Source: an uncultured Pseudomonadota bacterium
Lineage (GTDB): Bacteria; Oederibacteriota; Muellerivitia; Muellerivitales; Muellerivitaceae
NCBI GenBank assembly: GCA_963843375.1
Contig: CAWJKT010000010.1
Span: forward strand, 105,424-169,423
Length of the DNA: 64,000 nt
Reading direction: 5' to 3'
In this document: piece by piece, positions 1 through 64,000 of the stretch
Layout: every line of letters begins with the position of its first letter
How positions within the stretch are numbered: the stretch's first letter is position 1
Translations under genes and position numbers: made by a program
Notes under the pieces: generated by a model
The model's database searches: none
Told to the model about the DNA's origin: nothing
The model's input: the letters and a program-made list of their open reading frames with translations, nothing else

Positions 1-43
1 GGCATGGAAGGGGTCGTGGGTTCGATCCCCATCGCCTCCACCA
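1..43 (+). tRNA. tRNA-Ala (anticodon GGC), 5'-truncated at window edge; 3' end with encoded CCA
   Basis: Counting back from CCA (41-43) in standard 76-nt numbering puts window position 1 at tRNA position 34. Anticodon at 1-3 is GGC; variable loop gggtc; T-stem gtggg/cccat with T-loop TTCGATC; acceptor 3' strand cgcctcc implies a G3:U70 pair (Ala identity); discriminator A. Confidence 0.6.
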
Positions 44-118
44 TTCTTTCTTGATGTTCAACTGATGGTCTTGAGATCAAAAAAGAGTCGTGTTTCTCAA
101 CTTGGATTAACAAAAAAG

Positions 119-150
119 CATCCGCATTAAATGGCGGGTGTTTTTTTGTT
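119..150 (+). terminator. Rho-independent terminator downstream of tRNA-Ala
   Basis: 7-bp stem catccgc/gcgggtg (one G-U pair) with an 8-nt loop, followed by TTTTTTTGTT. Confidence 0.55.
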
Positions 151-449
151 TTAGCAACATCCGAACCTAGGTTTTAATCGTTTTTTTAGCAAGCTTATCC
201 AAATTAACTCTTCCTTTTTCATCATTTAACTTACCCTTTTTCAATCAACTTTTTAAATGTTAGTCGAACACCCTTACACGGGGTTCGTTCTTCGAGAAAG
301 AGAAGGCCTTGCTAGGTATTTATTGGTTGCATACTATAAAATGACCATCGATTGAAAAATGTTTAAAAACCGGATTGTATTCTTTTCCAAGAATTACTTG
401 AATTTAGCTTGGTTACTTCAGGAATATATAAAACCTAAGGCGCTGAAAA

Positions 450-1595
450 ATGAGATCACGGGAAGAACTTGAAATAATTGAAGAACAAAGCCTGGCCTCG
501 TACGCTCAAAAATCCAGCCGGAGTAAAGGGCGTCAATACCCGGAAGCGGAGCATTCCTATCGAACAGCCTTCCAACGGGATAGGGATAGAGTCATTCATT
601 CTTCCGCCTTCCGACGCCTTCAATATAAAACCCAGGTGTTCGTCAATCACGAAGGGGATTACTATCGCACAAGAATCACCCACACGATGGAAGTCGCCCA
701 GATAGCCCGCTCCATAGCCAGAAGCTTGGGATTAAATCAGGACTTAACTGAGGCCATTGCGCTGGCCCACGACTTGGGCCACACTCCTTTTGGCCATTCC
801 GGAGAAAAAATCCTTAACGAGATTATGAAAAGTGATGGCGGGTTCGAGCATAACGCTCAAAGTTACCGGATCGTCACCCATTTGGAGGACCGTTATCCGG
901 ATTTCCGGGGACTGAACCTAACCTATGAGGTCTTGGAGGGGGTGGATAAGCATCGGACAAGGTACGACAGACCGGGCGGGGATGGGGAACAATATACTCT
1001 GGAAGCTCAAATTGTCGATTTGGCCGATGAGATCGCCTATACCTCCCATGATATTGATGACGGACTTACATCGGGTCTGCTGGATTTCGAGGGACTGAAT
1101 GAAGTTCCGCTTTGGAAGCGGAACATGGAAAAAGTAAAATCCCGGCACCCTCAACTCAGTAAAGATAAAATCAAATATCAAACCGTAAGGTTTTTAATCG
1201 ACGAACAAGTCACGGATTTGCTGGATGAGACCGTGAAGCGCATTGAAAAATTCAAGGTGCAATCGGTCGATAATGTCCGGAAATGCTTGGAAGAGTTGGC
1301 CTCCTTTTCGAATGATTTTCGCCAACAGTTTCTGGAAATGAAGAGTTATCTTTTTCAACATATGTACCGCCACAACCGGGTCACTCGGATGGAGGGCAAA
1401 TCAGCCAAAGTGATTCAGGAACTTTTTAAACTTTATGAATCCGATCCAACGATTCTGCCAACAAATACCCGGGAAAAAATCAAAAATAAGGCTGAGCCGG
1501 TAAGACGCATTATTTGCGATTACATTGCCGGCATGACGGATCGTTTTGCCATCGAGGAATTCGAGAAATTGACCGAGCCTTCCATCCGGGTTTAA
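450..1595 (+). CDS. dgt: dGTP triphosphohydrolase-like HD-domain phosphohydrolase
   Basis: 381-aa ORF with HD-domain motifs (HSSAFRRLQYKTQVF, RITHTMEVAQIAR, LAHDLGHTPFGH) typical of the dGTPase family; AAGG RBS upstream. Confidence 0.85.
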   Translation: MRSREELEIIEEQSLASYAQKSSRSKGRQYPEAEHSYRTAFQRDRDRVIHSSAFRRLQYKTQVFVNHEGDYYRTRITHTMEVAQIARSIARSLGLNQDLTEAIALAHDLGHTPFGHSGEKILNEIMKSDGGFEHNAQSYRIVTHLEDRYPDFRGLNLTYEVLEGVDKHRTRYDRPGGDGEQYTLEAQIVDLADEIAYTSHDIDDGLTSGLLDFEGLNEVPLWKRNMEKVKSRHPQLSKDKIKYQTVRFLIDEQVTDLLDETVKRIEKFKVQSVDNVRKCLEELASFSNDFRQQFLEMKSYLFQHMYRHNRVTRMEGKSAKVIQELFKLYESDPTILPTNTREKIKNKAEPVRRIICDYIAGMTDRFAIEEFEKLTEPSIRV

Positions 1596-1614
1596 ACGCT
1601 TCTCCCGGGGCCGG

Positions 1615-1644
1615 TTGACAGCCCTCTTTCTTTAACATTAAGAT
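1615..1644 (+). promoter_or_regulatory. Putative sigma70-like promoter (TTGACA, 17-nt spacer, TTAAGA) upstream of argD
   Basis: Perfect -35 TTGACA at 1615-1620; TAxxxT-type -10 after a 17-nt spacer; lies between the dgt stop and the argD leader hairpin. Confidence 0.3.
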
Positions 1645-1656
1645 GCCTCCATAAGT

Positions 1657-1695
1657 CCCCGTAAGCAAAAGGCTCACGGGGGCTTTTTCATTTTT
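1657..1695 (+). terminator. Hairpin plus T-tract (dgt terminator and/or argD leader attenuator)
   Basis: Stem ccccgtaagc / ggctcacgggg (one mismatch), loop aaaa, then CTTTTTCATTTTT, immediately before the argD RBS. Confidence 0.5.
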
Positions 1696-1712
1696 GAGCG
1701 AGGATCCAGACC

Positions 1713-2916
1713 ATGGAAACATTCCAAATTATCCAAAACGGTGACGATTATCTCCTGCCGGTTTATAACCGGCAAAAGATTGTCCTCATGCGTGGAGAAG
1801 GGGTCCATGTTTATGATTCCGAGAGGATGGTTTACCTCGATTTTTTTTCCGGAATTGCCGTAAACGGCCTGGGACAAGCCTATCCCGAGGTGGTCAACGC
1901 CATTATCGAGGCAACCAAGAAACTGGGACACGTTTCCAACGTTTATTACAACGAAACTAATGTTAAGTTGGCAAAACTATTGTGCGAAATTTCCTTTGCC
2001 CAAAAAGTATTTTTCTGTAATTCGGGCACGGAAGCGGTCGAGGCTGCCCTCAAACTTTCCCGGAAACATTTCAGGCAGCAAGGGAAAGATAAATTTGAGA
2101 TTATTAGTTTTTATCATTCCTTCCATGGAAGAACTTATGGTTCGATTTCAGCCACCGGACAAGTGAAGTACCAGGAGGGGCTGGAACCGCTCCTGCCGGG
2201 TATCAAGTTTGCGACTTTCAACAACATCGAAAGCGTGAAAGGGTTGATCACGGATAAAACGGCCGCCGTCATTATCGAACCCATTCAATGCGAGGGTGGC
2301 ATTCAGCCCGCCGACCCGAAGTTCTTAAAAGAATTACGGGACTTGACCAGGGATAAGGGAGTTCTTCTGATTCTGGACGAGGTCCAGACGGGTTTGGGCC
2401 GGACAGGTAAAATGTGGGCCCACGAACATTACGGGATAGAGCCGGACATGATGGTTTCGGCCAAGGCGCTGGGCGGCGGGCTTCCCATGGGGGCTCTTTT
2501 AGTGACCAATCAAGTTAGCCATGGTTTCAAACCGGGAGACCACGCTTCCACTTTCGGCGGAAACCCTATTGTCAGTGCGGCGTCCATCGCCACCATTGAA
2601 GCCATCCTTATGAAAGACTTGGTGACTCATGCGGCTAAAATGGGAGAAAAATTAAAACAAGGGCTGGAAGGTATCCAAAGGGAATATCCCAACCTCTTCA
2701 CCGAAGTAAGGGGTATCGGATTGGTCCTTGGAATGGAAATGACGCCGAAAGGCCGCCACGCTGGTTTCCCATTGCGCCAAATACGGGTTATTAGTTGGTT
2801 CAGCCCATGAAAATGTCCTGCGATTTTTGCCTCCGCTTATTATCACCCAGTCGGATATTGACCAGGCATTGGACAAACTGAAAAAAGCCATCACTGACGA
2901 TCTTAAGTCAGTCTAA
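1713..2916 (+). CDS. argD: Acetylornithine aminotransferase; apparent +1 frameshift near 2745-2780
   Basis: Class-III aminotransferase N-terminus. ORF 1713-2810 stops after ...PKGRHAG; the conserved C-terminus ([46 protein letters not shown]) continues in another frame to a TAA at 2914-2916. Confidence 0.85.
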
Positions 2917-2925
2917 GGACACTCC

Positions 2926-3861
2926 ATGGCCACTTTTCCCAAACACTTATTAACGTTAATGGAATTATCCCCAGGGGAAGTTTCGGATCTTCTGAATCTG
3001 GCGGCCAAAATCAAGAGGACACCAGATCAGTACTCCGAAACCCTGAAGGGCCAATGCCTGGCCATGATATTCGAAAAAAGCTCAACCCGGACGCGGGTTT
3101 CCTTTGAGACTGGAATGGTCCAACTGGGCGGTCACGCCCTCTTCATGAACAAGCAGGATCTTCACCTCGGCAAGAGCGAAACTGTGGCGGATACCGCCAG
3201 GGTCCTTTCGCGTTTCGTGCAGGGGATCATGATCCGGACTTTCGATCAAGAAACTGTTGAGGAACTGGCCCGGTTTTCGACTGTTCCCGTCATCAACGGA
3301 TTGAGCGACAGCCACCATCCTTGTCAGGCGCTCGCGGATTTGCAGACCATCCAGGAACACTTCAAGAAATTGAAGGGTCTTCAAATCGTATTTATCGGAG
3401 ACGGCAACAACGTCGCACATAGCCTAATGGTGGGTTCGGCCAAAACAGGGATTCATTTTAAATTAGTCTGTCCCGTGGGCTATGAACCCGATTCTTCGAT
3501 CCTGGCTTATTCCCAAAAAGAAGGGAAAAAAAGCGGAAGCCGGATAGAAGTGACTCATCAGGTTCAAGGGTCGGTTCAAGGGTCGGATGTGGTTTATACC
3601 GATGTTTGGACCAGCATGGGACAGGAAACCGAAAAAGCGAAAAGACTTAAAGATTTCAAAAATTTTCAAATCAACGAAAAACTTATGGCCCAATCTCCGA
3701 AAGCCATCTTCTTGCATTGTTTACCAGCCCACCGTGGGGAGGAAGTGAGCGCCGGGGTGATGGATGGAAAACAATCGAGGGTTTGGGACGAGGCTGAAAA
3801 CCGACTTCATGCCCAAAAGGCCTTGCTGGTGACTTTGATGGGTAAAAGAGGAAAAAAATGA
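2926..3861 (+). CDS. argF: Ornithine carbamoyltransferase
   Basis: STRTRVSFE carbamoyl-phosphate motif, HPCQALADL, HCLPAHRGEEV; 311 aa. Confidence 0.9.
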   Translation: MATFPKHLLTLMELSPGEVSDLLNLAAKIKRTPDQYSETLKGQCLAMIFEKSSTRTRVSFETGMVQLGGHALFMNKQDLHLGKSETVADTARVLSRFVQGIMIRTFDQETVEELARFSTVPVINGLSDSHHPCQALADLQTIQEHFKKLKGLQIVFIGDGNNVAHSLMVGSAKTGIHFKLVCPVGYEPDSSILAYSQKEGKKSGSRIEVTHQVQGSVQGSDVVYTDVWTSMGQETEKAKRLKDFKNFQINEKLMAQSPKAIFLHCLPAHRGEEVSAGVMDGKQSRVWDEAENRLHAQKALLVTLMGKRGKK

Positions 3862-5069
3862 GATCGCATATTAAAAAAGTAGTTCTTGCTTATTCCGGGG
3901 GGCTCGATACTTCCGTTATTATTCCTTGGCTAAAGGAAAATTATCGCTGCGAAGTGGTAGCTTTTATTTCTGACGTTGGGCAAGGAAAGGAAGTGGGCCC
4001 CGCTCGGGCCAAAGCTTTACGAACGGGAGCCATCAAGGCCATCGTAAAGGACCAGAGAAAAGAATTCTTGGAGGATTATTGTTTTCCGGCACTGCGGGCG
4101 CAAGCCAAATACGAGGGAACCTATTTGTTGGGAACTTCGCTGGCAAGACCGGTTATTGCCAAAGGCATGGTGGAAACAGCCTTAAAAGAGGGAGCCGATG
4201 CCATTGCTCATGGAGCCACCGGCAAAGGGAATGACCAGGTCCGGTTTGAACTGGCCGTGATGGCTTTGGCCCCACACCTGAAGATCATCGCTCCATGGAG
4301 GGAATGGGAAATCAAATCCCGGGAAGACGCCATTGATTACGCCCAGAAACATGGTGTGGAAGTACCGGTGACTAAAAAAAGGCCCTATTCGATGGATGGG
4401 AATCTTTGGCACCTAAGCCATGAAGGCGGGGAATTAGAAGATCCCTGGAACGCTCCATCCAAACATGTTTATTTGAATACCAAGGAACCCGCTTTGGCGT
4501 CGAAGAAGCCGCTGAATCTAATCGTTAGTTTTAAAAACGGTATACCCGTTGGGTTGAACGGAAAGAAGGTCGGTGCAGTCGCTTTGGTGGAAAAGATGAA
4601 TAAATTCGCTGCAAGCTATGGAATTGGCCGAATTGATATCGTCGAAAACAGGCTGGTTGGGATGAAAAGCAGAGGCGTTTATGAGTCTCCCGGCGCGACG
4701 GTTCTTTATGAAGCCCATCGGGCCTTGCAAAGCCTAACGGTGGAAAGGGAAATACTCCATCACAGCCAGGTCATGTCGGTTAAATACGCGGATCTCATCT
4801 ATAACGGCCAATGGTTTTCGCCTTTACGAGACGCCTTGGAAGCTTATTATCGTGAAATGCAGAAAAACGTAACGGGAGATGTCCGGGTGGAACTGAATCC
4901 GGGAAGGGTTATGGCCACCGGCGCCCGCTCGCCTTATTCCCTTTATCAACAAGACCTGGCAACTTTTGGGGAGGACGCGGTTTATGACCAACGGGATGCA
5001 GAAGGATTCATCCATTTGTTCGGACTGCCACTGATGGTAGTAGGAACTGTGAAAAGGAAGAACAAATGA
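3858..5069 (+). CDS. argG: Argininosuccinate synthase
   Basis: AYSGGLDTS PP-loop; 403 aa; 4-nt overlap with argF. Confidence 0.95.
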   Translation: MRSHIKKVVLAYSGGLDTSVIIPWLKENYRCEVVAFISDVGQGKEVGPARAKALRTGAIKAIVKDQRKEFLEDYCFPALRAQAKYEGTYLLGTSLARPVIAKGMVETALKEGADAIAHGATGKGNDQVRFELAVMALAPHLKIIAPWREWEIKSREDAIDYAQKHGVEVPVTKKRPYSMDGNLWHLSHEGGELEDPWNAPSKHVYLNTKEPALASKKPLNLIVSFKNGIPVGLNGKKVGAVALVEKMNKFAASYGIGRIDIVENRLVGMKSRGVYESPGATVLYEAHRALQSLTVEREILHHSQVMSVKYADLIYNGQWFSPLRDALEAYYREMQKNVTGDVRVELNPGRVMATGARSPYSLYQQDLATFGEDAVYDQRDAEGFIHLFGLPLMVVGTVKRKNK

Positions 5070-6466
5070 AGAAGACGTGGGGAGGGAGATTCCGAAAATC
5101 AACCAACCCTCAGGTCGAGGCATTCACCGAGTCAATTTCGTTTGACCAGCGGTTGGCGTCTTTTGACATTGAGGGAAGCTTGGCTCATGTCCAAACCCTA
5201 GTCAAGGCGAGGCTTTTAAAACCCTCCGAGGGAAAAAAGTTGTCAACCGGTCTCCAAAAAGTGAAAAAACTCCTCAAGGCCAGAAAACTACCAATGGATT
5301 CCAGCCAAGAGGATATTCACACGGCTATCGAGAGTGCCCTTACCCGGATCGTGGGACCTTTAGGGGGAAAACTTCATACCGGACGATCCCGCAACGATCA
5401 GGTGGCAACGGATTTACGCCTTTATTTGCGTCATGCGGTTAATGAAGCGGTACAAGCTGGCATTGAATTGTTGGAACTCTTGACGAGGCTGGCGGTTGAA
5501 GAAAAAGACACTCTTATGCCGGGTTATACCCATCTTCAAAGGGCCATGCCTGTTACTTTAGGCCATCATCTGGCCGCTTATGCCTTCATGGTGACCCGGG
5601 ACATGGACCGGTTTCTTGTCACTTGGGACAGGGCTAACTCTTTGCCTTTGGGTTCGGGCGCTTTGGCGGGAACCAACCACCCTTTCGACCGTCTGCAAAC
5701 GGCCAAACTACTCCGATTGAAATCGGTCGTTCAGAATAGCCTGGATGCGGTTTCCGACAGGGATTCTTACGTGGACTTTCTTTCGGCCGCCGCCATTACA
5801 CAGATGCACCTTTCAAGATTTTCGGAAGACTTGATTCTATGGGCCAGCACCGAATTCGGCTTTATCGAAATGGACGATGCATTTTCGACCGGTTCCAGTT
5901 TGATGCCCCAGAAGAAAAATCCGGATGTGGCGGAACTTGTCAGGGGCAAGGCGGGTCGGACGATCGCAAACCTGACCGGGCTTTTAGCGGTATTAAAAGG
6001 TTTGCCTTTGTCCTATAACCGGGATTTGCAGGAAGATAAACATTTTGTTTTCGATTCGGCGGATACGGTTGTGGCATCGTTGAAAACCATGGCCGGATTT
6101 TTGGCCTCGGTAAAATTCAATCGGGAAAAAATGGGTCAAAAAGCCGATGAGGATTTGACACTTTTGGCGACGGATTTAGCAGATGTTTTGGTTTCTCAGG
6201 GCATGCCCTTCCGCCGTGCTCACGAGGCTGTGGGTCTAGTCGTTAATTACTGCCTGGAACATGGAAAGCGAATCCAGGATTTAAACGATCAAATCCTACG
6301 AAAGTTTTCCGATTTGTTTCCCAGGGGAACCGCCGAAAATCTTTCGGTGAATCATTCCGTCAATCAGAAAAAGACGGTCGGTGGGACATCACCGCAAAAC
6401 GTCGTGAAACAATCTGTTTTGTTAAAAAATGAAATCACTAAAATAAAAAAAAGATTACCCCTTTGA
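5066..6466 (+). CDS. argH: Argininosuccinate lyase
   Basis: Fumarate-lyase family, SRNDQVATDLRLY; GSSLMPQKKNPD signature; 466 aa. Confidence 0.95.
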   Translation: MKKTWGGRFRKSTNPQVEAFTESISFDQRLASFDIEGSLAHVQTLVKARLLKPSEGKKLSTGLQKVKKLLKARKLPMDSSQEDIHTAIESALTRIVGPLGGKLHTGRSRNDQVATDLRLYLRHAVNEAVQAGIELLELLTRLAVEEKDTLMPGYTHLQRAMPVTLGHHLAAYAFMVTRDMDRFLVTWDRANSLPLGSGALAGTNHPFDRLQTAKLLRLKSVVQNSLDAVSDRDSYVDFLSAAAITQMHLSRFSEDLILWASTEFGFIEMDDAFSTGSSLMPQKKNPDVAELVRGKAGRTIANLTGLLAVLKGLPLSYNRDLQEDKHFVFDSADTVVASLKTMAGFLASVKFNREKMGQKADEDLTLLATDLADVLVSQGMPFRRAHEAVGLVVNYCLEHGKRIQDLNDQILRKFSDLFPRGTAENLSVNHSVNQKKTVGGTSPQNVVKQSVLLKNEITKIKKRLPL

Positions 6467-6473
6467 GGAATTC

Positions 6474-7722
6474 ATGACCGGGTTTCATTTAAAAAATAAC
6501 CACTGGTGTTCCGATGGAGTTATTCTTTCCACAATCGCGGAAAAAGTTGGAACGCCCTGCTATGTCTACAGCCTTCCGGCTTTTGAGGAAAGGTATCGGG
6601 AAATTGATCAGGCTTACCGATCCGTGCCTCATTTGGTGGCTTATTCCATGAAGGCCAACGGAAACCTGTCGGTTGTAAGCGCATTGGCCAAATTGGGGTC
6701 TGGGACCGACGTGGTTTCAGGGGGGGAATTGTTTAAAGCCCGCAAGGCGGGGGTTGCACCCAATAAGATCATCTTTGCGGGTGTTGGCAAGACCGATCGA
6801 CGAAATCGCTTATGGATTAAAAGAAGGCATTAGGTATTTCAATGTGGAATCCATTCCGGAAATCTTGGCCATCAACGATGTAGCACATAAAATGAAAAAA
6901 ATCGCGCCGATTGCCATTCGCTTTAATCCGGACGTCGATCCTAAAACCCACCATTACATTACGACCGGTAAAAAAGAGACTAAGTTTGGGGTTTATCTGG
7001 GTGATGTGGAAAAAGTCATAGAAGTTGTCCGCCAATGCCGGTGGGTTCATTGGACGGGTGTTCATGCTCATATCGGAAGCCAAATGACTCAAACCGGGTC
7101 GGTGGGCAAAGCCGCTAAAGTCATTGAAAAACTGGTCCTCCAACTTCGGCGGGAGGGTTTTCCCATCCATACCGTGAATTTAGGAGGCGGTTATGGAATT
7201 GATTACGAAGGCGAAAAGCCGCCCAAACCCTCCCAATACGCCGCCTTGGTTTTGCCAGTCATCAAGCGTTTGAATGCCACCCTGGTTTTGGAACCGGGCC
7301 GGTATATCTCTGGCAATTCAGGTGTGCTTTTAACCCGTGTCACCTATGTGAAACAAAGCGGGACTAAAACTTTCTACATTGTCGATGCGGGAATGGGGGA
7401 ACTCATTCGTCCATCTCTCTACGAGGCTTACCACCGAATTGCCCCGGCCATAGGCTCTCAAAAACCCGTTCAAAAGGTGGATGTGGTAGGCCCCATTTGC
7501 GAATCGGGTGACTTTTTCGCCAAGGACCGGCGACTTGCGGCGATGCAACGCGGGGATTTAATGGTTATTTTCTCCGCCGGGGCGTACGGCAGCGTGATGG
7601 GTAGTACCTATAACGCCCGTCCATTGCCGCCGGAAGTCGTCGTTCGAGGTTCCCGATTCCATGTGGCTCGCCAGAGACAAACTTGGCAGGATTTGGTCCG
7701 TTCGGAAAAAATTCTGTCCTAA
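6474..7722 (+). CDS. lysA: Diaminopimelate decarboxylase; apparent frameshift near 6785-6800
   Basis: Two overlapping ORFs (6474-6833, 6754-7722) together give a full Orn/DAP/Arg decarboxylase (…VAYSMKANGNLSVVSALAKLGSGTDVVSGGEL… then DEIAYGLKEGIRYFNVES…HAHIGSQ…CESGD). Confidence 0.85.
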
Positions 7723-7743
7723 GCCGGGTTTCAGAAAGTTCAC

Positions 7744-7772
7744 TTGCGATAGCGGGAAAAATTCCCTAATAT
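7744..7772 (+). promoter_or_regulatory. Putative promoter (TTGCGA, 17-nt spacer, TAATAT) upstream of dapA
   Basis: Hexamers with a 17-nt spacer in the lysA-dapA intergenic region. Confidence 0.3.
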
Positions 7773-7791
7773 AACTTTCACACAACTCCAA

Positions 7792-7809
7792 CCCCCAATC
7801 GGGGGTTTT
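7792..7809 (+). terminator. Rho-independent terminator after lysA / in the dapA leader
   Basis: CCCCC-AATC-GGGGG hairpin followed by TTTTGTTATTTT. Confidence 0.55.
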
Positions 7810-7840
7810 GTTATTTTGGGACAAAGGACCGGTAAATCGA

Positions 7841-8737
7841 ATGTTTCGTGGAGCTTATACCGCGCTGGTGACGCCATTTAAAAATGGACAGGTGGATTAT
7901 GGAGCCCTTGAGGCTTTGATTGAAAACCAAATATCAAAAGGTATTGACGGTCTTGTGCCGTGCGGCACGACGGGGGAATCCCCCACACTGACGGAAAAAG
8001 AACACGGGGAAGTTATTGCCTTTACGGTAAAGACTTCCCGGGGAAGGCTTCCAGTGATCGCTGGAACCGGCTCAAACGCCACTGCGGAAGCCATTCAACT
8101 CTCTCGGCACGCTAAAGAAGTTGGCGCTGACGCGGTTTTATTGGTTTGCCCCTATTACAACAAACCCAGCCAAAGAGGCCTCATCGCTCATTTCACCGCC
8201 ATTGCGGATGCGGTGGTTATTCCCCAAATTCTTTACAACATCCCTGGGAGGTCGGTGATCAACATGACTCCTGAAACTATTTTCGAACTTTCAAGGCATC
8301 CAAACATCGTCGGCGTCAAGGAAGCCAGTGGTAACTTGGAACAAATGACCCGGATAAGAAGTCTTTGTGCCCCCGATTTTTCCCTCATCTCGGGGGATGA
8401 TACTCTCACCCTTCCCGTTCTGTCGGTTGGAGGCACAGGAGTCATATCGGTGACATCCCATATAATCCCGCAGGAAACTTCCCGAATCGTGCATTCCTAT
8501 CTTGAGGGAAAAACCGACGAGTCCCGTGACCTTTTTATGAAATATTTTGATTTGGTTAAAACGATTGTTACCGCCGATGTGAATCCGGTTGGAATCAAAA
8601 CAGCTCTGGCCCTCCGGGGACAGGTGGCCGAGGAATTCCGGCTTCCCCTGGTTCCCGCATCCCCCGATGCCAAGGAAACCATCCGCAAGCAATTGGACCG
8701 TCATGGATTATTGGCGCCTGCTGGGCAGCGCCGATGA
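7841..8737 (+). CDS. dapA: 4-hydroxy-tetrahydrodipicolinate synthase
   Basis: GLVPCGTTGESPTL motif; start taken at the internal ATG (MFRGAYTALVTPF) 10 nt after AAGGA; the ORF-track start at 7808 overlaps the terminator. Confidence 0.9.
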   Translation: MFRGAYTALVTPFKNGQVDYGALEALIENQISKGIDGLVPCGTTGESPTLTEKEHGEVIAFTVKTSRGRLPVIAGTGSNATAEAIQLSRHAKEVGADAVLLVCPYYNKPSQRGLIAHFTAIADAVVIPQILYNIPGRSVINMTPETIFELSRHPNIVGVKEASGNLEQMTRIRSLCAPDFSLISGDDTLTLPVLSVGGTGVISVTSHIIPQETSRIVHSYLEGKTDESRDLFMKYFDLVKTIVTADVNPVGIKTALALRGQVAEEFRLPLVPASPDAKETIRKQLDRHGLLAPAGQRR

Positions 8738-9552
8738 GTGTGCGCTTAGCCGTATCCGGTGCTACGGGCCGGATGGGCCATACAATCCTTGAATTGGTTT
8801 CCAAAGACCCCCAATTTGAAATTACCGGTGCGTTAGAATCAAGTTCCCATGCGGCAGTTGGCAAAAGCCTGTCGGAAGTTTTGCCTTCCCTGGGAACGGG
8901 GTTTAAAGTCTCGGTAAATTCGGCCATTTCCCGATTGAATCCCAAACCCCAGGTTCTGATCGATTTCACCCAACCGGCGGCAACCTTGGGTTATTTAAAA
9001 GAGGCGGCGGCTTCCGGTATCGGATTGGTGATTGGAACCACTGGTTTTTCGTACCCCGAAAAAAAATTAATTCATGATGCCGCTAATACCATTCCAATAG
9101 TTATGTCCTCCAACATGAGCGTCGGCATGAACCTGCTTTTTGCCCTGGTGGAAGAAGCGGCGGCCAAACTGGGTCAAGATTACGATGTGGAAATCGTGGA
9201 AGCCCACCATCATTTCAAAAAAGACGCGCCTTCCGGTTCGGCTTTAAGCCTAGGGGAATCAGTAGCCCGTGCCTGGAAAGTGAACCTAAAGGATGTCGCC
9301 ACCCATGGCAGGGAAGGGCAGGTTGGGGAACGAAAAAAAGGAACCATTGGTTTTCATGCGGTCCGGGGCGGTGATATTGTGGGTGACCATACCGTCCTTT
9401 ACGCGGGCCAGGGCGAACGATTGGAATTGACACATCGGGCCAGTAGCCGGGAAGCTTTTGCGAGGGGAGCCTTAAAAGCGGCCCTGTTCCTTTCCACTAA
9501 AAGTAATGGATTTTATGACATGTTTGACGTCCTCAGTTTACGTAGTAAATAA
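8734..9552 (+). CDS. dapB: 4-hydroxy-tetrahydrodipicolinate reductase
   Basis: VSGATGRMG NAD(P)-binding motif, EAHHHFKKDAPSGSA; ATGA overlap with dapA. Confidence 0.9.
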   Translation: MSVRLAVSGATGRMGHTILELVSKDPQFEITGALESSSHAAVGKSLSEVLPSLGTGFKVSVNSAISRLNPKPQVLIDFTQPAATLGYLKEAAASGIGLVIGTTGFSYPEKKLIHDAANTIPIVMSSNMSVGMNLLFALVEEAAAKLGQDYDVEIVEAHHHFKKDAPSGSALSLGESVARAWKVNLKDVATHGREGQVGERKKGTIGFHAVRGGDIVGDHTVLYAGQGERLELTHRASSREAFARGALKAALFLSTKSNGFYDMFDVLSLRSK

Positions 9553-9597
9553 ATTTGAACCGCCAAGTTCACCTAAAAAGACAACGAAATTGTTCCA

Positions 9598-9626
9598 AAC
9601 AAGTTAGGGATTTATTTTAACTTGTT
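9598..9626. promoter_or_regulatory. 9-bp inverted repeat AACAAGTTA-(11 nt)-TAACTTGTT, candidate operator upstream of the FAH-family gene
   Basis: Perfect inverted repeat in the dapB-FAH intergenic region; no T-tract, so unlikely to be a terminator; a TTGACC hexamer follows. Confidence 0.35.
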
Positions 9627-9655
9627 GACCCTGGCGGCAAAAGATTAGGTTCTTC

Positions 9656-10423
9656 GTGAGAATCTCGCGACTTCTTCATAACGGCAAACCCCGCTGGGCC
9701 ATGATGCTGGAATCCGGGGACACTTACCGTCTTTTTCATTCCGACGAACCCTGGAACGACCAGACTTTTGACCCCAAATCCTATCCGGTTCATTCCGAAA
9801 ACCTTTTGGCTCCTGCCCTTCCAAGTAAAATTGTCGCCGTGGGTCTGAATTATCGCGACCACATTCAGGAAATGAAACATGAGGACCACAAGGAGCCGGT
9901 TCTTTTCCTGAAACCACCCTCCGCTTTGTTGAAACCGGAAGGTAAAATCCTGTATCCTCCCTCATCTTCACGCGTAGATTACGAGGCCGAATTGGCTGTT
10001 GTGCTGAAAAGCCGCTTGCGTAAAGCTGGCCCCAAAGAAGCCCTGGAAGCCGTTTGGGGATTCACCTGTTGCAATGACGTGACGGCCCGGGATTTGCAGA
10101 AAACGGACGGTCAGTGGACAAGGGCCAAGGGGTTCGACAGCTTTTGTCCCCTGGGTCCCTGGCTGGTAACGGATTTTTTGGAGAAAAACCAAAAAATATT
10201 ATGCCGGGTAAATGGGGAAACAAAACAATCCGCGAAGATTTCCATGAGGATTTGGAACACGGCTGAATTACTTTCTTTTGTTTCAAAAGTCATGACCTTG
10301 GAACCCTTGGATGTCTTGACTACGGGAACCCCTTCCGGGATTGGGCCCGTAAATCCGGGGGATATCGTTGAAGTTGAAGTAGAAGGAATTGGCATTCTAC
10401 GAAATCAAGTTGCAGCTATTTAG
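9656..10423 (+). CDS. Fumarylacetoacetate hydrolase (FAH) family protein
   Basis: 255 aa, GTG start; FAH-family fold signature (…VGLNYRDHIQE…YEAELAVVL…CNDVTARDLQ…). Confidence 0.85.
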   Translation: MRISRLLHNGKPRWAMMLESGDTYRLFHSDEPWNDQTFDPKSYPVHSENLLAPALPSKIVAVGLNYRDHIQEMKHEDHKEPVLFLKPPSALLKPEGKILYPPSSSRVDYEAELAVVLKSRLRKAGPKEALEAVWGFTCCNDVTARDLQKTDGQWTRAKGFDSFCPLGPWLVTDFLEKNQKILCRVNGETKQSAKISMRIWNTAELLSFVSKVMTLEPLDVLTTGTPSGIGPVNPGDIVEVEVEGIGILRNQVAAI

Positions 10424-10437
10424 ACGCGGAGGAACAA

Positions 10438-11604
10438 ATGGATTTCCCACAAGCCGAACGGATGAAAAAATTTCCACCTTATCTTTTTATCGAAATGGAT
10501 AAAAAGAAAAAAGCGGCCATCGAAAAAGGCGTGGACATCATAAGCCTGGCCATAGGCGACCCCGATTTGGCCACTCCCGATTTCATTGTGGAGGCCCTTT
10601 ACAAAGCCGCCAAAGACAAGGCCAACCACCAGTATCCGCTAGGGCCGGGGCTACCCAAGTTTCGCGAGGCCGTGGCCTATTGGTATGACCGCCGCTTTGG
10701 GGTCAAGCTTGACTGGAAAGATGAAGTGGTGGCCTTGATTGGCTCCAAGGAAGGAATTGGTCATCTTCCAATTGGGATCATCAACCCCGGGGATGTGGTT
10801 CTCATGCCTTCGCCTGGATATCCGGTTTATCATGCGGGAACACTTTTTGCTGGAGGTGAATCTTATTTCATGCCGCTTTTGGAAAAGAACAATTTTTTAC
10901 CCGATTTGGACGCCATTCCGACTGGATGTTCTCAAAAGAGCTAAACTGATTTGGACCAATTCGCCCAATAATCCCACTGCTGTCCTCGCGGGAAAGGATT
11001 TTTTCACCAAAGTGATTGCATTCGCCCAAAAACATCAATCTCATCGTGGCCAACGACGCCGCTTATACCGAAATCTATTACGACGGGGAAAAAGCCGATC
11101 AGTTTCCTGGAACTTCCGGGTGCCAAGGAAGTCGGTGTGGAATTTCATTCCCTTTCGAAAACTTTCAATATGACCGGTTGGCGTGTGGGTTTTGCCGTGG
11201 GAAACAAAAGCGTCGTGAAGGCTCTGGCCGATGTGAAAGGAAACCTAGATTCGGGTGTTTTCAACCCCGTCCAATACGCGGGAATTGCGGCCTTGGAAGC
11301 GCCCGATTCGGTCACGGAAAATATTCGTAAAATCTACCAGGAACGCCGGGATATTTTTGCCGCGGGTTTGAAAAAACTGGGATGGCAATTCCATGTTCCC
11401 AAAGCCGCTTTTTACTTCTGGGTCAAGGTGCCAAACGGCATGACTTCCGCCGATTGGTGCGGAAAGGTATTGGAAGAGGCTGGAATCGTAGTCACACCGG
11501 GCAACGGATTTGGCAAGGAAGGCGAAGGCTATTTCCGCATGACCATTACGGTGGATAAAGCCCGCCTGGAAGAAGCGATACAAAGACTAGGAAAACTCAA
11601 ATAA
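10438..11604 (+). CDS. dapL: LL-diaminopimelate aminotransferase; at least 3 apparent frameshifts
   Basis: Three overlapping ORFs (10438-10944, 10739-11173, 11137-11604) tile a class-I aminotransferase with DapL-type N-terminus (…KFPPYLFIEMDKKK…); SLSKTFNMTGWRVG PLP-lysine motif. Confidence 0.75.
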
Positions 11605-11619
11605 GATGACGGTCGGTTG

Positions 11620-11646
11620 TTGATAAGGCCATTAGTTATCTATAAT
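11620..11646 (+). promoter_or_regulatory. Putative promoter TTGATA-15 nt-TATAAT upstream of folK
   Basis: Strong hexamers but a short 15-nt spacer. Confidence 0.3.
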
Positions 11647-11690
11647 CCTCTGCACCAACCGTCTACCAGCGGCTAAAAGCTGGGAATTAA

Positions 11691-12132
11691 ATGGCTTTGG
11701 TTTATTTGTCTTTAGGGTCAAATTTGGGTAATCGGGACTTAATACTTAGCACAAGCCCGGAAGGCCATCGAGAAATCATTTTCCATCGTCCGATTCTCAA
11801 AGTTTACGAAACCGAACCCGTGGATGTTACGGACCAACCCTGGTTTTTGAACCAAGTGGCCGAATTGCAGACCGACTTGGCGCCGGAAACTTTGCTAGAA
11901 TGGGCACGGGTTTTGGAAAGCCAAGCCGGACGCCAAAGGGACATCCCCAAAAGGCCCACGGACTTTGGACATTGATATATTGCTTTATGATGACTGGATT
12001 TTGGATGTCGAAGAGCTGGTGTTGCCCCACCCGCGCCTGGAGCAACGACGGCATGTTTTAGTACCTTTAATGGAACTATCGCCGGAAAGGATCCTTCCGA
12101 CCACGTCAAAAAACGGTCCGGGAAGCCCTTGA
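11691..12132 (+). CDS. folK: 2-amino-4-hydroxy-6-hydroxymethyldihydropteridine pyrophosphokinase (HPPK); apparent frameshift near 11950
   Basis: N-terminus MALVYLSLGSNLGNR…; after a frame change GPRTLDIDILLYDDWILDVEELVLPHPRLEQRRHVLVPLMELSPE matches the HPPK core. Confidence 0.75.
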
Positions 12133-12166
12133 AACAAGTAAAAGACTTCGGCACAGGTTAAAACCC

Positions 12167-12810
12167 ATGCTTCACCATAAATATATCGCGATCGAGGGTC
12201 CGATTGGTGTGGGGAAAACCAGTCTGGCGGATATCCTCGCCAAAAAACTAAACTCCCGTTTGATATTGGAAGGTGCGGAAGAAAATCCATTCATTACCGA
12301 GTTCTATAAAGACATCAAAAAACACGCTTTCCAAACCCAAATGTTTTTCCTTCTTTCCCGATACCGCCAACAGCAGGAAATGACCCAAAGCGACCTTTTC
12401 CAGCAAGGCATTGTGAGCGACTACGTTTTCGCCAAGGACCGGATTTTCGCCAACCTAACTTTGGACGACAATGAGTTAAAACTTTATGAACAAATTCATT
12501 CCATTTTAGGTGGCGGGTTTTGAAACCCGATTTTGTCATCTATCTCCAGGCTTCCACTGATGTTCTCTTGAAACGAATCTCCATGCGGGGTCGGAAATTT
12601 GAAAACCAAATCACAGGGGATTACTTGGCGGAATTGAATCAGGCCTATAACTATTATTTCTTCCACTATCAGGAAACTCCTTTGATGGTCGTCAATACAA
12701 GTGAGATCGATTTTGTCCACCGGGACGCGGACCTGGACGATCTTTTGACTCACATGGCGAAAGTCACCAAGGGAACGGTTTATTACCAACCCGTCAGCGT
12801 GAAAAAATAA
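12167..12810 (+). CDS. Deoxynucleoside kinase family protein; apparent frameshift near 12510
   Basis: P-loop IAIEGPIGVGKTS plus dNK-type motifs; two ORFs (12167-12523, 12520-12810) join into one ~210-aa protein. Confidence 0.75.
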
Positions 12811-13626
12811 TGTCCGCCAAACAAACACCATATTGGATTTCCAAAACAAGTGCGACCGGGGTGAAAAACTCGTTGTGGTGACGGCTTATGATTATTCCAT
12901 GGCTTTGGCGGTTGATGCCGCCGGGGTGGATGCCATTCTCGTGGGGGACAGCCTTTCCATGACCATGTTGGGCCGTCCCAATACTCTTTCGGCCACGATG
13001 GATGAGATGATCCACCACACCAAGGCGGTTACAAAGGGGGTCAAGAATGCCCTTATTATAGGGGACCTACCTTTTCTTTCTTATCAACTTGGGACTGGAA
13101 GAGGCTTTGGATAACGCCGGAGCCTTCCTCACCGAAGCTGGAGCCCAAGCGGTGAAACTGGAATGGTGTCCGCAAGCCCCCGAAGTAACGGCCTTTTTGG
13201 TTGAGAATGGGATTCCGGTCATGGGCCACGTGGGTTTTACCCCTCAACATGTTAACCAATTAGGGGGCTATCACTCCCAAGGTAAGGACAAGTCCACTGC
13301 CTTAAAATTACTTCAACAAGCAAAAGCATTGGAAAAGGCGGGCGCTTTTTCGGTGGTTTTGGAATTGGTGCCGGCAGAAGTGGCAAAAAAAATAACCGAT
13401 TCACTTCGAATTCCAACAATTGGTATTGGTGCCGGACCCTTATTGTGACGGCCAAGTCCAGGTCCTTCACGACCTTTTGGGATTGCTTCCCGACTTTCAT
13501 CCCAAACACGCCAAAGCTTATCTTAAACTGCACGAAGCTATTCGTGATGCCGTCCAACAATATGCCTATGGAAGTAAGAACCCAAAAATTCCCCAAGTAA
13601 GGCATCATCCCAAAGGTCCCCAATGA
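12810..13626 (+). CDS. panB: 3-methyl-2-oxobutanoate hydroxymethyltransferase; at least 3 apparent frameshifts
   Basis: Pieces in three frames: MSAKQT…, [44 protein letters not shown]…MIHHT…, then [24 protein letters not shown]… and a C-terminal segment; start ATG overlaps the kinase stop. Confidence 0.75.
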
Positions 13627-14468
13627 AAACTATCGTAGCTCCTTTCGAAGTCCATAAGCTTGTCCGGAAATGGCGTCAAACCCAAAAAACAATTGGTTTT
13701 GTACCGACGATGGGCGCCCTCCATGAAGGTCATTTGGAATTGGTGCGGACCTGCCGCAAGCAAAACAAGATACCGTTGTTTCGATTTATGTGAATCCCCT
13801 CCAGTTCGGTCCCCATGAGGATTTCAACCAATATCCCCGGATGATGGAAAAGGACTTGGAACTCCTCCAAAAAGAAAAAGTTCATTTGCTTTACAACCCA
13901 ACGAACCGGGAAATGTACCCGAAAGGATTTTCCACTGAAATCAAAGTTAAGGGACCACTGGTCGAAGGTCTTTGCGCGCCCTATCGCCCCGGACACTTTG
14001 ACGGCGTGGCCACGGTGGTGGTTAAACTTTTGGGAGCCGTTCAACCCGACCGGCTTTACCTTGGCCAAAAAGACGCACAACAAGCCGCTGTCCTAAAAAA
14101 GGTGATCGCAGATCTTGAACATTGCGACCCAGACAGTGACATGCCCAATCGTCCGTGAACATGATGGACTGGCCATGAGCTCCCGGAATCAAAAATTAAG
14201 TTTGGAAGGACGGAATATTGCGCCTGTCCTTTACAGAGCGTTGAAAGTGGGGAAGAGCATCGTGGAATTGGGAGAAACCGAGTAGTCGAAAAAGTGCTGG
14301 AAGAAATAAAAAAAGTGATTGCTGATGAACGTAAAGTCAAGATTCAATACTTGGAGGCGGTAAAAGCCGAAAGCTTGGAGCCTGTAAAGCGAAATAAATC
14401 CGGGCACGACTGATTGCCTTGGCGGCCTACCTTGACAATGTCCGGTTGATTGACAATATTGTTATCTA
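13623..14468 (+). CDS. panC: Pantoate-beta-alanine ligase; about 4 apparent frameshifts
   Basis: [37 protein letters not shown]… (HxGH), then in other frames …[16 protein letters not shown]…[10 protein letters not shown]…[10 protein letters not shown]… and …SSRNQKLS… ending …[15 protein letters not shown]. Confidence 0.7.
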
Positions 14469-14601
14469 ACAGAAAACCGATTGTTATTTCGAATCGCAGA
14501 AAGACGGAAATGACCTTAAATAAGGCATTGCTTCTTGAAGGCTGGATGCGTCCGGTCTTTCGGTTAAACTGTCGAATATTGAATCCCAATTCGAGGAAAA
14601 C

Positions 14602-14976
14602 ATGGCCCGTACATTCGTTAAATCCAAGATCCATCAAGTGAGTGGTTACTCAAACCGAACTTTGGTACGAGGGAAGTATCACGCTGGATTCAAAATTGAT
14701 GAAAGCCGCAGACATCGCCCCTTATGAGCAGGTTCACGTCTTGAATCTTAACAACGGCAGCCGGATCGCTACTTATGCCATTGAAGGGAAAGCCCAATTC
14801 GGGGGTCGTGTGCATGAACGGGGCGGCGGCCCGGCACACTGAGATCGGTGACAAGCTCATCGTTCTTGACTTATGAAAGTTTTCCCCAGGCACCTTCCGC
14901 CGGTTATTCTCCGACCGTAGTTTCGGTCAACGCGGAGAACAAAGTCACGAAGGTAAAGAGAGGAAGCTTGACCATG
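14602..14976 (+). CDS. panD: Aspartate 1-decarboxylase; about 3 apparent frameshifts, true stop unclear
   Basis: MARTFVKSKIH… then YEGSITLDSKLMKAADIAPYEQVHVLNLNNGSRIATYAIEG… then NGAAAR…; the reading frame runs into nadA, so the native stop is lost or fused. Confidence 0.6.
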
Positions 14977-15909
14977 TCACTTGACCTGTTTTTAGATGAC
15001 ACGGAACTTATTGCCCGCATCCAGGAACTGAAAAAGGAGCGAAAGCCATTATTTTGGCCCATAGTTATGAGCGGCCCGGAAGTACAGGATATCGCTGATT
15101 ATGTCGGGGATTCTCTGGAACTTTCCCGTTTGGCGGCAAAGACGGATGCCGATGTCATCGTTTTTTGCAGCGTCCATTTCATGGCGGAAACCGCCAAAAT
15201 CCTTTCACCCCAAAAAACCGTTTTATTGCCCGCCGCTGAAGCGGGTTGCCCACTGGCCGATATGATCACGCCCGCCCAATTGGAAGCGGAAAAAGCCAAG
15301 TATCCGAATGCCGCGGTGGTGGCCTATGTCAATTGTTCCGCCGAAATCAAGTCCATGGCCGACGTCTGCTGTACTTCGGCGAATGCCCTTCAGGTCGTAA
15401 ATGCCATGCCCCAGGAAGAAATTCTTTTCGTGCCCGACCACCACCTGGGCCGCTGGGTGCAGACCCAGACGCATAAAAAAATGATCCTCTGGGCAGGCTG
15501 CTGTCCGACGCATCAGCGGATGAAGCCCAAGGACATCATCGCCCTCAAGCAGGAACATCCGGACGCGGTCGTGGTGGTCCATCCCGAGAGCAACGAGGAT
15601 ATCTGCAACATGGCGGACGCCATCCTTTCGACGTCCCAAATGCTGCGTTATTGCCAGGGCTCACCGGCCAAAACCTTCATCATCGGCACCGAAATGGGTA
15701 TGCTGCACCGTCTGCGAACATCCATGCCGGAAAAAAGTTTCCTTCTTCCGACCAAAAGTCTTATTTGCCCCAACATGAAAATGACCCAATTGGAAGATGT
15801 TTACGAGTCCTTGAAGGAACTCCAACATCCCATCGAAATTCCCGAACCCATCCGGATCAAGGCGCTCAAAGCTCTCGACGGCATGTTGGCGGCGGTTCCC
15901 ACGAAGTGA
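14974..15909 (+). CDS. nadA: Quinolinate synthase A (with a compensating indel pair at ~15047/15078)
   Basis: ATG after an AGAGGAAG RBS; conserved …EVQDIADYVGDSLELSR…VHFMAETAKIL…; a 10-codon stretch reads KPLFWPIVMSGP where the family consensus AIILAHSYERP is recovered by -1/+1 indels. Confidence 0.85.
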   Translation: MSLDLFLDDTELIARIQELKKERKPLFWPIVMSGPEVQDIADYVGDSLELSRLAAKTDADVIVFCSVHFMAETAKILSPQKTVLLPAAEAGCPLADMITPAQLEAEKAKYPNAAVVAYVNCSAEIKSMADVCCTSANALQVVNAMPQEEILFVPDHHLGRWVQTQTHKKMILWAGCCPTHQRMKPKDIIALKQEHPDAVVVVHPESNEDICNMADAILSTSQMLRYCQGSPAKTFIIGTEMGMLHRLRTSMPEKSFLLPTKSLICPNMKMTQLEDVYESLKELQHPIEIPEPIRIKALKALDGMLAAVPTK

Positions 15910-16742
15910 AAAGGGCTCCATCCAGGCGCCTTGGAATCGTCGGTTGTGGCGCCATCGGTTCGCTGGTAGCCCGTCTCCTTGAAAATAAAAAATCTTCCTT
16001 TCGCGTTACCGCACTTTTCGACATTAACCGCTCATCCGCTGTTGGACTCTCAAACAAATTGAAATCTCGACCTGCTATTTGTGCCCGGAGTAAGTTCCGT
16101 TGCTCGAGAAATGCGACATCGTTTTGGAAGCGGCTTCCGTTCCGAGCGTCGCTTGCTATTGCTATTTCCGCATTGAAAAAAAAGAAACCCATCGTGATGA
16201 TGAGCACCGGGGGATTTCTTCTTCATCAAAAACAATTGGAAAAACTAGCCCGGCGTTACCGGACCAAAATTCATCTTCCCTCAGGAGCCCTTTGCGGATT
16301 GGACGGTTTAAAAGCCGCCCGGCAAATCGGTGAAATAAGGGAATTGCGCATCACCTCCACTAAACCATCCAAGGAGTTTTGAGGGGGCTCCCGGTTTAAC
16401 CTCATGCTCAAAAACAAATTGCTTTCCAAAAGAAAAACCCCTTTTTATCTTTATCGCGGGGATGTTTGGGGAGCTATCCATCGTTTTCCGGCTAATATCA
16501 ATGTGGCCGCGACAACGGCTTTGGCTTCTGGAAATCCCCAAAAACTCAAAGTTCGGATCATGGCCGATCCAAAAACCAAATTTAATCAGCACGAAATTCA
16601 TGTTTCAGGTGATTTTGGCGAGTTGACAGCTGTCTCTCGCAACTTTCCTTCAAAGCAGAACCCCAAAACCAGCGCCTTAGCCATACAAGCGGCCCTCGCG
16701 CTCTTTGAGCGTTTGGAAAGTTATGTGGAAGTGGGAAACTGA
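15906..16742 (+). CDS. nadX: L-aspartate dehydrogenase; about 4 apparent frameshifts
   Basis: GTG start overlapping the nadA stop (GTGA); LGIVGCGAIGSLVARLL Rossmann motif; downstream segments in other frames (…LLEKCDIVLEAASVPSVA…, …FPANINVAATTALASGNPQKLKVRIMADP…HEIHVSGDFGELTA…NPKTSALA…). Confidence 0.7.
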
Positions 16743-17728
16743 TGCCAGAACCATCGACTACCGGCGTTCCCTGCGCGATTCAAATAAGGAATCTTTCGAA
16801 AACATATAAAACCGGTTTTTGGTTCACCCCCAAAATCACTCACGCCCTTAAAAATCTTCACTTGGATGTTTACGAAAATCAGGCTTTCGGCCTAATGGGT
16901 CTTGAATGGGGCCGGAAAAACAACGGTTATTAAGTTGGTCTTGGGTCTTTTGAAACCTACGAAAGGATCCATTGAGGTTTTAGGCGGAAAAATTTCCAAT
17001 AGTCAAGTCCGCAAGCAAATAGGATATCTTTCCGAATTGCCCTATTTTTCCAAACAGCATACCGGTCAGGGAGTTACTTGAATATTTTGGCTCCTTGCAT
17101 GGCTTAGTCGGGTTAGCCACTCTGGCCCACCGGGTGGATGAAATTTTGAATTAGTCAGAATGACTCCGACCTGCCAAAGATAAAGTTTCCGGATATTCCA
17201 AAGGAATGCTCCAGCGCATCGGAATAGGTCAGGCGCTTATTGGAAAACCCACAACTCCTTATTTGCGATGAACCCATGAGTGGCCTGGACCCTGTGGGTT
17301 ACAAGGAGATGCGGGATATATTCATCGACTTGAAAAAAACAGGAACGACCCTTTTTCTAAACACCCACATCTTGGATGAAGTGGAACGTATTTGCGATCA
17401 GTATCGGAATTCTCCATGACGGAATGTTGAAAGAAACGGTACCTACATGTCCAAAATCCTGGAGTCTTCCGTTCCGGTGGATTATTGGGTGGATGTGGAG
17501 AAGGCGGAGGCGGCCAAATTGTCGGGCATGCCGTTTCAGGACGCTATCCACCATAATGGTGGGGTTCAAATAACGGGTTTGGTGCTTGCGGAAACCCTCG
17601 CTCTTTTAAACTCCCGAAAAGCCAAAATAAAGGGAGTGCGGCCCCTTTCCTCATTGGTGGAGGCTTATTTCCTTAATGCGATCGGGGCTCAAGACCATTT
17701 GACCCGGTCCCTTCGGAGGAGGAAAAAC
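16742..17728 (+). pseudogene. ABC transporter ATP-binding protein (ABC-2 type), multiply frameshifted
   Basis: Walker A region corrupted (…GLMGLEWGRKNNGY vs expected GxxGAGKTT, recovered in another frame: TVIKLVLGLLKPTKGSIEVLGG…); signature LSGGMLQRIG-like and Walker B/H-loop segments appear in shifted frames; no clean stop before the permease. Confidence 0.55.
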
Positions 17729-18507
17729 ATGAATCGAATTCTAGCCGTAGGAAATTTTACTTACCGGGAATTGATCCGAAGCAAGATGCTGTTTATTTGG
17801 CTAATTAGCGTGGTAGTATTTGTGGTCTGGCTTTTCTTTTGTCCATCCTGAGTTTTGGCAGCGTCCTTGAGATATTCATGGATTTGGGATTAACCGGAAT
17901 GGAAATATCGGGGTTGTTGGTTCTCGATTTTAAGTCTGGCCGTGACCTACACGACGGAAATGGATCAAAAAGCCATTTACCTCCATTTAGCCAAACCCCT
18001 CACGAAGGGAGAATATCTCTTGGGTCGAATTCTGGGTTTTTATGGGGTGATTTTGTTGGTGGTACTCGGGATGGGTTTGGTGGTAGTCGGATTGTTGTTT
18101 TTGTCGGGGGTGGCCAGATTCCCCCGCTCTTTCTACGATTGTGTTGTTTTCATCCTATTGGAAATGTTCGTCCTAACCGATTCTGGGGTTGACTTATCCA
18201 AATGATCGCCACTTCCATGGTAGGAGTCGTGCTTTACACCTTTCTTCACTATTTTCCTGGGCCATTGCATCGGTGAAGTGGAATGGCTTTTAAACCAGCA
18301 AATCGCCCAATGGGTTAAAGTTCTTTTGAAGATGATTTATTACATCTTCCAAACTTGGAAGTTTTTAATTTGAAAGACCGGATTTATGATCCCACCATGG
18401 TTTTGGGTTGGACCCAGTGGCAAGAAGTCCTCCTTTACGCCTTGGCTTATTCTTTAACCGTCTTTCTGATCGGATGGATGAATTTGGAAAAAAGGGAATT
18501 TAAATGA
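17729..18507 (+). pseudogene. ABC-2 family permease, multiply frameshifted
   Basis: MNRILAVGNFTYRELIRSKMLFIWLISVVVF… then TM-rich pieces in other frames (…KPLTKGEYLLGRILGFYGVILLVVLGMGLVVVGL…) to a stop at 18505-18507. Confidence 0.5.
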
Positions 18508-18603
18508 ACACGAGTTCGCTTTATGACAGGATTTTAAATTGGGCACCGGGGTTGATTATGGTGGCTGTTTCTAACCCAGGCTTTTCTTTCCCGATCTAGA
18601 ATC

Positions 18604-19216
18604 ATGGGTACATCCCGAATCTTTCGAAGTTGGCGGGGTCATCAAAAAATGGATCAAAGAGTTTCATCCACTTTACGAGCCGTGGCTTTTTTAAGCGGAT
18701 ACAAAGTGCTCGTGGGACATGTCTTTTGGATTGAGGTGATTCAGTACTATGGGGACTCAGATAACGCGGCGACTCGCGTTTTTCAAAATTATATGATTAC
18801 TGCAGTTTGGCTTCGGATCTTAATCCCCAATTTATCTCCATTTATACCTTTGGCGGCCGCCGCCTTGGCGTTTCATTTGAAACGAATCGACGAAGGCGAC
18901 GCAATTATTGGAAAAAGGGATAAAGTCCAATCCCCACGCCGAACGGCTTAAGTTTCTCCTGGCCGCCATTCTTTACCAACACACCGAAAAGGAAGAGGAT
19001 TTGATTCCAGTCCTTGAGGAGGAAGCGGGGCGCCCTGACGCACCCCCGATGCTGGTGAACATATTGGCCAATACGTATAAAAAAGTGGGCCGCTACCAGG
19101 ATGCCATCCGGGTTTGGAAAAAAATTCTCCAAACTGGTGAAACGGATATGCAAAGGATCACGGCCGCCCAAAAGCTTCAGGAGCTTTACCTGATTACCAA
19201 GGTTGCCAAGCCTTGA
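18604..19216 (+). CDS. Hypothetical protein (two ORFs possibly joined by a frameshift near 18910)
   Basis: ORFs 18604-18951 and 18908-19216 are co-directional and overlapping; no recognisable family. Confidence 0.3.
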
Positions 19217-19232
19217 GGTTCTGGAATACTCA

Positions 19233-20171
19233 ATGATCCATCTTGTCACCCTTAATCCCGCGTTGGACTTGGAACTTCGATTAAAAGAACCGATCCAGGG
19301 AAAAATTGGGGAGGTTTTGGAGTCGAACGTGGAAGCTGGCGGCAAAGCTCTCAATATCGCCCGATTTTTTCGAAAATGGAGGATACCGGCCAGGACCTGG
19401 TTGGGAACCGGCGGGGGAAATCACCCCACCCATCATCTTTATCGTTCTTTGCTGGCAAGGGAAGGACTGGCCCCCTATTACCTCAGTTCAAAAGTTCCCA
19501 TCCGGTTAAATGTAGTGGTGGAAAACAATCGAAAAACAAAAAAATATAATCATCCCGGTTTCGAACTGGATTTAGGAGAATTCGGCCGTTTGGATAAGGC
19601 AGTTAAAAAAGATGATCTATTGGTAATGACGGGCCGACTTCCCAAGGGAATGAATCCAGCCCTTTATGGGTCTTGGATACAAGTCTTCAAGCGCAGAGGT
19701 GTTTGGACAGTGGTCGATAGCTCAGGCCCGGCTCTTCGAGAAGCTCTTAAGGCCAAACCTTGGTTTTTCAAAGTGAATCTTTACGAATTTTCGGAATCGA
19801 TTCACCGCAAATTATCCGGGTTAAAGCAGGTTTATCAATACTTGCCAAACCTCTTTAAATCCGGTCTTTTCCACGGAGCTGTGACGAATGGAATCGAAGG
19901 CGCGTTGCTTTGGAACGGTAAAGAAGTTTGTTGGGTCAAGTCTCCCCAAAAGGTAATCGGACGTATGGTCGTGGGAGCGGGAGATGGTTTTTTAGCGGGA
20001 TATTTAAAGAGCCGGCAAACTGGAAAAAACTTCATCGAATGCGCCCGCCTGGCATCCGCCACCGGCACGGCGGTTGCTTTAACCGGAATTATGGGCTTTG
20101 AACCTCGATTAATCTCCCGTTTAGCCAAAAGCATAAAAGTGAAAAAGTTTAAGGATCTCAATGAATCTTGA
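19233..20171 (+). CDS. PfkB-family carbohydrate kinase (1-phosphofructokinase/tagatose-6-P kinase-like)
   Basis: MIHLVTLNPALD N-terminus, GGKALNIAR, C-terminal GAGDGFLAGYL motif. Confidence 0.75.
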   Translation: MIHLVTLNPALDLELRLKEPIQGKIGEVLESNVEAGGKALNIARFFRKWRIPARTWLGTGGGNHPTHHLYRSLLAREGLAPYYLSSKVPIRLNVVVENNRKTKKYNHPGFELDLGEFGRLDKAVKKDDLLVMTGRLPKGMNPALYGSWIQVFKRRGVWTVVDSSGPALREALKAKPWFFKVNLYEFSESIHRKLSGLKQVYQYLPNLFKSGLFHGAVTNGIEGALLWNGKEVCWVKSPQKVIGRMVVGAGDGFLAGYLKSRQTGKNFIECARLASATGTAVALTGIMGFEPRLISRLAKSIKVKKFKDLNES

Positions 20172-21456
20172 AAATCGAATGATTTATTCCGTTTCTGAGC
20201 TTCTTCAATCCGCCCGAATGCTTTTGGAAACCAAGTTTCCGAATATTCTGGTCCAAGGTGAAATAACTGATTTCAAACATCATTCTTCCGGTCATATGTA
20301 TTTTTCCCTCAAGGACGAGAAAAGTGTTTTACGATGCGCTTTTTTCAAAGGCAATAACTTTGGGCTAGCCTTCAAGCCCGAAAACGGCTTAAAAGTGGTG
20401 GCGGGAGGTCTTATCACGATCTACCAAGGCTACGGCCAGTTTCAAATGAATGTTCAGTTGCTGGAGCCTCAAGGTGTGGGCGGCCTTCAATTAGCCTTTG
20501 AGCAGTTGAAAAAGAAACTGGCCGAAGAGGGCCTTTTTGATCCGGCAAGAAAAAGACCTCTCCCCAAGTACCCAAAACGAATCGCCATTGTTACCTCGGG
20601 GCAGGGAGCGGCCCTGCAAGATTTTTTGAAAATTCTTGCCACCCGGGTTGGAGTTGAGGACTTTGATGTTTTCGACGTCAAGGTTCAGGGTAAGGAAGCC
20701 CCTGTTGAAATCATTTCTGCTATCCGGGAAATTTCTGAAAAAGCGCTCCACGATGTTCTGGTTTTAACCAGGGGTGGAGGCAGCCAGGAAGATCTGGCGG
20801 CCTTCAACGACGAAAGGGTGGTGAGAGAGCTGGCCTCCTCAAGCGTCCCGACCATTTGCGCCGTAGGACATGAGGTGGATTTCAGCCTTTGTGATTTCGT
20901 CGCAGATTTGCGGGCTCCGACTCCGACGGCAGCGGCGGCTATGCTGGCCCCCGGACGGGATGAGGTGGAGTCGGAAATCGCCAATCTGGCTTTGCGGTTA
21001 AAAGACGCCTTGAATGACTTGGTTCAGGAAAGAAAAAGAGACCTTCAAGAACTGTCGGGAATTCTTCAAGAACGCCGACCTGATTATTTAATCACTGAAG
21101 CCCGTCAGAACCTGGACCGCAGAACAGAAGATTTACAGGAAGCTTTACTGAAAGCACTTCAAGATAAGAAACTAATTCTTCAGCGTTTCGGGGATTTTCT
21201 TTCCCGCGCCACACCCCTACAGGCCGTCAAACCTTTCCGTGAAAAGATCCATGGCCTGGAAGCCCAATTACAAGCCTACCATCCTTATGGCCCATTGAAA
21301 CGGGGATATGCGGTGGTCAGCCTCAAAAAGACAGGTGAAATCCTGCGTTCTCCTAAGGGTTTGAAAAAGGGCGACCGTCTTGGCATTCAACTTCAGCAAG
21401 GAACCCTGGAATCTGAAGTGAGCGGCCTTGATGAACAAGGGGATTTGCTTTCGTAA
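20161..21456 (+). CDS. xseA: Exodeoxyribonuclease VII large subunit
   Basis: OB-fold N-terminus (…ILVQGEITDFKHHSSGHMYFSLKDE…), catalytic region, coiled-coil C-terminus; 431 aa. Confidence 0.9.
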   Translation: MNLENRMIYSVSELLQSARMLLETKFPNILVQGEITDFKHHSSGHMYFSLKDEKSVLRCAFFKGNNFGLAFKPENGLKVVAGGLITIYQGYGQFQMNVQLLEPQGVGGLQLAFEQLKKKLAEEGLFDPARKRPLPKYPKRIAIVTSGQGAALQDFLKILATRVGVEDFDVFDVKVQGKEAPVEIISAIREISEKALHDVLVLTRGGGSQEDLAAFNDERVVRELASSSVPTICAVGHEVDFSLCDFVADLRAPTPTAAAAMLAPGRDEVESEIANLALRLKDALNDLVQERKRDLQELSGILQERRPDYLITEARQNLDRRTEDLQEALLKALQDKKLILQRFGDFLSRATPLQAVKPFREKIHGLEAQLQAYHPYGPLKRGYAVVSLKKTGEILRSPKGLKKGDRLGIQLQQGTLESEVSGLDEQGDLLS

Positions 21457-21588
21457 ATGAACTTAACGATCTACAAAAGCGCTTTTTCGGTAATTTGGCT
21501 CGTTATGAGATTCGTTTGCATTTAAAAGATTTAAAAAATCTTGGCCTCAAATGAATTCCGCTTATATCATCAGTCCCCGGAGGTAGGC

Positions 21589-23544
21589 ATGAAGGCTTTC
21601 GTAAAGTCAATGATGCTCCTTACTTCCATAGGTTTGGTTTCAATTCCATCCATTCTTCGTTCAGAAGGAACAATGCCAGAGAATCATTATAAAAATTTCA
21701 AAACTGCCATCTATATCGTGGTCAACGCGACACGTTCCTTTTCCGATCTCAAACGGCTACAACGGGAATTCGATCGAACCATGGCCCAGGTCAAATTCGA
21801 CAAGGTCTATCTGGAAGTCTACCGAGACAAACAATTTGCCGACGAATCGAAGTTGGATGGCATCAAAAAGTTTTTCACGGACCATGGGGTGGAAGTTTGG
21901 GGTGGAATTACCCTGGCCAAGGGCGGGCATGGGGGCCAGTTCGGAACTTTCGATTATGAGAATCCGGAGGATAGGGCCGAATGCAAGAAAGCCGTGGAAA
22001 TGGCCGCTCGGCATTTCGACCATGTCATTCTGGATGATTTTTTCTTCTATACAAGCAAATCCGACGCTGATATCTCCGCGAAGGGCAAGCGTTCCTGGAC
22101 GCAATACCGGCTGGATACCATGCGCAAAGCTTCCAGGAACCTCGTTCTCAAACCCGCAAGGACCATCAATCCTAATATCAAGATGATCATCAAGTACCCT
22201 AATTGGTACGAGCATTTTCAAGGGCTCGGCTACGACCTGGAAAAACAATCCCAAATGTTTGACTACATTTATACCGGGACAGAAACCCGTGATCCAACGA
22301 TCACGGATCAACTTCTCCAGCAATACGAGAGTTATGAAATTTTCCGCTACTTTAGCAACATCCGTCCGGATGGAGGCAATCTAGGTGGATGGGTTGACGT
22401 CTACAGCACCCGTTACGTGGATCGTTACGCCGAGGAATTGTGGGACACCCTTTTTGCCAAAGCACCTGAAATTACCCTATTCAATTGGGCTCCGATGTCC
22501 GAAACCCGTGCCTTGGATCCGGGAAACCGGGAAACCTGGAAGAACTTAGCGACAAGTTTTAATTGGGATGAAATGATCAAGACCTATAACCCAGCTCCCG
22601 GGGATACCGCCCCACCTGGGTGGGGAAGAGCGGCGGGTTATTCGCTGGAGAAAGTAGACCGGGTCTTGGGAATGCTGGGGAATCCCATCGGCATCGCCAG
22701 TTACAAGCCTTACCAGTCAACAGGAGAGGATTTCCTCCACAATTACCTGGGCAACATCGGGATTCCCATTGAGCTTCTACCCGAGTATCCCAAGGACGCC
22801 GATACAATCCTGTTGACTGAATCCGCAAAATTTGACCCCCGGATTGTTTCCAAGATCAAGTCCAGCCTGAAAGCGGGCAAGAACGTCTTCATTACCTCGG
22901 GACTTTTGAAGGCTTTGCAGGGGAAGGGGATCGAGGACATCGCAGAGCTGGAGTGTACCGGGCGAACGGTCTCCATTCATGATTTTATCAACGGTTACGG
23001 GGCCGGGAACGGAACCCCTTTAAACGACCCAAGTCACGAAAACCCATCCATTCTATTTCCGGAAATCCGGTTTTTCACGAACGATACCTGGGGGATCATC
23101 CGAGGTGTGGCCACATCCAAGGGATTCCCAGTCCTGCTTATGAACCGGTATTCCAAAGGCATCCTTTATGTGATTACAATTCCCGAAAACATTTCCGATC
23201 TCTACAATCTGCCGCAGGGCGTGGTGACCGCGATTAAAGGCTACCTTCAGGGCGATTTTCCGGTTCGGATCGATTCCCCCGCCCAGGTGGCTCTCTTCGC
23301 CTATGACAACAACAGCTTCGTGGTGGAATCTTTCCGATCCGAGCCCTGTGACGTGACGGTGACTTTGCCGGGAGAAACGGTTAAGTTAAGAGACGTTCAA
23401 CTTGATGTGCGGGTGGATGCCCAACCCGTCGCGACCCCCGACCTGAATAATTGGTGGGCCCAACAAAACCCCGAACCGCCAAAGAGGAATTTCAAAGTCC
23501 AAATAGCACCTCATTCCTACCGGGTTTTCTCCATCGAAAAATAG
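21589..23544 (+). CDS. Secreted protein of unknown function (~650 aa), inserted between xseA and xseB
   Basis: Start taken at ATG 21589 after a GGAGGT RBS; N-terminal signal peptide (MKAFVKSMMLLTSIGLVSIPSILRSEG); no family recognised with confidence (possible glycoside-hydrolase-like TIM-barrel N-terminal region). Confidence 0.7.
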   Translation: MKAFVKSMMLLTSIGLVSIPSILRSEGTMPENHYKNFKTAIYIVVNATRSFSDLKRLQREFDRTMAQVKFDKVYLEVYRDKQFADESKLDGIKKFFTDHGVEVWGGITLAKGGHGGQFGTFDYENPEDRAECKKAVEMAARHFDHVILDDFFFYTSKSDADISAKGKRSWTQYRLDTMRKASRNLVLKPARTINPNIKMIIKYPNWYEHFQGLGYDLEKQSQMFDYIYTGTETRDPTITDQLLQQYESYEIFRYFSNIRPDGGNLGGWVDVYSTRYVDRYAEELWDTLFAKAPEITLFNWAPMSETRALDPGNRETWKNLATSFNWDEMIKTYNPAPGDTAPPGWGRAAGYSLEKVDRVLGMLGNPIGIASYKPYQSTGEDFLHNYLGNIGIPIELLPEYPKDADTILLTESAKFDPRIVSKIKSSLKAGKNVFITSGLLKALQGKGIEDIAELECTGRTVSIHDFINGYGAGNGTPLNDPSHENPSILFPEIRFFTNDTWGIIRGVATSKGFPVLLMNRYSKGILYVITIPENISDLYNLPQGVVTAIKGYLQGDFPVRIDSPAQVALFAYDNNSFVVESFRSEPCDVTVTLPGETVKLRDVQLDVRVDAQPVATPDLNNWWAQQNPEPPKRNFKVQIAPHSYRVFSIEK

Positions 23545-23593
23545 GCCTGTCTTAAGGTACACTAAGACTTTAAATTTACCTGAGGATTTATAG

Positions 23594-23818
23594 ATGCCAA
23601 CACAGCCCGCGTTTGAAGATTCACTCACAAAACTTGAAGCTATTGTCGAAAAAATGGAATCGGGCGACCTCAAGTTGGAGGACTCATTAAAGCTGTTTGA
23701 AGAGGGAATGAAACTCACAAAGGAGTGCAATTCCCGTCTTAATGAAATTGAAAAAAAGGTCAAATTGCTTTTGAAGAACGCCTCGGCCAAATCCAAAGAC
23801 GAAGATTCCAAAAGCTAA
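23594..23818 (+). CDS. xseB: Exodeoxyribonuclease VII small subunit
   Basis: 74 aa, FEDSLTKLEAIVEKMESGDLKLEDSLKLFEEGMKL typical of XseB. Confidence 0.85.
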   Translation: MPTQPAFEDSLTKLEAIVEKMESGDLKLEDSLKLFEEGMKLTKECNSRLNEIEKKVKLLLKNASAKSKDEDSKS

Positions 23819-23823
23819 CCCGG

Positions 23824-24720
23824 ATGTCTTTTTCCATACAATCCTACCTGGAACAAAAACGCCATGTGGTTGACCAAGCGCTCCAAAAGGTCTTCCGTGA
23901 CGGATTCCCTTGCCCTTCGACTCTTTGGAACAGCATGAAGTACAGCGTCTTTGCAGGGGGCAAACGCTTACGTCCTATCCTTTGCTTGGCATCGGCGGAT
24001 GCGGTGGGTCTTGCTCACAAGGACGCCCTTCGGATCGCCTGCGCTTTGGAATTGATTCACACCTATAGCCTCATTCATGACGATTTGCCATCATTGGACG
24101 ACGATGATTACCGGCGCGGACGCAAGACCAACCACAAGGTTTATGGCGAAGCTATGGCCCTTTTGGCCGGAGATGGACTCCAAACCCTCGCCTTCGAGTG
24201 GATTTCAAATCCCGCCGCCTACAATGCCCGTTACCGCAAAAACATCCCCCAAACCATATTTGAACTGGCGCATTACGCCGGCTATCCCGGCATGGTTGGC
24301 GGTCAGGTGGATGACGTCCTGGCGGAAAAGCAAAAACCTTTGTTGTCCAAAGTGCTTTCCATCCACCGCCGTAAAACCGGAGCCCTGCTTCTTTCTAGCG
24401 TCAGGCTTCCGGCGCTTTTGGCGGGTGCCCCACGTCCAAAACTTATGGCCTTAACGGATTATGGCTGGTCGGCGGGCTTGGCTTTCCAGATCGTGGACGA
24501 CATACTGAACGAAACAGGGAACCGCAAAACATTGGGCAAATCCACCGGGAGCGACCGAATCCGGGGAAAAATGACTTATCCCGCGGCAATTGGTTTGGAA
24601 AAGTCAAAAAGAGAAGTCGACAATCTTACCCAGAGGGCCGTAAAAGCCTTGAAGCCCTTGGGAGAAAAAGGAATACCACTGGAAGAACTTGTGCATTACA
24701 TGGCTTGGAGGACAAGTTAG
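23824..24720 (+). CDS. ispA: Farnesyl diphosphate synthase (polyprenyl synthetase)
   Basis: First and second Asp-rich motifs (LIHDDLPSLDDDDYRRG; FQIVDDILN). Confidence 0.9.
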   Translation: MSFSIQSYLEQKRHVVDQALQKVFRDGFPCPSTLWNSMKYSVFAGGKRLRPILCLASADAVGLAHKDALRIACALELIHTYSLIHDDLPSLDDDDYRRGRKTNHKVYGEAMALLAGDGLQTLAFEWISNPAAYNARYRKNIPQTIFELAHYAGYPGMVGGQVDDVLAEKQKPLLSKVLSIHRRKTGALLLSSVRLPALLAGAPRPKLMALTDYGWSAGLAFQIVDDILNETGNRKTLGKSTGSDRIRGKMTYPAAIGLEKSKREVDNLTQRAVKALKPLGEKGIPLEELVHYMAWRTS

Positions 24721-24722
24721 CC

Positions 24723-25178
24723 ATGAAACCATTGAATGAAAAGGGATCGGTAAAAATATTATATGCAACTACGGTGGCTTGGGTCATTGCACAGGGCTTT
24801 AAGGTTTTGATATATTACGTCCGGCACCGAAAGATCAATTTCCGGTTGTTTGTGGGTACGGGAGGCATGCCAAGTTCCCATTCAGCTTTAGTCTGTTCCC
24901 TTGCCACGGCCATTGGCCTGGAAACCGGATGGGATTCACCGGTTTTCCTGCTGTCAGTTGGGATGGCCCTGATCATCATGTCGGATGCGGCAGGCGTACG
25001 TCGAGCGGTGGGTCAACAGGCTCAAATCCTCAATGAAATTATGGACGATCTGAATAGTTCCAGGCCCGTTCCCGACAAAAAGCTTAAGGAACTGTTGGGT
25101 CATACACCGGTTCAAGTATTTATGGGCGCCCTCTTGGGTATTATTGTGGTTTTGGTGATGTACCATTGGATGCAATAG
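24723..25178 (+). CDS. Divergent PAP2 family (DUF212, YuiD-like) membrane protein
   Basis: FVGTGGMPSSHSA, MSDAAGVRR and LKELLGHTPVQVFMG match the YuiD/DUF212 family. Confidence 0.8.
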   Translation: MKPLNEKGSVKILYATTVAWVIAQGFKVLIYYVRHRKINFRLFVGTGGMPSSHSALVCSLATAIGLETGWDSPVFLLSVGMALIIMSDAAGVRRAVGQQAQILNEIMDDLNSSRPVPDKKLKELLGHTPVQVFMGALLGIIVVLVMYHWMQ

Positions 25179-25186
25179 GAAACGAA

Positions 25187-27103
25187 ATGTACGAATATTT
25201 GGATAAAATAATCTCTCCAGCTCACTTGCGGGCCTTGCCGGTCGAGGCTCTTCCCAAAGTGGCTGAAGAACTGCGTGATTTTCTCGTCACTTCTGTCTCC
25301 CAAACTGGGGGCCATTTAGGCTCCAGTATGGGCGCGGTGGAGTTGACGCTGGCCATGCATTATGTTTACGACACCCCCCAGGACCGAATCGTATGGGACG
25401 TGGGGCACCAAGCCTATGGCCATAAAGCTATCACGGGTCGCCGGGAAAAGTTCCCCACACTCCGTCAATTTCAGGGACTTTGCGGCTTCCCCAAGCGCAA
25501 CGAAAGCGAATATGACACTTTCGCTGTTGGCCATGCGGGTACGGCCCTCTCAGCCGCCTATGGAATGGCTAGAGCCCGGGATATCCAGAAAAAAGATTTT
25601 CATGTCGTGGCGGTCGTGGGGGATGCGGCCATTTCCAACGGCCTTTCCATGGAAGCTCTGAACAATATCGGTGATCACCCTAACATGAACATGACGGTTA
25701 TCCTGAACGACAACGAAATGTCCATTTCACCCAGTGTGGGGGCGATGACTTCCTACCTCAATAAAATCCTTGCCGGTAAATCCTATAATGAGGCCAAGAC
25801 CCATGTGGAGCGGTTCATCGACCGTATTCCCAAGGTCGGCCATCAAATGCTCCAAATGACCCATCACGCCGAGGAAGCCCTCAAAGGATTCGTGACCCCG
25901 GGTACGCTTTTCGAGGAATTGGGCCTTCGCTATTACGGCCCTATCGACGGTCACGACTTGCGGACCCTGGTTGAGATCTTTAAGAAAGTTAAGCAATTGA
26001 AGGGTCCTATCATGTTGCACGTCGTGACCCGGAAGGGAAAGGGCTACAGTCCGGCGGAGGAAAACCCTGAGAAATTTCATGGGGTGACGGTGTTCGATAA
26101 GGAAACCGGAAAAAGCACCGCGGTTCCAGTTACCGGCGCGGCTCCTGCTTATACGAAAGTATTTGGCGACGCTATGATCGAACTTGCTAAAAACAATCCG
26201 AAGCTGGTCGGAATTACGGCGGCTATGCCAGAAGGAACCGGATTAAAAAAATTCGGGGAAATTTACACCGACCGTTATATCGACGTGGGCATTGCGGAAA
26301 GCCACGGCGTTTGCATGGCGGCGGGACTGGCTTGCGAGGGCATCAAGCCGGTAGTGGCCATATACTCCACTTTCCTTCAAAGGGCTTATGACCAGATCAT
26401 CCATGACGTCTGCCTGCAAAAACTCCCAGTCGTTTTCGCCCTCGACCGGGGCGGCCTTGTGGGCGAGGATGGGGAGACCCACCAAGGCGTTTATGACCTT
26501 TCCTATCTTCGTTGCGTGCCCAACATGGTCGTAATGGCTCCTTCGGACGAGAATGAGATGAGAAACATGCTTTACACCGCCGTCGAGTACAACGGGCCTA
26601 TCGCTTTGCGGTATCCCCGGGGGAACGGAGAAGGGGTGAAAATTGAAGAAGGGTTCAAAAAACTTGAGATCGGCAAAGGAACCCTCCTTGAAGAAGGCAA
26701 AGATTACGCGCTCCTTGCGATCGGCCGTATGGTGGGCGTGGCGAAAATCGCCCGTGAAATGTTAAAGAGAGAGGGCCTGGAAGGAACTGTTGCTAACTTT
26801 CGTTTCGTGAAACCCTTGGATGAAAAGCTTCTGGTTTCTATTGCTCAAAAAACAAAGGTCCTCGTCACCTTGGAAGAGAACTCAGCCATTGGAGGTTTTG
26901 GCAGCGCCGTACTGGAAGCCCTCCAAAAAAACGGGATAACGGATTGCGCGGTAAAATGTATCGGCATTCCCGACCGTTTTATTGAGCATGGAAAACCTCA
27001 GTTACAGCGGGAATTGTGCGGCCTCGAACCCCCCCAAGTAGCTGAAATCGTCAAAAAAATGTTGAAGGACCAAACCCCTTTCATGTTGGGAGTCGTATCC
27101 TAA
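25187..27103 (+). CDS. dxs: 1-deoxy-D-xylulose-5-phosphate synthase
   Basis: TPP-binding region (…HLGSSMGAVELT…GDAAISNGLSMEALN…), transketolase-like pyrimidine and C-terminal domains. Confidence 0.95.
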   Translation: MYEYLDKIISPAHLRALPVEALPKVAEELRDFLVTSVSQTGGHLGSSMGAVELTLAMHYVYDTPQDRIVWDVGHQAYGHKAITGRREKFPTLRQFQGLCGFPKRNESEYDTFAVGHAGTALSAAYGMARARDIQKKDFHVVAVVGDAAISNGLSMEALNNIGDHPNMNMTVILNDNEMSISPSVGAMTSYLNKILAGKSYNEAKTHVERFIDRIPKVGHQMLQMTHHAEEALKGFVTPGTLFEELGLRYYGPIDGHDLRTLVEIFKKVKQLKGPIMLHVVTRKGKGYSPAEENPEKFHGVTVFDKETGKSTAVPVTGAAPAYTKVFGDAMIELAKNNPKLVGITAAMPEGTGLKKFGEIYTDRYIDVGIAESHGVCMAAGLACEGIKPVVAIYSTFLQRAYDQIIHDVCLQKLPVVFALDRGGLVGEDGETHQGVYDLSYLRCVPNMVVMAPSDENEMRNMLYTAVEYNGPIALRYPRGNGEGVKIEEGFKKLEIGKGTLLEEGKDYALLAIGRMVGVAKIAREMLKREGLEGTVANFRFVKPLDEKLLVSIAQKTKVLVTLEENSAIGGFGSAVLEALQKNGITDCAVKCIGIPDRFIEHGKPQLQRELCGLEPPQVAEIVKKMLKDQTPFMLGVVS

Positions 27104-28087
27104 ATGCCGTTTCTCAACCGTAGGGTTTGTTTATTTCTTCTTTTAGACGCGGCCATTCTCCTGGCTCTCATGGGAATTTTTACCGCCATTAATCACGCCT
27201 TTGTTCCGGCGCCCAATACCTTAAGCGAAAAAATATCCATTACACCGACGGTGGCGGCTATCCCCCAAACCATCACCGCCCGCAAAACCGGCCCCATTGT
27301 GGAATCCCAACCCGGTGAGGAATTTGACACCACAAAACTTCGGTCCAAAACAGTCAAAGTCGTAGCCCATGCCATTGCTATGGGTGAAAACTATTGGACT
27401 ATTGCCAAAAACAACAGCATTGATATCTACACCCTCATTGGGGCCAATCCGTCCATGCCTTTCAAGGCCAGGATCAAACAATCCCTAAATCTTCTTTCAC
27501 GAAAAGGCATTCTTTATACCGCTCAAAAAGGGGACGATATTTCCAAGATCGCCCAAGCTTTGGGAACGGACGAGAAAACCATCAGGTCGGAAAACGGCAT
27601 CACTTGGTGGAACAACCTGAAAGAAGGCGATGTTCTTTTTATCCCCGCCGTTAAACCGATTTTCATGGTCAAAGATTGGAAGGATTATTTCAGCAAGCGG
27701 GGTATTTTTGGTGACCCCTTAGGAAGATGGGGAAGGATCAACTCCCCTTTCAGTTTCCGTACTGACCCGATCACGGGTGAAATCCGCCACCATAATGGTG
27801 TGGATTTGAAGGCCAAATATGGTGATCCCGTCTATGCCGCGGCTGGGGGAAAGGTGATTTTCACCGGGGTTTCGGGCGGTTACGGGAACTTGATCATCAT
27901 CGCAAGTGCAAACTCCTTCCACACCTATTATGGGCATCTTTCCAAAATTTACGCCAAACAGGGCCAAAAAGTGCGGCGGGGAATCCTCATTGGCCGGGTC
28001 GGCGCCACCGGCCGCGTGACCGGCCCCCATCTCCATTTTGAAATCCGCAAGAACGGAAAACCCGTCGATCCTTTGTTGTATATTTAA
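27104..28087 (+). CDS. M23-family metallopeptidase with LysM domains
   Basis: N-terminal TM/signal region, two LysM-like segments, HNGVDL…GHLSKI…HLHFEI M23 zinc motifs. Confidence 0.85.
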   Translation: MPFLNRRVCLFLLLDAAILLALMGIFTAINHAFVPAPNTLSEKISITPTVAAIPQTITARKTGPIVESQPGEEFDTTKLRSKTVKVVAHAIAMGENYWTIAKNNSIDIYTLIGANPSMPFKARIKQSLNLLSRKGILYTAQKGDDISKIAQALGTDEKTIRSENGITWWNNLKEGDVLFIPAVKPIFMVKDWKDYFSKRGIFGDPLGRWGRINSPFSFRTDPITGEIRHHNGVDLKAKYGDPVYAAAGGKVIFTGVSGGYGNLIIIASANSFHTYYGHLSKIYAKQGQKVRRGILIGRVGATGRVTGPHLHFEIRKNGKPVDPLLYI

Positions 28088-28285
28088 AATCAAATAAGGC
28101 TCTTAACCCATAAAACCCCAGGGACACCAGGATAATCGAAAATAAGCTTAACTTTGACTCCTATTGAACCTCTTTGCTTTTAATCATTCTTATTGCCTTT
28201 TATGCCTTCGTGGTTCAAAAGCTTTATCGGATTGGTTTTTTGGAAGGTTGAATTCGCTGGTTTAACCTTGTAATGTAATAGGCCA

Positions 28286-31200
28286 ATGGATCCAAGATTT
28301 GTCAAAGATACGGGCACAGAGACTTATACCGGCAACGAACTGATTCTCAAAGGCGGTCTGGAAGCGGGGATGAACCTTTTAACCGGTTATCCCGGTTCCC
28401 CCGTGGCGGATGTTTTCGAAGCCGCCGTCAATGCGACCCCCTACCTTAAAGAGCATGGCATTCTCGCCCAAATTGCCAACAATGAGGCCCTCTCCGCCGC
28501 AAGGTTGAACGGGGCTCAAATGGCTGGACTGCGGGCCATTACAGTCATGAAATCCGTAGGGTTCCACGTTGCCGCCGACGCCCTAGTGGCGGGAAGCCTG
28601 GCAAAGAAAGACCACAAAGGCGCTGGGGTGATCGTCATCGGCGATGACCCCTGGAGCGATACCACCCAGGTGCCGGTCGATTCCCGGCGTCTCTCCGACC
28701 ATTTGTTCATCCCCGTTTTGGAACCGGCTACTTTTCAAGAAATTAAGGATTGGATAAAGGTCGCCTTCGAGCTTTCAGAAGAAGCTGATCTTTTCATCGC
28801 CTACCTGCTTATCACCTATACGGCCGAAGGCGGGGGAAGCGTGGATGTCTATCCTAATCAACCTCCCAAAGGCGCTACGACCCTGAACAAGGTTACCATC
28901 GACAGTTCCAAGTTTGACATCACCCATTCCATAGTCCTGCCACCGCACACCATCCCTCTGGAAAAAGAAGCTCTGGAAGTGAAGTTCCCCCGGCTCCTCG
29001 AATCCGCACGGGCTAAGGGCATCAATAAAATAATTCCGGCCAAAGAAAAGAGTTTTGCCTTTATCACGGCAGGGGCTTCTTACACCTACCTGGAGCAGGC
29101 CCTGTCGGAATTTGGCTTATCGGGTAAGTTTCCGATCCTGAAATTAGGCCTCACATTTCCGGTGGATCCCCAAGCGGTCGAGGAAATTCTGAAATACTCC
29201 GCCACCCTGGTAGTGGTGGAGGAAAAACGCCGTTTTATCGAAAGTCAGGTTCGAAATATCGTCATGGACCTTTACCAATCCGGTAAACTCAAGGAAATGC
29301 CGACGGTCTGGGGCAAATCTTTTCCCGAAGGACTGGAAGGCTTTACTGAAGGCAAGGGGTTAAGCCCGGCAGTGGTCATGACTACCTTGGCACCTCTCTT
29401 GAAACATTTCGAGCTTTCCACCCCTAAGGTGAACAAGGAAATCCAATTCATCAAGAGCCTGGACGACCTGGAAGTGAACATACCCAAACGCACCCCGTCT
29501 TTCTGCCCGGGATGTCCACATCGGGATTCCTCCTCGGTCTTCCTCCAATTGGTGGCGGATTTTAAAGACCCCGTCTACATGAAAAAGAACCACAAGCAAG
29601 GCCCTCTCGACATTCTTTTCCACGGGGATGCGGGTTGTTACGTTCTTCTTTTCATGCCCCCCAATGGGCCATTAATGCACAACTATATCGGCATGGGCCT
29701 GGGTGGCGGCACGGGCGCTGGCTTGTCGCCTTTTTCGACCAACAAATCGGTTTGTTTTATTGGTGATTCTACTTTCTTCCACTCCGGGCTTTCGGAAATC
29801 TCCGATTCCATCAAGAACAACCAGGATGTGCTTTACGTGGTTTTGGACAACAAGACTACCGCCATGACCGGCCACCAGCCCCATCCGGGAATGGAGTCCG
29901 ACCTGATGGGCAATCCCACTTTCGGCCAGGATATCGAAAAGGTTCTGAAAGGACTGACGAAAGGGAACGATCTCACCATTGCGCGAGTGAATCCTGAGAA
30001 GCGTGATGACTATCGGTTCCTGCTAGAGGATATGATTTTGGAACCAGGTGTGAAATTCGTCATCGCAGACAAGGAATGCGGCATTACTTATCACCGCCGC
30101 AAGCGTCGGGAAGTCAGCCAATTCAAGGCCAAGCATGGCTACCTGCCCGTCCAAAAACGCGTCAATGTGAACGACCATACCTGCGAATATTGCCTGGAAT
30201 GCACCCGATTGACAGGTTGTCCGGGTCTCGCCATAGAAGACACTCTTTACGGCCCTAAAATGTCCACCGATCTTTCCTATTGCGTTTCCGATATGGCCTG
30301 CACCCGAATCAAAGCTTGTCCGGCCTTCGAGGAACTCACCATCGTCCGTGCCCACAAACTGGAAAATCCTGTTTTGCCCGATCCGGGCCAAATACCGGAA
30401 CCTCAGCCTTTTGCATTCGAAGAAGACTGGCGTGGTTATATTGCCGGCGTCGGAGGGATGGGTATCGGTAGTTCCACCGCGGTTCTAGTGCGTGCCGCTG
30501 AAAAGCACGGCTACCACATAACTTTTTGTGATAAAAAGGGAATTGCCATCCGCAACGGCGGAGTCTATTCCCAAGTAACCTTTTCTAAGAAAAAAAAGGT
30601 GGTCTCGCCCCTGCAACCCCAGGGCAAATCCAATCTGCTTTTGGGCCTGGATATTCTGGAATCTGCACGGGGCCTAGACCCTCGTTTGAATTTCCGCATG
30701 GGTTCTAAACAATATACCCATTCGGTGGTGAATACCCACAAGACTCATACGATTTTAACTCTGATGGGAAAAGACGATTTCAGCCCGCTGGAACTATCCG
30801 AGCTTTTCAAGAAATACACGATGGATTATTTTGGTGCCGATATGAGCGCCATTGCCGAGCATTACCTGGGAAATAAGGTGTTCGTAAACGTCCTGCTTTT
30901 GGGTGTGGCTTTCCAAAGGGGCCTTTTGCCCGTCACTCTCCACGAAATGGTTGATTCCATCAAGGACAACTTCAACCCCAGCGCCGCCAAGCACAATATC
31001 GACGCCTTCCATTTGGGCCGGGATGTGGCAGTCCATCCGGAGAAATACGATGCCGAGGTCCGGCTAAGTTTCCAGGAAATTGTGATGAAGAAGACTGCGT
31101 TTTTGGGCGGAAAACGCGCTGAAGTCTATCTGAATATGACCAAGGAATTCCTGAAACTTTGGGAAGGAGATGAGGATACAAGAGTTCAATTTGCCAACCG

Positions 31201-31828
31201 TCTTTACGACCTAATCGAGTTTGAAGACCCCGGCTATGCCCGCAAGTACCTGGACAGAATACTGGCAACCCTTCAAAAGGACTCGAAAGCTGCAGATTTC
31301 TCGGCCACTAAGGCGGTCGTGAAATATTTACATAAGGTCATGGAAATCAAAGACGAGGTCTATGTGGCTCATCTATTGACCAGCCCGGAGAAGTACGAGA
31401 AGGATGCCAAACGCTACAAGGTGGATTTGGCCAACGGTGACAGGATCATTTACAAGCACTTCAACCGCCCTCATTTCGATATTTGGGGAATGAACATAGA
31501 GTTCGATTTCAACAGTCGCGACTGGATGTTAAGGATAATGAAACACATGAAATTCCTACGCCGCCTCATGCCCGCATGGCATAAACGCGAAAAGGGTTTT
31601 AGGGCCTGGTATGAAGCCCTAGTGGACCGTTTTGAGTACACTAGCCCCGAAATGTACGAGCGTTGGGTAGCTGTTCTTTCCTTGCCGGAGGAGGTCAGGG
31701 GATACCGTTTGGTTCGTTACCCCAAGATGGAACAGGCTATGGAACAAGCCGAGAAGATTCTTTCAGGAACAGCCTTGGCGCCCGCCTTCAATCCCGCCAA
31801 CCCGCCGAAACAACTTTCTAAAGTTTAA
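28286..31828 (+). CDS. Indolepyruvate:ferredoxin oxidoreductase family protein (fused IorA/IorB-like, 1180 aa)
   Basis: Fused 2-oxoacid:ferredoxin oxidoreductase architecture; TPP-binding GDSTFFHSGL, Cys clusters (CPGCPH…; C…C…C…CP). Confidence 0.85.
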   Translation: MDPRFVKDTGTETYTGNELILKGGLEAGMNLLTGYPGSPVADVFEAAVNATPYLKEHGILAQIANNEALSAARLNGAQMAGLRAITVMKSVGFHVAADALVAGSLAKKDHKGAGVIVIGDDPWSDTTQVPVDSRRLSDHLFIPVLEPATFQEIKDWIKVAFELSEEADLFIAYLLITYTAEGGGSVDVYPNQPPKGATTLNKVTIDSSKFDITHSIVLPPHTIPLEKEALEVKFPRLLESARAKGINKIIPAKEKSFAFITAGASYTYLEQALSEFGLSGKFPILKLGLTFPVDPQAVEEILKYSATLVVVEEKRRFIESQVRNIVMDLYQSGKLKEMPTVWGKSFPEGLEGFTEGKGLSPAVVMTTLAPLLKHFELSTPKVNKEIQFIKSLDDLEVNIPKRTPSFCPGCPHRDSSSVFLQLVADFKDPVYMKKNHKQGPLDILFHGDAGCYVLLFMPPNGPLMHNYIGMGLGGGTGAGLSPFSTNKSVCFIGDSTFFHSGLSEISDSIKNNQDVLYVVLDNKTTAMTGHQPHPGMESDLMGNPTFGQDIEKVLKGLTKGNDLTIARVNPEKRDDYRFLLEDMILEPGVKFVIADKECGITYHRRKRREVSQFKAKHGYLPVQKRVNVNDHTCEYCLECTRLTGCPGLAIEDTLYGPKMSTDLSYCVSDMACTRIKACPAFEELTIVRAHKLENPVLPDPGQIPEPQPFAFEEDWRGYIAGVGGMGIGSSTAVLVRAAEKHGYHITFCDKKGIAIRNGGVYSQVTFSKKKKVVSPLQPQGKSNLLLGLDILESARGLDPRLNFRMGSKQYTHSVVNTHKTHTILTLMGKDDFSPLELSELFKKYTMDYFGADMSAIAEHYLGNKVFVNVLLLGVAFQRGLLPVTLHEMVDSIKDNFNPSAAKHNIDAFHLGRDVAVHPEKYDAEVRLSFQEIVMKKTAFLGGKRAEVYLNMTKEFLKLWEGDEDTRVQFANRLYDLIEFEDPGYARKYLDRILATLQKDSKAADFSATKAVVKYLHKVMEIKDEVYVAHLLTSPEKYEKDAKRYKVDLANGDRIIYKHFNRPHFDIWGMNIEFDFNSRDWMLRIMKHMKFLRRLMPAWHKREKGFRAWYEALVDRFEYTSPEMYERWVAVLSLPEEVRGYRLVRYPKMEQAMEQAEKILSGTALAPAFNPANPPKQLSKV

Positions 31829-31982
31829 CAATGTGCTGAACCCCCGTTTTTCCTTCAAAAAAAACAGAGGAATGGAGACGTTTCAAATTCCTTTGCGTTT
31901 AGAAAATCAGCATCTTGTTAATCAGGGAACTTAATCACCCACAACCAACTTTTTGGAACTTGTTCACTCAGGGATTCAATTC

Positions 31983-32555
31983 TCAATTAGGACGCGGATT
32001 TCTTCGCCAGAACTCAGAACTGGCCTCGGGCATTTTCTTGTAAATGTTGTTCAAATGCGTCTTCAGAGTGGCCTTTGAAATGGACAATCTCTTGACGATT
32101 CTGGAATTGGTAAATCCTTGGATACAAAGATTGGCTATTTCCAATTCCCGCTTGGTTAAATCTTTGTTCCTGAATCTCTTGAGCCATGCGTCATATTTCT
32201 GCTGGAGGGGATACAACATCACCATTCGGTAAGGAACCGCATTGAAAAAAAGAACGTCAAAAAACTGGTTTCCCACCTTTTGGTTCGAAAAATATTGTAT
32301 CCCATCCTCGCCGAGGGGCCTCCCCAGGTTTTTTTCGCAGGACACGACACAGGTTTGTGGGCAATCCATTCCGGAAAAATTCCCGCAAAGTTTCTTGCAG
32401 ACCAAGTTTTGGAAATAAACCCTGGTCCCCGACCTTAATAGGCAAATACTGGTGCGGTTTTTCTTTAGAGCTTCCTTAAACCAAACGATCATTTTCCACC
32501 CGGAGGGTTGATTGTGGGTTCGTTCCTTTAAACGGACAATGAACTCCTGTCGCAT
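31983..32555 (-). CDS. LuxR-family transcriptional regulator (C-terminal HTH) with Cys-rich N-terminal region
   Basis: C-terminal LTKRELEIANLCIQGFTNSRIVKRLSISKATLKTHLNNIYKKM (LuxR/GerE HTH); N-terminal half contains CKKLCGNFSGMDCPQTCVVSC. Confidence 0.7.
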   Translation of the reverse strand: MRQEFIVRLKERTHNQPSGWKMIVWFKEALKKNRTSICLLRSGTRVYFQNLVCKKLCGNFSGMDCPQTCVVSCEKNLGRPLGEDGIQYFSNQKVGNQFFDVLFFNAVPYRMVMLYPLQQKYDAWLKRFRNKDLTKRELEIANLCIQGFTNSRIVKRLSISKATLKTHLNNIYKKMPEASSEFWRRNPRPN

Positions 32556-32623
32556 TAAACGTTAAATGATTCTAAAACAATATGATTCGCATCAGGTTGG
32601 GATAAAACTACCGGGGTGAAGCG

Positions 32624-33286
32624 ATGACCGCCGTAACTAATGGAATGACCGTTTATACCGCCAAACAGGAAATGGCCAACTGCTTAACGGCTGGAATGGG
32701 AGTTGTCTTGGTTGGTGCAGGAACCATCTTTTTGATCGTTTTAGCCTGTCTTGAGGGAAATGCCTGGCATGTCGTAAGTTTCAGTATTTATGGCGGAACA
32801 CTAGTCCTGCTTTACTTGACAGCCACCCTTTACCACAGCTTCCGATCGCCTGGGGTTAAAAGGTTTTTTGAAAAACTGGACCATTCGGCGATATTCCTCC
32901 TGATAGCCGGCACTTATACCCCTTTCACCCTGGTAATTTTAAGAGGTGCCTGGGGCTGGTCACTTTTCGGGATAGTTTGGGGGATAAGCCTTTTGGGAAT
33001 TGTTTACAAACTCTTATTCACCGGACGTCACCGGGTTTTTTCAACCCTTCTCTATATTGGCCTAGGTTGGATGGCGCTTTTGGCCTTTAAGCCCCTGATG
33101 TCCGCCCTTTCTATCAGAGGAATGATTTTGTTGTTCTTGGGTGGAGTCAGTTACAGTTTCGGGACGGTTTTTTACCACCGAAAAAATTTTTATTACAGTC
33201 ATGCGATTTGGCACCTTTTCGTCTTGACCGGAAGCCTCTTCCATTACTTTGCGATTTTGTATTACGTTTTGCCCACGAAAGTTTAA
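32624..33286 (+). CDS. Hemolysin III / PAQR family membrane protein
   Basis: 7-TM protein with HlyIII-family motifs (…LYHSF…, LDHSAIFLLIAGTYTPF, …HLFVL…). Confidence 0.85.
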   Translation: MTAVTNGMTVYTAKQEMANCLTAGMGVVLVGAGTIFLIVLACLEGNAWHVVSFSIYGGTLVLLYLTATLYHSFRSPGVKRFFEKLDHSAIFLLIAGTYTPFTLVILRGAWGWSLFGIVWGISLLGIVYKLLFTGRHRVFSTLLYIGLGWMALLAFKPLMSALSIRGMILLFLGGVSYSFGTVFYHRKNFYYSHAIWHLFVLTGSLFHYFAILYYVLPTKV

Positions 33287-33310
33287 CCTCTAAAATATTT
33301 TAACTTTTGT

Positions 33311-34008
33311 TTGAAAGACAATTTCTTGATCGCCGTCGCGAACCCTTCTCCCCGCTGTTTGTTCGTTTATCCCCATTTTACTTCCCAGTCCTTTTGGAAT
33401 TACCGAGCCACCTGTGAGGTGGTAGGTGCCAAATATCCCACAGCCCCCCTAGGACTTATCACCGTGGCAGCCATGCTTCCCCCGGAATGGGAAATTAGGC
33501 TTAGCGACCTGAATGCGGAGGAACTGGACGTACGGGATGTGGAATGGGCCGACATTGTTTTTCTTGGGGGAATGATTGCTCAACAGCCTGATCACTTATA
33601 CCTCATCGATTATTTCAAATCCTTGGGGAAAATAGTTGTCGTGGGAGGCCCGACGCAACATCGAGTCCCCGCCTTTACGATAAGGCCGACTATCTTGTGC
33701 TTGGGGAAGCCGAGGTGACAATGCCCCTATTCCTAGCTGATTTCGCCAAAGGTAAAGCCGGACATTTTTACGAAACAGGTGGTTTGAAAGCAATTATGGC
33801 TGACGGTCCAATGCCTCGTTTCAAACTGCTGAGGTTCGACAACTATCTCCATGTGGGAATCCAATGGAACCGAGGATGCCCCTTCATGTTCAAATTTTGC
33901 GACATCATCGAGCTATTCGGACGGATTCCGCGTGGAAAAAGTGTGGATAAGGTGCTGGAGGTTGCATATATTACGGGTTGTTGCGATTTTACCGATTCTT
34001 TTGTGTGA
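33311..34008 (+). pseudogene. B12-binding radical SAM protein (DUF4070-type), N-terminal fragment only, frameshifted and truncated
   Basis: B12-binding domain (…LFVYPHF…FWNYRATCEVVGAKYPTAPLGLITVAAMLPPEWEIRL…VVGGP) and start of the radical-SAM core (…RGCPFMFKFCDIIELFGRIPR…) in two frames; ends abruptly at ~34000 where the GC-rich MFS gene begins; a full-length protein would be ~480 aa. Confidence 0.6.
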
Positions 34009-35283
34009 TTGAAGAATGGAGGGGAGATGGAAGAGCAACCTGTAAAGTTGTACTCGTACAGATGGGTAGTGCTCGCGGTGTTCATGCTCATAAATGTCAT
34101 GGTTCAAGTGCTGTGGATCTGTTACGCGCCTATCGCAACGCTGGCGGCCACCGCCTACGGAGTGAAGCGTGAAGACATCGATCTCCTGGCGAACATGTTC
34201 ATGCTTATCTACATCGTTGTCGCTTTCCCGGCGGCCTGGGCAATTGATACTTACGGTTTCAAGAAAGCGGTCGGATTCGGCGCCTCATTGATGGGAGCTT
34301 TCGGACTGCTCCGTGCGCTGTTTCCCACGAATTACACTATGGCGGTGGTGGGATCGATTGGTATATCGGTCGGACAACCTTTTCTTTTAAATGCGTTCAC
34401 CAAATTTGCTGCCCTTTGGTTTCCGCAAAAACACAGAGCAACCATAACGGGCGTCATTTTTCTTGCTGTGTTTTTAGGTATCGGGCTTGGCGAGGTGCTG
34501 GGACCAGGATTGGTTTCTGCCTGCGGTTTTGCAGGAATGCAGCTCATCTATGGAATTGTCTCGGCAGTTTCAGCCTTGTTGTTCCTTGTTCTGGCACAAT
34601 CTGAGCCGCCAACACCGGCGAGCCCTCCGGGAGAGGAGGTTCGCGCGCTTGTGCTTGACAGCCTGAAGCAAATCCTAAAAAACAAAGACGTCTATATCCT
34701 CTCTCTCGCGCTGTTCCTGGCCAGCGGCATTGTGAACGGTGTGTTTACCCTGATTGACGGACTCGGAAAGGAGCTTTCGCTCACTGTAGACCAAGGTGTG
34801 CTGCTGACGGCTTTGTTGCTCCTCGGTGGAATCGTCGGTAGTATTGCGATTCCCGCGGTTTCGGACGCCTTAGGACGTCGGAAGCTGGTGCTGCTCATTT
34901 CGGTCTTTCTAGCAGTACCGGCCACGCTCGGTTTGGTGCTCGGGAGAGGCTTCGCATTCGAGATCATTTGTTTCTTTGTAATGGGCTTCGCGGTCACAGG
35001 CGTGACGCCGGTGGCCTATCAATACGGCGCTGAAATCACTTTTCCGGCTCCCGAGGGTACGAGCAATGGGATTTTCGCCCTGGTCGTACAGGCATCCGGT
35101 CTTCTGATAGTCCTGATGGACGCATTCCGGGGAACGTTCCATAACTCCTACATCCCATCGTTTGTAGGCCTCGCGCTGTTGCTGGGGGGAGCAGCCTTCC
35201 TCATGCTATCACTCTCCGAGTCCCCGAAGATGGCTCGATCATCGATAGCCGCTGAGTCGGAAGTAATATCAGACGGACTGTAG
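34009..35283 (+). CDS. MFS transporter (12 TM), GC-richer than its surroundings
   Basis: 424-aa ORF with 12 predicted TM helices and an MFS-like loop (…ALGRRKLVLL…); codon usage visibly richer in GCG/CTG/GGC than neighbouring genes. Confidence 0.8.
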   Translation: MKNGGEMEEQPVKLYSYRWVVLAVFMLINVMVQVLWICYAPIATLAATAYGVKREDIDLLANMFMLIYIVVAFPAAWAIDTYGFKKAVGFGASLMGAFGLLRALFPTNYTMAVVGSIGISVGQPFLLNAFTKFAALWFPQKHRATITGVIFLAVFLGIGLGEVLGPGLVSACGFAGMQLIYGIVSAVSALLFLVLAQSEPPTPASPPGEEVRALVLDSLKQILKNKDVYILSLALFLASGIVNGVFTLIDGLGKELSLTVDQGVLLTALLLLGGIVGSIAIPAVSDALGRRKLVLLISVFLAVPATLGLVLGRGFAFEIICFFVMGFAVTGVTPVAYQYGAEITFPAPEGTSNGIFALVVQASGLLIVLMDAFRGTFHNSYIPSFVGLALLLGGAAFLMLSLSESPKMARSSIAAESEVISDGL

Positions 35284-35353
35284 CGAAGCCCCTTGGCTAG
35301 TGGATAAACGGCGATCAAAGACCTCTTATGCCTTTATTAATGTGGGGTATTAA

Positions 35354-35728
35354 GTGAATCCAGTCCTCAAAAAACTCCAATTCAAGGGCCAAAGTCCCGT
35401 ATTGTTGATAGCGGCTCCTGCGGAGTTTCGAAAGATCGCAAAAGATTTCAAGGTCCCACTTCATACCGACCCAAAAGGGCAATACGAATTTATTCTTTGT
35501 TTTGTCACCTCCTTGGCCGAAGGAGAAAAAATATCTAAACGCCTTAAAAAAGCGGTTGGTAAAAAGACCGTTATGTGGATTGCATATCCCAAGGGAACCT
35601 CGAAAAAGTACCACTCTGATTACAACCGAGATACTGGGAACGCACTGATGGAGAAGCGGGGTTTTACAGGTGTTTCATTGGTGGCCTTGGATGCGGATTG
35701 GTCCGCAATGCGTTTCAAAATATTTTGA
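35354..35728 (+). CDS. DUF3052-like small conserved protein
   Basis: VLLIAAPAEF, FILCFV, MWIAYPKGTSKK, VSLVALDADWSAMRFKI match the DUF3052 pattern (recalled from memory, not searched). Confidence 0.5.
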   Translation: MNPVLKKLQFKGQSPVLLIAAPAEFRKIAKDFKVPLHTDPKGQYEFILCFVTSLAEGEKISKRLKKAVGKKTVMWIAYPKGTSKKYHSDYNRDTGNALMEKRGFTGVSLVALDADWSAMRFKIF

Positions 35729-35832
35729 TGAACCTGCAATTTATTATTCGGCCATCCCGAACAAAAAATCCATCTAGAAACAAGCATTTTTCTAATGACA
35801 GTTTTGATCACAATGAGGCGAGGAGGATTTAA

Positions 35833-36219
35833 ATGAGGATTAAGCTAAACAGCGTATTCGTAGACGACCAAGAAAAGGCTCTTAAGTTTTATACAGAAGT
35901 CTTGGGTTTTGTTAAAAAAGTTGATTTCCCCGTGGGGACATTTAAATGGTTGACGGTTGTCTCTCCTGAAGAACCAGACGGAACACAATTATTGCTTTCG
36001 CCGAATGCCAACCCTACTTCAAAGACTTATCAAAAATCAATTTTTGAACAAGGAATACCTACCACCTCATTTGCGGTGGACGATGTTCAAAAAGAATATG
36101 AAAAGCTTAAAAAACTCGGAGTAAAGTTTAGGCAACAACCGGTAAAAATGGGACCGGTAACTCAAGCGGTTTTTGATGATACCTGTGGAAACCTAATTCA
36201 GATTGCAGAGAAGGAATGA
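35833..36219 (+). CDS. VOC (glyoxalase/bleomycin-resistance/dioxygenase) family protein, low-GC gene
   Basis: 128 aa with a paired beta-alpha-beta-beta-beta module pattern (…FYTEVLGF…; …VKFRQQPVKMG…TCGNLIQI); notably AT-rich. Confidence 0.8.
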   Translation: MRIKLNSVFVDDQEKALKFYTEVLGFVKKVDFPVGTFKWLTVVSPEEPDGTQLLLSPNANPTSKTYQKSIFEQGIPTTSFAVDDVQKEYEKLKKLGVKFRQQPVKMGPVTQAVFDDTCGNLIQIAEKE

Positions 36220-36249
36220 AAGTCTTTCCACAACGGGGAGGGTAAAAAG

Positions 36250-37032
36250 TTGAAAATAATCGGAAAAGAAATATTGGTAGTGCTGGGACTTATAGTCGCT
36301 ATAAGCATTCCAGCGTATTTACTCCGACTTCTCTTTAAGTACTACGCTTTGTTTTCGTCCGTCGACCCCTTTGGGACTACTTGGAAAGGAGTGTGGATCC
36401 TTCAGGCCTCTACCTTGGTGGGCGTTCTCGTGACCGCCCTCTATACGAGCTGGCTGTTCTCCCTAAAACCCTGGCAAGGATTTGAATTCATGGGATTCAA
36501 AAAGCCTGATGGGAAACAAATCCTAGTTGCTTTATTGGCTTCTTTGCCTACCGCTTTGAACATGTGGTATGCCCTTCATTCAAGTCCTGGCGCAGCTTTG
36601 ATTCAGGGTTGGGGACCCCACCTTCTTTTTTCTTTTCTTGGTAACGGGGTTGTCGAGGAAGGCTTTTTTCGCGGCTTTTTCTACCATTATTTTCGAATGA
36701 ACCACTCTTTTGAGGGAGCTGCTTTGGGTTCGAGCCTTCTTTGGAGCTTGGCGCATCTGTCAATGTCCAGTGCCTTCGGCTCTTTTTGGGTCTCCATGAT
36801 CTTGGCCCTCGTTTTGGGTTTCCCCTTTGCCTACCTTTTTGAAAAAGGGAAGAATGTCCTTTGGGGCTGTATGCTGGTCCACATGGTTCTTGATTCATCC
36901 CAGTTATTCAAAAATCCAGATGGAACCGGTCTTAATTTAGGAAATCTCCAGGTTGTGAGTCTTTTGCTCACCACAGCCCTTATTTTTATTCTGCCAAGAT
37001 GGGTTATGAAATCGGATCGATCAATTCAATGA
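36250..37032 (+). CDS. CPBP family (CAAX/Abi) intramembrane metalloprotease
   Basis: EEGFFRGFFYHYF (EExxxR), LLWSLAHL (FxxxH), MVHMVLDS (HxxxD) motifs in TM helices. Confidence 0.8.
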   Translation: MKIIGKEILVVLGLIVAISIPAYLLRLLFKYYALFSSVDPFGTTWKGVWILQASTLVGVLVTALYTSWLFSLKPWQGFEFMGFKKPDGKQILVALLASLPTALNMWYALHSSPGAALIQGWGPHLLFSFLGNGVVEEGFFRGFFYHYFRMNHSFEGAALGSSLLWSLAHLSMSSAFGSFWVSMILALVLGFPFAYLFEKGKNVLWGCMLVHMVLDSSQLFKNPDGTGLNLGNLQVVSLLLTTALIFILPRWVMKSDRSIQ

Positions 37033-37036
37033 TAGA

Positions 37037-37064
37037 TGTCCACGACGGGGACCCGTCATGGACA
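37037..37064. repeat. Palindromic repeat copy R1 (tgtccacgacgg-ggac-ccgtcatggaca)
   Basis: 28-nt near-perfect palindrome (12-bp stem with one mismatch, 4-nt loop) beginning 4 nt after the CPBP stop; carries the core TGTCCACGACGGGGACCCG. Confidence 0.6.
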
Positions 37065-37110
37065 TGGAAATATTAGTTAATGAGGACTACGTTTTTCGAA
37101 GGGAGGCGTT

Positions 37111-37521
37111 TTGAGAAAAAACAAGGCCTTTTCAAATGATCTCGGGACTTTGCCCGTCACTATTTATGGAGGGGTTCCAGGCGCATTGTCGTTGTTCGGG
37201 TTGGGATTTTGCCTGGCATTTATTGTCGTCTTTTTACAAGTAACTGGGGACATTGTTCCCTTGTGGGCATGGCTGCTTTTTGGTTCCATGTCTTTTTTTA
37301 TGTTTTTAATGGGAATGGTGATTCTTGAAAACCGCATCCAGGTTAACGAATCGAGTTTGTCCTTGTCCCGCATGCACTGGAACCTATTTTCCCCGCCATA
37401 CTTGAAAATTCCTTGGGCCGACATCCGGAAAATCGATGCCAGCCAAAAGAACATCAAACCCGGCCGATATGGCCCTAACCAAATAACGTTGGTCCAAATT
37501 TTTCACAGCAGCTCGGAATAA
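37111..37521 (+). CDS. Small membrane protein (2 TM plus soluble C-terminal domain; possibly bacterial PH-domain/YdbS-like)
   Basis: Two hydrophobic helices then …RIQVNESSLSLSRMHWNLFSPPYLKIPWADIRKID…; family assignment tentative. Confidence 0.45.
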   Translation: MRKNKAFSNDLGTLPVTIYGGVPGALSLFGLGFCLAFIVVFLQVTGDIVPLWAWLLFGSMSFFMFLMGMVILENRIQVNESSLSLSRMHWNLFSPPYLKIPWADIRKIDASQKNIKPGRYGPNQITLVQIFHSSSE

Positions 37522-37664
37522 CCAGCGGAGATAAACGTAACCTTATTCAAGTCGAATCCCCAATGGCCAGTTATCGAAAAACCATCCTAGAGAAAGTGGG
37601 TGAAGTTCGGATCACGGAATCGGCCGGAAGGATTTTGGGGCGGGCGAGTCTTCATTAGAAACTT

Positions 37665-37693
37665 GCCCACGACGGAAACCCGTCGTGGACACC
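37665..37693. repeat. Palindromic repeat copy R2 (ccacgacgg-aaac-ccgtcgtgg)
   Basis: Perfect 9-bp stem with a 4-nt loop; on the reverse strand it reads TGTCCACGACGGG…, matching the core of R1/R3/R4. Confidence 0.55.
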
Positions 37694-37720
37694 TAAATTT
37701 AGAATTGTGTACATAATTAT

Positions 37721-37748
37721 TGACATAGTAATAAGAAGCATTATATTG
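37721..37748 (+). promoter_or_regulatory. Sigma70-like promoter (TTGACA, 16-nt spacer, TATATT) for the Phd/VapC operon, with adjacent TGTACA palindrome
   Basis: Consensus -35 and a strong -10 about 40 nt upstream of the antitoxin start. Confidence 0.45.
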
Positions 37749-37788
37749 AAGGGGTCGAAGGTTTTATAGCTTTCAAGAAGGTGGTCTT

Positions 37789-38067
37789 ATGCGAGTCGCG
37801 GGAGTAAGAGAATTTAGGGATCACGCGCCGGAATTTTTGAGCGGCGACGACCTTGTCTTTGTGACCAAACACGGGAAGGTTGCCAGCCTTTTGGTTCCGA
37901 TGTCTAAGTCGCAGGAACTTCCCTTGGAATTGCGGAGGGAGCTTTTAACGAACCTGGGTTCTTCCATTTCAAATCACCTCAAAAAATCAGGCGTCACTGA
38001 GCGGACGGTAACACATGACTTTGAAACATGGAGAAAAAGCCACCGGGCAAATCGCCGCGGACGCTAA
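37789..38067 (+). CDS. Phd/YefM-family type II antitoxin
   Basis: MRVAGVREFRDHAPEFLSGDDLVFVTKHGKVASLLVP N-terminus typical of Phd/YefM; the 3' end overlaps the PIN gene and the true stop is uncertain. Confidence 0.7.
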   Translation: MRVAGVREFRDHAPEFLSGDDLVFVTKHGKVASLLVPMSKSQELPLELRRELLTNLGSSISNHLKKSGVTERTVTHDFETWRKSHRANRRGR

Positions 38068-38446
38068 CGTCCTCCTTTCCGCCGCAACCGGGAGGGCCGC
38101 TCTCAAAGTTTTCATCCATTCCAACCTTGAAGTCATATCCACATCCTTGAACATCAAAGAAGTTTGGGAATATCTTCCCGTAATGGCCGCGAAATATGGA
38201 ATAGCCCCTGAACTCATGGAAAGCCAATTTCAATTATTAGCTGTCAGGGAATACGAACTCAGGGATTACCAAGGATCATTGGCTATAGCTCGAAGAAAAA
38301 TTGGAAAACGAGACCCGGATGATATTGATTTGCTGGCTTTATCTCTTGATCTGGGAATACCCCTGTGGTCAAACGATGGTGATTTTTCGGGAACCGGCGT
38401 TGAATGGTATACCACGGCTCAACTTCTTAAAAAGTTAGAGCTTTAA
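38015..38446 (+). CDS. PIN-domain (VapC-like) toxin
   Basis: Acidic PIN residues in DANVLLSA … DPDDIDLLALSLDLGIPLWSNDGDF. Confidence 0.75.
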   Translation: MTLKHGEKATGQIAADANVLLSAATGRAALKVFIHSNLEVISTSLNIKEVWEYLPVMAAKYGIAPELMESQFQLLAVREYELRDYQGSLAIARRKIGKRDPDDIDLLALSLDLGIPLWSNDGDFSGTGVEWYTTAQLLKKLEL

Positions 38447-38460
38447 TATGCGGCTTTAGG

Positions 38461-38479
38461 TGTCCACAACGGGGACCCG
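38461..38479. repeat. Repeat copy R3 (tgtccacaacggggacccg; right arm degenerate)
   Basis: 18/19 match to the R1/R4 core, 15 nt after the PIN stop. Confidence 0.55.
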
Positions 38480-38623
38480 GAATGACAGGCTACTTGTAAG
38501 GTTTTACATCTTCATTAAGGGTCATTTGGGCGACGAAAAGGCTACTGGGGCGGGCACTTGTCGCCAAAATGGATTAAGCATAAAATGCTTTTAATTGTCA
38601 GGAAGAAACCAAAAGGCATTGAG

Positions 38624-38923
38624 ATGAAAACAGCCATCCAAATCGACAAAGAAAAAATAGCTGAAATATGCCGAAGACACCATATCCAAAGGCTGTCCCT
38701 TTTTGGATCGGTCTTGCGGGATGATTTCAAGCCCGACAGCGACGTGGACGTACTGGTGCAATACCAGCCGGGCCAGGCCGTTGGTTTCGAGGTTTTTGAC
38801 ATCGAAAAGGAACTATCGGACCTGTTTGGCCATGAAGTGGATTTGGTGACTGAAAAATACCTTAATCCACGCCTTCGGGAACGCGTGCTCAATTCGGCGG
38901 AAGTCCAGTATGCAGAGGGATGA
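38624..38923 (+). CDS. Nucleotidyltransferase (MNT) antitoxin of a HepT/MNT pair
   Basis: LFGSVLRDDFKPDSDVDVLV (GSxxRGxxxxxSDxD) nucleotidyltransferase motif. Confidence 0.75.
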   Translation: MKTAIQIDKEKIAEICRRHHIQRLSLFGSVLRDDFKPDSDVDVLVQYQPGQAVGFEVFDIEKELSDLFGHEVDLVTEKYLNPRLRERVLNSAEVQYAEG

Positions 38924-39248
38924 CCGGGTTTATATCGGTCATATGTTAGATACGGCCAAAAAAGCCATCCTGAAAATTCAAGGCCGGAAACAAGAAGAGT
39001 GCGAAGCGGACGAGGATTTTTGCATCGTCCTGGCCCATTACGTTCAAACTTTCGGGGAGGCCGCCCGACATGTAAGCCCCGCCTAACAATCCGCTCACCC
39101 CAATATTCCCTGGGAAAAAATCATCGGGACGCGCCATAAAATTGTTCACGATTATTTGAGCGTGGATTATGGGGTCGTCCTGGGGGTTGTCTTCAGGGAA
39201 TTTCCACCGTTAATCCCCATCTTGGAAAAATACCTGGCCGAGATTTAA
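38910..39248 (+). CDS. HepT (DUF86) toxin; apparent frameshift near 39080
   Basis: MQRDDRVYIGHMLDTAKKAILKIQGRKQEECEADEDFCIVLAHYVQTFGEAARHVSP… then, in another frame, …HPNIPWEKIIGTRHKIVHDYLSVDYGVVLGVV… (HepT Rx4HxY-type C-terminus); 14-nt overlap with the MNT gene. Confidence 0.65.
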
Positions 39249-39283
39249 ATTCGAGTTTTCGGGCTTATTTTGCCGAAACAACC

Positions 39284-39302
39284 TGTCCACGACGGGGACC
39301 CG
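39284..39302. repeat. Repeat copy R4 (tgtccacgacggggacccg; 19/19 identical to R1 left half)
   Basis: 36 nt after the HepT stop; right arm not conserved. Confidence 0.6.
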
Positions 39303-39392
39303 CCTTGAACAAAGAAAAAGAACTGATTTGGCGGTCTGAAATGTGGAGTCTCTCGATTGCGATTTCTGGAAAAAGGTCGTAGGATTTAGGTC

Positions 39393-39743
39393 ATGCAAAA
39401 ACTGATTTTGATAATTCAACGAATGGTCTTGGTGTTTGGGTTCTTGGTGTCCCTGGTGCCCTGTTATGCTTGTCAGCAAGAATCAACCCCTATGAAGGCT
39501 TGTTCTATGTGCCACATGGAGCTTCCGATGAGTTGCTGCCATCACTCCAAGCCGACGGATCCCTTGTGCCAAATTGTGAACCAGCCGGCAGTTACACTTT
39601 CCTCAGTAAATCCGTCGATTGCGGCCACTACGGTGACTGCAAAAAGAATATTTCAACCGCCGTATTTGCCGATATTTAAGGCGGCTCCGGTTATCCAAAT
39701 CGTTGAATCTCCTCCACGAAGTTCTCCTGTCCTTAGAATCTGA
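39393..39743 (+). CDS. Small exported Cys/His/Met-rich protein (putative metal-binding)
   Basis: Signal-peptide-like N-terminus (…MVLVFGFLVSLVPCYA|C…); mature region CQQESTPMKACSMCHMELPMSCCHHSKPTDPLC has 8 Cys plus His/Met clusters. Confidence 0.55.
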   Translation: MQKLILIIQRMVLVFGFLVSLVPCYACQQESTPMKACSMCHMELPMSCCHHSKPTDPLCQIVNQPAVTLSSVNPSIAATTVTAKRIFQPPYLPIFKAAPVIQIVESPPRSSPVLRI

Positions 39744-39824
39744 TCCATTCCTTTTGCGGTTGTGAAAGCGAAAGCCGGTTGGCTTCCGCTTAATTGCGCT
39801 TTTGCGCTCAAAAGGAGTGGGACC

Positions 39825-41198
39825 TTGAAAAGCTTAAATAAGTACTCATCCGATTTTTTACCTGTACTTGGGCGGTTTTACCGCCCAAGTACACGACTTC
39901 TGCTATTGCCAGTCCTGACGGCTGTTTTCTTCATTTCACCCTGTTTTATTTCGGGTCTTTGGGCCGACTCGATGATGGACAAAATGATGCCTTCCATGAA
40001 AGAAGACGGCATCCTTTTGAATCCTACCCCAGACTTAGGTGGGATGGAACTGATGGACGTGGATATGCAGATGGTCATGCCCTTCGCCTTGCCCCACATG
40101 CCCATGAGCATGCTGATGCTTCACGGCTATGGTTTTGGGGAATGGATCACGGAAGACGGTGCCCGTGGCCGTACGGCTTTTTCAGGACCCGACATGTTCA
40201 TGGCCGATCTTGGAACGACCCTGGATGACCATCAATACCTCAACTTGGACTTAATGCTGACCAGCGACCTTTGGGCTGTGCCTGCCGCAGGAATCCCCGA
40301 ACTCCTGCAAATCGGCGAGGACCAGGCCAACGGCCAGCCTTTTATCGACGCTCAGCACCCACACAGTTCACCCATCATGGGCTTAACTCTCAGCGACACC
40401 TTTACCTTGGACGCAAGTGATAAAAGTGCCCTTAAATTATTCGTTGCGCCCCGGGGCGAAAGTACCGACGGGCCAATCGCTTTTATGCACCGGATTACAG
40501 GCATGGTTAATCCTGACGTGCCTTTGGGACACCATATCGGCCAAGACGTAGGTCACATTACGAGCACCGTTTTGGGCGAGTCGCTAAAACTGGGTAGCTT
40601 CCATATCGAGTCCTCGGTTTTTAACGGTTCGGAACCCAACCCTACTCAGGTGGACCTACCCATCGGCCCGATCAACTCAGTGGCAGTCCGGGGCATTGAG
40701 GAATTTGCACCGAACATCATGCTCATGGCTTCTTACGCCTGGGTGGGTACGCCCGAGCCGGGCATCGCCAATGACCAGCGCTATTCCGCCTCCCTTTACA
40801 CGCACACCCTACTTAGCGACACATGGACTTTTCATAACACACTTATCTATGGGGGTATTACCAATATCGACCACGTATTCCAGTTGAGTTCTTTTTTGGA
40901 TGAGTTTTTATTCAGTAACACTGTGGAAGACATATTCGCGCGCGTCGAAGTACTTCAACGCACACCGAATCAATTGGATATCCCCGACATTCCTAACGGC
41001 AATACGGGCCAATGGGTGAGCGCTTTGACGTTGGGGTACAGCCATCAGCTTGAGGCCTGGGATGGATGGGAATTGAGGGCGGGATTTTCCGTGACCAACG
41101 ACCAGCTTCCCGTGGACTATCAGGCATCTTATTCAGGAAACCCCTTTACCTATAAAGTGTTCTTCCAGTTGGGAGGCACCCAGTCTTATCAGCTTTAA
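39825..41198 (+). CDS. Met-rich outer-membrane protein, CopB/PcoB-like (putative copper export/resistance)
   Basis: TTG start 7 nt after an AAGGAG RBS; signal peptide (…RLLLLPVLTAVFFISPCFISGLWA|DS); Met-rich motifs MMDKMMPSM and MELMDVDMQMVMPFALPHMPMSMLMLHG; long C-terminal region with beta-strand-like alternation. Confidence 0.55.
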   Translation: MKSLNKYSSDFLPVLGRFYRPSTRLLLLPVLTAVFFISPCFISGLWADSMMDKMMPSMKEDGILLNPTPDLGGMELMDVDMQMVMPFALPHMPMSMLMLHGYGFGEWITEDGARGRTAFSGPDMFMADLGTTLDDHQYLNLDLMLTSDLWAVPAAGIPELLQIGEDQANGQPFIDAQHPHSSPIMGLTLSDTFTLDASDKSALKLFVAPRGESTDGPIAFMHRITGMVNPDVPLGHHIGQDVGHITSTVLGESLKLGSFHIESSVFNGSEPNPTQVDLPIGPINSVAVRGIEEFAPNIMLMASYAWVGTPEPGIANDQRYSASLYTHTLLSDTWTFHNTLIYGGITNIDHVFQLSSFLDEFLFSNTVEDIFARVEVLQRTPNQLDIPDIPNGNTGQWVSALTLGYSHQLEAWDGWELRAGFSVTNDQLPVDYQASYSGNPFTYKVFFQLGGTQSYQL

Positions 41199-41239
41199 GC
41201 GAGCAGTGATTTTAAATAAATAAAAAAAGGGAGCGGAAA

Positions 41240-41608
41240 ATGAAAAAGGCAATGATGATTTTGTTGGCGGCGACGTTGATGGTTTTAGCGAGCGTTAAAT
41301 TATGGGCTCATGGAGATGATAAAACATCCGATCAAAACTTGACAGGGGAAGTGGTCTGCCTTAACTGCTATTTGGCGCATGGGGGACAAGGGAATGTCCA
41401 TGTCAAATGCGCGAAACAATGTTTTGTCAAGGGTTTGCCGGTTGGTTTGAAAGTCGGGGAAAAACTTTATTTGTTGGTGGGGGAAAAACACGGAACCGCC
41501 AATAAGATGATGGCTCCCTATGCCGGGAAACAGGTTACGGTTTCCGGCCATCTTTTTGAGCAAGAGGGAATGAGTATGTTCGAGGTTGAAAAAGTTAAAA
41601 AAAATTAA
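41240..41608 (+). CDS. Exported Cys-rich periplasmic protein of unknown function (CxxC…C…C)
   Basis: Signal peptide MKKAMMILLAATLMVLASVKLWA; VCLNCYLAHGG…VKCAKQC. Confidence 0.55.
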   Translation: MKKAMMILLAATLMVLASVKLWAHGDDKTSDQNLTGEVVCLNCYLAHGGQGNVHVKCAKQCFVKGLPVGLKVGEKLYLLVGEKHGTANKMMAPYAGKQVTVSGHLFEQEGMSMFEVEKVKKN

Positions 41609-41676
41609 GGCTATTGCTGAATAATATTTTTGTACCTTAAAGTAAAGTTTAATTTTTTCTGATTATTGGTTATTAT

Positions 41677-42558
41677 TTGGCCGTGACCCGCTACTTTACC
41701 AACAAACAACTATTAAACCCTCCCATCAAACGTGCAGCCTATTCGGATCGCACCGCCTGGATCATGTCACAATGCTCCGAATTGGCCTATGTAGAAGAAC
41801 CTGTTTTGTTGAAGAAGAACTTGGCTGAAGGGGATTTCACCCTTCTCAAAACATTCGTCTACCAACCCAAGCGCATGAACGCCTACCTGGCCCTATCTAT
41901 CAAGCACAAGTTGTCCGTATTAGCTTTTAAGGGCACTGTACCTTCCGAATGGCCCACGGTTCAGGTTGATTTGGATTTTCGCTATTACCACACGAAAAAT
42001 GGGGTTTTTCACCAGGGATTTTATGATGCTTTCAAAGCTATGGAAAAACCCATCAACCGAAACCTAGGGTTAGTGCGGGGACTGCCCATTTACATTACCG
42101 GACATAGTCTTGGAGGCGCATTGGCGACCATGGCGGCCATGAACCTGACCGAAACCGACCGAGTGGCAGCCTGTTACACTTTCGGTGCGCCCCGCATTTG
42201 CGACCTGAAAACCATCATCCATTTTTACAAAATACCCATTTATCGGGTGGTCCATGCCGACGATATTGTACCGTCCCTGCCGCCGCCTTCAATGTTCGGA
42301 GGCTATGCCCAGATCGGCGACCTACGCTATATTACCGATAATTTCGAGTTGATCCCCGGTAGCGCGGCGGTTTGGTTGCGCTTATGGCTTCAAATTAAAA
42401 GCTTCCTCCTCTTGCGTTGGAAGAATTCTATTGCGGATCACATGATCGACTTTTATGCAAAGATTCTGCAAAGGATTGCCGAGGACAGAGAAGAACGTCG
42501 ACTGCGCCATAAATTCGGGAAATTGGCTTCAAATATATTTGCAGCAACTAAAAAATAG
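41677..42558 (+). CDS. Lipase class 3 (alpha/beta hydrolase) family protein
   Basis: Nucleophile elbow GHSLGGALA and VVHADDIVP typical of the Lipase_3 family. Confidence 0.8.
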   Translation: MAVTRYFTNKQLLNPPIKRAAYSDRTAWIMSQCSELAYVEEPVLLKKNLAEGDFTLLKTFVYQPKRMNAYLALSIKHKLSVLAFKGTVPSEWPTVQVDLDFRYYHTKNGVFHQGFYDAFKAMEKPINRNLGLVRGLPIYITGHSLGGALATMAAMNLTETDRVAACYTFGAPRICDLKTIIHFYKIPIYRVVHADDIVPSLPPPSMFGGYAQIGDLRYITDNFELIPGSAAVWLRLWLQIKSFLLLRWKNSIADHMIDFYAKILQRIAEDREERRLRHKFGKLASNIFAATKK

Positions 42559-42595
42559 ATTCCAACGTTCCAATTAGATCGCGAGAAGTTTCTCA

Positions 42596-42640
42596 AAGAA
42601 AAAGCCGTGGATTGTTAGATCCCGGCCTTTTTTGTTTAAA
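42596..42640. terminator. Bidirectional intrinsic terminator between the convergent lipase_3 and gpx genes
   Basis: A-tract, imperfect GC hairpin (gccgtgg…ccggc), T-tract (CCTTTTTTGTTT). Confidence 0.45.
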
Positions 42641-42651
42641 GATTTTTAAAA

Positions 42652-43218
42652 TTATTTTGAAACGGCAGCCTGGATGTCAGCGTCGAAATCTTCTGGTTCA
42701 ATTTTCGTAACGATCCTTTTTATGGGATGGCCATCCCGGTCGATCAGGAATTTTGTGAAATTCCATCCGATGTCCAGTTTTCCATCCGGGTCCGGTTCCG
42801 AGGTTTTAAGGAACTTGTAAAGAGGATTGGCATTGTCCCCGTTGACTTCAATCTTATCGAAGAGAGGGAATGTCACGTTGTATTTGCTGGTGCAAAAGGT
42901 CTTAATTTCTGCGTCCGTTCCCGGTTCCTGTTCCTTGAATTGGTTGCAGGGGAATCCCAGGATGGCAAAGCCTTTTCCCTTATACTTCTCATATAGCTTT
43001 TCCAAACCGGTATATTGTGGTGTATGGCCGCATTTGCTGGCAACGTTTACGATAAGCAAAACCTTTCCCTTGTATTTGGAAAGGGGAACCGTATTACCAT
43101 CGATATCCTTCATCTTGAACGAATAAACCGTGTCGGATTTCGTTTCGTCGGCCAAAATGGCGGAAACCGATAGGCAGACAAGTAACGCTCCAAGAATCAT
43201 TCCAAAACATTTCTTCAT
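42652..43218 (-). CDS. Glutathione peroxidase (exported/lipoprotein-like)
   Basis: NVASKCGHT (peroxidatic Cys), LGFPCNQF, WNFTKF motifs; start taken at MKKCFGMILGALLVCLS. Confidence 0.85.
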   Translation of the reverse strand: MKKCFGMILGALLVCLSVSAILADETKSDTVYSFKMKDIDGNTVPLSKYKGKVLLIVNVASKCGHTPQYTGLEKLYEKYKGKGFAILGFPCNQFKEQEPGTDAEIKTFCTSKYNVTFPLFDKIEVNGDNANPLYKFLKTSEPDPDGKLDIGWNFTKFLIDRDGHPIKRIVTKIEPEDFDADIQAAVSK

Positions 43219-43500
43219 AATATTGCCCCCTATCCAATGGTTGATTTCATTATTACGCCATGGGTTCATGAAAAAATCTAGAGGGGTTGTTGATTTTAGG
43301 TGATCCCCTTGAACCGAAATGTAAATGGTTTCACATAATTTTACCTTTAATTGACTTTCAAGTTTCAGGATTATTAATACAATGCTTAGAAAAGGTCATT
43401 TATTGTCGGTAGAATTTCGATACTTTCGTCAAAACGACACTCGCCTGATTAATGAATCGTCTAAAGCTTACTATCAACATTTCACTTAGATCAGGATAAT

Positions 43501-43965
43501 ATGGTCGGCGAATCAACTGAAGACTCAAAACCGGTGAGTATTCTCCTGGTTGAGGACGACCTAGGCGATGTCAAATTAACGATGGAGGCTTTCAAGGCTT
43601 TCCATGTTCCTTTGAAGGTATCACGGGTTCGGGATGGGGAAGAAGCGGTCAACTACTTGCGCAAAAAAGGAGAGTTTCAGGAAGCGCCCAGGCCCGATCT
43701 GATCTTCCTCGATCTGAAAATGCCGAAGAAAAACGGGTTTGAGGTGCTTTCCGATATCAAAAACGACACTAACCTGGAAGCCATACCTGTGATGATTCTA
43801 TCTGGTTCCAGATCACCCGAAGATATTCAAGCCGCTTACGAGGCCAAGGCCAATTTTTACATCACGAAACCCGCCAAAGTTGATGAGTTTTTTGCTGCAA
43901 TGAACTATGTCGAGGAGTTCTGGCTTAAGAAGCGGGAATTTGCCCCCGAAAAAGATTCGGTTTAA
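43501..43965 (+). CDS. Stand-alone response-regulator receiver domain (CheY-like)
   Basis: ILLVEDDLGD…, phospho-acceptor in FLDLKMP, K in YITKP. Confidence 0.8.
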   Translation: MVGESTEDSKPVSILLVEDDLGDVKLTMEAFKAFHVPLKVSRVRDGEEAVNYLRKKGEFQEAPRPDLIFLDLKMPKKNGFEVLSDIKNDTNLEAIPVMILSGSRSPEDIQAAYEAKANFYITKPAKVDEFFAAMNYVEEFWLKKREFAPEKDSV

Positions 43966-43976
43966 AAAAGGCCACT

Positions 43977-45164
43977 TTAAACGGCTTGTCCGGCGGCCCA
44001 TCCTGAGGCCCATGCCCATTGGAAATTGTATCCACCTAATTGGCCCGTGACATCCACTACCTCACCTATGAAATAGAGCCCAGGCACTTTTTTGCATTCC
44101 ATTGTCTTGGATGAGAGTTCGTCCGTATCCACCCCCCCCTTGGTGACCTCGGCTTTCGAATAACCAATCGTCGCCTCCGGAATGAATGTGTAATCTTGAA
44201 TTTTCTTGCAAAAATCTTCGAGTTTTTTATCCGTAAGTTTATCGATAACTGTACCCGGGGTAAGTTCCAATTCGCAAAGCCGCTCTGCCAAACGTTGGGG
44301 TAGCCATTCTTTCAAAAGCGTCTTGATCTCGACCTTTGAGCCACCTTTTTTGTGATTCAGAAACCATCGGACCAGCTTTTCAAGGCTTTGGCTGGGAATA
44401 AAGTTGATTTTTAAAGTATTGTCCCTATTCCAATAGAGGGAAGCCTGTAAGGCGGCGGGACCGCTTAAGCCGGTGTGAGTGAAAAGGATATTTTCCCGGA
44501 AAGAGACCTTGCCGCAGGTTATTTGGGCGTCTGTTGAAACCCCTGTCAGATCCCCGAATTTTTTCAAGTCGTTGGCCTTAAACCGGAAACCATCCAGGGC
44601 GGGAAAGGGCAAAACTATTTTTAAACCGAACTGTCGAGCGAGGTCATAACCGAACCCAGTGGCCCCGATTTTGGGGATGGAAAGCCCTCCTGTGGCGACG
44701 ACCAGGGAATCAGAGGTAAATTCCTCCTTATCGCTTTTGACTTCAAATTTGCCGTTTTTCGATACCGAAGCGATCTGTTGGTTTAAATAAACCTGGACAC
44801 CCGCCTTGTGGCATTCCTCTTCCAACATTCCCACAATATCCTTGGCCGAACGGTCGCAAAATAGCTGCCCTAGTTTCTTTTCGTGATAGGGGATTTGGTG
44901 GGCTTTCACCATTTCAATGAAATCCTGGGGAATGTAACGGGAGAGGGCCGATTTGGAGAAATGAGGATTCTGGGAGACGTAGTTTTCAGGCCCGATGTTC
45001 ATATTTGTGAAATTACAGCGCCCACCTCCCGATATAAGGATTTTGGCCCCCACCTTTGGGGAATGGTCTAAGAGGACCACCTGGCGGCCCCTTTTGCCTG
45101 CCTCGATGGCACACATCAGTCCTGCTCCTCCGGCACCGATAATGATGACGTCAAAGTTTTTCAT
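43977..45164 (-). CDS. NAD(P)/FAD-dependent oxidoreductase (HI0933/YhiN/BaiN family)
   Basis: N-terminal DVIIIGAGGAGLMCA dinucleotide-binding motif, GGGRCNFTN family signature. Confidence 0.85.
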   Translation of the reverse strand: MKNFDVIIIGAGGAGLMCAIEAGKRGRQVVLLDHSPKVGAKILISGGGRCNFTNMNIGPENYVSQNPHFSKSALSRYIPQDFIEMVKAHQIPYHEKKLGQLFCDRSAKDIVGMLEEECHKAGVQVYLNQQIASVSKNGKFEVKSDKEEFTSDSLVVATGGLSIPKIGATGFGYDLARQFGLKIVLPFPALDGFRFKANDLKKFGDLTGVSTDAQITCGKVSFRENILFTHTGLSGPAALQASLYWNRDNTLKINFIPSQSLEKLVRWFLNHKKGGSKVEIKTLLKEWLPQRLAERLCELELTPGTVIDKLTDKKLEDFCKKIQDYTFIPEATIGYSKAEVTKGGVDTDELSSKTMECKKVPGLYFIGEVVDVTGQLGGYNFQWAWASGWAAGQAV

Positions 45165-45270
45165 GCCGAAAGTTTAGCAGGCAATTTAAGTGGAATCGTT
45201 AATAATCCTGTACTTAAAGAGGAGGTTTGCCAATTTAGAAAAATGACCTCGAGGATGTTAAAGAAATACT

Positions 45271-46491
45271 TTAACGGACTTGGCTTAAAACCTTCAGCAA
45301 GACGGTACCATGGGGGGGCACCGAAACGGTATAGCTGTCATTAAAAATCCCGAGGTCTTGGTGGTTCCAAAGATCCCGAACTGAAGCCGGACCAGGGGGT
45401 AGCCCCAGGTCGCTCCATTTAGCTGTAATGGAAGAAGTGCCAGTCGAGCGATTTAGAAGGGCCACAGCTCGGCTATTGGGGCCTTCCAGTACTTTGGAAT
45501 AGACATTAGAACCCTGACCATCATCCGCCACACGGACACCCTGCAATCCCCAGGGGTCCTGGTCTACGGCAATGACTTCCCGGTTCAGTAAAATATCAGC
45601 GGTTTGCGGGGACATGGTTCGCAGATCGTTTCCAGCAATAAGAGGCGCGGCCATGATCGCCCATAAGCTGAAATGGGTGCGGTATTCGGTGTCGGTCATG
45701 CCTCCATTTCCGATTTCCAGCATATCCGGGTCGTTCCAAGCACCAGGACGAGCATATGAAGCAACTTGTTCGTTGTTGTCGAAAGCGCCAATCATGGAAC
45801 CCCAATCATCATGAATGTCCCCGCCAGTCCGCCATAAATTGCCGGTTTCGGGCATCCAATTAAGGAAGCCCCAGGCGCAAATGCTGAATACAATAGGCCG
45901 ACCCGCAGCCGTTAGGGCGTCCCGCATTTTTTTATAATCTCTGGCTTGGTTCGAAAAGAAAGGAGGATTGCAGTTGTCGTATTTCAGGTAATCCACACCC
46001 CAATCGGCAAAATCTTTCGCATCCACGGTTTCATACCCATAAGAGCCCGCTTTGCCTTGGCAGGTCGCATTTCCACGGTCCGAATAAAGCCCAAGTTTAA
46101 GTCCCTTGGAATGGATAAAGTCCGCCAGCCCTTTAATACCCTCGGGGAAAGCGGACGGATCCGCCTTTAAATGACCGTCTTCACGGTTTGGAAGTTCCCA
46201 ACAATCGTCAATATTGACATATTGGTACCCTGCGTCTTTCATGCCGTTAGTAACCATGGCGTCCGCGATTTCTCGGATAAGCTTGTCGCTGACCACACAT
46301 TGGAACTTATTCCAGGAATTCCATCCCATGGGAGGGGTAATGGCTAATTCATTTCGGTAAGAAGGACTTGATTGGGAGTTGGTGGAGCTATTAGTTCCAC
46401 AACCAAACTCCGACAAGACAATTGTTAGAAAAAGGCATAAACTCAAAAATAGTGTTCGTTTCACGGGCCTTATTGTAACCAATCCTTTCAT
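45271..46491 (-). CDS. Alpha-galactosidase (GH27), lipoprotein-like signal
   Basis: PPMGWNSWN, YVNIDDCW, GH27 catalytic region; start taken at MKGLV… to avoid overlap with recN. Confidence 0.8.
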   Translation of the reverse strand: MKGLVTIRPVKRTLFLSLCLFLTIVLSEFGCGTNSSTNSQSSPSYRNELAITPPMGWNSWNKFQCVVSDKLIREIADAMVTNGMKDAGYQYVNIDDCWELPNREDGHLKADPSAFPEGIKGLADFIHSKGLKLGLYSDRGNATCQGKAGSYGYETVDAKDFADWGVDYLKYDNCNPPFFSNQARDYKKMRDALTAAGRPIVFSICAWGFLNWMPETGNLWRTGGDIHDDWGSMIGAFDNNEQVASYARPGAWNDPDMLEIGNGGMTDTEYRTHFSLWAIMAAPLIAGNDLRTMSPQTADILLNREVIAVDQDPWGLQGVRVADDGQGSNVYSKVLEGPNSRAVALLNRSTGTSSITAKWSDLGLPPGPASVRDLWNHQDLGIFNDSYTVSVPPHGTVLLKVLSQVR

Positions 46492-46525
46492 TGATAATTT
46501 ATTTTCTCCAAAATATATTGGGTCC

Positions 46526-48241
46526 ATGCTTCGACAGCTTTCCATTAAGAATTTCGCCATTGTCCAGTCGGTCACCATGGAATTCGGCCCGGGTTTTAAC
46601 GTCCTCACGGGGGAAACCGGCGCGGGAAAATCCTTGATCGTGGACGCACTTTATTTCCTTCTGGGAGACCGGATGAATGCGGATATGCTTCGCGCCGGGG
46701 AAGATCGGGCTGTTGTGGAAGCTCTTTTTCAACTGCCCTTGAAAAGTTCCACCTTTAAAAAACTATCGGAATGGGGCATCGACGCCAGCCATGGGGAATT
46801 GCTCATCAAAAGAGAATTCAACCGTTCTTCCGGAAAAACCCGTAGTTTCGTAAATGGGGAAATGGCAACCGCTTCCATGGTTTCCGAACTGGGGGATTGG
46901 CTGGTGGATATCCATGGCCAGCATGAACACCAAGCGATCTTCAATGTGGGTCGACACCGCCAATTGATCGATTCCTTCGGGCATCTTGAAAAACCGCTGG
47001 AAAAAACAAACAGTGCCTATGAAATTCTTGCGGGTTTGTTGGTTGAACAATCCCGTCTTGGCGGGGATTCCCGGGAAATCGCCCGCCGGACTGATCTTCT
47101 CCAGTTTCAAGTACAGGAAATCGAGGCCTCGGGCGTGGAATCCCTGAACGAGGAAGAACTCCTAAAAAAATACCAGTTAATGAAACACGCGGAAAAGATC
47201 ACGAAATACCTGACCGAAGCCCAAGGATTATTGGACGAGGAAGGCGCTGGCGGCGCTACGGGACTTTTTGGAACCGCGGTGTCCCGCTTGATGGATTCGG
47301 CAAAACTGGATCCGGATTTGGGGAAAATGGTTGAAGTCTCCAAAGCAGCGCAGGAAAGCCTGAACCAAATCTCTTTTGATATTGCCCAAAAGTTGGAGTC
47401 TTATTCTTTTAGCGAGACGGAATTCCAGGAATTATCAGATCGAGTCGATGGACTGAATTCCTTGAAAAAGAAGTACGGTGATTCGGTGGGGGAAATCGTG
47501 AAGTACCTCGGCCAAATCCGAGAGGAACTGAAGAACCTGGAAGACCGGGAAGGACGGTTGGGAGCCCTTGCAAATGAAATTGAAAAGGCGGCGGAACAAT
47601 ATCGCCTGGCTTCAAGCCAATTAAGCTCGAAGAGGGCGCAATCCGGCACCGAACTGGCGGACCAAGTCCAAATCACACTCAAGGAATTAGGCTTGACCCA
47701 CGCCCAAATGGGGGTCCAGTTGACGCCTTTGGAAGAGTCCAACAGCCCGGTCATCGAAAAAGGAAAGCGGCTTCACCTTTCCCCGATGGGTTGGGACAAA
47801 GTAGAATTTCTTTTTTCGGCTAATCCGGGCGAACCGCTTCGGCCTCTGGCAAAGGTCGCCTCGGGCGGCGAAGCTTCACGGGTAATGTTGGCCCTGAAAA
47901 CGGTTCTTACCGAGAGTGATGAGGTGCCGACGCTTATATTTGACGAGATTGACACGGGTGTTGGCGCCAGAACTGCCCCCACCGTAGCCAGATTGTTGAA
48001 TCATTTAGCCGCTTCCAAGCAGGTTTTATGCATCTCCCACCTGGCACCCATCGCTGGATTGGGAGAAAATCACTTCCAAGTCCTCAAAGAAATCATCGAT
48101 TCGAAAACCTCGGTAACTGTCAACCGTTTAACGGAAAACGCCCGAATCGATGAATTGGCCAAAATGTTGGGCGGGGAACCCATTTCCGAAACTTCCCGTA
48201 CCCATGCCAAAGAACTCTATGCTAGAATGCGCGTCAAATGA
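46526..48241 (+). CDS. recN: DNA repair protein RecN
   Basis: MLRQLSIKNFAIV…GETGAGKS Walker A, coiled-coil middle, C-terminal SMC-like signature (…ASGGEASRVMLAL…IFDEIDTG). Confidence 0.9.
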   Translation: MLRQLSIKNFAIVQSVTMEFGPGFNVLTGETGAGKSLIVDALYFLLGDRMNADMLRAGEDRAVVEALFQLPLKSSTFKKLSEWGIDASHGELLIKREFNRSSGKTRSFVNGEMATASMVSELGDWLVDIHGQHEHQAIFNVGRHRQLIDSFGHLEKPLEKTNSAYEILAGLLVEQSRLGGDSREIARRTDLLQFQVQEIEASGVESLNEEELLKKYQLMKHAEKITKYLTEAQGLLDEEGAGGATGLFGTAVSRLMDSAKLDPDLGKMVEVSKAAQESLNQISFDIAQKLESYSFSETEFQELSDRVDGLNSLKKKYGDSVGEIVKYLGQIREELKNLEDREGRLGALANEIEKAAEQYRLASSQLSSKRAQSGTELADQVQITLKELGLTHAQMGVQLTPLEESNSPVIEKGKRLHLSPMGWDKVEFLFSANPGEPLRPLAKVASGGEASRVMLALKTVLTESDEVPTLIFDEIDTGVGARTAPTVARLLNHLAASKQVLCISHLAPIAGLGENHFQVLKEIIDSKTSVTVNRLTENARIDELAKMLGGEPISETSRTHAKELYARMRVK

Positions 48242-48294
48242 GGGTGCCTGCCTGAGATAGGCCCTTGAACAAATGAAAATTCGGAGGATTTAAT

Positions 48295-49146
48295 ATGAAG
48301 TTTTGGAGCCGATTTGTTGGCACTAGTTTGATTTTCGCCTTGGCCTTGAGCTTTGGAACCGCGAATGCGGCAGCGAAGAAGAAAAAGAAAATGGAAAAAG
48401 AGGTTGTCCACCACGCGAGGGTGGAAAGACCTCATCCCATTGAAGGGGCTGATTTGAACGGCCGTCCGGGTTATTTTTTCGCGGACACAGCAAATACGCC
48501 TAACCAAGGCCAAATCATGGGAGCCGCCCACGTATGGTTCGATTCGGCTTTCAACGGACTCAGCATTCCTTTTGGCGGAGCTTATGGAATAACCGATCAG
48601 ATTCAGGTCCATGCCAGCAGTTCTTTTTATGCCGCAGGGGGGCTCAGTGGATTGAATTTCCTGACTTTCGGCGGGAAGTATGGCTTCAAGCATGTCGCCC
48701 CGGGCCTGAATATCGCCGCAGGGTTGGATCTTTCAATAGGGCCATTATATGTTGCGAACGCAAGTGCGTTAGGTTTTGATCCTTATGGAATCGTCACTTA
48801 TACCTTCATAGACGGGCTTCAGTTGAACGGCCAATTGGGCGTATTCGTTCCGGGCGGAAGGAGCTATGCGAATCCTCTCTACGGAATCATACCAAACCAA
48901 CCACAAAATATTTCTTTAACGCCTCCAGCTTATCTTCAATTTAATGCGGGGGCAGCCTATCCCTTTGATCCAGATTTGACTGGAATTGCTGAACTTGCGG
49001 TTAATGGAGAAGGGAACGCTGCTACTCCTTTAATCGTTGGTCTTCGCACAGGACATGACGTGCAACTTCAAGCCTTCGGCGGGTTGGACTTAGCCGGACA
49101 AGTCGGCGTTTTAATCGGTGGTGGCGTCGCTCTTTTTTCAAAGTAA
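48295..49146 (+). CDS. Secreted Gly-rich protein, probable outer-membrane beta-barrel
   Basis: Signal peptide (…ALALSFGTANA|A), alternating hydrophobic pattern, C-terminus …GGGVALFSK. Confidence 0.5.
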   Translation: MKFWSRFVGTSLIFALALSFGTANAAAKKKKKMEKEVVHHARVERPHPIEGADLNGRPGYFFADTANTPNQGQIMGAAHVWFDSAFNGLSIPFGGAYGITDQIQVHASSSFYAAGGLSGLNFLTFGGKYGFKHVAPGLNIAAGLDLSIGPLYVANASALGFDPYGIVTYTFIDGLQLNGQLGVFVPGGRSYANPLYGIIPNQPQNISLTPPAYLQFNAGAAYPFDPDLTGIAELAVNGEGNAATPLIVGLRTGHDVQLQAFGGLDLAGQVGVLIGGGVALFSK

Positions 49147-49161
49147 TAGATCCCTTAAAAA

Positions 49162-49198
49162 AGCTGGTTCCTCTTGGATTGGGGAGCCAGCTTTTTTA
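49162..49198 (+). terminator. Rho-independent terminator after the outer-membrane-protein gene
   Basis: 10-bp stem agctggttcc/ggagccagct (one G-U pair), 11-nt loop, TTTTTT. Confidence 0.55.
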
Positions 49199-49211
49199 TT
49201 ATCAGGACACC

Positions 49212-49691
49212 ATGAACCCATTAACCTACCGGAGGGCTAGGCCTTCCGATACAAGGTCCATTCTCAATCTGATCAACCATTACTCCGCCAAAGGATTGAT
49301 GTTGCCCCGATCTTTTTCCCAGGTGATTGAAAAGGTAAGGGATTTCACAGTGGCGGTCGAGGAAACCCATTCCCAACCCCTCAAAGGGGTCGTCGCCCTT
49401 CATGTCGTCGGAGAAGACCTCGCCGAAGTCCGGTCCCTGGCCGTTGAGGAGGCGCTACAAGGACAAGGTATTGGCAGGAAACTACTCCAACATTGTTTTG
49501 ACGATGCCAAGGAATTGCGCCTTCAAAGAGTTTTTACCCTCACGTATCAAACCGAGTTTTTCTCAAAATTGGGTTTCGCCAAGGTCGAAAAATTAACCTT
49601 ACCTCAAAAAATTTGGGGTGATTGCGTCCATTGCGCCAAGTTTTCCGATTGCGATGAAATAGCCATGTTGCTTAACATATCGAAATCATGA
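49212..49691 (+). CDS. GNAT-family N-acetyltransferase, short N-acetylglutamate synthase (ArgA)-like
   Basis: ~160 aa GNAT with acetyl-CoA motif (…LAVEEALQGQGIGRKLL…), resembling single-domain ArgA; start taken at MNPLTYRR downstream of the terminator. Confidence 0.65.
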   Translation: MNPLTYRRARPSDTRSILNLINHYSAKGLMLPRSFSQVIEKVRDFTVAVEETHSQPLKGVVALHVVGEDLAEVRSLAVEEALQGQGIGRKLLQHCFDDAKELRLQRVFTLTYQTEFFSKLGFAKVEKLTLPQKIWGDCVHCAKFSDCDEIAMLLNISKS

Positions 49692-50410
49692 CAGTTACTA
49701 CTTCCACCCACCCCCAACCAAGTAAAAAATCGACGCGACCTACAGTCTGGAGACAGTTTGCCAGCAAATACGTTGACATATTGATCTGCGGGTTCATTTC
49801 CTGGGTGGTTTGTTTTACTTTTGGATGGCATTCCTATTGGTCATCCCTGACCCTGTTTTTATTCTTCGGCGAATGGTTTTGGTGCCGGGACCGCCTGAAT
49901 CCTACGGCGGGAGAATATTTTCTGGGGATCCGGTATCTCACCTCTTCCTCCAGCCAAGTGGTGGCCGATATCCAAGTTATCAACGCCAAATTAAAACTCA
50001 ACGGTTTCTTGCTGACTGGCGGAGTAGTGGAGCTGACGCTCGCCATCTTCCTGTTTTCTGGATGGACTTTTCTTTCACAGGCTCCCGCTTTCGGATTTTA
50101 TCTCGCCCCCCCGCTCTCGTTGGTTTATTGGGCACTGGCAGGTTTCGCCTTTTTTCTCTGCAGTGGCTATCTCTTGAGCGGTTCCAAATTGGCCTTCTTT
50201 GTCGTTCCGGCCGTGCATCTTTTTTTCCTGGTGGATCTTTTTTTGAGTCACCCTCTCTGGAACAATCTTTTGCAAACCGGAGACTCGGTAGTTTCCGGCC
50301 TTGTCCATGTCACCCGGACACAACCTTTTCCATTATTGGATTTGTTCATCCTCTGGAGCATCTATATCCTGGGGACGCTTATTTTTTCCCGCAAACATTT
50401 GGCAAATTGA
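49688..50410 (+). CDS. Integral membrane protein (multi-TM, possibly RDD-family)
   Basis: Several hydrophobic segments; family uncertain. Confidence 0.45.
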   Translation: MTVTTSTHPQPSKKSTRPTVWRQFASKYVDILICGFISWVVCFTFGWHSYWSSLTLFLFFGEWFWCRDRLNPTAGEYFLGIRYLTSSSSQVVADIQVINAKLKLNGFLLTGGVVELTLAIFLFSGWTFLSQAPAFGFYLAPPLSLVYWALAGFAFFLCSGYLLSGSKLAFFVVPAVHLFFLVDLFLSHPLWNNLLQTGDSVVSGLVHVTRTQPFPLLDLFILWSIYILGTLIFSRKHLAN

Positions 50411-50493
50411 ATTAAAAGAATATTTCACTCCTGTTTAAAAGATGGGTTTTTCCCTTATAATTCTCGTCTTCGCAACCTTTTTGAAAGGCCGGT

Positions 50494-52999
50494 ATGGAAG
50501 CCTATAATTTCACTGAAATCGAAAAGCGTTGGAAAAAACAATGGGTCGAAAAGGGCATCTTTGCCTGCGATCTCTCAAAAACCGATAAAAAATACTATAC
50601 CCTGGTCATGTTTCCTTATCCTTCCGGGGATTTCCTTCACGCCGGCCACGGGCGAAATTACATCATCGGGGACGCAGTCTACCGTTACTTTAAGGCACAG
50701 GGACGTAACGTCTTGAATCCCATGGGCTTCGATGCCTTCGGCCTCCCAGCCGAGAACGCCGCCATTCACAAAGGCATTCATCCCGAGGATTGGACTCTTA
50801 AAAACATTGAGCGCATGAAGGGCCAGTTTTACGATTGGGGAATGGGTTACGACTGGGACAAGGAAGTGGTTTCCTGTCTTCCCGATTATTACCGCTGGAC
50901 CCAATGGATTTTCCTAAAACTTTACGAAAAGGGCCTGGCTTATCGAAAAAAAGCCTATGTCAACTGGTGCCCTTCCTGCCTGACGGTTTTGGCCAACGAA
51001 CAGGTGGTGAATGGCCAATGCGAACGTTGTGACTCCATCGTCGAGCAAAAAGACCTGGAACAATGGTTCTTCAAGATTACGGCCTATGCTGACCGGCTTT
51101 TGAAGGATATCGACCGCCTGGAATCCTGGCCCGATCGGGTCAAAACCATGCAGCGAAACTGGATTGGCAAGAGCGAAGGCGCCGAGGTCCAATTCAAGGT
51201 GGAAGGAAAGAACGAGACCATTACGGTATTCACCACCCGACCTGACACCCTTTTTGGGGCGACCTACATGGTCCTAGCCCCGGAGCATCCCCTGGTATTG
51301 TCTCTTGTGAAGGGAACGGACAAAGAAGCCGAAGTGAAATCCTTCGTGGAAATGGTAAAAAAACAGAGTTCGCAGGATAGGGTAGGGGAGAGCGCTGAAA
51401 AGCTGGGTTTGGAAACGGGAATCCGGGCGGTCAACCCAGTTAACGGAAAATCGATTCCGGTCTACTTGGCCAATTATGTCCTCATGGATTACGGAACGGG
51501 AGCCATCATGGCGGTACCGGCTCACGATACCCGGGACTTCGACTTTGCTCAAAAATACGGCATTCACATTGTTCAGGTGATCGACCCGACGGATGAAGTC
51601 AAACACGCCTGGAAAGCCTCCAATCATACCTACGATCCCAAGGGGGAAGCTTATACGGATGACGGTAAACTGGTGAATTCAGATTTTCTGAACGGCCTGA
51701 ATGTTGAAACCGCGAAGAAAAAAATGACCGCTTGGCTGGAAGAAAAAAAGATGGGGAAAGCGGCGGTAACCTATCGCCTGAGGGACTGGCTCATATCCCG
51801 CCAACGCTACTGGGGAGCGCCCATCCCCATGATTAATTGCGAAGCCTGTGGCTGGGTGTCGGTTCCGGAAAAGGATCTGCCGGTCCTTTTGCCGCGGGCC
51901 ATTGAATTTAAGCCAACCGGAGAATCACCGTTGAAATCGGTCCCGTCCTTTGTGAATGTCTTCTGCCCCAAATGTGGGGGGAAAGCCCGTCGAGAAACGG
52001 ACACCATGGACACCTTTGTGGATTCCAGTTGGTATTTTCTGCGTTACGTATCGGCAAAAAACCAACAAGAAGCCTTCACCACCCCAACAGCAAACAAATG
52101 GCTTCCCGTGGACCAATATATCGGCGGGGTTGAACACGCTATTCTTCACCTTCTGTATTCACGGTTCATTACGAAAGTTTTAAAGGACCAGGGATTCATC
52201 AATTTTGACGAGCCTTTCAAGCGGCTTTTCACCCAGGGAATGATCACCAAAGGCGGGGTTAAAATGTCCAAGAGCAAGGGCAACTCCGTCCAACCCGATG
52301 AGCTGCATCAAAAAATACGGCTCGGATACTTTCCGGCTCTATACTCTTTTTATCGGCCCACCCGAACGGGACGCCGAGTGGGACGACCGGGCCGTGGAAG
52401 GTCCGTTTCGTTTTTTGAACCGTATTTGGAAATTTTTTCAGGAAGTGATGGAAAGACCGGACTTTGCCCAGAGTGAAAAACCCGAAGCCACGACCGAAGC
52501 CGACAAAGAAATCCGACGCAAAACTCACCAAACCATTCAAAAAGTGACGGTGGACATGACCGAAGGTTTCAAATTCAACACCGCAATCAGCGCTATGATG
52601 GAAATGATTAATTTGCTTTATGATTACAAAGAACAACCCGGCGCCAAAACCCCTCTTTTGCGAGAGGCTTTGGAGGCTCTGGTGAAACTTTTAGGGCCTT
52701 TTACCCCCCACGTGGCCGATGAAATGTGGAGCCGTCTGGGCGACGGGAAGAATCTCTTACAAGCCGGATGGCCTCAGTTTGACCCGGCATTGTTAAAATC
52801 CGATGTGGTGGAAATTCCCGTGCAAGTTAACGGCAAGGTGAAAACCAGGGTAAATATCGCCGTGGGATTGGCGGAGGAGACAGTGAGGGACTTCCTATTA
52901 AAAGAGGAAAAAGTCTTGAAGTTTGTCCGGCCCGAAACCGTCCAAAAATTGATTTGGGTGAAGGATAAATTGGCTAACTTTATTGTGAGAACAAATTGA
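50494..52999 (+). CDS. leuS: Leucyl-tRNA synthetase; apparent frameshift near 52290-52320
   Basis: HAGH (HIGH) motif, editing domain, KMSKSKGN then, in another frame, …[24 protein letters not shown]… and the anticodon-binding domain to the stop at 52999. Confidence 0.9.
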
Positions 53000-53532
53000 A
53001 TACTTATTTCTTAGGTCTGAAATCATTCGGAATTCGGCGATTCGCCTGTTTTTTGCTTTTACTCATTGGCATAACGGGGTGCCACCCCGCCGCCCTGGTC
53101 ATTCCTTCTTACATCCAAAACGTGGGCGTTGACCTTTTTGAAAACCGAACCAGTTACTATGGATTGGATACGATCTTTACCGAGGCCACGATTCGGCAAT
53201 TTCAAATCGACGGAAGGCTACCGATTGAAACGGCGGATAAGGCCGATATGGCCGTAAAGGTCATCATCCGTCAATATATCCGGGAGCCTCAGCTTTACGC
53301 CAATAACACCAATTACGTCCTCGAATACCGTTTGTCCGTTGTCTATGATCTGGCGGCCATCGACCAACGGGAAAAGAAAACGTTCCTTGAGGACACGGGA
53401 AAGGTCCATAGTATTTATTTTTATACTCCCCAATATACGGGAGCGATCCCCGAAACCGAGGACCAGGCGATTACCCAACTTGCCAGTGACATGGCTTACA
53501 CCATTGTCCGCCGTGTTTTAGAAGGAAATTGA
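52996..53532 (+). CDS. lptE: LptE-like LPS-assembly lipoprotein
   Basis: Lipobox (LIGITGC); conserved leuS-lptE-holA position; small beta-rich protein. Confidence 0.55.
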   Translation: MNTYFLGLKSFGIRRFACFLLLLIGITGCHPAALVIPSYIQNVGVDLFENRTSYYGLDTIFTEATIRQFQIDGRLPIETADKADMAVKVIIRQYIREPQLYANNTNYVLEYRLSVVYDLAAIDQREKKTFLEDTGKVHSIYFYTPQYTGAIPETEDQAITQLASDMAYTIVRRVLEGN

Positions 53533-53603
53533 CCGGTGTGTCAAGTCAAACGGAACTTAGAATCTGCAATTTTTAGTTTGAAACCAAAAGACGAGAGGTT
53601 GAC

Positions 53604-54326
53604 ATGAACGGATTGAAAATTAAAAATTTCACATTAATTATTTTGGCTCTCATGTCTTTTACTTTGGCGGGAAGCGCAGGAGCTGATCTGGAGTGGATCA
53701 CCGGTGGCGTTCCTAAAAACGCTCCCGACAAGCCCTCTTCCACGGGCGTGAAAGACGCCCCTCCTGAAGCATCCTCCAGCAGTCCGACGGTTAACCAGGA
53801 CATCATCGTGAGCCATTTGATCACCTGCACCAAAATCGTGAACCAATATCCAGTCGACAGCGTAAACTATTTTTATTTAAACAAAAACGATCAAATTTGT
53901 TATTTCGCTTATTTTTTAATCAAACCTTCCAGTCGAATCCATACTGCGACGGTGGAATGTTTTTCACCGACGAATCTTCGTATCGCGAAATTCGACCAGG
54001 AATTCCAGGTGGGATTCACCGACCGACTTTTGACGATCCAGGACGAAACCTACCAATGGTTCCTGGTGGACCTTACCCTGGGGTTGGACCATCTTCACTC
54101 CGAGTATGGCCAAACCGGCTTGCCAAGAGATGTGGGACTTTACACGATCCACTTAAGCGTGGACGGCCAATTGGTGGGAATCACCTTTTTTTATGTGAAA
54201 CCCGAGGAAACTAAAAACGCCACCCCCGTTGCCACCATACCTCCGGCTCCAAATGCCAGCCTCTTGCCCGTAAGAACCCCTTACACCACCCAACCCATTT
54301 CACCCATACCTCAGGGTATCCCTTGA
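53604..54326 (+). CDS. Secreted hypothetical protein (Pro/Ser/Thr-rich C-terminus) between lptE and holA
   Basis: Signal peptide MNGLKIKNFTLIILALMSFTLAGSAGA; no recognisable domain. Confidence 0.5.
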   Translation: MNGLKIKNFTLIILALMSFTLAGSAGADLEWITGGVPKNAPDKPSSTGVKDAPPEASSSSPTVNQDIIVSHLITCTKIVNQYPVDSVNYFYLNKNDQICYFAYFLIKPSSRIHTATVECFSPTNLRIAKFDQEFQVGFTDRLLTIQDETYQWFLVDLTLGLDHLHSEYGQTGLPRDVGLYTIHLSVDGQLVGITFFYVKPEETKNATPVATIPPAPNASLLPVRTPYTTQPISPIPQGIP

Positions 54327-54358
54327 TCCACTTCGTTTCGTGAAAGAGGAAGGGGACC

Positions 54359-55390
54359 ATGTACTTCGACGACTTTTTAACCCGTCTTAAAAAAAATGAT
54401 TTGCCCCGGGTTCTTTTGCTTTTTGGTGATTCAGAAGGGGTTTTATCCGAAGGCCTTCAAAACATCCGGGAAAAATTTCGCGAAATGGCGCCCGATGGAA
54501 CCTTACAGGTTTTTGACGGACAAGAAATAAACCTTGGGGAAATGTTGATGGCTGCCCAAACATCCTCGCTTTTCGCCACATCTCAGTTACTCGTTTTGCA
54601 GCATGGCGAAAAACTCCTTGGAGGTCATTCGGAGGCGGCTATAGATCGCCTAAAGGATTACTTTTCCAATCCCAATCCTTCTTCCATATTGGTTTTCCTG
54701 GCGCCCGGGATGCGAAAAACCGCGAAAGCGGTAGCAGCCGTGGAACGGATGGGCTGGGCAGTTCAGTGCTCCGATATCCCAGATTGGAAAATGGCGGGCT
54801 GGCTAAAACAACAGGCTCAAACCGTTGGGCTCCAACTTCCCGAAGACGCGGCCCAACTCTTGATCCAAAAAGTTGGGTCCGACATCGCTTATCTCAAAAG
54901 CGCCCTGGAGCAACTTTCCATTTACGCCCATCCGCAAAAATCCATTTCGCATCAATTGGTAATGGAGCTTCCTGTTCCCGGGATAGAATCCGGTATATTT
55001 CAATTTTTGGATGCGGTTGGGCTGCGTCAAACCGAAAAAGCTCTCAAAGTGTTGAACCAGTTGGAAGACGGAGTGGACGCCGGAACCGTCATCATGCTTT
55101 ATGGAAGGGTTCGGGAACTGCTTTTAATCGCCCTGGGTCGGTCGAAAGGCTGGGACCAAACGAAGACAGCCGAGAATCTGGGTTTGCATCCCTTTCGACT
55201 TAAAAGTCTTTGGGATCAAGCCGCCCAATTCTCCGTGGAAGATCTCAAAAACGCCTTAATGGATTTAACACATCTTCAAGCGGGGGTTGTCACAGGGCGA
55301 TTGGGCAAAGCAGTGGCCCCGGTTTATCTGGAATGTTGGGTTTTAAAGTGGGGAAAAAACCGGATGGCCCTGAAAGCGGCCACCCGGTGA
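54359..55390 (+). CDS. holA: DNA polymerase III delta subunit
   Basis: HolA family pattern (…VLLLFGDSEGVL…), conserved position after lptE. Confidence 0.8.
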   Translation: MYFDDFLTRLKKNDLPRVLLLFGDSEGVLSEGLQNIREKFREMAPDGTLQVFDGQEINLGEMLMAAQTSSLFATSQLLVLQHGEKLLGGHSEAAIDRLKDYFSNPNPSSILVFLAPGMRKTAKAVAAVERMGWAVQCSDIPDWKMAGWLKQQAQTVGLQLPEDAAQLLIQKVGSDIAYLKSALEQLSIYAHPQKSISHQLVMELPVPGIESGIFQFLDAVGLRQTEKALKVLNQLEDGVDAGTVIMLYGRVRELLLIALGRSKGWDQTKTAENLGLHPFRLKSLWDQAAQFSVEDLKNALMDLTHLQAGVVTGRLGKAVAPVYLECWVLKWGKNRMALKAATR

Positions 55391-55392
55391 TT

Positions 55393-55653
55393 TTACTTTT
55401 TGAACTTTTTGTGGATAAAAGACGAAAGACGGGAAACTTTGCGGGAAGCGGTGTTTTTCTTAAGAATCCCGTGGGATTGGGCCTTATCCAGGACATGCAT
55501 GGCTTCCTTCAGCTTTTGGGCCGCTTCTTCAGCTGTTTTGGCGGCAAGAACGGCCTTCATGGCAGTGCGGAGTTTGTTCTTTTCAGCGGAATTACGCGCC
55601 GTACGCGTTTTAGTGCGGCGGACGTCTTTGATCGACGACTTAATGATCGGCAT
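55393..55653 (-). CDS. rpsT: 30S ribosomal protein S20
   Basis: 86-aa basic protein MPIIKSSIKDVRRTKTRTARNSAEKNKLRTAMKAVL…. Confidence 0.9.
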   Translation of the reverse strand: MPIIKSSIKDVRRTKTRTARNSAEKNKLRTAMKAVLAAKTAEEAAQKLKEAMHVLDKAQSHGILKKNTASRKVSRLSSFIHKKFKK

Positions 55654-55720
55654 GGATCCTCCAAAAAATTAATCAGCGGCTTCCTAAAATGGAGGCATAT
55701 CGTAAACGAAGGGGGAGACA

Positions 55721-57358
55721 GTGTCAATCACGGTTCCATCACCCCAGTCTGAGCCGAGCCAAAATGACGCGAAGACCCGTTTGGGCGGGCATTTTCGACT
55801 GGTCACAACCGCCACGTCCATCAGCCGTATCGCGGGATATTTGCGAGATACCTTGAACGCGAATCTTTTTGGCGCGGGTCTGGTTTCCGACGCCTACTTT
55901 ATGGCGGTACGAATACCCAGCCTGCTTAGGGACCTATTTGCGGAAGGTGCTCTTTCGAACGCTTTCGTTCCCGCCCTGACGGCCCGGTTAGAGAAGGAAG
56001 ACCACCAAGACGCTTGGGAATTGATGTCTCAAGTTTTTTCACTTTTATTCCTCGTAACGGGTTTGTTGACGGCCTTGGGTATTCTTTTGGCCCCTCAAGT
56101 GGTGGGAGTAATCGCCCATGGTTATGTGAAAGATGTCGACAAGTTTCAGCTGACCATTCAGTTGACCCGCATCTTATTTCCGGTCTTGATGTTTGTTTCT
56201 TTTGCCGCTCTTTGGATGGGAGCCCTCAATTCCATGCACCGCTTTGCGACACCGGCGTTCGCTCCCGTGTTCATGAACTTGACGCAAATAGCCATGGGAA
56301 TTGCGCTTTTGAAGTTTTGGAAAAGCAACAACCCGCAAGAGGAAATCCGGAACATACAATTATGGGCCTGTTCCATGACCCTTGGGATGTTTTTTCAGTG
56401 GATTTCGCAACTTCCAGAGGCTTGGAAGGCTGGAATCAAGGTCGTTTGGTCCTGGCCTCCCCGACATCCCGGAATCGGGGAAATGATGAACCTCATGGGA
56501 CCCGCCATCGTCAGCCAGTCAGTCCTGCAAGTCAACTTACTGGTTAACCAGTTCTTTGCCTCCTTCCTCACTACCGGCTACGTCAGTTATCTTTATTATG
56601 GAAACCGGCTTTTCCAACTACCCTTTGGAATTTTGGGAGTTTCCATCGCCACCGTGACCTTTCCGCTTTTGGCCCGCCAATCCAACACCGGAAAGATGGA
56701 AGAATTTTCACAAACCTTAAGCCGGGCGTTATCTGCGGGGTTATTTCTGATGATCCCTTGCACCGTGGGAATTTGGATCGTGGCCAAACCGGCATGCCGG
56801 CTGGCCTTTGAATATGGCCGCTTCACTCCTGAGGCGACGCAAATGGCCGCCGAGGCAACGGCTCTATATGCTCTTGGCTTGGTGGGATATACCGGCGTCA
56901 AGATACTTTTACCCGCTTACTACGCCCGTCGCAATGCCCGTAAACCCCTTGCTACATCCTTGGCGGCGATAACGGCCAATGCCGGATTAAACCTTTTGGC
57001 ATTTTTAACCGTGAATGATTCCCACATCCGTTTTTGGGGATTGGCGCTGGCTTCCGTCCTGGGTTCCTTAATCAACTTAATTCTTCTTCTATGGGGAATT
57101 GAAAAAATCAACATCCATCTGGATTGGAAATTTTTGAGGTTGGAAGCGCTAAAGATCTTATTGGCCTCCACGCTGATGGGCCTCGTCACTTGGGTCACAC
57201 TTCAAGAAATCACAAAAATTCATTTACCCGGTAGCCGGCTTTTTGATTTTCTAATTCCGGTAATGCTTGGGGGAATAGTATATTTCGGTTTGGCAAAAAC
57301 GCTGAGACTTAATGGGTTGGAGTGGGTTTTGGGACGGGCCAAGGGCAAGGTCGCGTGA
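55721..57358 (+). CDS. murJ: Lipid II flippase MurJ (MviN)
   Basis: 14-TM MOP-family protein, MurJ N-terminal motifs (…SRIAGYLRD…GAGLVSDAYFMAVRIP…); divergent from rpsT as commonly conserved. Confidence 0.9.
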   Translation: MSITVPSPQSEPSQNDAKTRLGGHFRLVTTATSISRIAGYLRDTLNANLFGAGLVSDAYFMAVRIPSLLRDLFAEGALSNAFVPALTARLEKEDHQDAWELMSQVFSLLFLVTGLLTALGILLAPQVVGVIAHGYVKDVDKFQLTIQLTRILFPVLMFVSFAALWMGALNSMHRFATPAFAPVFMNLTQIAMGIALLKFWKSNNPQEEIRNIQLWACSMTLGMFFQWISQLPEAWKAGIKVVWSWPPRHPGIGEMMNLMGPAIVSQSVLQVNLLVNQFFASFLTTGYVSYLYYGNRLFQLPFGILGVSIATVTFPLLARQSNTGKMEEFSQTLSRALSAGLFLMIPCTVGIWIVAKPACRLAFEYGRFTPEATQMAAEATALYALGLVGYTGVKILLPAYYARRNARKPLATSLAAITANAGLNLLAFLTVNDSHIRFWGLALASVLGSLINLILLLWGIEKINIHLDWKFLRLEALKILLASTLMGLVTWVTLQEITKIHLPGSRLFDFLIPVMLGGIVYFGLAKTLRLNGLEWVLGRAKGKVA

Positions 57359-57909
57359 AAAGTCGAAGTTGGTTTTTGAGTGCAAAGTGGGGATTTTTCC
57401 GAACAACCGGTGGATGGTGCGCGGCCGCTTGGACCCGCAAGGGACTTTCGGTTTTGGTATTACCACAAAAAAGCAGGGCCCAAGCCTTAAAAAGGATTCA
57501 TGAATATTTGCCCCCGGTTCCCGAAAACTTCTGGATTACCCCGCCTGCGAAGGTTCCTCAAAAATTTCAACGCCAAACCCGGGCCGCCTTAAAGGGCAAC
57601 CCCTTTCGCATGACCGATTTTGACCTTTCTTTCCTCACCTCATTTCAACAAAGGGTTTTGGTCGCTACCTGTCAAATTCCATGGGGACAGTTCCGGACTT
57701 ATGGCTGGGTCGCAAGAAAAGCAGGGTCTCCCCGAGGCTTTCGTGCTGCGGGTCAGGCCTTAAACCGTAACCCCATTCCCATCTTCATTCCCTGTCATAG
57801 AGTTATCGCGGCGGATAATCAAATCGGTGGTTATGGAGGAGGCCTCAAATGGAAGAGAAAACTCTTGAAAAATGAAGGCGTAACGGTAAATCAAAGCCTC
57901 GTATGGTAG
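57355..57909 (+). CDS. ogt: Methylated-DNA-protein-cysteine methyltransferase
   Basis: PCHRVI active-site motif, …FQQRVLVATCQIPWGQFRTYGWVA…; GTG start overlapping the murJ stop (GTGA). Confidence 0.8.
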   Translation: MKSRSWFLSAKWGFFRTTGGWCAAAWTRKGLSVLVLPQKSRAQALKRIHEYLPPVPENFWITPPAKVPQKFQRQTRAALKGNPFRMTDFDLSFLTSFQQRVLVATCQIPWGQFRTYGWVARKAGSPRGFRAAGQALNRNPIPIFIPCHRVIAADNQIGGYGGGLKWKRKLLKNEGVTVNQSLVW

Positions 57910-57966
57910 TTACAGAGCCGAAAAGCTTTGATAAAATACCAACCTACGACTTTTCTAGGGGGCCTG

Positions 57967-59775
57967 ATGCTTCAGGGGAACATTGATAAATACAAGCTCC
58001 TCGAGATCAAGGGAAGCGGCACTTTTGGAACGGTTTGGTTGGCCGAGGATACCTGGATCGGGAAAAAAGTAGCAATTAAAATCCCCCACAATCAAAAAGA
58101 AGAATTCACCACCCTCATTGCGGAACCCAAGCTTTTGGCTTCCCTGGACCACCCCAATATTGTCCAAATCCTAACCGTGGACAAAGCCGAAAACATCTTT
58201 TTCATGGTCATGGAGTATGTTGACGGGAAAAACCTGGCCCAATTGATCCAGGAAACACCTCTCACCTACAAAGAAGCTGTTGATATTGTCATTCAAATTC
58301 TAACAGCTCTCCAATATGCCCATGAGAAAAACGTCATCCATCGCGATCTGAAACCCGGTAACATCCTCCTCACTTCCGATCGAAAAGCGAAGATTACCGA
58401 TTTCGGGACCGCCTTCATTCAAGCGGGAAAAACCGGTGCGGGAATCGGCGGAACCCTTTATTACATGGCTAAGGAACAAGTCCTGGGCCACCCGGCAAAA
58501 GCCTCGGACGTCTATTCGGTGGGAGTCATTCTTTATGAGATGGTGACCGGGAAACTTCCCTTTTATGACGAAGTTCCGATGGTGGTCCTGAACAAAATAT
58601 TGAAAGATGACGTACCCGAACCCCACAAAATGAATCCCAGCATACCCAAAGAACTAGAAGCGGTTATCATGAAGGCACTGCAAAAAGAGGTCTCGAAACG
58701 ATATCAATCCGCTTTTGAAATGAAACAAGACTTGGAAAAACTTCCACCTGGAATTCTCACAGCCCCAATCGGAATCGGAAGCAAAACCCAAGACGTCCTC
58801 ACTCACACCATTATTCAAGAGGCCGATAAAAAACAAGCCATCAAAGAAGTGGGGGACATCAACACCCTTAGGTATCAGGGCTACCATTACAAGTTGGTCC
58901 GAACAATCGGGACTCGGGGTAAAGAAGAAGGAAATTTTATTTCCCCGGTGGGGGTGGCCGTCGATTCCCAAAAGAGAATTTATGTTTGCGACTCCATGAA
59001 ATGCTGCGTCCAGGTTTTTGATTTTGAGGGAAAAATCCTTTACTCAGTCGGAAAATTCGGGAAAGAAGTGAGTGACCCTAAAGAGGTTTCCTTTCTCATG
59101 CCCGCTTCAGTTGCGGTGGACCAAGGAGGAAATTTAGTCGCCTTGGATGCCAAGACCTGCAACGTCCAGATTATTGGGAAAATGGGCCAGCTTCTGGCGA
59201 AATTCGGGGAACCTGCTTCTCCAACCACGGGAAAAATAGAAATCGGAACGGGGGGCTTTTTCCATCCCCAAGCACTGGCGTTAGACGATAAGGATAATAT
59301 TTATGTTTCCGACACGGGAAACCATCGTATCCGGGTTTTTAATCCCGCGGGAAAGGTTTTGAATAAATTCGGTATTCAGGGGGCCCGTTTGGGCGAATTT
59401 AATTGTCCCGCCGGATTGACGTTGGATAACGCTCAAAATTTGCTGGTAGTGGATGAAAAAAACTACCGCGTTCAAATTTTCACCACAAAAGGTGTATTTA
59501 AAAACAAATTCGGGAAGAGGGGAACGGGCCGGGGAGAGTTTTCCGCTCCTATCGGCGTTGCCACCGATTCCAAACGAAATATTTTCGTGACAGACCGGGA
59601 TATGAGGATTCAAGTTTTCGATCCCGAAGGGTATTATTTAACTGAATTTGGGACGCCCCAGGGCAATTACAAAATAGCGCCCAAGTATTATGGCCTGACC
59701 ATCGACGCCGAAAACAATCTCTATGTTACGGATATCGCCAATTGTTCCGTTTTAGTTTATGCTTTGAAGAAATGA
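57967..59775 (+). CDS. Ser/Thr protein kinase with C-terminal NHL-repeat beta-propeller
   Basis: GSGTFGTVW, VAIK, HRDLKPGNILL, DFGTA kinase motifs; ≥5 NHL-like repeats (…ISPVGVAVDSQKRIYVCDS…; …HRIRVFNPAGK…). Confidence 0.85.
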   Translation: MLQGNIDKYKLLEIKGSGTFGTVWLAEDTWIGKKVAIKIPHNQKEEFTTLIAEPKLLASLDHPNIVQILTVDKAENIFFMVMEYVDGKNLAQLIQETPLTYKEAVDIVIQILTALQYAHEKNVIHRDLKPGNILLTSDRKAKITDFGTAFIQAGKTGAGIGGTLYYMAKEQVLGHPAKASDVYSVGVILYEMVTGKLPFYDEVPMVVLNKILKDDVPEPHKMNPSIPKELEAVIMKALQKEVSKRYQSAFEMKQDLEKLPPGILTAPIGIGSKTQDVLTHTIIQEADKKQAIKEVGDINTLRYQGYHYKLVRTIGTRGKEEGNFISPVGVAVDSQKRIYVCDSMKCCVQVFDFEGKILYSVGKFGKEVSDPKEVSFLMPASVAVDQGGNLVALDAKTCNVQIIGKMGQLLAKFGEPASPTTGKIEIGTGGFFHPQALALDDKDNIYVSDTGNHRIRVFNPAGKVLNKFGIQGARLGEFNCPAGLTLDNAQNLLVVDEKNYRVQIFTTKGVFKNKFGKRGTGRGEFSAPIGVATDSKRNIFVTDRDMRIQVFDPEGYYLTEFGTPQGNYKIAPKYYGLTIDAENNLYVTDIANCSVLVYALKK

Positions 59776-59782
59776 GATTCCG

Positions 59783-61354
59783 ATGACCACATCCACCACT
59801 CCCGAGCCAGCCATTCCCGGAAGAATTGTTCTTACGCCGCCAAAATCGGGTGGAAAACCACAAATTATCATTACGGTTCTGGCCGGTCCCGAACAAGGGC
59901 ATGTTTTCAAAATCGCTCGGCCTACAACGACGATGGGTCGTTCCAACACCTGTGAGGTGGTCATTACCGACCCTTTGGTTTCCCGCCAACATTGTCAAAT
60001 TTTATTGGGAATGGGAGGGATAACCCTTAAAGATTTGGGCAGTACAAACGGCACTTTCCTGAATGGCGTAAAAGTTAACGAAAGTCCCTTACGAAACCAG
60101 GATGTTATTTCCGTCGGAGGTACGAGGTTACGCTTCGCGGTTGAGGTAACCAAAGATGAGACGGATTCGAAGACGCCCAAAATCGATGAGTTAGCCCATA
60201 AAAAACTTTTAACGCTTTACGAAGTCGGAAATATCGTCAATTCGGTACTAGAACTAAAAACCCTTTTAAACATCATCATGGCCATGGCTATCAAGGTCAT
60301 GCAGGCCAACCGCGGATTCCTGCTTTTAAGGGAAAAAACCGGAGAACTGAAACCTGTAGCCACTCATGCTTTGACGCCAGCGGAGGCGCAGGCACCTTAT
60401 AGCCAAACCATCGTGGACACGGTCTTAAAAGAAAGGGTTCCAGTGCTGGTTCTGGACGCCGTTCATGATGTCCGTTTCGCCAACAGGGACAGCCTCAAGG
60501 CTCTGCCGCTTTCTTCGGTCATTTGCGTGCCCATTTGGGAAAGAGAAAATATCGTCGGGGTTATCTACGTCGACAAGGCGGAAGGAACCACCACCTTCAA
60601 CGAAGAGGATATGTACTTCCTTTCGGCCTTCGCCAACCAAGCGGCGGTGGCCATAGCCAACGCCAAGCTCTTTGACGACGTGAGAAGGGAAGAGCGCCTT
60701 CGGACATCACTCCAGCGGTATCTTTCACCCAACATTGTGGACGACATGGTTCAAAATAACGATATTGCCAGTTCCCTGGGCGGCGCCAAGAAAAAAATTT
60801 CCGTCTTATTCTGCGATATTCGGGGATTCACGACCTTGACTGAAAAAGAACCTGTGGAAACGATCGTTAGTCTTTTAAATGAATATTTCAGTGCGATGTC
60901 GGACGTGATTTTTGCTAACCACGGCACCTTGGATAAGTTCATCGGCGATGCCATCATGGCCATTTATGGAGCGCCTTTGGAATTGGCAGATGGTGCTTAT
61001 AAATGTGTAAAAACAGCCATTGAAATGAGAGCCAAGTTGGCCCTCTTAAATGAAAAGTGGAAGACCGAAAAGAAACCTCAAATTCAAGTCGGGTACGGTA
61101 TCAACACGGGGGAAGCCATCGTGGGCAACATCGGTAGCGAACGACGAATGGAATATACCGCTATCGGCGACATGGTTAATGTCGCGGCTCGGGTAGAAGG
61201 GGAAACAGAGGGAAACCAAATATTTGTAACCGAAGAAACCTTTCAGGAATTGGGAAATCGCGTGCAAGTTAAAAAGCTTAACGCCGCCAAGCTCAAAGGT
61301 AAAACTTCCAAGGTCCAAATTTACGAAGTTACAGCATTAAATCCTGTTCCTTAA
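59783..61354 (+). CDS. FHA-GAF-class III nucleotide cyclase (adenylate/guanylate cyclase) multidomain protein
   Basis: FHA (…MGRSNTCEVVITDPLVSRQHCQIL…GSTNGTFLNG), GAF (…ANRGFLLLREKTGELKP…), cyclase domain (ISVLFCDIRGFTTLTE…FIGDAIMAIYGAP…). Confidence 0.85.
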   Translation: MTTSTTPEPAIPGRIVLTPPKSGGKPQIIITVLAGPEQGHVFKIARPTTTMGRSNTCEVVITDPLVSRQHCQILLGMGGITLKDLGSTNGTFLNGVKVNESPLRNQDVISVGGTRLRFAVEVTKDETDSKTPKIDELAHKKLLTLYEVGNIVNSVLELKTLLNIIMAMAIKVMQANRGFLLLREKTGELKPVATHALTPAEAQAPYSQTIVDTVLKERVPVLVLDAVHDVRFANRDSLKALPLSSVICVPIWERENIVGVIYVDKAEGTTTFNEEDMYFLSAFANQAAVAIANAKLFDDVRREERLRTSLQRYLSPNIVDDMVQNNDIASSLGGAKKKISVLFCDIRGFTTLTEKEPVETIVSLLNEYFSAMSDVIFANHGTLDKFIGDAIMAIYGAPLELADGAYKCVKTAIEMRAKLALLNEKWKTEKKPQIQVGYGINTGEAIVGNIGSERRMEYTAIGDMVNVAARVEGETEGNQIFVTEETFQELGNRVQVKKLNAAKLKGKTSKVQIYEVTALNPVP

Positions 61355-61444
61355 TCTTTTTCATTAATCCTCCTAAGACCTTTAAAACAACCGTACTTTT
61401 GACTAAATTGAGCTTGCGCTATCCCGATTTGACCACTGGAATCC

Positions 61445-63289
61445 ATGTCCAAAATAAAAACCCTCCCTGAAAAAGTCATCAACCAGATCGCTGCGGGCGA
61501 AGTGGTGGAAAGGCCTTCTTCCGTCATTAAAGAGCTCATGGAAAACGCCTTGGATGCCAAAGCCACATGGATCGAAGTGGAAATTAAGGAAGGTGGCCTC
61601 AAGCTCCTTAAAGTAACTGACAACGGAGAAGGAATGACCCCGGAAGATGCATTACTATCCATTCAAAAACACGCCACCAGTAAAATTTTCTCGGTTGATG
61701 ACCTTTCGAACCTTAATACATTCGGCTTTCGTGGGGAGGCCCTGGCCAGTATCGCTTCGGTATCTCATTTTGAGTTATCCACCCAAACCAAAGACTCGCT
61801 TTCAGGTATTTCGGTCAAGATCATGGGTGGAGGTGCTCCCAAGAGCTTCGAAACAAGCCGCCCGGTTGGGACGACCATCACGATTGCCAATCTTTTCTTC
61901 AATACACCCGCCCGGTTAAAATTCATGAAAAAACAATCCACCGAGGAACACCATATTCACACGGTGGTAACAACTTATGCATTAGCCTTTCCGCAGGTCG
62001 GCTTTAAATTAACGATTGATGGCAAGGAATCGCTCCAAGTTACTCCCTCTGATTTTCCCGCCCGTCTTTCCAAGATTTTCGGCAAAGAATTAGCTTCCTC
62101 ATTTCTCCCGTTGGATTTCCAGGGGTCAGGTCTCAAAATCCATGGAGTAGTCAGCGCGCCCACCGTGACCAAGCCAACCCGCGAAAACATGCTTTATTTC
62201 GTCAATCAACGTTGGATTTCCAATATCTCCCTGGGCCACGCGCTCATGACGGCTTTTCATTCACTTCTTCCCACCCGCCGGTTTCCAGTAGCTGTACTTT
62301 TCCTGGAAGTGGCGAAAGATCAGGTGGATGTAAATGTCCACCCCACCAAAAAAGAAATAAAATTCGCAAAAGATCGGGAAATATACGACGCGGTGGTCCG
62401 TTGCGTTCGCAACGCTTTACTTTCCGCCCCAGGATCATTGCAACCAAGCGGTTCAAATCCATTACCAAGTCCTTCTTTTGCCCCAAGCCATTCGAGATAT
62501 CCTCACAATCCCTCCCAACCCTTTGTTTTGCCCGAAGGCACCCCAGTCTTGTCTTCCGGTCCTCCGGCCGAAACTCTCCTTGACCGAATTGCCCAAAAAA
62601 TCCTTCCCGAAGGAGGCAGGCAAAGGGAAGAACATGTATCCTTTGATTCACTCGGCTTTGAAAAAACCACCTTACAAGCCCGAAGGATCGATTCACATAC
62701 CCCGCTTTACAATTTCAGCCAGCTCTTTAATACCTTTATTGTTTTCCAATCCGACCAAGAAATGTTTATTGCGGACCAGCACACCGTACACGAGAGGCTT
62801 AATTACGAAAGGTTGATGAAAGCCGTTCGGGAAAGGAAACTGGAAATCCAACCTCTCTTAGTCCCCGTCACGGTTGAATTGAGCGCCAAGGAAGCCCAAG
62901 TTCTCAAAAACAATCAAGAAATCCTGATGGAACTTGGGATGGAAGTTACGCCTTTCGGCGGAAATACTTTTTTGGTCCGTAGCGTTCCCGCTGACCTGGC
63001 GGGAAAGAACTTGGTGACCATTGTGAAAGATTTGATTGATGACTTGGCTTCCCAGGACGCTTCCGGAATCAAATCAGCTAACCGCCTAGATCAAGCCAGG
63101 GAAAGAACCGCCACCTTCATGTCTTGCCGTAGCGCCGTTATGGCGGGGGATCGCTTGAACGAAGACCAAATGAAAAGACTTATCGATCAGATGCGCGAGG
63201 CCAACCTCCCATTTACATGCCCTCATGGAAGACCCACGATTCTTTCGATTCCTCTTTCCGACCTTTACCGGCGTTTTGATAGACACTAG
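61445..63289 (+). CDS. mutL: DNA mismatch repair protein MutL
   Basis: GHKL ATPase motifs (…AAGEVVERPSSVIKELMENALDA…DNGEGM…), C-terminal dimerisation/endonuclease domain. Confidence 0.9.
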   Translation: MSKIKTLPEKVINQIAAGEVVERPSSVIKELMENALDAKATWIEVEIKEGGLKLLKVTDNGEGMTPEDALLSIQKHATSKIFSVDDLSNLNTFGFRGEALASIASVSHFELSTQTKDSLSGISVKIMGGGAPKSFETSRPVGTTITIANLFFNTPARLKFMKKQSTEEHHIHTVVTTYALAFPQVGFKLTIDGKESLQVTPSDFPARLSKIFGKELASSFLPLDFQGSGLKIHGVVSAPTVTKPTRENMLYFVNQRWISNISLGHALMTAFHSLLPTRRFPVAVLFLEVAKDQVDVNVHPTKKEIKFAKDREIYDAVVRCVRNALLSAPGSLQPSGSNPLPSPSFAPSHSRYPHNPSQPFVLPEGTPVLSSGPPAETLLDRIAQKILPEGGRQREEHVSFDSLGFEKTTLQARRIDSHTPLYNFSQLFNTFIVFQSDQEMFIADQHTVHERLNYERLMKAVRERKLEIQPLLVPVTVELSAKEAQVLKNNQEILMELGMEVTPFGGNTFLVRSVPADLAGKNLVTIVKDLIDDLASQDASGIKSANRLDQARERTATFMSCRSAVMAGDRLNEDQMKRLIDQMREANLPFTCPHGRPTILSIPLSDLYRRFDRH

Positions 63290-63342
63290 GAAATTTTATA
63301 ACTTAAATGTTATGTTTTAAATTCAAAGGCGACAATCCACCC

Positions 63343-64000
63343 ATGTCCGATAACTCAAACCTTATTACCTTAAAACTAAAAATGCCTATTCTGGTCGGTC
63401 CCACCGGGGTGGGTAAATCCGAGATTGCTTTTCTTTTAGCGAAACGGTTGAAAGCCGAAATCATTTCAGCGGACGCCTTTCAAGTCTATCGGGGCTTAGA
63501 AGTGGGAACAGCCCAACCCTTAAAAGAATGGCAAAAAGAAATCCCTCATCATTTAATCGGAACTAGGGATCCCGGGGAAAATTGGAACGCCGTGGAGTTT
63601 GCCCGGGAGGCAAAAAAAATAATAGATCACCACTTGAACCTGGGAAAGTCTTTAATATTGGTGGGGGGAGCTGGTTTTTACATTCGAGCCTTGGTGGAAG
63701 GGCCTCCCGGCGGAAATTCTCCCCGACCTGAACTCCGGTCCTTTGTCCAAGAAAAAGTAAAGGAATTGGGAAATGAAAAGGCCCTAGCGTGGCTTCGGGA
63801 AAAAGATTCTGCCGCCGGGGAACGTCTTCATGTAAATGATATTCAAAGGATTTGCAGGGCCTTGGAAAAAACCTTTGAAACAGATGTAACGAAAATGGAT
63901 TACATACCTATCGGGGCAGAAAATGTTTTGTTTTTTGGTTTTGAAAAGTCCAGGGATAAACTGGATGAACTCCTGCGGATCCGGAGCGAATCTATGTGGC
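63343..64000 (+). CDS. miaA: tRNA dimethylallyltransferase (3'-partial; runs off window)
   Basis: P-loop ILVGPTGVGKSE and DAFQVYRGLEVGTAQP typical of MiaA. Confidence 0.85.
   Translation, partial: MSDNSNLITLKLKMPILVGPTGVGKSEIAFLLAKRLKAEIISADAFQVYRGLEVGTAQPLKEWQKEIPHHLIGTRDPGENWNAVEFAREAKKIIDHHLNLGKSLILVGGAGFYIRALVEGPPGGNSPRPELRSFVQEKVKELGNEKALAWLREKDSAAGERLHVNDIQRICRALEKTFETDVTKMDYIPIGAENVLFFGFEKSRDKLDELLRIRSESMW

Follow-up and report, generated by a model that had tools for sequence, protein, structure and literature searches.

The frameshifts that break eleven consecutive genes in the window (the whole stretch of DNA analysed, 64,000 nucleotides) are very probably assembly consensus errors on a minor, divergent haplotype segment, rather than mutations that the organism carries. 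The indels stay within one divergent block and are absent from the assemblies of two independent read sets, the substitutions within the block carry the pattern of purifying selection, and the indel spectrum is non-biological.

Extent and content of the frameshift block

Frameshift-aware protein-to-DNA alignment against intact orthologues placed ~50 frameshifts in the window, all between 10,920 and 18,895 and spread over 11 consecutive genes (Table 1). Two independent intact orthologue sets gave concordant totals, with 51 frameshifts when the contig L083 served as guide and 50 with L087, and none was detected in the flanking dapB, FAH, pfkB, xseA, GH, xseB, ispA, DUF212, and dxs (9.2 kb; L087-guided). 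At the base level, 48 indel events were found in the ~5.7 kb of the block covered by near-identical contigs; over 11,713-14,543, midway through the block, the evidence is at the protein level only, the base-level contigs not extending over folK, dNK, panB, and panC. The original prediction of a hotspot too dense for uniform error is borne out by the clustering of 56 of the 62 events within 13% of the window (binomial P = 2e-42), and its observation that protein similarity is kept within each frame agrees with a corrected path free of stop codons. Its count of ~30 frameshifts in ~8 kb was too low, since alignment yields about 50-58, and its end point of 18,507 was too early: the last indel lies at ~18,895 and the last dense SNP at 18,976, so that the TPR gene belongs to the block as well.

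Table 1. Coordinates of the block, of the genes it affects, and of the control regions within the window
Feature	Position	Strand	Frameshifts	Remarks
Left flank control (dapA, dapB, FAH)	7768..10470	+		4 mismatches, 0 indels vs L001
Divergent-haplotype block with all indel noise	10471..18976	+		Window vs L001, L082, L085; dense SNPs first at 10,471, last at 18,976; indels first at 10,920, last at ~18,893-18,895
LL-DAP-type aminotransferase (AT/dapL; PF00155)	10438..11601	+	3	Three +1 insertions: 10,920 G; 11,039 T; 11,094 G
folK (HPPK)	11691..12177	+	6	~6 frameshifts, same positions with both guides; protein-level evidence
Deoxynucleoside kinase (dNK)	12167..12807	+	1	One -1 frameshift at ~12,512-12,515
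panB	12810..13597	+	4	Deletion at 12,825; insertions at 13,088, 13,437, 13,567
panC	13623..14466	+	5	
panD	14602..14967	+	3	+1 insertions at 14,641, 14,784, 14,866; a further insertion falls where the gene ends (14,966)
nadA	14974..15906	+	2	Compensated pair, -1 at 15,041 and +1 at 15,073; ORF open
nadX (aspartate dehydrogenase)	15906..16739	+	5	7 single-base insertions at base level
ABC-transporter ATPase	16742..17725	+	7-8 (net)	11 indel events at base level
Membrane permease-like protein	17729..18504	+	8	
TPR protein, 236 aa	18504..19225	+	6	Also one 3-nt deletion
Right flank control (TPR gene end, pfkB)	18977..20189	+		4 mismatches, 0 indels vs L085/L086
Distant control	53310..55795	+		2,486 bp 100% identical to L088 of the same run

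The block begins within the opening codons of one gene and ends ~250 nt short of the end of another, the TPR gene, with some indels falling between genes (11,624-11,682 and 14,575). The functions hit are unrelated: besides the vitamin genes, they comprise an aminotransferase of an essential pathway as well as the dNK, the ABC transporter, and the TPR protein. Indel density is uneven inside the block (KS P = 0.004), with ~11/kb on the right versus ~4.5/kb on the left and an indel-free stretch at 15,075-16,089. No long ORFs remain, save the nadA frame that holds the compensated pair of frameshifts. This pair scrambles residues 25-34 of the protein, which read PLFWPIVMSG in the window versus A[VI]ILAHSYER in all full-length homologues compared; public databases list the window's nadA as a protein of 311 aa, and it represents its own 90% cluster.

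For the rest of the window, about six events had been predicted, and a similar number (about 5-6 in about 55 kb) was found. Frameshifts were confirmed in argD (~2,780), lysA (6,798), leuS (52,300-52,476), and a B12/radical-SAM fragment (~33,600-33,715), and a HepT-like ORF carries an in-frame stop at 39,084. Three of these four frameshifts (argD, lysA, and leuS) are +1 and the one in the gene fragment is -1; the shared +1 type hints that the error process seen in the block also acts elsewhere at a low background level. The contigs beside leuS end short of its frameshift. With L083 as guide, dapA seemed to be frameshifted at 8,723, but this proved to be a false positive reflecting C-terminal divergence, as L001 has no indel there. 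Exact-protein look-ups for xseA, pfkB, argH, and argF returned no match, probably owing to differing start codons, a homologue search with a concatenated five-protein query returned only distant ABC proteins, and the literature yielded no match to the accessions of the run or the sample.

Two haplotypes of the segment

The window was compared with short contigs of one public run (L001, L082, L085, and L088, assembled from ERR11523672 in Logan; the same-run contigs below), with L086, a contig from a second public run (ERR12076128) that is identical to L085, and with the syntenic relatives L083, L084, and L087, the last of which served as the outgroup. Outside the block, the window and the same-run contigs share 99.7-100% identity with 0 indels. 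Within it, comparison with L001, L082, and L085 gave 276 mismatches (5.0%) and 42 indels (7.6/kb) in the 5,506 bp covered, versus 0.15-0.33% mismatches and 0 indels in the flanks against the same contigs. None of the 48 indels is present in L001, L082, or L085, or in L086 of the second run. Where covered, the aminotransferase (387 aa and intact in L001, L083, and L087), panD, nadA, ABC ATPase, permease, and TPR genes are intact in the contigs of both runs. Comparison of the same loci in related genomes, which had been proposed as a check, gave a clear answer, all eleven genes being intact in L083, L084, and L087.

From these alignments, the population appears to hold two haplotypes of the 8.5-kb segment, ~5% apart, in an otherwise near-identical background; we call the form found in the public short contigs haplotype A and that of the window haplotype B. 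The hotspot coincides exactly with the switch to the divergent haplotype, a switch that had not been seen at first reading.

The substitutions in the block are genuine haplotype differences under purifying selection: they are mostly synonymous, and the outgroup frequently matches the window. Third codon positions hold 51 of the 57 mismatches in the aminotransferase gene, 24 of 29 in panD, and 59 of 67 in nadA. With per-gene rows summed, pS is 0.175 and pN 0.015 in the block (pN/pS 0.085; 0.04-0.18 per gene), versus a pS of 0.007 in the flanks, and no in-frame stop codon was found in the ~2,800 aligned codons of the block with either guide. At sites where the window and a Logan contig differ, L087 matches the window 139 times (53%), the Logan contig 82 times, and neither 40 times. 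An origin of the block in a lineage nearer to L087 was considered and rejected, identity to L087 being 0.76-0.88 within the block as well as beyond it. Scans of genome contigs, with nadA, and of metagenome contigs gave no copy of haplotype B free of errors among the matches listed, which were relatives at ~56% identity, and no haplotype-B protein with an intact nadA segment was present among the members of the nadA cluster.

Indel spectrum and competing explanations

Insertions outnumber deletions by 39 to 9 (~4:1), and 42 of the 48 events involve 1 nt, the largest being 3 nt. The inserted bases are near-uniform (A 11, G 9, C 8, T 6), and 28 of the 39 insertions (72%) have no identical adjacent base. 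Indel density does not follow SNP density, and 12% of indels lie within 2 nt of a SNP, versus 22% expected. Scant support for the minor haplotype is thus a better explanation than misalignment induced by SNPs, and the writing of insertions from both SNP alleles into the consensus was rejected, as indels are not enriched near SNPs.

The most probable course of events would be that the 224-kb contig, elsewhere essentially identical to the haplotype A contigs, follows haplotype B through ~10,471-18,976, and that the consensus of haplotype B was built on very little single-molecule long-read data, either as a low-coverage bubble path or as a stretch about one read long that was beyond repair by polishing. 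With such scant support, random single-base errors, mainly insertions, would have survived at ~0.7%, which would in turn suffice to break all 11 genes. We infer the low coverage, the sequencing platform, and the failing assembler step, the first from the coincidence of the block with the minor-haplotype segment. The uneven indel density counts against this course of events, and so does the lack of agreement between indel and SNP density: nadX has the lowest SNP divergence within the block yet many indels, which would not be expected from a simple 'one read' model.

An artefact had been one of two explanations originally offered, and it is strongly supported in general but not in the homopolymer form then proposed. 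Error of the nanopore, 454, or Ion type in a low-coverage region would fit the clustering as well as the existence of intact copies in other assemblies, but is largely refuted by the indel contexts and is an improbable source of the frameshifts. Only 4 of the 148 homopolymer runs of >=4 nt carry an indel, about equal to their share of the covered sequence, the A8 run at 16,176-16,183 has the correct length, most insertions lack an identical neighbour, and insertions dominate rather than deletions.

The second explanation was ongoing decay, in which genes of the lysine branch and of folate, pantothenate, and NAD synthesis are being lost, as would befit a lifestyle of host dependence or cross-feeding. 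A long run of biosynthetic genes is indeed disrupted, and since the haplotype of the block is real and distinct, there is a separate strain that has had a history of its own. Genuine pseudogenisation is nevertheless decidedly unlikely, and the claim of vitamin-pathway decay with host association is not supported. Some 50 neutral indels would imply hundreds of unconstrained substitutions, against the low pN/pS and the lack of nonsense codons observed here. The indels fall outside homopolymers, whereas slippage mutations concentrate in them. No pathway logic is apparent, as dapL is hit while the neighbouring dapA, dapB, and lysA are spared or nearly so, and the ABC transporter, dNK, and TPR genes are hit equally. 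The borders of the block match the haplotype switch and not gene ends, and intact copies exist in the relatives for all eleven genes and in the Logan contigs for the genes covered. Furthermore, real bacterial pseudogenes are deletion-biased and accumulate larger events, with an insertion:deletion ratio of 0.76-0.94 and a mean deletion of ~19 nt (PMC6054270), a ratio from which the 4:1 excess of nearly always 1-nt insertions departs strongly (P = 6e-8).

It is very unlikely that the DNA of the minor strain itself contains the indels, in an 8.5-kb tract that was duplicated or recently brought in by recombination and then suffered an unusual, recent burst of +1 insertions; such a burst may, for example, reflect error-prone repair synthesis along the tract, too recent for relaxed codon constraint to be visible. 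The block might also be a decaying second copy, either a paralogous duplicate or a foreign fragment, which the assembler placed here instead of the functional one, given that the data hold two versions, A intact and B broken, and that the window's flanks match the A contigs. This reading is highly implausible in view of the purifying-selection signature, the absence of stops, and the insertion-biased, 1-nt spectrum; moreover, L001 and L085 pass from the shared flanks directly into haplotype A with no duplication junction seen, and the syntenic relatives carry a single copy within their 20-kb neighbourhood. Recoding, in which real frameshifts are bypassed by programmed ribosomal frameshifting, transcriptional slippage, or RNA editing, would account for the well-preserved protein in each frame and the stop-free corrected path, but its probability is negligible, since the ~50 sites in 11 genes share no common motif or slippery sequence, neither the relatives nor the near-identical haplotype A share any of them, and they extend into spacers and are bounded by a physical block rather than by a gene set.

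Comparison with known systems and significance

Three known systems share features with the block. Gene-fragmenting indels are a feature of assemblies built from PacBio or Nanopore long reads (Watson & Warr 2019, cited in PMC6487183; Kastor tool paper, PMC12007338), in which single-base indels likewise split an ORF into neighbouring pieces lying in different frames. As in the present block, similarity is kept within each frame and the errors disappear in accurate short-read assemblies of the same organism; the insertion bias also matches that of PacBio subreads, in which insertion errors are enriched (PMC6487183). The difference is that the errors here, instead of being scattered along the contig, reach a ~55-fold higher density within a single block of 8.5 kb, located at a strain-level haplotype switch. 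In the allele-specific assembly of T. brucei, apparent frameshifts arose where variants co-exist and were gone once the haplotypes had been separated (PMC8445201). Likewise, the hotspot described here is exactly the variable block, but the T. brucei case concerns a diploid eukaryote and ours a mixed bacterial population, and the indels in the block are not SNP-enriched. Pseudogenes of reductive evolution, such as those of leaf-nodule Burkholderia (PMC6054270) and Sodalis (PMC3091646), share with the block the occurrence of several frameshifts per gene in biosynthetic genes. They differ, however, in their deletion bias, multi-nt indels, nonsense codons, relaxed dN/dS, and genome-wide scatter, in contrast to the insertion bias, 1-nt events, lack of stops, low pN/pS, and single sharply bounded block observed here.

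The main value of the block lies in a data-quality warning. Taken at face value, it would lead to a false assignment of pantothenate, NAD, folate, and lysine/DAP auxotrophy, and of a dependent lifestyle, to an uncultured lineage, and the errors have already entered public protein collections, where a nadA with ten garbled residues is recorded as full-length. The analysis also offers a simple, reference-based and read-free recipe for distinguishing error from decay, which combines the codon position of SNPs, polarisation by an outgroup, the indel spectrum, and the match between block borders and a haplotype switch. The residual biology is modest, namely the presence of two ~5%-divergent haplotypes of this segment in the population.

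Extent of the frameshifted block

Proteins of two syntenic relatives of the window, L083 (a 333-kb contig of GCA_964638935.1) and L087 (a 243-kb contig of JGI 3300079084, with the gene order of the window and a DNA identity of 81.5%), were aligned onto the window by dynamic programming that allowed for frameshifts. With L083 and L087 as guides, 51 and 50 frameshifts were called, respectively (for L087, 36 of +1 and 14 of -1), in near site-for-site agreement, and with both guides all of them fall within 10,924-18,895. The hotspot claimed in the original prediction is real (binomial P = 2e-42 for clustering), with a density of ~6-7 frameshifts per kb inside the block versus ~0.1 per kb outside, but the estimate of ~30 events was too low, and the block reaches ~400 nt further than proposed, into the TPR gene. 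Between ~10.4 and 19.2 kb the plus strand contains no long ORF, except for one 353-aa frame over nadA. With the L087 guide, zero frameshifts were called in the 9.2 kb covering dapB, FAH, pfkB, xseA, GH, xseB, ispA, DUF212, and dxs. The comparison with related genomes that had been recommended was carried out, and every gene is intact in both L083 and L087. Sporadic lesions previously noted elsewhere were also confirmed, namely single frameshifts in argD, lysA, leuS, and a B12-binding/radical-SAM fragment, along with an in-frame stop codon that interrupts a HepT-like ORF.

The block starts in the first codons of the aminotransferase gene and ends ~250 nt upstream of the stop of the TPR gene, and the genes within it serve lysine/DAP, folate, pantothenate, and NAD metabolism and nucleotide salvage, or encode a transporter and a TPR protein. 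Its direct neighbours, dapA and dapB upstream and pfkB downstream, are clean, and spacers within it also carry indels. This geometry argues for a physical rather than a selective cause, and the block length of 8.5 kb would be compatible with that of one long read.

Features of the window, with frameshifts (in the block, from protein-guided alignment) and differences from short public contigs
Feature	Position	Frameshifts	Differences or remarks
argD	2770-2790	1	position of frameshift
lysA	6798	1	position of frameshift
Left flank	7,768-10,470		4 mismatches, 0 indels
Block	10,471-18,976		276 mismatches (5.0%), 42 indel events (7.6 per kb) in 5,506 bp covered
Aminotransferase (dapL-type)		3
folK		6
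dNK		1
panB		4
panC		5
panD		3
nadA	14974-15906	2	-1/+1 pair; ORF stays open
nadX	15906-16739	5
ABC ATPase		7-8
Permease		8
236-aa TPR protein		6
Spacers with indels	11,624-11,682; 14,575
Right flank	18,977-20,189		4 mismatches, 0 indels
B12-binding/radical-SAM fragment	33287-34008	1	-1, near 33,600-33,715
PIN-domain ORF	38,015-38,446		small antitoxin-like ORF upstream
Nucleotidyltransferase-like ORF	38,558-38,923		adjoins HepT-like ORF
HepT-like ORF	38850-39245		in-frame stop 39,084-39,086
leuS	52300-52476	1	position of frameshift
Distal segment	53,310-55,795		0 mismatches, 0 indels

Two haplotypes in the block segment

The window belongs to a contig of 224,236 bp in NCBI/ENA. Short public contigs covering parts of the locus were retrieved via exact-protein look-ups from two runs, ERR11523672 (L001, L082, L085, and L088) and ERR12076128 (L086). 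Whereas the flanks are nearly identical to these contigs, the block diverges abruptly, with dense SNPs running from one of its ends to the other and base-level indels from 10,920 to 18,893; hence, the hotspot coincides exactly with the segment in which the haplotype of the window (B) differs from that of the short contigs (A). L085 and L086 are identical in sequence despite their separate runs, and ABC ATPase, permease, TPR, and pfkB are intact in both.

The mismatches fall mainly at codon position 3 (51/57 in the aminotransferase gene, 24/29 in panD, and 59/67 in nadA), and Nei-Gojobori counts, hand-summed over the block rows, give a pS of 0.175, a pN of 0.015, and a pN/pS of 0.085; the flank pS is 0.007. 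When L087 was used as an outgroup for the sites differing between window and short contigs, it shared the base of the window at 139 and that of the short contig at 82, and differed from both at 40. Matches to an outgroup would hardly ever arise from sequencing errors. Together with the codon-position and pN/pS pattern, the agreement of L087 with the window indicates that the substitutions are real and that haplotype B is a genuine lineage, with genes that evolved under purifying selection. No in-frame stop codon occurs along the frameshift-corrected reading path with either guide.

Origin of the indels

The indels are unlike mutations, in contrast to the substitutions, which are real. Replication slippage is expected to pile events into homopolymers, and no such concentration is present in the block: indels hit only 4 of the 148 homopolymer runs of at least 4 nt, 28 of 39 insertions have no adjoining identical base, and the four nucleotides are inserted at similar frequencies (A 11, G 9, C 8, T 6). 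The suggestion of an assembly artefact holds in substance, whereas its attribution to homopolymer-type sequencing error is contradicted by these contexts. Some 50 neutral indels would, given bacterial mutation spectra, come with several hundred unconstrained substitutions, which would raise pN several-fold over the observed value. The 48 base-level events comprise 39 insertions and 9 deletions, of 1 nt in 42 cases, 2 nt in five, and 3 nt in one. Real bacterial pseudogenes show an insertion:deletion ratio of 0.76-0.94 and deletions averaging ~19 nt (PMC6054270), from which the insertion-biased, mostly 1-nt events of the block differ (P = 6e-8 for the bias), and they instead resemble the insertion-rich, context-independent noise reported for PacBio subreads (PMC6487183).

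Several observations contradict real decay of the cofactor pathways: the signature of selection, the lack of stop codons, the spectrum of the indels, and the geometry of the block, along with the intact syntenic relatives and the contigs of two public runs, intact for the genes covered. The same arguments apply against a misplaced degenerate paralogue, and the haplotype A contigs, moreover, cross from the shared flanks into the segment without a break. Recoding or editing is in practice excluded, as the sites have no motif and are not conserved, and spacers carry indels too.

Most likely, the block is a low-support consensus on a minor haplotype; the coverage, platform, and assembler step involved are what we infer. 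The population would contain two haplotypes of the segment, and the contig would take the minor one, B, whose consensus had little support, either as a low-coverage bubble branch or as a stretch beyond repair by polishing, such that single-molecule errors of ~0.7% would be left over. Gene-fragmenting indel errors are documented in long-read assemblies (PMC12007338; PMC6487183), and collapsed divergent alleles give rise to indel errors (PMC8445201). SNP-induced misalignment was not supported as a source, since indels are not enriched near SNPs. Outside the block, three of the four confirmed frameshifts (argD, lysA, and leuS) share the +1 type of most block events, which suggests the same error process at a low, contig-wide background where coverage is adequate.

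Some features fit a simple model poorly. Indel density is uneven (KS P = 0.004), being higher in the right half and zero in 15,075-16,089, and does not track SNP density: nadX, with few SNPs (pS versus haplotype A of 0.01-0.05; 0.15-0.30 in neighbouring genes), holds the densest insertion run of the block (7 in ~330 nt at base level). This suggests that haplotypes A and B are mosaic, or that read support is uneven.

Other loci and consequences for public data

The B12-binding/radical-SAM fragment, truncated at 34,009 by the start of an MFS transporter gene, looks more like a genuine gene remnant than an error. The HepT-like ORF (DUF86) carries an RxxxH-type motif (TRHKIVHDY). A 914-aa TPR protein, encoded between the 236-aa TPR gene and pfkB in the more distant relatives L083 (14310-17054) and L084, is absent at window 19225-19233 and from L085, L086, and L087. 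Coverage of the lineage by species-representative genomes seems poor, with a best nadA identity of 56% among the matches listed in a collection of them; metagenome contigs at 81-95% identity come from JGI 3300079084 and Logan runs ERR11523672, ERR12076128, SRR28061177, SRR28061259, and SRR12170510.

The nadA of the window is public as a normal 311-aa protein (P0033), which represents its 90% cluster and in which residues 25-34 are garbled to PLFWPIVMSG, versus A[VI]ILAHSYER in every full-length homologue compared. The earlier inference of a host-associated or cross-feeding lifestyle should be dropped. The hotspot is not a biological feature, and it is worth flagging because proteins with such errors have already entered public collections.

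Follow-up and report, generated by a model that had tools for sequence, protein, structure and literature searches.

A radical-SAM gene remnant joined to a candidate mobile gene-cassette array with directional palindromic sites

The locus

The window analyzed here, a 64-kb stretch (64,000 nt) of a contig from an uncultured Pseudomonadota bacterium, carries housekeeping genes only, apart from an array of small accessory genes whose left end abuts a fragment of a B12-binding radical-SAM (rSAM) gene. The locus raises the question of how the rSAM gene was broken and how the genes beside it were assembled. A preliminary description took it for a mosaic island, acquired stepwise, that had truncated the rSAM gene. 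Our preferred reading, to which we give a probability of about 60%, is that the segment from ~33.95 to 39.31 kb is a chromosomal mobile gene-cassette array, fused by deletion to the native rSAM gene, rather than an ordinary island of phage or integrase type.

The rSAM remnant and its junction with the MFS cassette

The left part of the locus consists of the following features.

32624-33286, + strand: HlyIII-family membrane protein gene (Pfam HlyIII, E 9.6e-39), conserved left-hand neighbour and anchor of the locus
33311-33960, + strand: B12-binding/DUF4070 radical-SAM remnant (pseudogene), with amino acids ~20-222 of ~545 kept
33950-33960, + strand: junction microhomology GGTGCTGGAGG, 11 nt, shared by rSAM codons (K-V-L-E) and the MFS-cassette leader
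33961-35338, + strand: MFS transporter cassette, 5'-truncated, with the gene (from its ATG) at 34027-35283, RBS GGAGGGGAG (Pfam MFS_1, E 1.7e-38)

The HlyIII proteins of loci L007, L009 and L008 show 72-84% amino acid identity to that of the window, and an rSAM gene lies directly 3' of the HlyIII gene in L008, L009, L001 and L002. In L009 and L008 this gene is intact, encoding a protein of ~530-545 aa with B12-binding, Radical_SAM and DUF4070 domains. When the intact L009 protein was used as a tblastn query, only aa 20-222 were matched, at 33350-33957, and the C-terminal half had no match anywhere within the 64 kb. The remnant, made up of two ORFs (33311-33718 and 33697-34008), is thus the N-terminal about 40% of the protein, with the C-terminal 320 aa lost; it shares 69-79% identity with full-length genes from relatives, and the B12-binding N-terminus is found in its ORFs with a match below the gathering score (Pfam PF02310, E 5.7e-5). 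That the gene is present only as an N-terminal fragment, and that it was the disrupted original occupant, had both been proposed earlier, and both proposals hold: judged by synteny, the rSAM gene is the native occupant of the locus, destroyed in the window. The frameshift previously noted in the fragment is there, the remnant being one base short in a G/C run (33644-33651) when compared with relatives, but it may be an assembly error, and it is weak evidence because leuS and lysA, essential genes in the same window, look similarly frameshifted, probably through assembly indels. In addition, the middle Cys of the CxxxCxxC motif is changed to Phe (TGC>TTC, 33889-33891). The window and the closest available relatives have only LuxR-HlyIII(-rSAM) in common, and none of the island genes occurs in the 20-kb neighbourhoods of L007, L008 and L009. 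The synteny comparison accordingly gave the HlyIII-rSAM adjacency but not the empty site, no relative close enough to display the pre-deletion state being found.

The fragment had been described as ending at 34009, where the MFS gene was thought to begin as an insertion. The true junction is about 50 nt to the left, at 33950-33960, and the MFS start codon is at 34027. By blastn, rSAM homology stops at 33957-33965, and MFS-leader homology to L210, L211 and L089 begins at 33951-33961 (boundaries 33951, 33954 and 33960). Alignments match the junction microhomology to the leaders of the MFS cassettes in L210 (GGTGCTAAAGG) and L211. The MFS leader in L210 and L211 has a site, of the kind described below, ~57-60 nt upstream; this site and the promoter-like sequence TAAAATACTTGCAAAAT of the L210/L211 cassette are absent from the window copy. 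Rather than an insertion, the junction suggests a deletion, mediated by microhomology, that fused the rSAM gene to the leader of an MFS cassette already in place.

A palindromic site in consecutive spacers

To the right of the MFS gene, the array continues as follows.

35354-35728, + strand: gene for a 124-aa protein without family; no site between it and the VOC gene
35833-36219, + strand: VOC/glyoxalase-family gene, AT-rich (Pfam Glyoxalase, E 5.8e-19)
36225-36243, + strand: site S0, degenerate, TTTCCACAACGGGGAGGGT, 6 nt past the VOC stop codon
36250-37032, + strand: CPBP (Rce1-like) intramembrane protease cassette (Pfam Rce1-like, E 2.7e-15)
37037-37064, + strand: site S1, full palindrome TGTCCACGACGGGGACCCGTCATGGACA; DNA hairpin -10.6 kcal/mol, z -3.3
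37111-37521, + strand: small membrane protein cassette, a 136-aa ORF with a weak NCBIfam STM3941-family match (E 0.002) and nothing else
37664-37691, + strand: site S2, full palindrome TGCCCACGACGGAAACCCGTCGTGGACA; DNA hairpin -13.7 kcal/mol, z -6.3
37789-38446, + strand: toxin-antitoxin cassette 1, a PIN_2 toxin (38015-38446) and, overlapping its 5' end, a 92-aa putative antitoxin (37789-38067)
38461-38488, + strand: site S3, core TGTCCACAACGGGGACCCG, right arm divergent
38624-39248, + strand: toxin-antitoxin cassette 2, MntA nucleotidyltransferase antitoxin (38624-38923) and HepT/HEPN toxin (38910-39248)
39284-39311, + strand: site S4, core TGTCCACGACGGGGACCCG, right arm divergent; the last site, at which the recognizable array stops

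A 28-base palindrome, TGTCCACGACGGG-GA-CCCnnnTGGACA, follows the VOC, CPBP and small membrane protein genes and both toxin-antitoxin pairs. The sequence CCACRACGGRRA occurs five times, always on the + strand (36228, 37040, 37667, 38464 and 39287), against 0.13 occurrences expected by chance. All five copies are in five consecutive intergenic spacers and none is in the other ~61 kb of the window, nor was the palindrome found in 60 kb from three relatives. The GGGGAGG variant of S0 is also found in the L210 and L211 sites. No recognizable site follows the MFS gene or the 124-aa gene in the window, and for that reason the left third of the array was assigned by analogy with L089, L210 and L211. 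The repeats had been seen before, but their role as a directional palindromic site, the organizing principle at the cassette boundaries, had been missed.

Pfam and NCBIfam matches confirmed the earlier naming of the MFS, VOC, CPBP, PIN_2 (with its upstream 92-aa ORF) and MntA-HepT genes. The label "DUF3052-like" given to the 124-aa protein must be dropped, as this protein has no Pfam match even at E<=1 and no NCBIfam match. The toxin of cassette 1 matches PIN_2 at E 8.2e-19, and a sigma70-like TTGACA-16-TATATT, spotted by eye, is upstream of the cassette. The MntA antitoxin was assigned by NTP_transf_2/MntA matches. Its partner HepT gene is broken by an in-frame TAA (39084-39086); with this codon read as Tyr, the residue that the L208 HepT has there, a HepT-like match is obtained at E 1.1e-15.

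Arrays with the same site in metagenomes

The site consensus is a 28-30-bp palindrome, TTGTCCACGACGGG-GA-CCCnnnTGGACAA, of which one half is invariant and the other variable. The exact palindrome was found in at least 120 metagenome DNA stretches, 98 of them with two or more sites; L089, for example, has eight copies, each 3' of a cassette. In a set of 100 arrays with 336 sites, the median site spacing was 775 nt and sites lay a median of 21 nt past the stop codon. Inter-site ORFs were co-oriented with the site in 193 cases and opposed in 26, and site orientation was mixed in only one locus. A Pfam census of array content gave PIN (six), GNAT (five), BrnT/A, MazF, Phd and MqsA, most ORFs being without family; other CPBP genes are present as cassettes in L093, L178 and L203. 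In L168, L174 and L132, group II introns sit no more than about 50 nt from a site.

The MFS unit and the two toxin-antitoxin pairs of the window recur elsewhere at 82-88% nt identity, and always with different neighbours. The MFS cassette is 84-88% identical to L087, L088, L089, L210 and L211 over the MFS unit only; cassette 1 is, from site to site (37664-38488), 82-87% identical to L162, L154 and L101; and 38542-39318, containing cassette 2, is 85% identical to L208. This recurrence is direct evidence that the units were acquired one by one, in line with the stepwise acquisition proposed in the preliminary description, whose observation is confirmed and whose interpretation is partly supported.

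Internal ends of homology blocks fell within 15 nt of a site centre in 35% of cases, compared with 2% for random positions. In 11 pairs in which the same cassette occupies different arrays, the arm and leader are shared on the 5' side and the upstream flank is unrelated; on the 3' side, the downstream core is shared, and the arm and 3' flank are unrelated. A cassette ends, about 5-40 nt past its last stop codon, in the invariant half of a site and starts with the variable half, which points to exchange by crossover inside the site. A single empty/occupied pair (n=1) was found, L202 having one site and L138 two sites around an extra 2.2 kb.

A proposed route and its alternatives

The cassettes in the window would be, in order, MFS; 124-aa protein plus VOC; CPBP; small membrane protein; antitoxin plus PIN_2; and MntA plus HepT. 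By the most likely route, a site-specific recombinase encoded elsewhere would excise a cassette as a circle and reinsert it at another site, as integrons do in acting on attC. The array would first have adjoined the native rSAM gene downstream of HlyIII. An illegitimate deletion would then have joined rSAM codon ~222 to the MFS-cassette leader across the 11-nt microhomology (GGTGCT..AGG), taking with it the end of the rSAM core, the DUF4070 domain, and the MFS cassette's own site and promoter-like sequence; the cluster cysteine would have been lost from the remnant afterwards. We infer the dedicated recombinase, this order of events, and a stabilizing effect of the toxin-antitoxin cassettes on the array. 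The crossover lies within 19 nt that form the only long stretch of identity, so the footprints expected of site-specific recombination are also those of slippage between repeats or of RecA-dependent recombination.

It is possible, though we consider it unlikely, that the site is a REP-like element or mRNA 3'-end hairpin behind small accessory genes, exchanged via homology or slippage with no dedicated recombinase. The element is indeed short (28-30 nt), forms a stable hairpin just past stop codons and has unconserved flanks, no recombinase was found in the window and array loci, and the invariant 19 nt that contain the crossover are also where homology-driven exchange would land. Some right arms are GTAG-like at positions 18-21, which we take to recall REP heads. 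The extreme clustering argues against such an element: consecutive spacers hold all five copies in the window, whose remaining 61 kb lack the palindrome, as do 60 kb of three relatives. The strict orientation of sites relative to genes, the invariance of only one palindrome half and the lack of compensatory covariation also count against it. Further, finding the same cassettes in unrelated arrays requires integration, which is poorly supported by 19-28 bp of identity.

The mobile-cassette array resembles an integron cassette array in architecture, cassette size, co-orientation and content, and its toxin-antitoxin, GNAT, VOC and unknown genes would fit a sedentary chromosomal integron. It is nevertheless quite improbable that the array is a canonical integron remnant (CALIN) with unusually short attC sites and an IntI gene beyond the 64-kb window. 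A mini R-box / spacer / L-box reading of the hairpin is possible, and the group II introns near the L168, L174 and L132 sites are reminiscent of the group IIC introns that are reported to adjoin attC (PMC7923331). However, attC is defined by conserved AAC/GTT triplets, unpaired central spacers with extrahelical bases, and a variable terminal structure of 20-100 nt (PMC4889954), and all of these features are absent from the present sites, which have a 2-nt loop and no flanking conservation. Moreover, the crossover here splits the two arms at the site centre instead of falling at the site's 3' edge. Searches of the window and the array loci turned up no integrase: the tyrosine-recombinase box II motif was absent from the window and ~0.5 Mb of array loci, and Phage_integrase was not among the top families of two Pfam censuses. 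As far as sequence comparison goes, the architecture is integron-like yet non-integron, and it recurs in at least 120 metagenome stretches.

There is very little chance that long-read metagenome assembly created the junction, frameshift and stop codons, by error or by a chimeric join. While leuS, lysA, an aminotransferase, panB and panC look frameshifted in the same window, some at homopolymers, run ERR11523672, when assembled by k-mers (L003), gives the same junction and next 2.3 kb base for base, and three more runs, belonging to two accession series, carry 35004-36768 without a difference. The 11-nt microhomology is typical of real deletions, substitutions, not indels, gave rise to the Cys>Phe change and the TAA, and the truncation is independent of the frameshift.

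Least probable of all is a native, vertically inherited gene order, in which a short B12-binding ORF functions alone and its neighbours are core genes with an ordinary base composition: eight of the ten island units do have GC and codon usage in the window's range, but relatives have a full-length three-domain gene at the same position, the fragment lacks the cluster cysteine and runs into non-homologous sequence, the island genes are missing from the L007, L008 and L009 neighbourhoods, and individual cassettes recur in other contexts.

Base composition

Background genes in the window have a GC content of 0.486 +/- 0.020. The MFS gene, at GC 0.535 (z +2.5), has the worst codon-usage score in the window (z -5.7), and the VOC gene has GC 0.393 (z -4.6) and GC3 0.349; the other eight of the ten island units are inside the background range for both GC and codon usage. 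The composition is only partly mosaic, the claim of a mosaic run of GC and codon usage holding for the MFS and VOC outliers and failing for the rest. HlyIII is 84% identical to its closest relative, about as much as the MFS gene is to other contigs (84-88%, nt), so that on identity alone vertical descent with rearrangement is possible for MFS. The best non-self homologues of VOC, archaeal proteins among them, reach only ~80% identity.

A palindromic site behind successive accessory genes

Five copies of the pattern CCACRACGGRRA, all on the + strand, were found in the window, against a chance expectation of 0.13. All five lie in consecutive spacers within 3.1 kb, with none in the other ~61 kb, and each stands just 3' of a stop codon. 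In two of them the palindrome is complete (28 nt) and gives a stable DNA hairpin. The features of the region are as follows.

32624-33286, + strand, HlyIII gene
33311-33960, remnant of a B12-binding/DUF4070 radical-SAM gene (rSAM)
34027, ATG of the MFS transporter gene
36228, + strand, site S0, behind VOC (cassette of a 124-aa gene and VOC)
37040, + strand, site S1, behind CPBP
37667, + strand, site S2, behind the gene for a 136-aa membrane protein
38464, + strand, site S3, behind the PIN_2 toxin gene of pair 1 (92-aa antitoxin and PIN_2 toxin)
39287, + strand, site S4, behind the HepT toxin gene of pair 2 (MntA antitoxin and HepT toxin)

The same site recurs in other DNA. Locus L089, chosen solely for its 92%-identical MFS protein, carried eight copies within 11 kb. 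Each of these stands closely behind a gene or group of genes that points the same way: toxin-antitoxin pairs of the Phd and BrnT/BrnA types, small ORFs and a block of five genes. The exact 26-nt palindrome was present in at least 120 stretches of JGI metagenomes, at least 98 of which had two or more sites. No site was found in the loci of three relatives of the window (L007, L008 and L009). Alignment of 319 distinct sites gave the consensus TTGTCCACGACGGG-GA-CCC-nnn-TGGACAA, in which conservation is 87-99% for the left arm, for the GA centre, which is asymmetric, and for the outer right arm, and 61-72% at positions 18-21, with no compensatory change on the left. The position matrix of these sites is conserved only at -1 to 28, and no conservation extends beyond the 30 nt. 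In the library of papers searched, none prints the site sequence. A second short motif, AAGGnnnnTGGGGCGGGC, occurs at 37628-37645, 19 nt before S2, and at 38538-38555, 50 nt after S3, where homology to the MntA/HepT cassette of locus L208 begins; this motif may be the remnant of a related cassette leader.

Array anatomy and cassette boundaries

Anatomy statistics were compiled for 100 arrays containing 336 sites. The median site-to-site spacing was 775 nt (interquartile range 562-1062), and the preceding stop codon lay a median of 21 nt from the site. The longest ORF between two sites ran with the site orientation in 193 cases and against it in 26, and sites pointing both ways were seen in only one of the 100 arrays. 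A sample of 148 cassette ORFs included PIN (six) and GNAT (five) proteins, BrnT/BrnA, MazF, Phd, MqsA, TacA and FitA, and about half had no Pfam family.

When the array loci were compared all against all, 35% of internal homology-block ends fell within 15 nt of a site centre, compared with 2% for random positions, and 47% compared with 5% fell within 30 nt. Eleven pairs were compared in which the same cassette is found in two different arrays. At the upstream site the 5' flank was unrelated (0.69 mismatches/nt), and the two copies agreed in the right arm (0.10) and the following leader. At the downstream site they agreed in the core and in the flank before it, but not in the right arm (0.29) or the sequence beyond (0.56). 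This pattern indicates that a cassette consists of right arm, leader, ORF(s) and invariant core; the crossover lies within or at the end of TGTCCACGACGGGGACCCG. There is also an empty/occupied pair: locus L202 has one site where L138 has two direct sites around an extra 2.2 kb, and the L202 site joins the left context of one L138 site to the right context of the other. Judged from these alignments, the sites are recombination junctions. The loci thus show the tandem, co-oriented units, the single 3' site per cassette and the chimeric boundary sites of a cassette array.

The main rival explanation is that the site is a REP-type element. REP/BIME elements are dispersed in intergenic copies genome-wide, often as inverted pairs, and are tied to a RAYT transposase. 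Like them, the present site is a short, GC-rich intergenic palindrome just downstream of genes, with many copies per lineage, and recombination between 19 identical bases would give the same footprints. Unlike them, however, the site is confined to arrays in the DNA covered (the window, the array loci and the loci of L007, L008 and L009), keeps a strict orientation with the genes, and coincides with homology breakpoints and cassette boundaries, all of which argues against a REP-type origin. A further difference is that one half of the site is invariant and the other half is cassette-specific.

Several other elements were seen next to sites. Group II introns (Rfam group-II-D1D4-4 and Intron_gpII, with RT/maturase ORFs) at L168:630-836, L174:6208-6416 and L132:1822-2028 start no more than ~50 nt downstream of a site, and a fourth RT is present in L200. 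Group IIC introns are reported to behave likewise at attC hairpins (PMC7923331). By analogy, the introns beside the present sites suggest that the site folds as a hairpin in vivo. A gene for an HflX-type GTPase was found beside or between sites in five independent loci (L095:1139-2455, L151:3499-4872, L153:9636-10967, L159:4496-5908 and L177:1-789), and hflX may mark a chromosomal position that a main array favours in that lineage. In the window, the last site is followed directly, at 39393-41608, by three co-oriented genes without a Pfam family, coding for a secreted protein of 116 aa that is rich in Cys and His, a Met-rich protein of 478 aa (MMDKMMPSM..., MQMVMPF...) and another secreted protein, of 122 aa. 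These genes have no homologues in any fetched locus; their composition suggests a metal-handling cluster, perhaps for copper.

Cassettes of the window in other contexts

Three units of the window were found elsewhere with different neighbours. The S2-to-S3 segment carrying pair 1 (37664-38488) is 82-87% identical to segments of L162, L154 and L101, and the segment with MntA, HepT and S4 (38542-39318) is 85% identical to one of L208; in those loci the neighbours of both pairs are unrelated to the window's. The MFS gene was found in five other contexts. In L210 it is the next unit after four small site-bounded cassettes (a PIN pair, DinB_2, GNAT and a 68-aa ORF), and in L211 it is preceded by a beta-lactamase-family gene and a degenerate site. 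Although no recognisable site lies behind MFS in the window, its recurrence beside sites in L210 and L211 places the gene in the same cassette system. The recurrence of pair 1, pair 2 and MFS with other neighbours is the best evidence for stepwise horizontal acquisition, and the preliminary description was correct in proposing that accessory DNA had been gained in this way, in modules.

The two pairs are like type II VapBC-like (PIN_2) and type VII MntA/HepT modules, respectively, in gene order, sizes, overlap and domains. Pair 1 has what is expected of a PIN-type toxin-antitoxin: the toxin matched PIN_2 (E 8.2e-19), and the ORF upstream (92 aa) shares 53 nt with the toxin gene and is conserved along with it in L162, L154 and L101. 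The 92-aa partner had no family match in Pfam or NCBIfam, and an exact-protein look-up gave no record of it. A type VII MntA/HepT system consists of a nucleotidyltransferase antitoxin and an intact HEPN toxin with an RX4H motif. The MntA protein of pair 2 scored 49 bits, under the 60-bit NCBIfam cut-off, and was significant for Pfam NTP_transf_2. The HepT-like match was significant only when a TAA at 39084, a codon for Tyr in L208, was read through, and the RX4H motif (RHKIVHDY) is retained downstream of that TAA. By sequence, pair 2 is of the MntA/HepT family by descent, with a disrupted toxin; because the stop precedes the catalytic motif, the toxin is probably dead and only the antitoxin is likely to be made. 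The HepT homologue at L208:2301-2617, which has Tyr for the window's TAA, has a frame change shortly after RX4H; either both HepT copies are damaged, in different ways, or L208 contains an assembly indel.

The radical-SAM remnant in its native position

A genome scan with the HlyIII protein of the window identified the MAG loci L007 (84% aa identity), L009 (79%; labelled candidate division FCPU426) and L008 (72%) as the nearest relatives. In L009 and L008 an intact rSAM gene of ~530-545 aa lies directly 3' of HlyIII, and the L009 protein has B12-binding, Radical_SAM and DUF4070 domains. In the window, one gene is spread over two frames (ORFs 33311-33718 and 33697-34008), and the joined 232-aa product has B12-binding radical-SAM proteins as its best relatives (62-84% identity). 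Identity to relatives is 69-79% across the B12-binding domain and the first part of the radical-SAM core. Against Pfam PF02310 (B12-binding) the remnant reached 23.4 bits (E 5.7e-5), under the 32.1-bit cut-off, and the relatives that it matches at 69-79% do score; the GCPF..FCD context is retained. The remnant is real and is in the native position of the gene. It resembles class B (B12-binding) radical-SAM enzymes with a C-terminal DUF4070 in its N-terminal part and differs from them in lacking DUF4070 and a full core. The B12-binding/DUF4070 assignment made in the preliminary description is right, given the three domains of the L009 gene, and the intact genes after HlyIII in L008 and L009 uphold its view that the radical-SAM gene was the original occupant, now destroyed.

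When the L009 protein was searched against the whole window by tblastn, the match was limited to aa 20-222, at 33350-33957, and the remaining 320 aa had no match anywhere in the 64 kb. About 40% of the rSAM protein is therefore left in the window. The DUF4070 domain is absent from the whole window and is present in L009 and in the second ORF of L001, the locus of another relative with HlyIII. For the window, then, the C-terminal half is lost, as had been supposed. Relatives at or below 84% HlyIII aa identity have only LuxR-HlyIII(-rSAM) in common with the window, too little to define the pre-insertion state.

The remnant lacks a complete radical-SAM core and an intact CxxxCxxC motif. The cluster motif reads C-P-F-M-F-K-F-C (CxxxFxxC) in the window and C-P-F-M-C-E-F-C in the relatives, the middle Cys codon, TGC in all relatives, being TTC (Phe), and homologous sequence stops ~25 aa further on. 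Within a G/C run at 33644-33651 the window has one base fewer than L001 and L002, relatives with HlyIII. The inactivation of rSAM is ascribed to the truncation and the Cys>Phe substitution, not to the frameshift; of the frameshifted ~230-aa fragment originally proposed, the fragment is real and the frameshift is suspect, given the split leuS and lysA genes described below. No NCBIfam equivalog scored over its cut-off, even with the intact protein of a relative.

Independent decay of rSAM in three relatives (a TAG in the motif in L001, two additional nt in L002) was considered and withdrawn, because the gene is intact in L009 and in L008, which belongs to the L001 species, and L002 is a 'contig_N'-style assembly whose two extra bases are probably errors. 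The in-frame TAG at L001:10568-10570 replaces a Glu codon within CxxxCxxC (C-P-F-M-C-*-F-C) that is GAG in L008; it reflects either an assembly error or a nonsense allele at the level of the strain. A LuxR/GerE-type regulator gene (31983-32555, - strand, in the window) lies upstream of HlyIII in all relatives (L002, L007 and L009). Between LuxR and HlyIII, L002 has an extra 425-aa radical-SAM gene and L009 an unannotated 455-aa ORF at the same place. LuxR-(rSAM)-HlyIII-B12-rSAM may represent an ancestral functional cluster; in the window only its LuxR and HlyIII genes are still intact.

The junction with the MFS cassette

Homology of rSAM to the relatives stops at 33957-33965, and homology to the MFS-upstream DNA of L210, L211 and L089 begins at 33951, 33954 and 33960, at 84-88% DNA identity, and runs on through the MFS gene up to 35260-35338. 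The 11 bases at 33950-33960 (GGTGCTGGAGG) encode the rSAM codons K-V-L-E and also match the MFS leader (GGTGCTAAAGG in L210). On its sequence, such a junction is the hallmark of an illegitimate join mediated by microhomology. In L210 and L211 the MFS leader extends ~57-60 nt further upstream, via the promoter-like TAAAATACTTGCAAAAT, to a palindromic site copy, and in the window the rSAM remnant takes the place of that stretch. The break had earlier been put at 34009, where MFS was thought to begin; it lies instead at 33950-33960, and MFS starts at ATG 34027, preceded by GGAGGGGAG, not at TTG 34009.

Most likely, a cassette array first lay beside the rSAM gene, a microhomology-mediated deletion then joined the MFS cassette leader to rSAM codon ~222, and the remnant drifted afterwards. 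The mode of cassette movement is something that we infer. A truncated rSAM gene alone would be ordinary genome decay, and the interest lies in the adjoining array. In sum, the preliminary description was right that the native rSAM gene was destroyed and that accessory DNA arrived in modules, but it was incomplete and in part mis-argued.

Relation to integrons and other site-bounded systems

To our knowledge, integrons are the only well-described system so far that stockpiles promoter-poor genes as site-bounded cassettes. The present arrays are like integrons and CALIN in several respects: the cassettes are tandem, co-oriented, mostly single-gene and ~0.4-1.8 kb; each cassette has a single recombination site closely behind its ORF, and boundary sites are chimeric; the cargo is mainly toxin-antitoxin genes, GNAT acetyltransferases, VOC-type enzymes and unknowns; individual cassettes turn up in more than one array; and group II introns are found next to sites. 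They differ in the simplicity of the site, a palindrome of 28-30 bp around 2 central nt, in the crossover, which lies between the two arms and not at the 3' edge of the site, in that no IntI was found, and in that the lineage is uncultivated, its nearest named relative being candidate division FCPU426. An attC site has R''/R' and L''/L' boxes, AAC...GTT triplets, an unpaired central spacer with extrahelical bases, and a ~20-100-nt variable terminal structure (PMC4889954). The reading of the present site as attC was rejected: the position matrix of 319 sites has no RYYYAAC/GTTRRRY boxes, no conserved upstream AAC or downstream GTT or flanks, and a 2-nt loop; R/L boxes with extrahelical bases and the variable loop of 20-100 nt are likewise absent.

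At the head of an integron stands the tyrosine recombinase IntI, with attI and Pc; by definition these are absent in CALIN. Within the window and the array loci no IntI was found at an array head. A box II regular expression (H-x-L-R-H-[TS]), a crude test, found nothing in six-frame ORFs of at least 120 aa from the window and ~0.5 Mb of array loci, and Pfam searches of the window ORFs tested gave no integrase. A Pfam census of 121 array-locus proteins gave rve and serine recombinases, with no Phage_integrase among the top families, and two such censuses of array loci found nothing recurrent except hflX and group II intron reverse transcriptases. The enzyme could be encoded elsewhere. In its logic the array is of integron type, with neither attC nor IntI in the searches run, and the array type appears to be related to the integron/CALIN kind yet distinct from it.

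The pdif sites of Acinetobacter plasmids are 28-bp XerC-spacer-XerD sites that resemble dif and alternate in orientation around modules. In size and direct orientation the present site recalls simple tyrosine-recombinase sites (lox, FRT, dif). Sites of the pdif and lox/FRT kinds are like it in being ~28-34 bp, with two inverted arms and a short asymmetric centre that gives direction, and pdif sites likewise bound small modules, often toxin-antitoxin. In contrast to the alternating pdif sites, the present sites are direct in all but one of 100 arrays; the arrays are chromosomal, with up to eight or more sites; and the array site is unlike the dif consensus. A literature search for integron-like arrays without attC returned only integron papers, and the FCPU426 papers found were community surveys.

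We tentatively propose, with a probability of about one in three (0.35), that TTGTCCACGACGGG-GA-CCCnnnTGGACAA is the recombination site of an undescribed integron-like cassette system, common in uncultivated peat/soil (FCPU426-related) bacteria, with lox/dif-sized sites, no attC hairpins, and a non-IntI recombinase that is not encoded beside the arrays. The window would then hold one such array, with an edge deletion into the neighbour gene as collateral damage. The array logic (a site per cassette, directional sites, chimeric boundaries, a cargo rich in toxin-antitoxin and GNAT genes, and group II introns at sites) is found in an uncultivated lineage, in at least 120 stretches of metagenome DNA. 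Integron-finding tools rely on attC structure and IntI, so they would miss arrays that follow the same logic with a different and much simpler site. If the proposal is true, the system is a second, independently evolved route to cassette capture, its compact 28-bp site may be of use in genome engineering, and there is a concrete search question, namely which recombinase co-occurs with the arrays.

Base composition and gene labels

A classical genomic island deviates in composition, carries an integrase, is inserted at a tRNA/tmRNA gene and is flanked by direct repeats. Here composition deviates in MFS and VOC only, no integrase was found in the window, and there is no tRNA gene in it. No Rfam match was found in the window as a possible integration target, nor was there a phage match, and plasmid matches were to VOC only (67% nt identity, Bacillales megaplasmids).

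Composition was judged against a background of 50 ORFs of the window (GC 0.486 +/- 0.020, range 0.439-0.528; GC3 0.526 +/- 0.047), with codon usage assessed by a length-corrected likelihood test. MFS has the GC maximum (0.535) and a codon-usage z of -5.7, compared with a background minimum of -3.5; VOC has the GC minimum (0.393) and a GC3 of 0.349 (z -4.6 and -3.8). All other island units are inside the background range, and the 1-kb GC profile of the island (0.42-0.53) is inside the whole-window range (0.40-0.54). The compositional mosaic earlier suggested thus holds for MFS and VOC and for none of the other units. Gene-by-gene GC analysis underrated the modularity of the island, which was exposed by the homology breakpoints. 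The nearest homologue of VOC is at ~80% aa identity, with many at 71-80%, Nitrososphaeria and Bathyarchaeota proteins among them, and this fits a widely exchanged small gene. The 'DUF3052-like' label given to the 124-aa gene has no support in Pfam or NCBIfam.

Reliability of the assembly

Several core genes of the window (lysA, a class I/II aminotransferase, panB, panC and leuS) are split into overlapping same-strand ORFs, each matching part of a Pfam profile, in the regions 6474-7722, 10438-11604, 12071-14158 and 50494-52999. The aminotransferase is in three pieces, and panB and panC are present as fragments. Two of the splits are:

6474-6833 and 6754-7722, lysA
50494-52476 and 52298-52999, leuS, the overlap containing A6 and T6 runs

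A frameshifted leuS is not credible biology and the relatives are long-read-style assemblies, so single-base indels here are possible assembly errors; the split core genes are most likely indel errors of long-read assembly. An apparent frameshift in this assembly should be checked against the reads before it is taken as biological. Among the housekeeping genes there are two ORFs without a Pfam family, at 21541-23544 (667 aa) and 48295-49146 (283 aa). L003, a Logan contig matching the window, has the same rSAM deletion and may be from the same reads. It is identical to the window for 6126 nt and then has seven substitutions in its last 82 nt, from ~60 nt after S0 (36304-36340 compared with L003:6127-6163), which hints either that the CPBP cassette of that sample is a divergent allele or that this is an assembly-graph tip.

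Follow-up and report, generated by a model that had tools for sequence, protein, structure and literature searches.

Do the short palindromic repeats that follow successive small gene modules at this locus mark the recombination sites of a cassette array, or are they REP/MITE-like elements or shared operators? The sequence-only reading of the window (the whole stretch of DNA analysed, 64 kb) had named all three. The four copies that it reported (R1–R4, Table 1) are located where it placed them, all on the plus strand, except that R2, which is present with its hairpin, spans 37664–37691 rather than 37665–37693. Its 19-nt core is also present, but corresponds to only the left 19 nt of a 28-nt unit. 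A search of the window with the 19-nt pattern, allowing up to three mismatches, returned 6 matches (R1 and R2 being matched on the reverse strand as well), whereas 0.00 were expected from 100 shuffles of the window. No other full copies exist in the 64 kb, as previously thought; however, a copy consisting of the left half alone, R0, had been overlooked. R0, which is missed by a strict 28-nt PWM, has two mismatches to the 14-nt left half, and 0 of ~2,800 random 110-nt windows reached two or fewer. Since R0 follows the glyoxalase gene, the CPBP gene is itself a cassette, and the array runs glyoxalase/R0/CPBP/R1/membrane protein/R2/Phd-PIN/R3/MNT-HepT/R4. Downstream intergenic gaps contain no half-sites beyond R4, and the five copies (R0 included) fall within 3 kb, with none in the remaining 61 kb. 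R3 and R4 keep the left half and have a degenerate right half, as had been noticed; in all, the right half is lost in three of the five window sites. Two extra 9-nt motifs described in the spacers around R2 and R3 do occur (37637/38547 and 37649/38509), but sharing of this kind is only slightly unexpected (at least two 9-mers are shared in 1.7% of shuffles), and the motifs differ in order and are not a feature of the repeat family.

Table 1. Sites, genes and signals of the cassette array in the window
Feature	Position	Strand	Details
Glyoxalase-family gene, upstream of the first (decayed) site	35833–36219	+	PF00903, E 5.8e-19
R0, decayed site, left half only, TTTCCACAACGGGG	36225–36238	+	6 nt past glyoxalase stop codon
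Cassette 1: CPBP/Rce1-like membrane protease gene	36250–37032	+	PF02517
R1, near-perfect 28-bp site, TGTCCACGACGGGGACCCGTCATGGACA	37037–37064	+	Sequence
Cassette 2: gene for a small predicted membrane protein (136 aa; uncertain start codon)	37111–37521	+	ORF list
R2, site with atypical centre, TGCCCACGACGG-AAAC-CCGTCGTGGACA	37664–37691	+	Polarity ambiguous on sequence alone
Promoter-like TTGACA-16-TATATT inside cassette 3	37720–37747	+	11/12 matches, top score in 18 kb scanned
Cassette 3: Phd-like antitoxin (37789–38067) and PIN_2 toxin (38015–38446)	37789–38446	+	PF10130, E 8e-19
R3, left half and centre intact, right half decayed, TGTCCACAACGGGGACCCGGAATGACAG	38461–38488	+	
Cassette 4: MNT nucleotidyltransferase (38624–38923) and HepT-like (38910–39249)	38624–39249	+	PF01909, PF18765
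R4, final array site, right half decayed, TGTCCACGACGGGGACCCGCCTTGAACA	39284–39311	+	

Between 35.8 and 39.3 kb, the window carries a decaying cassette array inserted among housekeeping genes, with no recombinase nearby: the array is located in a chromosomal region bounded by housekeeping genes, and a Pfam search of the window genes between 32 and 46 kb detected no recombinase. Given these flanks and the three sites without a right half, the window cassettes are probably becoming fixed. The HepT-like gene of cassette 4 is broken by an in-frame TAA at 39084–39086, as read directly from the sequence. The protein of cassette 2, whose gene is separated from R2 by a 142-nt tail, has no Pfam match; a homologue (36% identical) is encoded immediately upstream of a site in another locus (L049).

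The repeats belong to a family of 175 oriented copies in ~57 loci, found in at least 19 species-level MAGs that are mostly assigned to candidate division FCPU426. The site is 28 bp long, TGTCCACGACGGG-GA-CCCGTCGTGGACA, with two inverted 13-bp half-sites around an asymmetric GA, and is weakly extended to 30. The family consensus of the 28-nt unit is a perfect palindrome, TGTCCACGACGGGGACCCGTCGTGGACA, and the central GA is the sole asymmetric element of the site. Copies were detected symmetrically and their polarity was assigned from the central GA/TC alone; 175 of 184 copies detected in this way have the GA centre. Neighbouring copies display the same polarity in 116 of 117 pairs, the lone exception being a fold-back contig produced by assembly. 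The spacing between copies has a median of 922 bp (5th percentile, 417 bp), and the commonest content of an interval is a single gene (67/116). Genes are co-oriented with the sites in 159 of 187 cases. In particular, the gene upstream of a site is co-oriented with it in 128 of 140 cases, the site lying a median of 19 nt past its stop codon, and the following gene begins a median of 45 nt after the site. In one locus (L117), 13 sites are co-oriented over 21 kb, and the cargo comprises toxin-antitoxin, GNAT, beta-lactamase-fold, hydrolase and unknown genes. The sequence-only reading would have been undermined by a motif present in all intergenic regions genome-wide. The motif is indeed frequent in related genomes, occurring in at least 9–10 separate 8-kb blocks per MAG, yet it is clustered within arrays.

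Modules with the repeat at their ends reappear in other genomes, in different contexts, and homology breaks inside the repeat, as expected of the cassette array with recombination sites that had been proposed. The Phd-PIN cassette of the window is found in four other loci with different neighbours, namely, L052 (88%), L121 (98%), L122 and L212 (82%), and in L212 it directly adjoins a short serine recombinase. Its promoter-like element is conserved in the L052 copy. The 5′ boundary of this cassette is fuzzy, homology beginning 13 nt (L052) or 49 nt (L121) past the site. Cassette 1 has a 94% identical copy in L116, where homology stops at site position 19 and unrelated sequence follows. Homology ends at position 18/19 in the pairs L116/window, L052/window, L035/L038 and L071/L106, and at R3 the homology with both L052 and L212 stops at the same point. 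L056 and L060 are 100% identical from position 2 of the upstream site through position 18 of the downstream site, and L215/L216 are 100% identical to L217 through position 18, diverging afterwards. The Cas1 cassettes of L002 and L108 have the same unusual right half, differ at position 6 of the left half and are preceded by unrelated flanks. Platform-side halves that differ from position 16 are common to L028, L213 and L125, which have different neighbours. Combined, these breakpoints bracket the crossover to positions 7–15 of 28, including the GA at 14–15, under the assumption that the different events pooled here had a single common crossover point. The crossover is not pinned to the GA, because positions 1–18 are nearly invariant and alignments extend into them regardless of history.

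Of the enzymes envisaged nearby, neither a tyrosine recombinase nor a RAYT was found, but in related genomes a short serine recombinase is encoded beside the site. Its clade comprises 19 protein clusters, 70–100% identical and all 275–283 aa long. All 19 members contain PF00239 (catalytic) and PF07508 (recombinase domain, RD) without PF13408 (zinc ribbon, ZD), and the proteins end exactly at the RD/ZD boundary where relatives of 450–480 aa run on into the zinc ribbon. The catalytic residues are kept. An AF2 model of the short recombinase, of moderate confidence (pLDDT 70.5), resembles large serine integrases; its C-terminal half superposes on the DNA-bound recombinase domain of 4kis with an rmsd of 2.4 Å over 134 columns. 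A site is found 8–115 nt past the stop codon of the short recombinase in all 10 lineages with enough sequence (L028, L123, L125, L127, L129, L132, L212, L213, L214 and L215–217), whereas none of 78 long-form relatives has one within 6 kb. Remnants in L026, L039 and L106 display the same arrangement. Site polarity is opposite to that of the recombinase gene except in lineage P0128, where it is the same, and the sequence upstream of the gene is not conserved. In large serine recombinases, a 25-bp half-site is contacted by RD and ZD jointly, both attP × attB selectivity and directionality come from the coiled-coil of the ZD, and the central dinucleotide alone sets orientation (PMC3783163 and references cited there). 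An RD-only enzyme is therefore expected to recognize a half-site of ~14 bp and to treat all sites alike.

The explanation that we favour, and consider rather probable on the basis of sequence comparisons, is that the repeats are double-stranded recombination sites bounding mobile gene cassettes, which would form an integron-like platform with the short serine recombinase. We infer that this enzyme acts on the sites, with cleavage at the GA and circular intermediates. It would bind each site as a dimer and cut the central dinucleotide, whereupon halves could be exchanged between any two sites. Two direct sites that recombine would release a circular cassette with one site, and the reverse reaction would insert such a circle at any other site. 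As the 2-nt GA overhang would religate in one alignment only, insertions would keep their polarity and arrays would stay co-oriented. After the exchange, the left half would remain with the upstream gene and the right half would travel with the downstream gene. Several observations count against this explanation. No recombinase accompanies the window array, the 5′ boundary of the Phd-PIN cassette is fuzzy, the site polarity of lineage P0128 deviates, the sequence upstream of the recombinase gene lacks conservation, and R2 has AAAC in place of GGAC at its centre. The short recombinase might also be part of a mobile element that merely targets the repeat, like the group II introns and IS110 elements, and conjugative-element genes do adjoin it in L125 and L129. 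Moreover, the inner half is perfect on the left in 114 of 175 copies and on the right in only 50, and for this stronger decay of the right half the model offers no clear account.

A different explanation, which we regard as unlikely, is that the repeats are REP- or terminator-like intergenic hairpins that work at the RNA or single-strand level, ending or stabilizing the upstream transcript, and that were spread by a transposase. Mobile elements, including the carrier of the recombinase, would land there, and reassortment would be a by-product. The position of the copies shortly past the stops of co-oriented genes would suit such hairpins, and R1 and R2 fold stably as DNA (z −3.8 on the plus and −5.8 on the minus strand for R1; −6.6 and −7.5 for R2). 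The hairpin described in the window does not extend to R3 and R4, however, which do not fold (z +0.3 and +0.2 on the plus strand), and 38% of all copies have at least two mismatches in the inner right arm. At 11 places a group II intron starts right behind the palindrome, with gene-sense orientation in 10 cases, and IIC introns insert behind the stem-loops of terminators or behind other inverted repeats (PMC1702495). Elements of the IS110 family, too, lie directly against copies of the site. The region shows no enrichment of canonical terminators, which leaves room for some other 3′-end signal. Nevertheless, no T-tract follows the hairpins, as had been observed before, and the downstream flank is A-rich; the copies lack the GC-rich hairpin plus T-tract of an intrinsic terminator, and a terminator scan picked up only R2, on the reverse strand. 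Compensatory covariation between the arms is absent, and stem mismatches comprise 202 non-wobble pairs versus 72 G-T on the gene strand and 107 would-be G-T on the other. Since the arms do not covary and the halves are unevenly conserved, protein half-sites fit better than a selected stem. Furthermore, hairpins give no account of a 2-nt loop asymmetry kept in nearly every pair of neighbours, and the RAYT-like arrangement, a gene between inverted copies, is not seen in the sampled loci. Conservation of the 28-mer extends over at least 19 species, in contrast to REPs, which are usually species-specific. Finally, the recombinase adjacency (10/10 versus 0/78) ties at least one enzyme family to the site. 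The REP/MITE and shared-operator proposals find no support, given the strictly co-oriented, gene-spaced arrays without inverted doublets, the arms without covariation and the many copies unable to fold.

Could the window instead be a CALIN of a divergent integron, its very short attC sites folding as single strands and being recombined in that form by an IntI-type tyrosine recombinase encoded elsewhere in the genome? We find this highly improbable. Co-oriented arrays with mostly one gene per interval, and a cargo of toxin-antitoxin and unknown genes typical of chromosomal integrons, would agree with it, and attC is a known target of group II introns as well as of IS110/IS1111-type elements (PMC3001079, PMC7923331). 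By contrast, the copies are not canonical attC sites, as the sequence-only reading had recognized: they are 28 nt long against roughly 57–141 nt. They also lack the RYYYAAC...GTTRRRY boxes of the attC consensus. The site is a perfect palindrome in consensus without conserved extrahelical bases, and breakpoints fall near its centre, not 6 nt from the 3′ end (G/TTRRRY). No tyrosine-recombinase box II motif was detected in the window or the ~57 array loci, and no multi-member Phage_integrase family among 129 array-linked ORFs; tyrosine recombinases are seen in L125 and L212, but not consistently.

Equally improbable, in our view, are Xer-type pdif-like modules, in which the 28-bp sites would be 11-6-11 targets of the host XerC/XerD. 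The length and the 11-6-11 symmetry agree with such targets, as does the unequal conservation of the arms, known from dif-like sites, and in L212 a XerC/D-like gene (PF02899 and PF00589) is located 3.3 kb from the serine recombinase. That gene is, however, absent from the other recombinase contexts, and the sites are direct in 116 of 117 pairs, whereas pdif modules are bounded by alternately oriented sites. To our knowledge, the 28-bp site also bears no resemblance to the widely conserved dif consensus. CRISPR-like repeats linked to array-borne Cas1, suggested by the CRISPR-like 28-nt palindromic length and by Cas1 genes immediately after a copy in L002 and L108, are effectively refuted, because the median spacing is 922 bp with real genes between, spacing of 30–40 nt occurs nowhere, and Cas1 is rare (2 of ~57 loci) and carried as ordinary cargo, being widespread and ~70% identical across phyla.

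Integrons, defined by IntI and folded attC sites, are the standard example of stockpiling and reshuffling of single genes. Our literature search found nothing similar to the arrays described here, and we put at about even the chance that FCPU426 and its relatives invented the integron principle independently, with a serine recombinase of ~276 aa, 28-bp double-stranded palindromes and orientation set by the GA alone; without the zinc-ribbon/coiled-coil domain, the enzyme would work reversibly and make no distinction between sites. If so, cassette platforms would have evolved more than once, the second time around an enzyme not homologous to IntI and a simple double-stranded site, and the arrays would represent a new class of mobile-gene system. 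Searches based on attC or IntI would then miss accessory-gene arrays of an entire class, at least among the candidate phyla of peat and soil, and such arrays would account for the breaking of MAG assemblies into short contigs. A 276-aa serine recombinase that works with 28-bp sites lacking the attP/attB asymmetry would represent a new kind of minimal architecture. It could aid the study of how large serine integrases gained directionality, and a compact short-site recombinase might become a genome-engineering tool.

Among known systems, integrons share with the FCPU426-type arrays the co-orientation, mostly one gene per cassette followed by a recombination site, a cargo rich in toxin-antitoxin pairs, acetyltransferases and unknowns, and cassettes common to different arrays and genomes. 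Moreover, in both, some arrays end in a recombinase gene beside a hybrid platform/cassette site, many others, like CALINs, have no recombinase, and the sites attract group II introns and IS110-type elements. However, the linked enzyme here is a serine and not a tyrosine recombinase, and the site is a 28-bp perfect palindrome instead of a 57–141-nt imperfect hairpin with R/L boxes and extrahelical bases. Breakpoints lie centrally instead of at the 3′ edge, and nothing suggests that single-strand folding is selected for. The recombinase gene usually stands at the 3′ end of the array and is convergent with the cassettes, whereas in integrons it is divergent at the 5′ end, and many arrays occur per genome.

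The crossover sites of serine recombinases (res site I, hix/gix of DNA invertases, attP/attB) likewise consist of inverted half-sites with polarity from the central dinucleotide alone, and at 28 bp for res site I of Tn3/γδ resolvase and 26 bp for hix they approach the site length found here. The short recombinase itself combines the resolvase catalytic domain with the recombinase domain of large serine integrases. Nevertheless, the small serine recombinases known so far act on one fixed segment, which they resolve or invert, and depend on accessory sites or an enhancer; large serine integrases have a zinc-ribbon/coiled-coil domain and recombine only attP with attB, on sites of 40–50 bp. Here, an RD-only enzyme is associated with dozens of equivalent direct-repeat sites per genome between unrelated genes. 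Staphylococcal and enterococcal cassette chromosomes (SCC, ECC), mobilized by the large serine recombinases Ccr, also pile up in tandem with short direct repeats between them. SCC elements differ in spanning 20–60 kb, in having the end of rlmH as their one integration site and in carrying full-length Ccr, whereas the cassettes described here are ~0.4–4 kb long, with 28-bp palindromes at many loci and a recombinase without the zinc ribbon.

The pdif modules of Acinetobacter plasmids resemble these cassettes in being small, in including toxin-antitoxin genes, in having 28-bp bounding sites and in being reassorted among replicons. Their sites are alternating, dif-like and served by host Xer, in contrast to the direct, dif-unlike and serine-recombinase-linked sites found here. 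REP/BIME elements, which go with RAYT transposases, are comparable in that they too are short GC-rich palindromes just 3′ of genes, occur many times in a genome and serve as targets of insertion sequences. In contrast to these elements, the sites of the FCPU426-type arrays have strict polarity and neither inverted doublets, a RAYT between copies nor covariation; their sequence is conserved across many species, and whole genes move with them.

The repeats that a sequence-only reading had reported in the window are confirmed and extended to five sites. All four copies listed there, R1–R4, were recovered on the + strand, and the 19-nt pattern, allowing up to three mismatches, has six matches in the window versus 0.00 in shuffles, six coming from four copies because R1 and R2 match on the reverse strand too. 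The proposed 19-nt core is indeed present, but in-register alignment reveals a real unit of 28 nt, the right arm of which decays from R1/R2 to R3/R4. A fifth copy, R0 (TTTCCACAACGGGG), had been overlooked; it lies 6 nt 3' of the glyoxalase stop codon and has 2 mismatches relative to the 14-nt left half, a match as good being found in 0 of ~2,800 random 110-nt windows. R0 was recovered by a left-half scan limited to intergenic gaps; scanning for decayed copies with a strict 28-nt PWM gave no separation from noise. Since R0 follows the glyoxalase gene, the order of the array is glyoxalase / R0 / CPBP / R1 / membrane protein / R2 / Phd-PIN / R3 / MNT-HepT / R4. Outside the array the window carries genes of housekeeping type, the only kind returned by the NCBIfam batch scan of its flanks. 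No recombinase gene was found in the window, and Rfam at gathering thresholds gave no match there.

Positions of the sites and of the features discussed in the text
Feature	Sequence	Position
R0	window	36225
R1	window	37037
R2	window	37664
R3	window	38461
R4	window	39284
Tail before R2	window	37522-37663
Shared 9-nt motifs	window	37637-37657, 38509-38555
38-nt inverted repeat	window	35446-35483 / 39793-39830
HepT-like toxin gene	window	38910-39249
In-frame TAA	window	39084-39086
Fold-back	L109	2300-7700
IS110-family gene	L068	5803-6879
IS110-family gene	L108	298-1443
IS110-family gene	L108	5396-6472
Cas1 gene	L117 (= L002)	10001-11041 (= 146-1186)
Cas1 gene	L108	7239 onward
Cas1 gene	L118-L120	
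Inverted site pair	L125 (= L126)	10955-11032 (= 1348-1425)
RadC-family gene	L129	6612-7133
RadC-family gene	L125	11188-11682
RadC-family gene	L214	541-1023

The non-coding tail between the small membrane-protein gene and R2 measures 142 nt, against a family median of 19 nt, and may be the leftover of a decayed gene or cassette. Two extra 9-nt motifs noted earlier, GGGGCGGGC and TCTTCATTA, are present, common to this tail and to the leader after R3 in reversed order, but they are weakly unusual (at least two shared 9-mers in 1.7% of shuffles) and no feature of the site family; either chance or descent from related cassette ends may explain them. The 38-nt inverted repeat, 76% complementary, encloses 4.3 kb with the whole array and may likewise be due to chance. 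In the MNT-HepT pair the antitoxin gene is intact; the HepT-like toxin gene has an in-frame stop upstream of its Rx4HxY motif (RHKIVHDY, encoded 3' of the TAA) and is therefore probably a pseudogene.

Species-representative genomes were scanned once, for a pattern built to match all four window copies, and yielded at least 116 loci. By arithmetic, ~70 single matches to the degenerate 19-nt pattern are expected by chance in 596 Gb, and no family-type copy occurs in 57 of the 116 loci, which come from Actinomycetota, Streptomyces and other genomes; single matches in Actinomycetota and other high-GC genomes were thus rejected as chance. The true family signal comes from MAGs of candidate division FCPU426 obtained from peat, bog and soil, with further carriers in one Firestonebacteria MAG and in a few MAGs whose label is 'uncultured bacterium' or 'uncultured proteobacterium'. 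The source of these MAGs is Stordalen and Microflora Danica samples. The family occurs in at least 19 species-level genomes, and the viral contigs scanned gave 0 matches. Its consensus is a perfect palindrome, TGTCCACGACGGGGACCCGTCGTGGACA, with a weak extension by one pair on each side; its outer TGTCCA is conserved. Identity to the window is 94% across the CPBP gene in MAG MFD05512.bin.1.167 and 88% across Phd-PIN in palsa_1180, so the window most likely belongs to this lineage. Two MAGs with the title 'uncultured proteobacterium', MFD05512.bin.1.167 and MFD09286.bin.2.44 (loci L002, L041, L047, L056, L058, L060, L072, L074, L077, L097, L108 and L116), have arrays of the FCPU426 type and share genes with the window at 84–94% identity; their label is therefore probably wrong.

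For the architecture census, copies were re-detected with a symmetric criterion and polarity was read from the central dinucleotide alone (GA or TC), which oriented 175 of 184 copies. Polarity is the same in 116 of 117 adjacent pairs, the sole inverted pair being that of the fold-back contig L109. There the same genes and sites are mirrored around an intron fragment; this large fold-back, also the source of spurious miRNA-family Rfam matches, is in all likelihood an artefact of long-read assembly. Adjacent copies are spaced by a median of 922 bp (interquartile range 679–1846), and the commonest interval content is one gene (67/116). The gene upstream of a site is co-oriented with it in 128 of 140 cases and ends a median of 19 nt before it, the next gene starts a median of 45 nt downstream, and 159 of 187 genes between sites have the polarity of the sites. 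Of the 175 oriented copies, 114 have a perfect inner left arm and 50 a perfect inner right arm. One contig, L117, holds 13 co-oriented sites within 21 kb, with a cargo of VapB-PIN, PemK, a beta-lactamase-fold protein, a GNAT acetyltransferase, a hydrolase, CHASE2, Cas1 and unknowns.

Proteins encoded near the arrays were clustered and annotated. A nearby tyrosine or serine recombinase (IntI-like, Xer-like, RAYT) had been suggested earlier as something to look for. What was found at array ends is a serine recombinase that combines a Resolvase with a Recombinase domain; no RAYT was seen in the sampled loci. No tyrosine recombinase occurs among the clustered proteins, and an integron integrase was rejected because the search of all array loci and the window for the tyrosine-recombinase box II motif gave nothing credible and the batch Pfam scan of 129 ORFs no recurrent Phage_integrase. 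The serine recombinases form a tight clade of 19 clusters (70–100% identity), all of them short (275–283 aa) and lacking the zinc ribbon. Relatives that reach no more than 60% identity are ordinary large serine recombinases of 450–480 aa, and the short proteins stop exactly where the long forms run on into the zinc ribbon. Catalytic residues are conserved, and the AF2 model (pLDDT 70.5) matches large serine integrases, its C-terminal half matching the DNA-bound recombinase domain of 4kis. A site lies 8–115 nt 3' of the recombinase stop codon in all ten lineages with enough sequence (L028, L123, L125, L127, L129, L132, L212, L213, L214 and L215-217), and gene remnants occupy the same position in L026, L039 and L106; by comparison, 0 of 78 long-form relatives have a site within 6 kb. 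The site has a polarity opposite to that of the recombinase gene in nine of the ten lineages, the same polarity being seen in the P0128 lineage; in those nine, the gene therefore runs towards the cassettes from the 3' end of the array. The site next to the recombinase is of hybrid make-up, with consensus sequence on the cassette side and lineage-specific sequence on the platform side; one platform type (L028, L213, L125) differs from position 16 on (…GGGG-A-GGTGTAGTGGACA). Upstream of the recombinase there is no conserved region, except partly between L028 and L129.

Two site copies in L125 are inverted, 22 nt apart and just 3' of the short recombinase, and could represent an invertible or otherwise special platform site; upstream of them are conjugative-element genes encoding a TraG-like coupling protein, HTH_17 and a tyrosine integrase. 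RadC-family genes lie ~1–3 kb from the short recombinase, on either side, in three independent contexts.

The earlier idea of a cassette array with recombination sites is supported by cassettes that stand in different contexts, with breaks inside the site. CPBP homology between the window and L116 ends at site position 19, with unrelated sequence beyond. The Phd-PIN module of the window recurs in four other contexts: in L052 (88% identity) with a site on each side, in L121 (98%) with the same downstream site and a different upstream gene and site, in L122, and in L212 (82%) exactly from R2 position 1 to R3 position 18. The 5' edge of the Phd-PIN cassette is blurred, as homology begins 13 nt (L052) or 49 nt (L121) past the site. 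L060 has a 920-bp cassette in common with L072 at 100% identity; L056 and L060 are 100% identical from position 2 of the upstream site to position 18 of the downstream site, L215/L216 and L217, from different samples and with an identical encoded recombinase, match at 100% up to and including position 18 but not beyond it, and homology ends at position 18/19 in three more locus pairs, endpoints to be read with the caveat that positions 1–18 are near-invariant, so that alignments run into them whatever the history. The Cas1 cassettes of L002 and L108 are 99.8% identical and have in common an unusual right half, CTTCGTGAACA; they differ at left-half position 6, and their upstream flanks are unrelated. 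The breaks inside the sites thus imply that an upstream gene takes the left half along with it, and a downstream gene the right half. The Cas1 case, taken with the platform halves differing from position 16, would bracket the crossover to positions 7–15, around the GA at 14–15.

Other mobile elements also meet the site. Group II introns (Rfam RF02003 D1-D4-4, RF00029; with RT/maturase ORFs) start directly 3' of the palindrome in 11 places (L034, L060, L068, L074 with three copies, L082, L109, L112 and L011), gene-sense in 10, the junction reading …GTGGACA on the site side followed by TCGTGCCAG… The site is therefore a preferred group II intron homing target in these genomes. IIC introns are known to insert in such places, namely behind a terminator stem-loop, another inverted repeat or an attC site (PMC1702495, PMC3001079), and the placement seen here fits that habit. 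IS110-family transposase genes (DEDD_Tnp_IS110 and Transposase_20) adjoin copies of the site and occur in both orientations with respect to it.

The main rival explanation takes the palindrome for a REP- or terminator-like element that is a target for several mobile elements, one of them carrying the short recombinase; in its favour, conjugative-element genes adjoin the short recombinase in L125 and L129. Of the window copies examined for folding, R1 and R2 do form stable DNA hairpins (z −3.8 to −7.5), but R3 and R4 have no fold (z ~0 on the + strand). The right arm shows no more compensatory covariation than random pairing would give, whether it is matched to the left arm of its own site or to the one at the far end of the cassette, and stem mismatches are mostly non-wobble (202, versus 72 that pair as G-T on the gene strand and 107 that would do so on the other). 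As had been remarked earlier, there is no T-tract after the copies. A selected hairpin was rejected on these three grounds. The terminator scan of the region, with 24 found versus 25.8 expected, weighs neither way. A REP/MITE element, one of the earlier proposals, is not supported given the missing arm covariation and the lack, among the loci sampled, of inverted doublets or of a gene between inverted copies, the latter two also counting against RAYT/REPIN; nor is a shared operator. A CRISPR/Cas1 reading was rejected: the Cas1 adjoining a copy is an ordinary CRISPR-type Cas1, cargo of a 28.5-kb array, with no CRISPR-like spacing among copies and no CRISPR array seen. In L117 this gene lacks a cas2 partner, and a TPR gene encoded on the other strand comes next; identical Cas1 genes on short contigs from other samples are followed by an overlapping 111-aa ORF.

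For large serine recombinases it is established that the recombinase and zinc-ribbon domains jointly contact a 25-bp half-site, that selectivity for attP × attB and directionality are due to the coiled-coil of the zinc-ribbon domain, and that the central dinucleotide alone sets the orientation (PMC3783163 and references therein). Given these roles, an enzyme with only the recombinase domain would be expected to need a half-site of ~14 bp and to act reversibly, all sites being alike. The 13-2-13 site, the polarity set by GA only and the many equivalent copies match this expectation, as do strict co-orientation, central breakpoints and arms kept as sequence and not as stem. We thus infer an integron-like platform with a short serine recombinase acting on the sites: the enzyme would cleave at GA, and cassettes would leave as circles and re-enter at any site.

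Overall, a serine-recombinase cassette system is the best explanation of these comparisons, one that we regard as reasonably probable, and the window holds a decaying array of it with no recombinase nearby. Searches of the literature on the phylum, on the motif string and on cassette systems run by serine recombinases turned up no published description of it, and we know of no serine-recombinase system that arrays single genes by dozens of equivalent sites. The system works in the manner of an integron but departs from integrons in their defining features, namely, IntI, attC structure and boundary position. Its 28-bp site has the same anatomy as serine-recombinase crossover sites. The nearest analogues are SCC elements and pdif modules, which differ from it in enzyme, site, scale or orientation.
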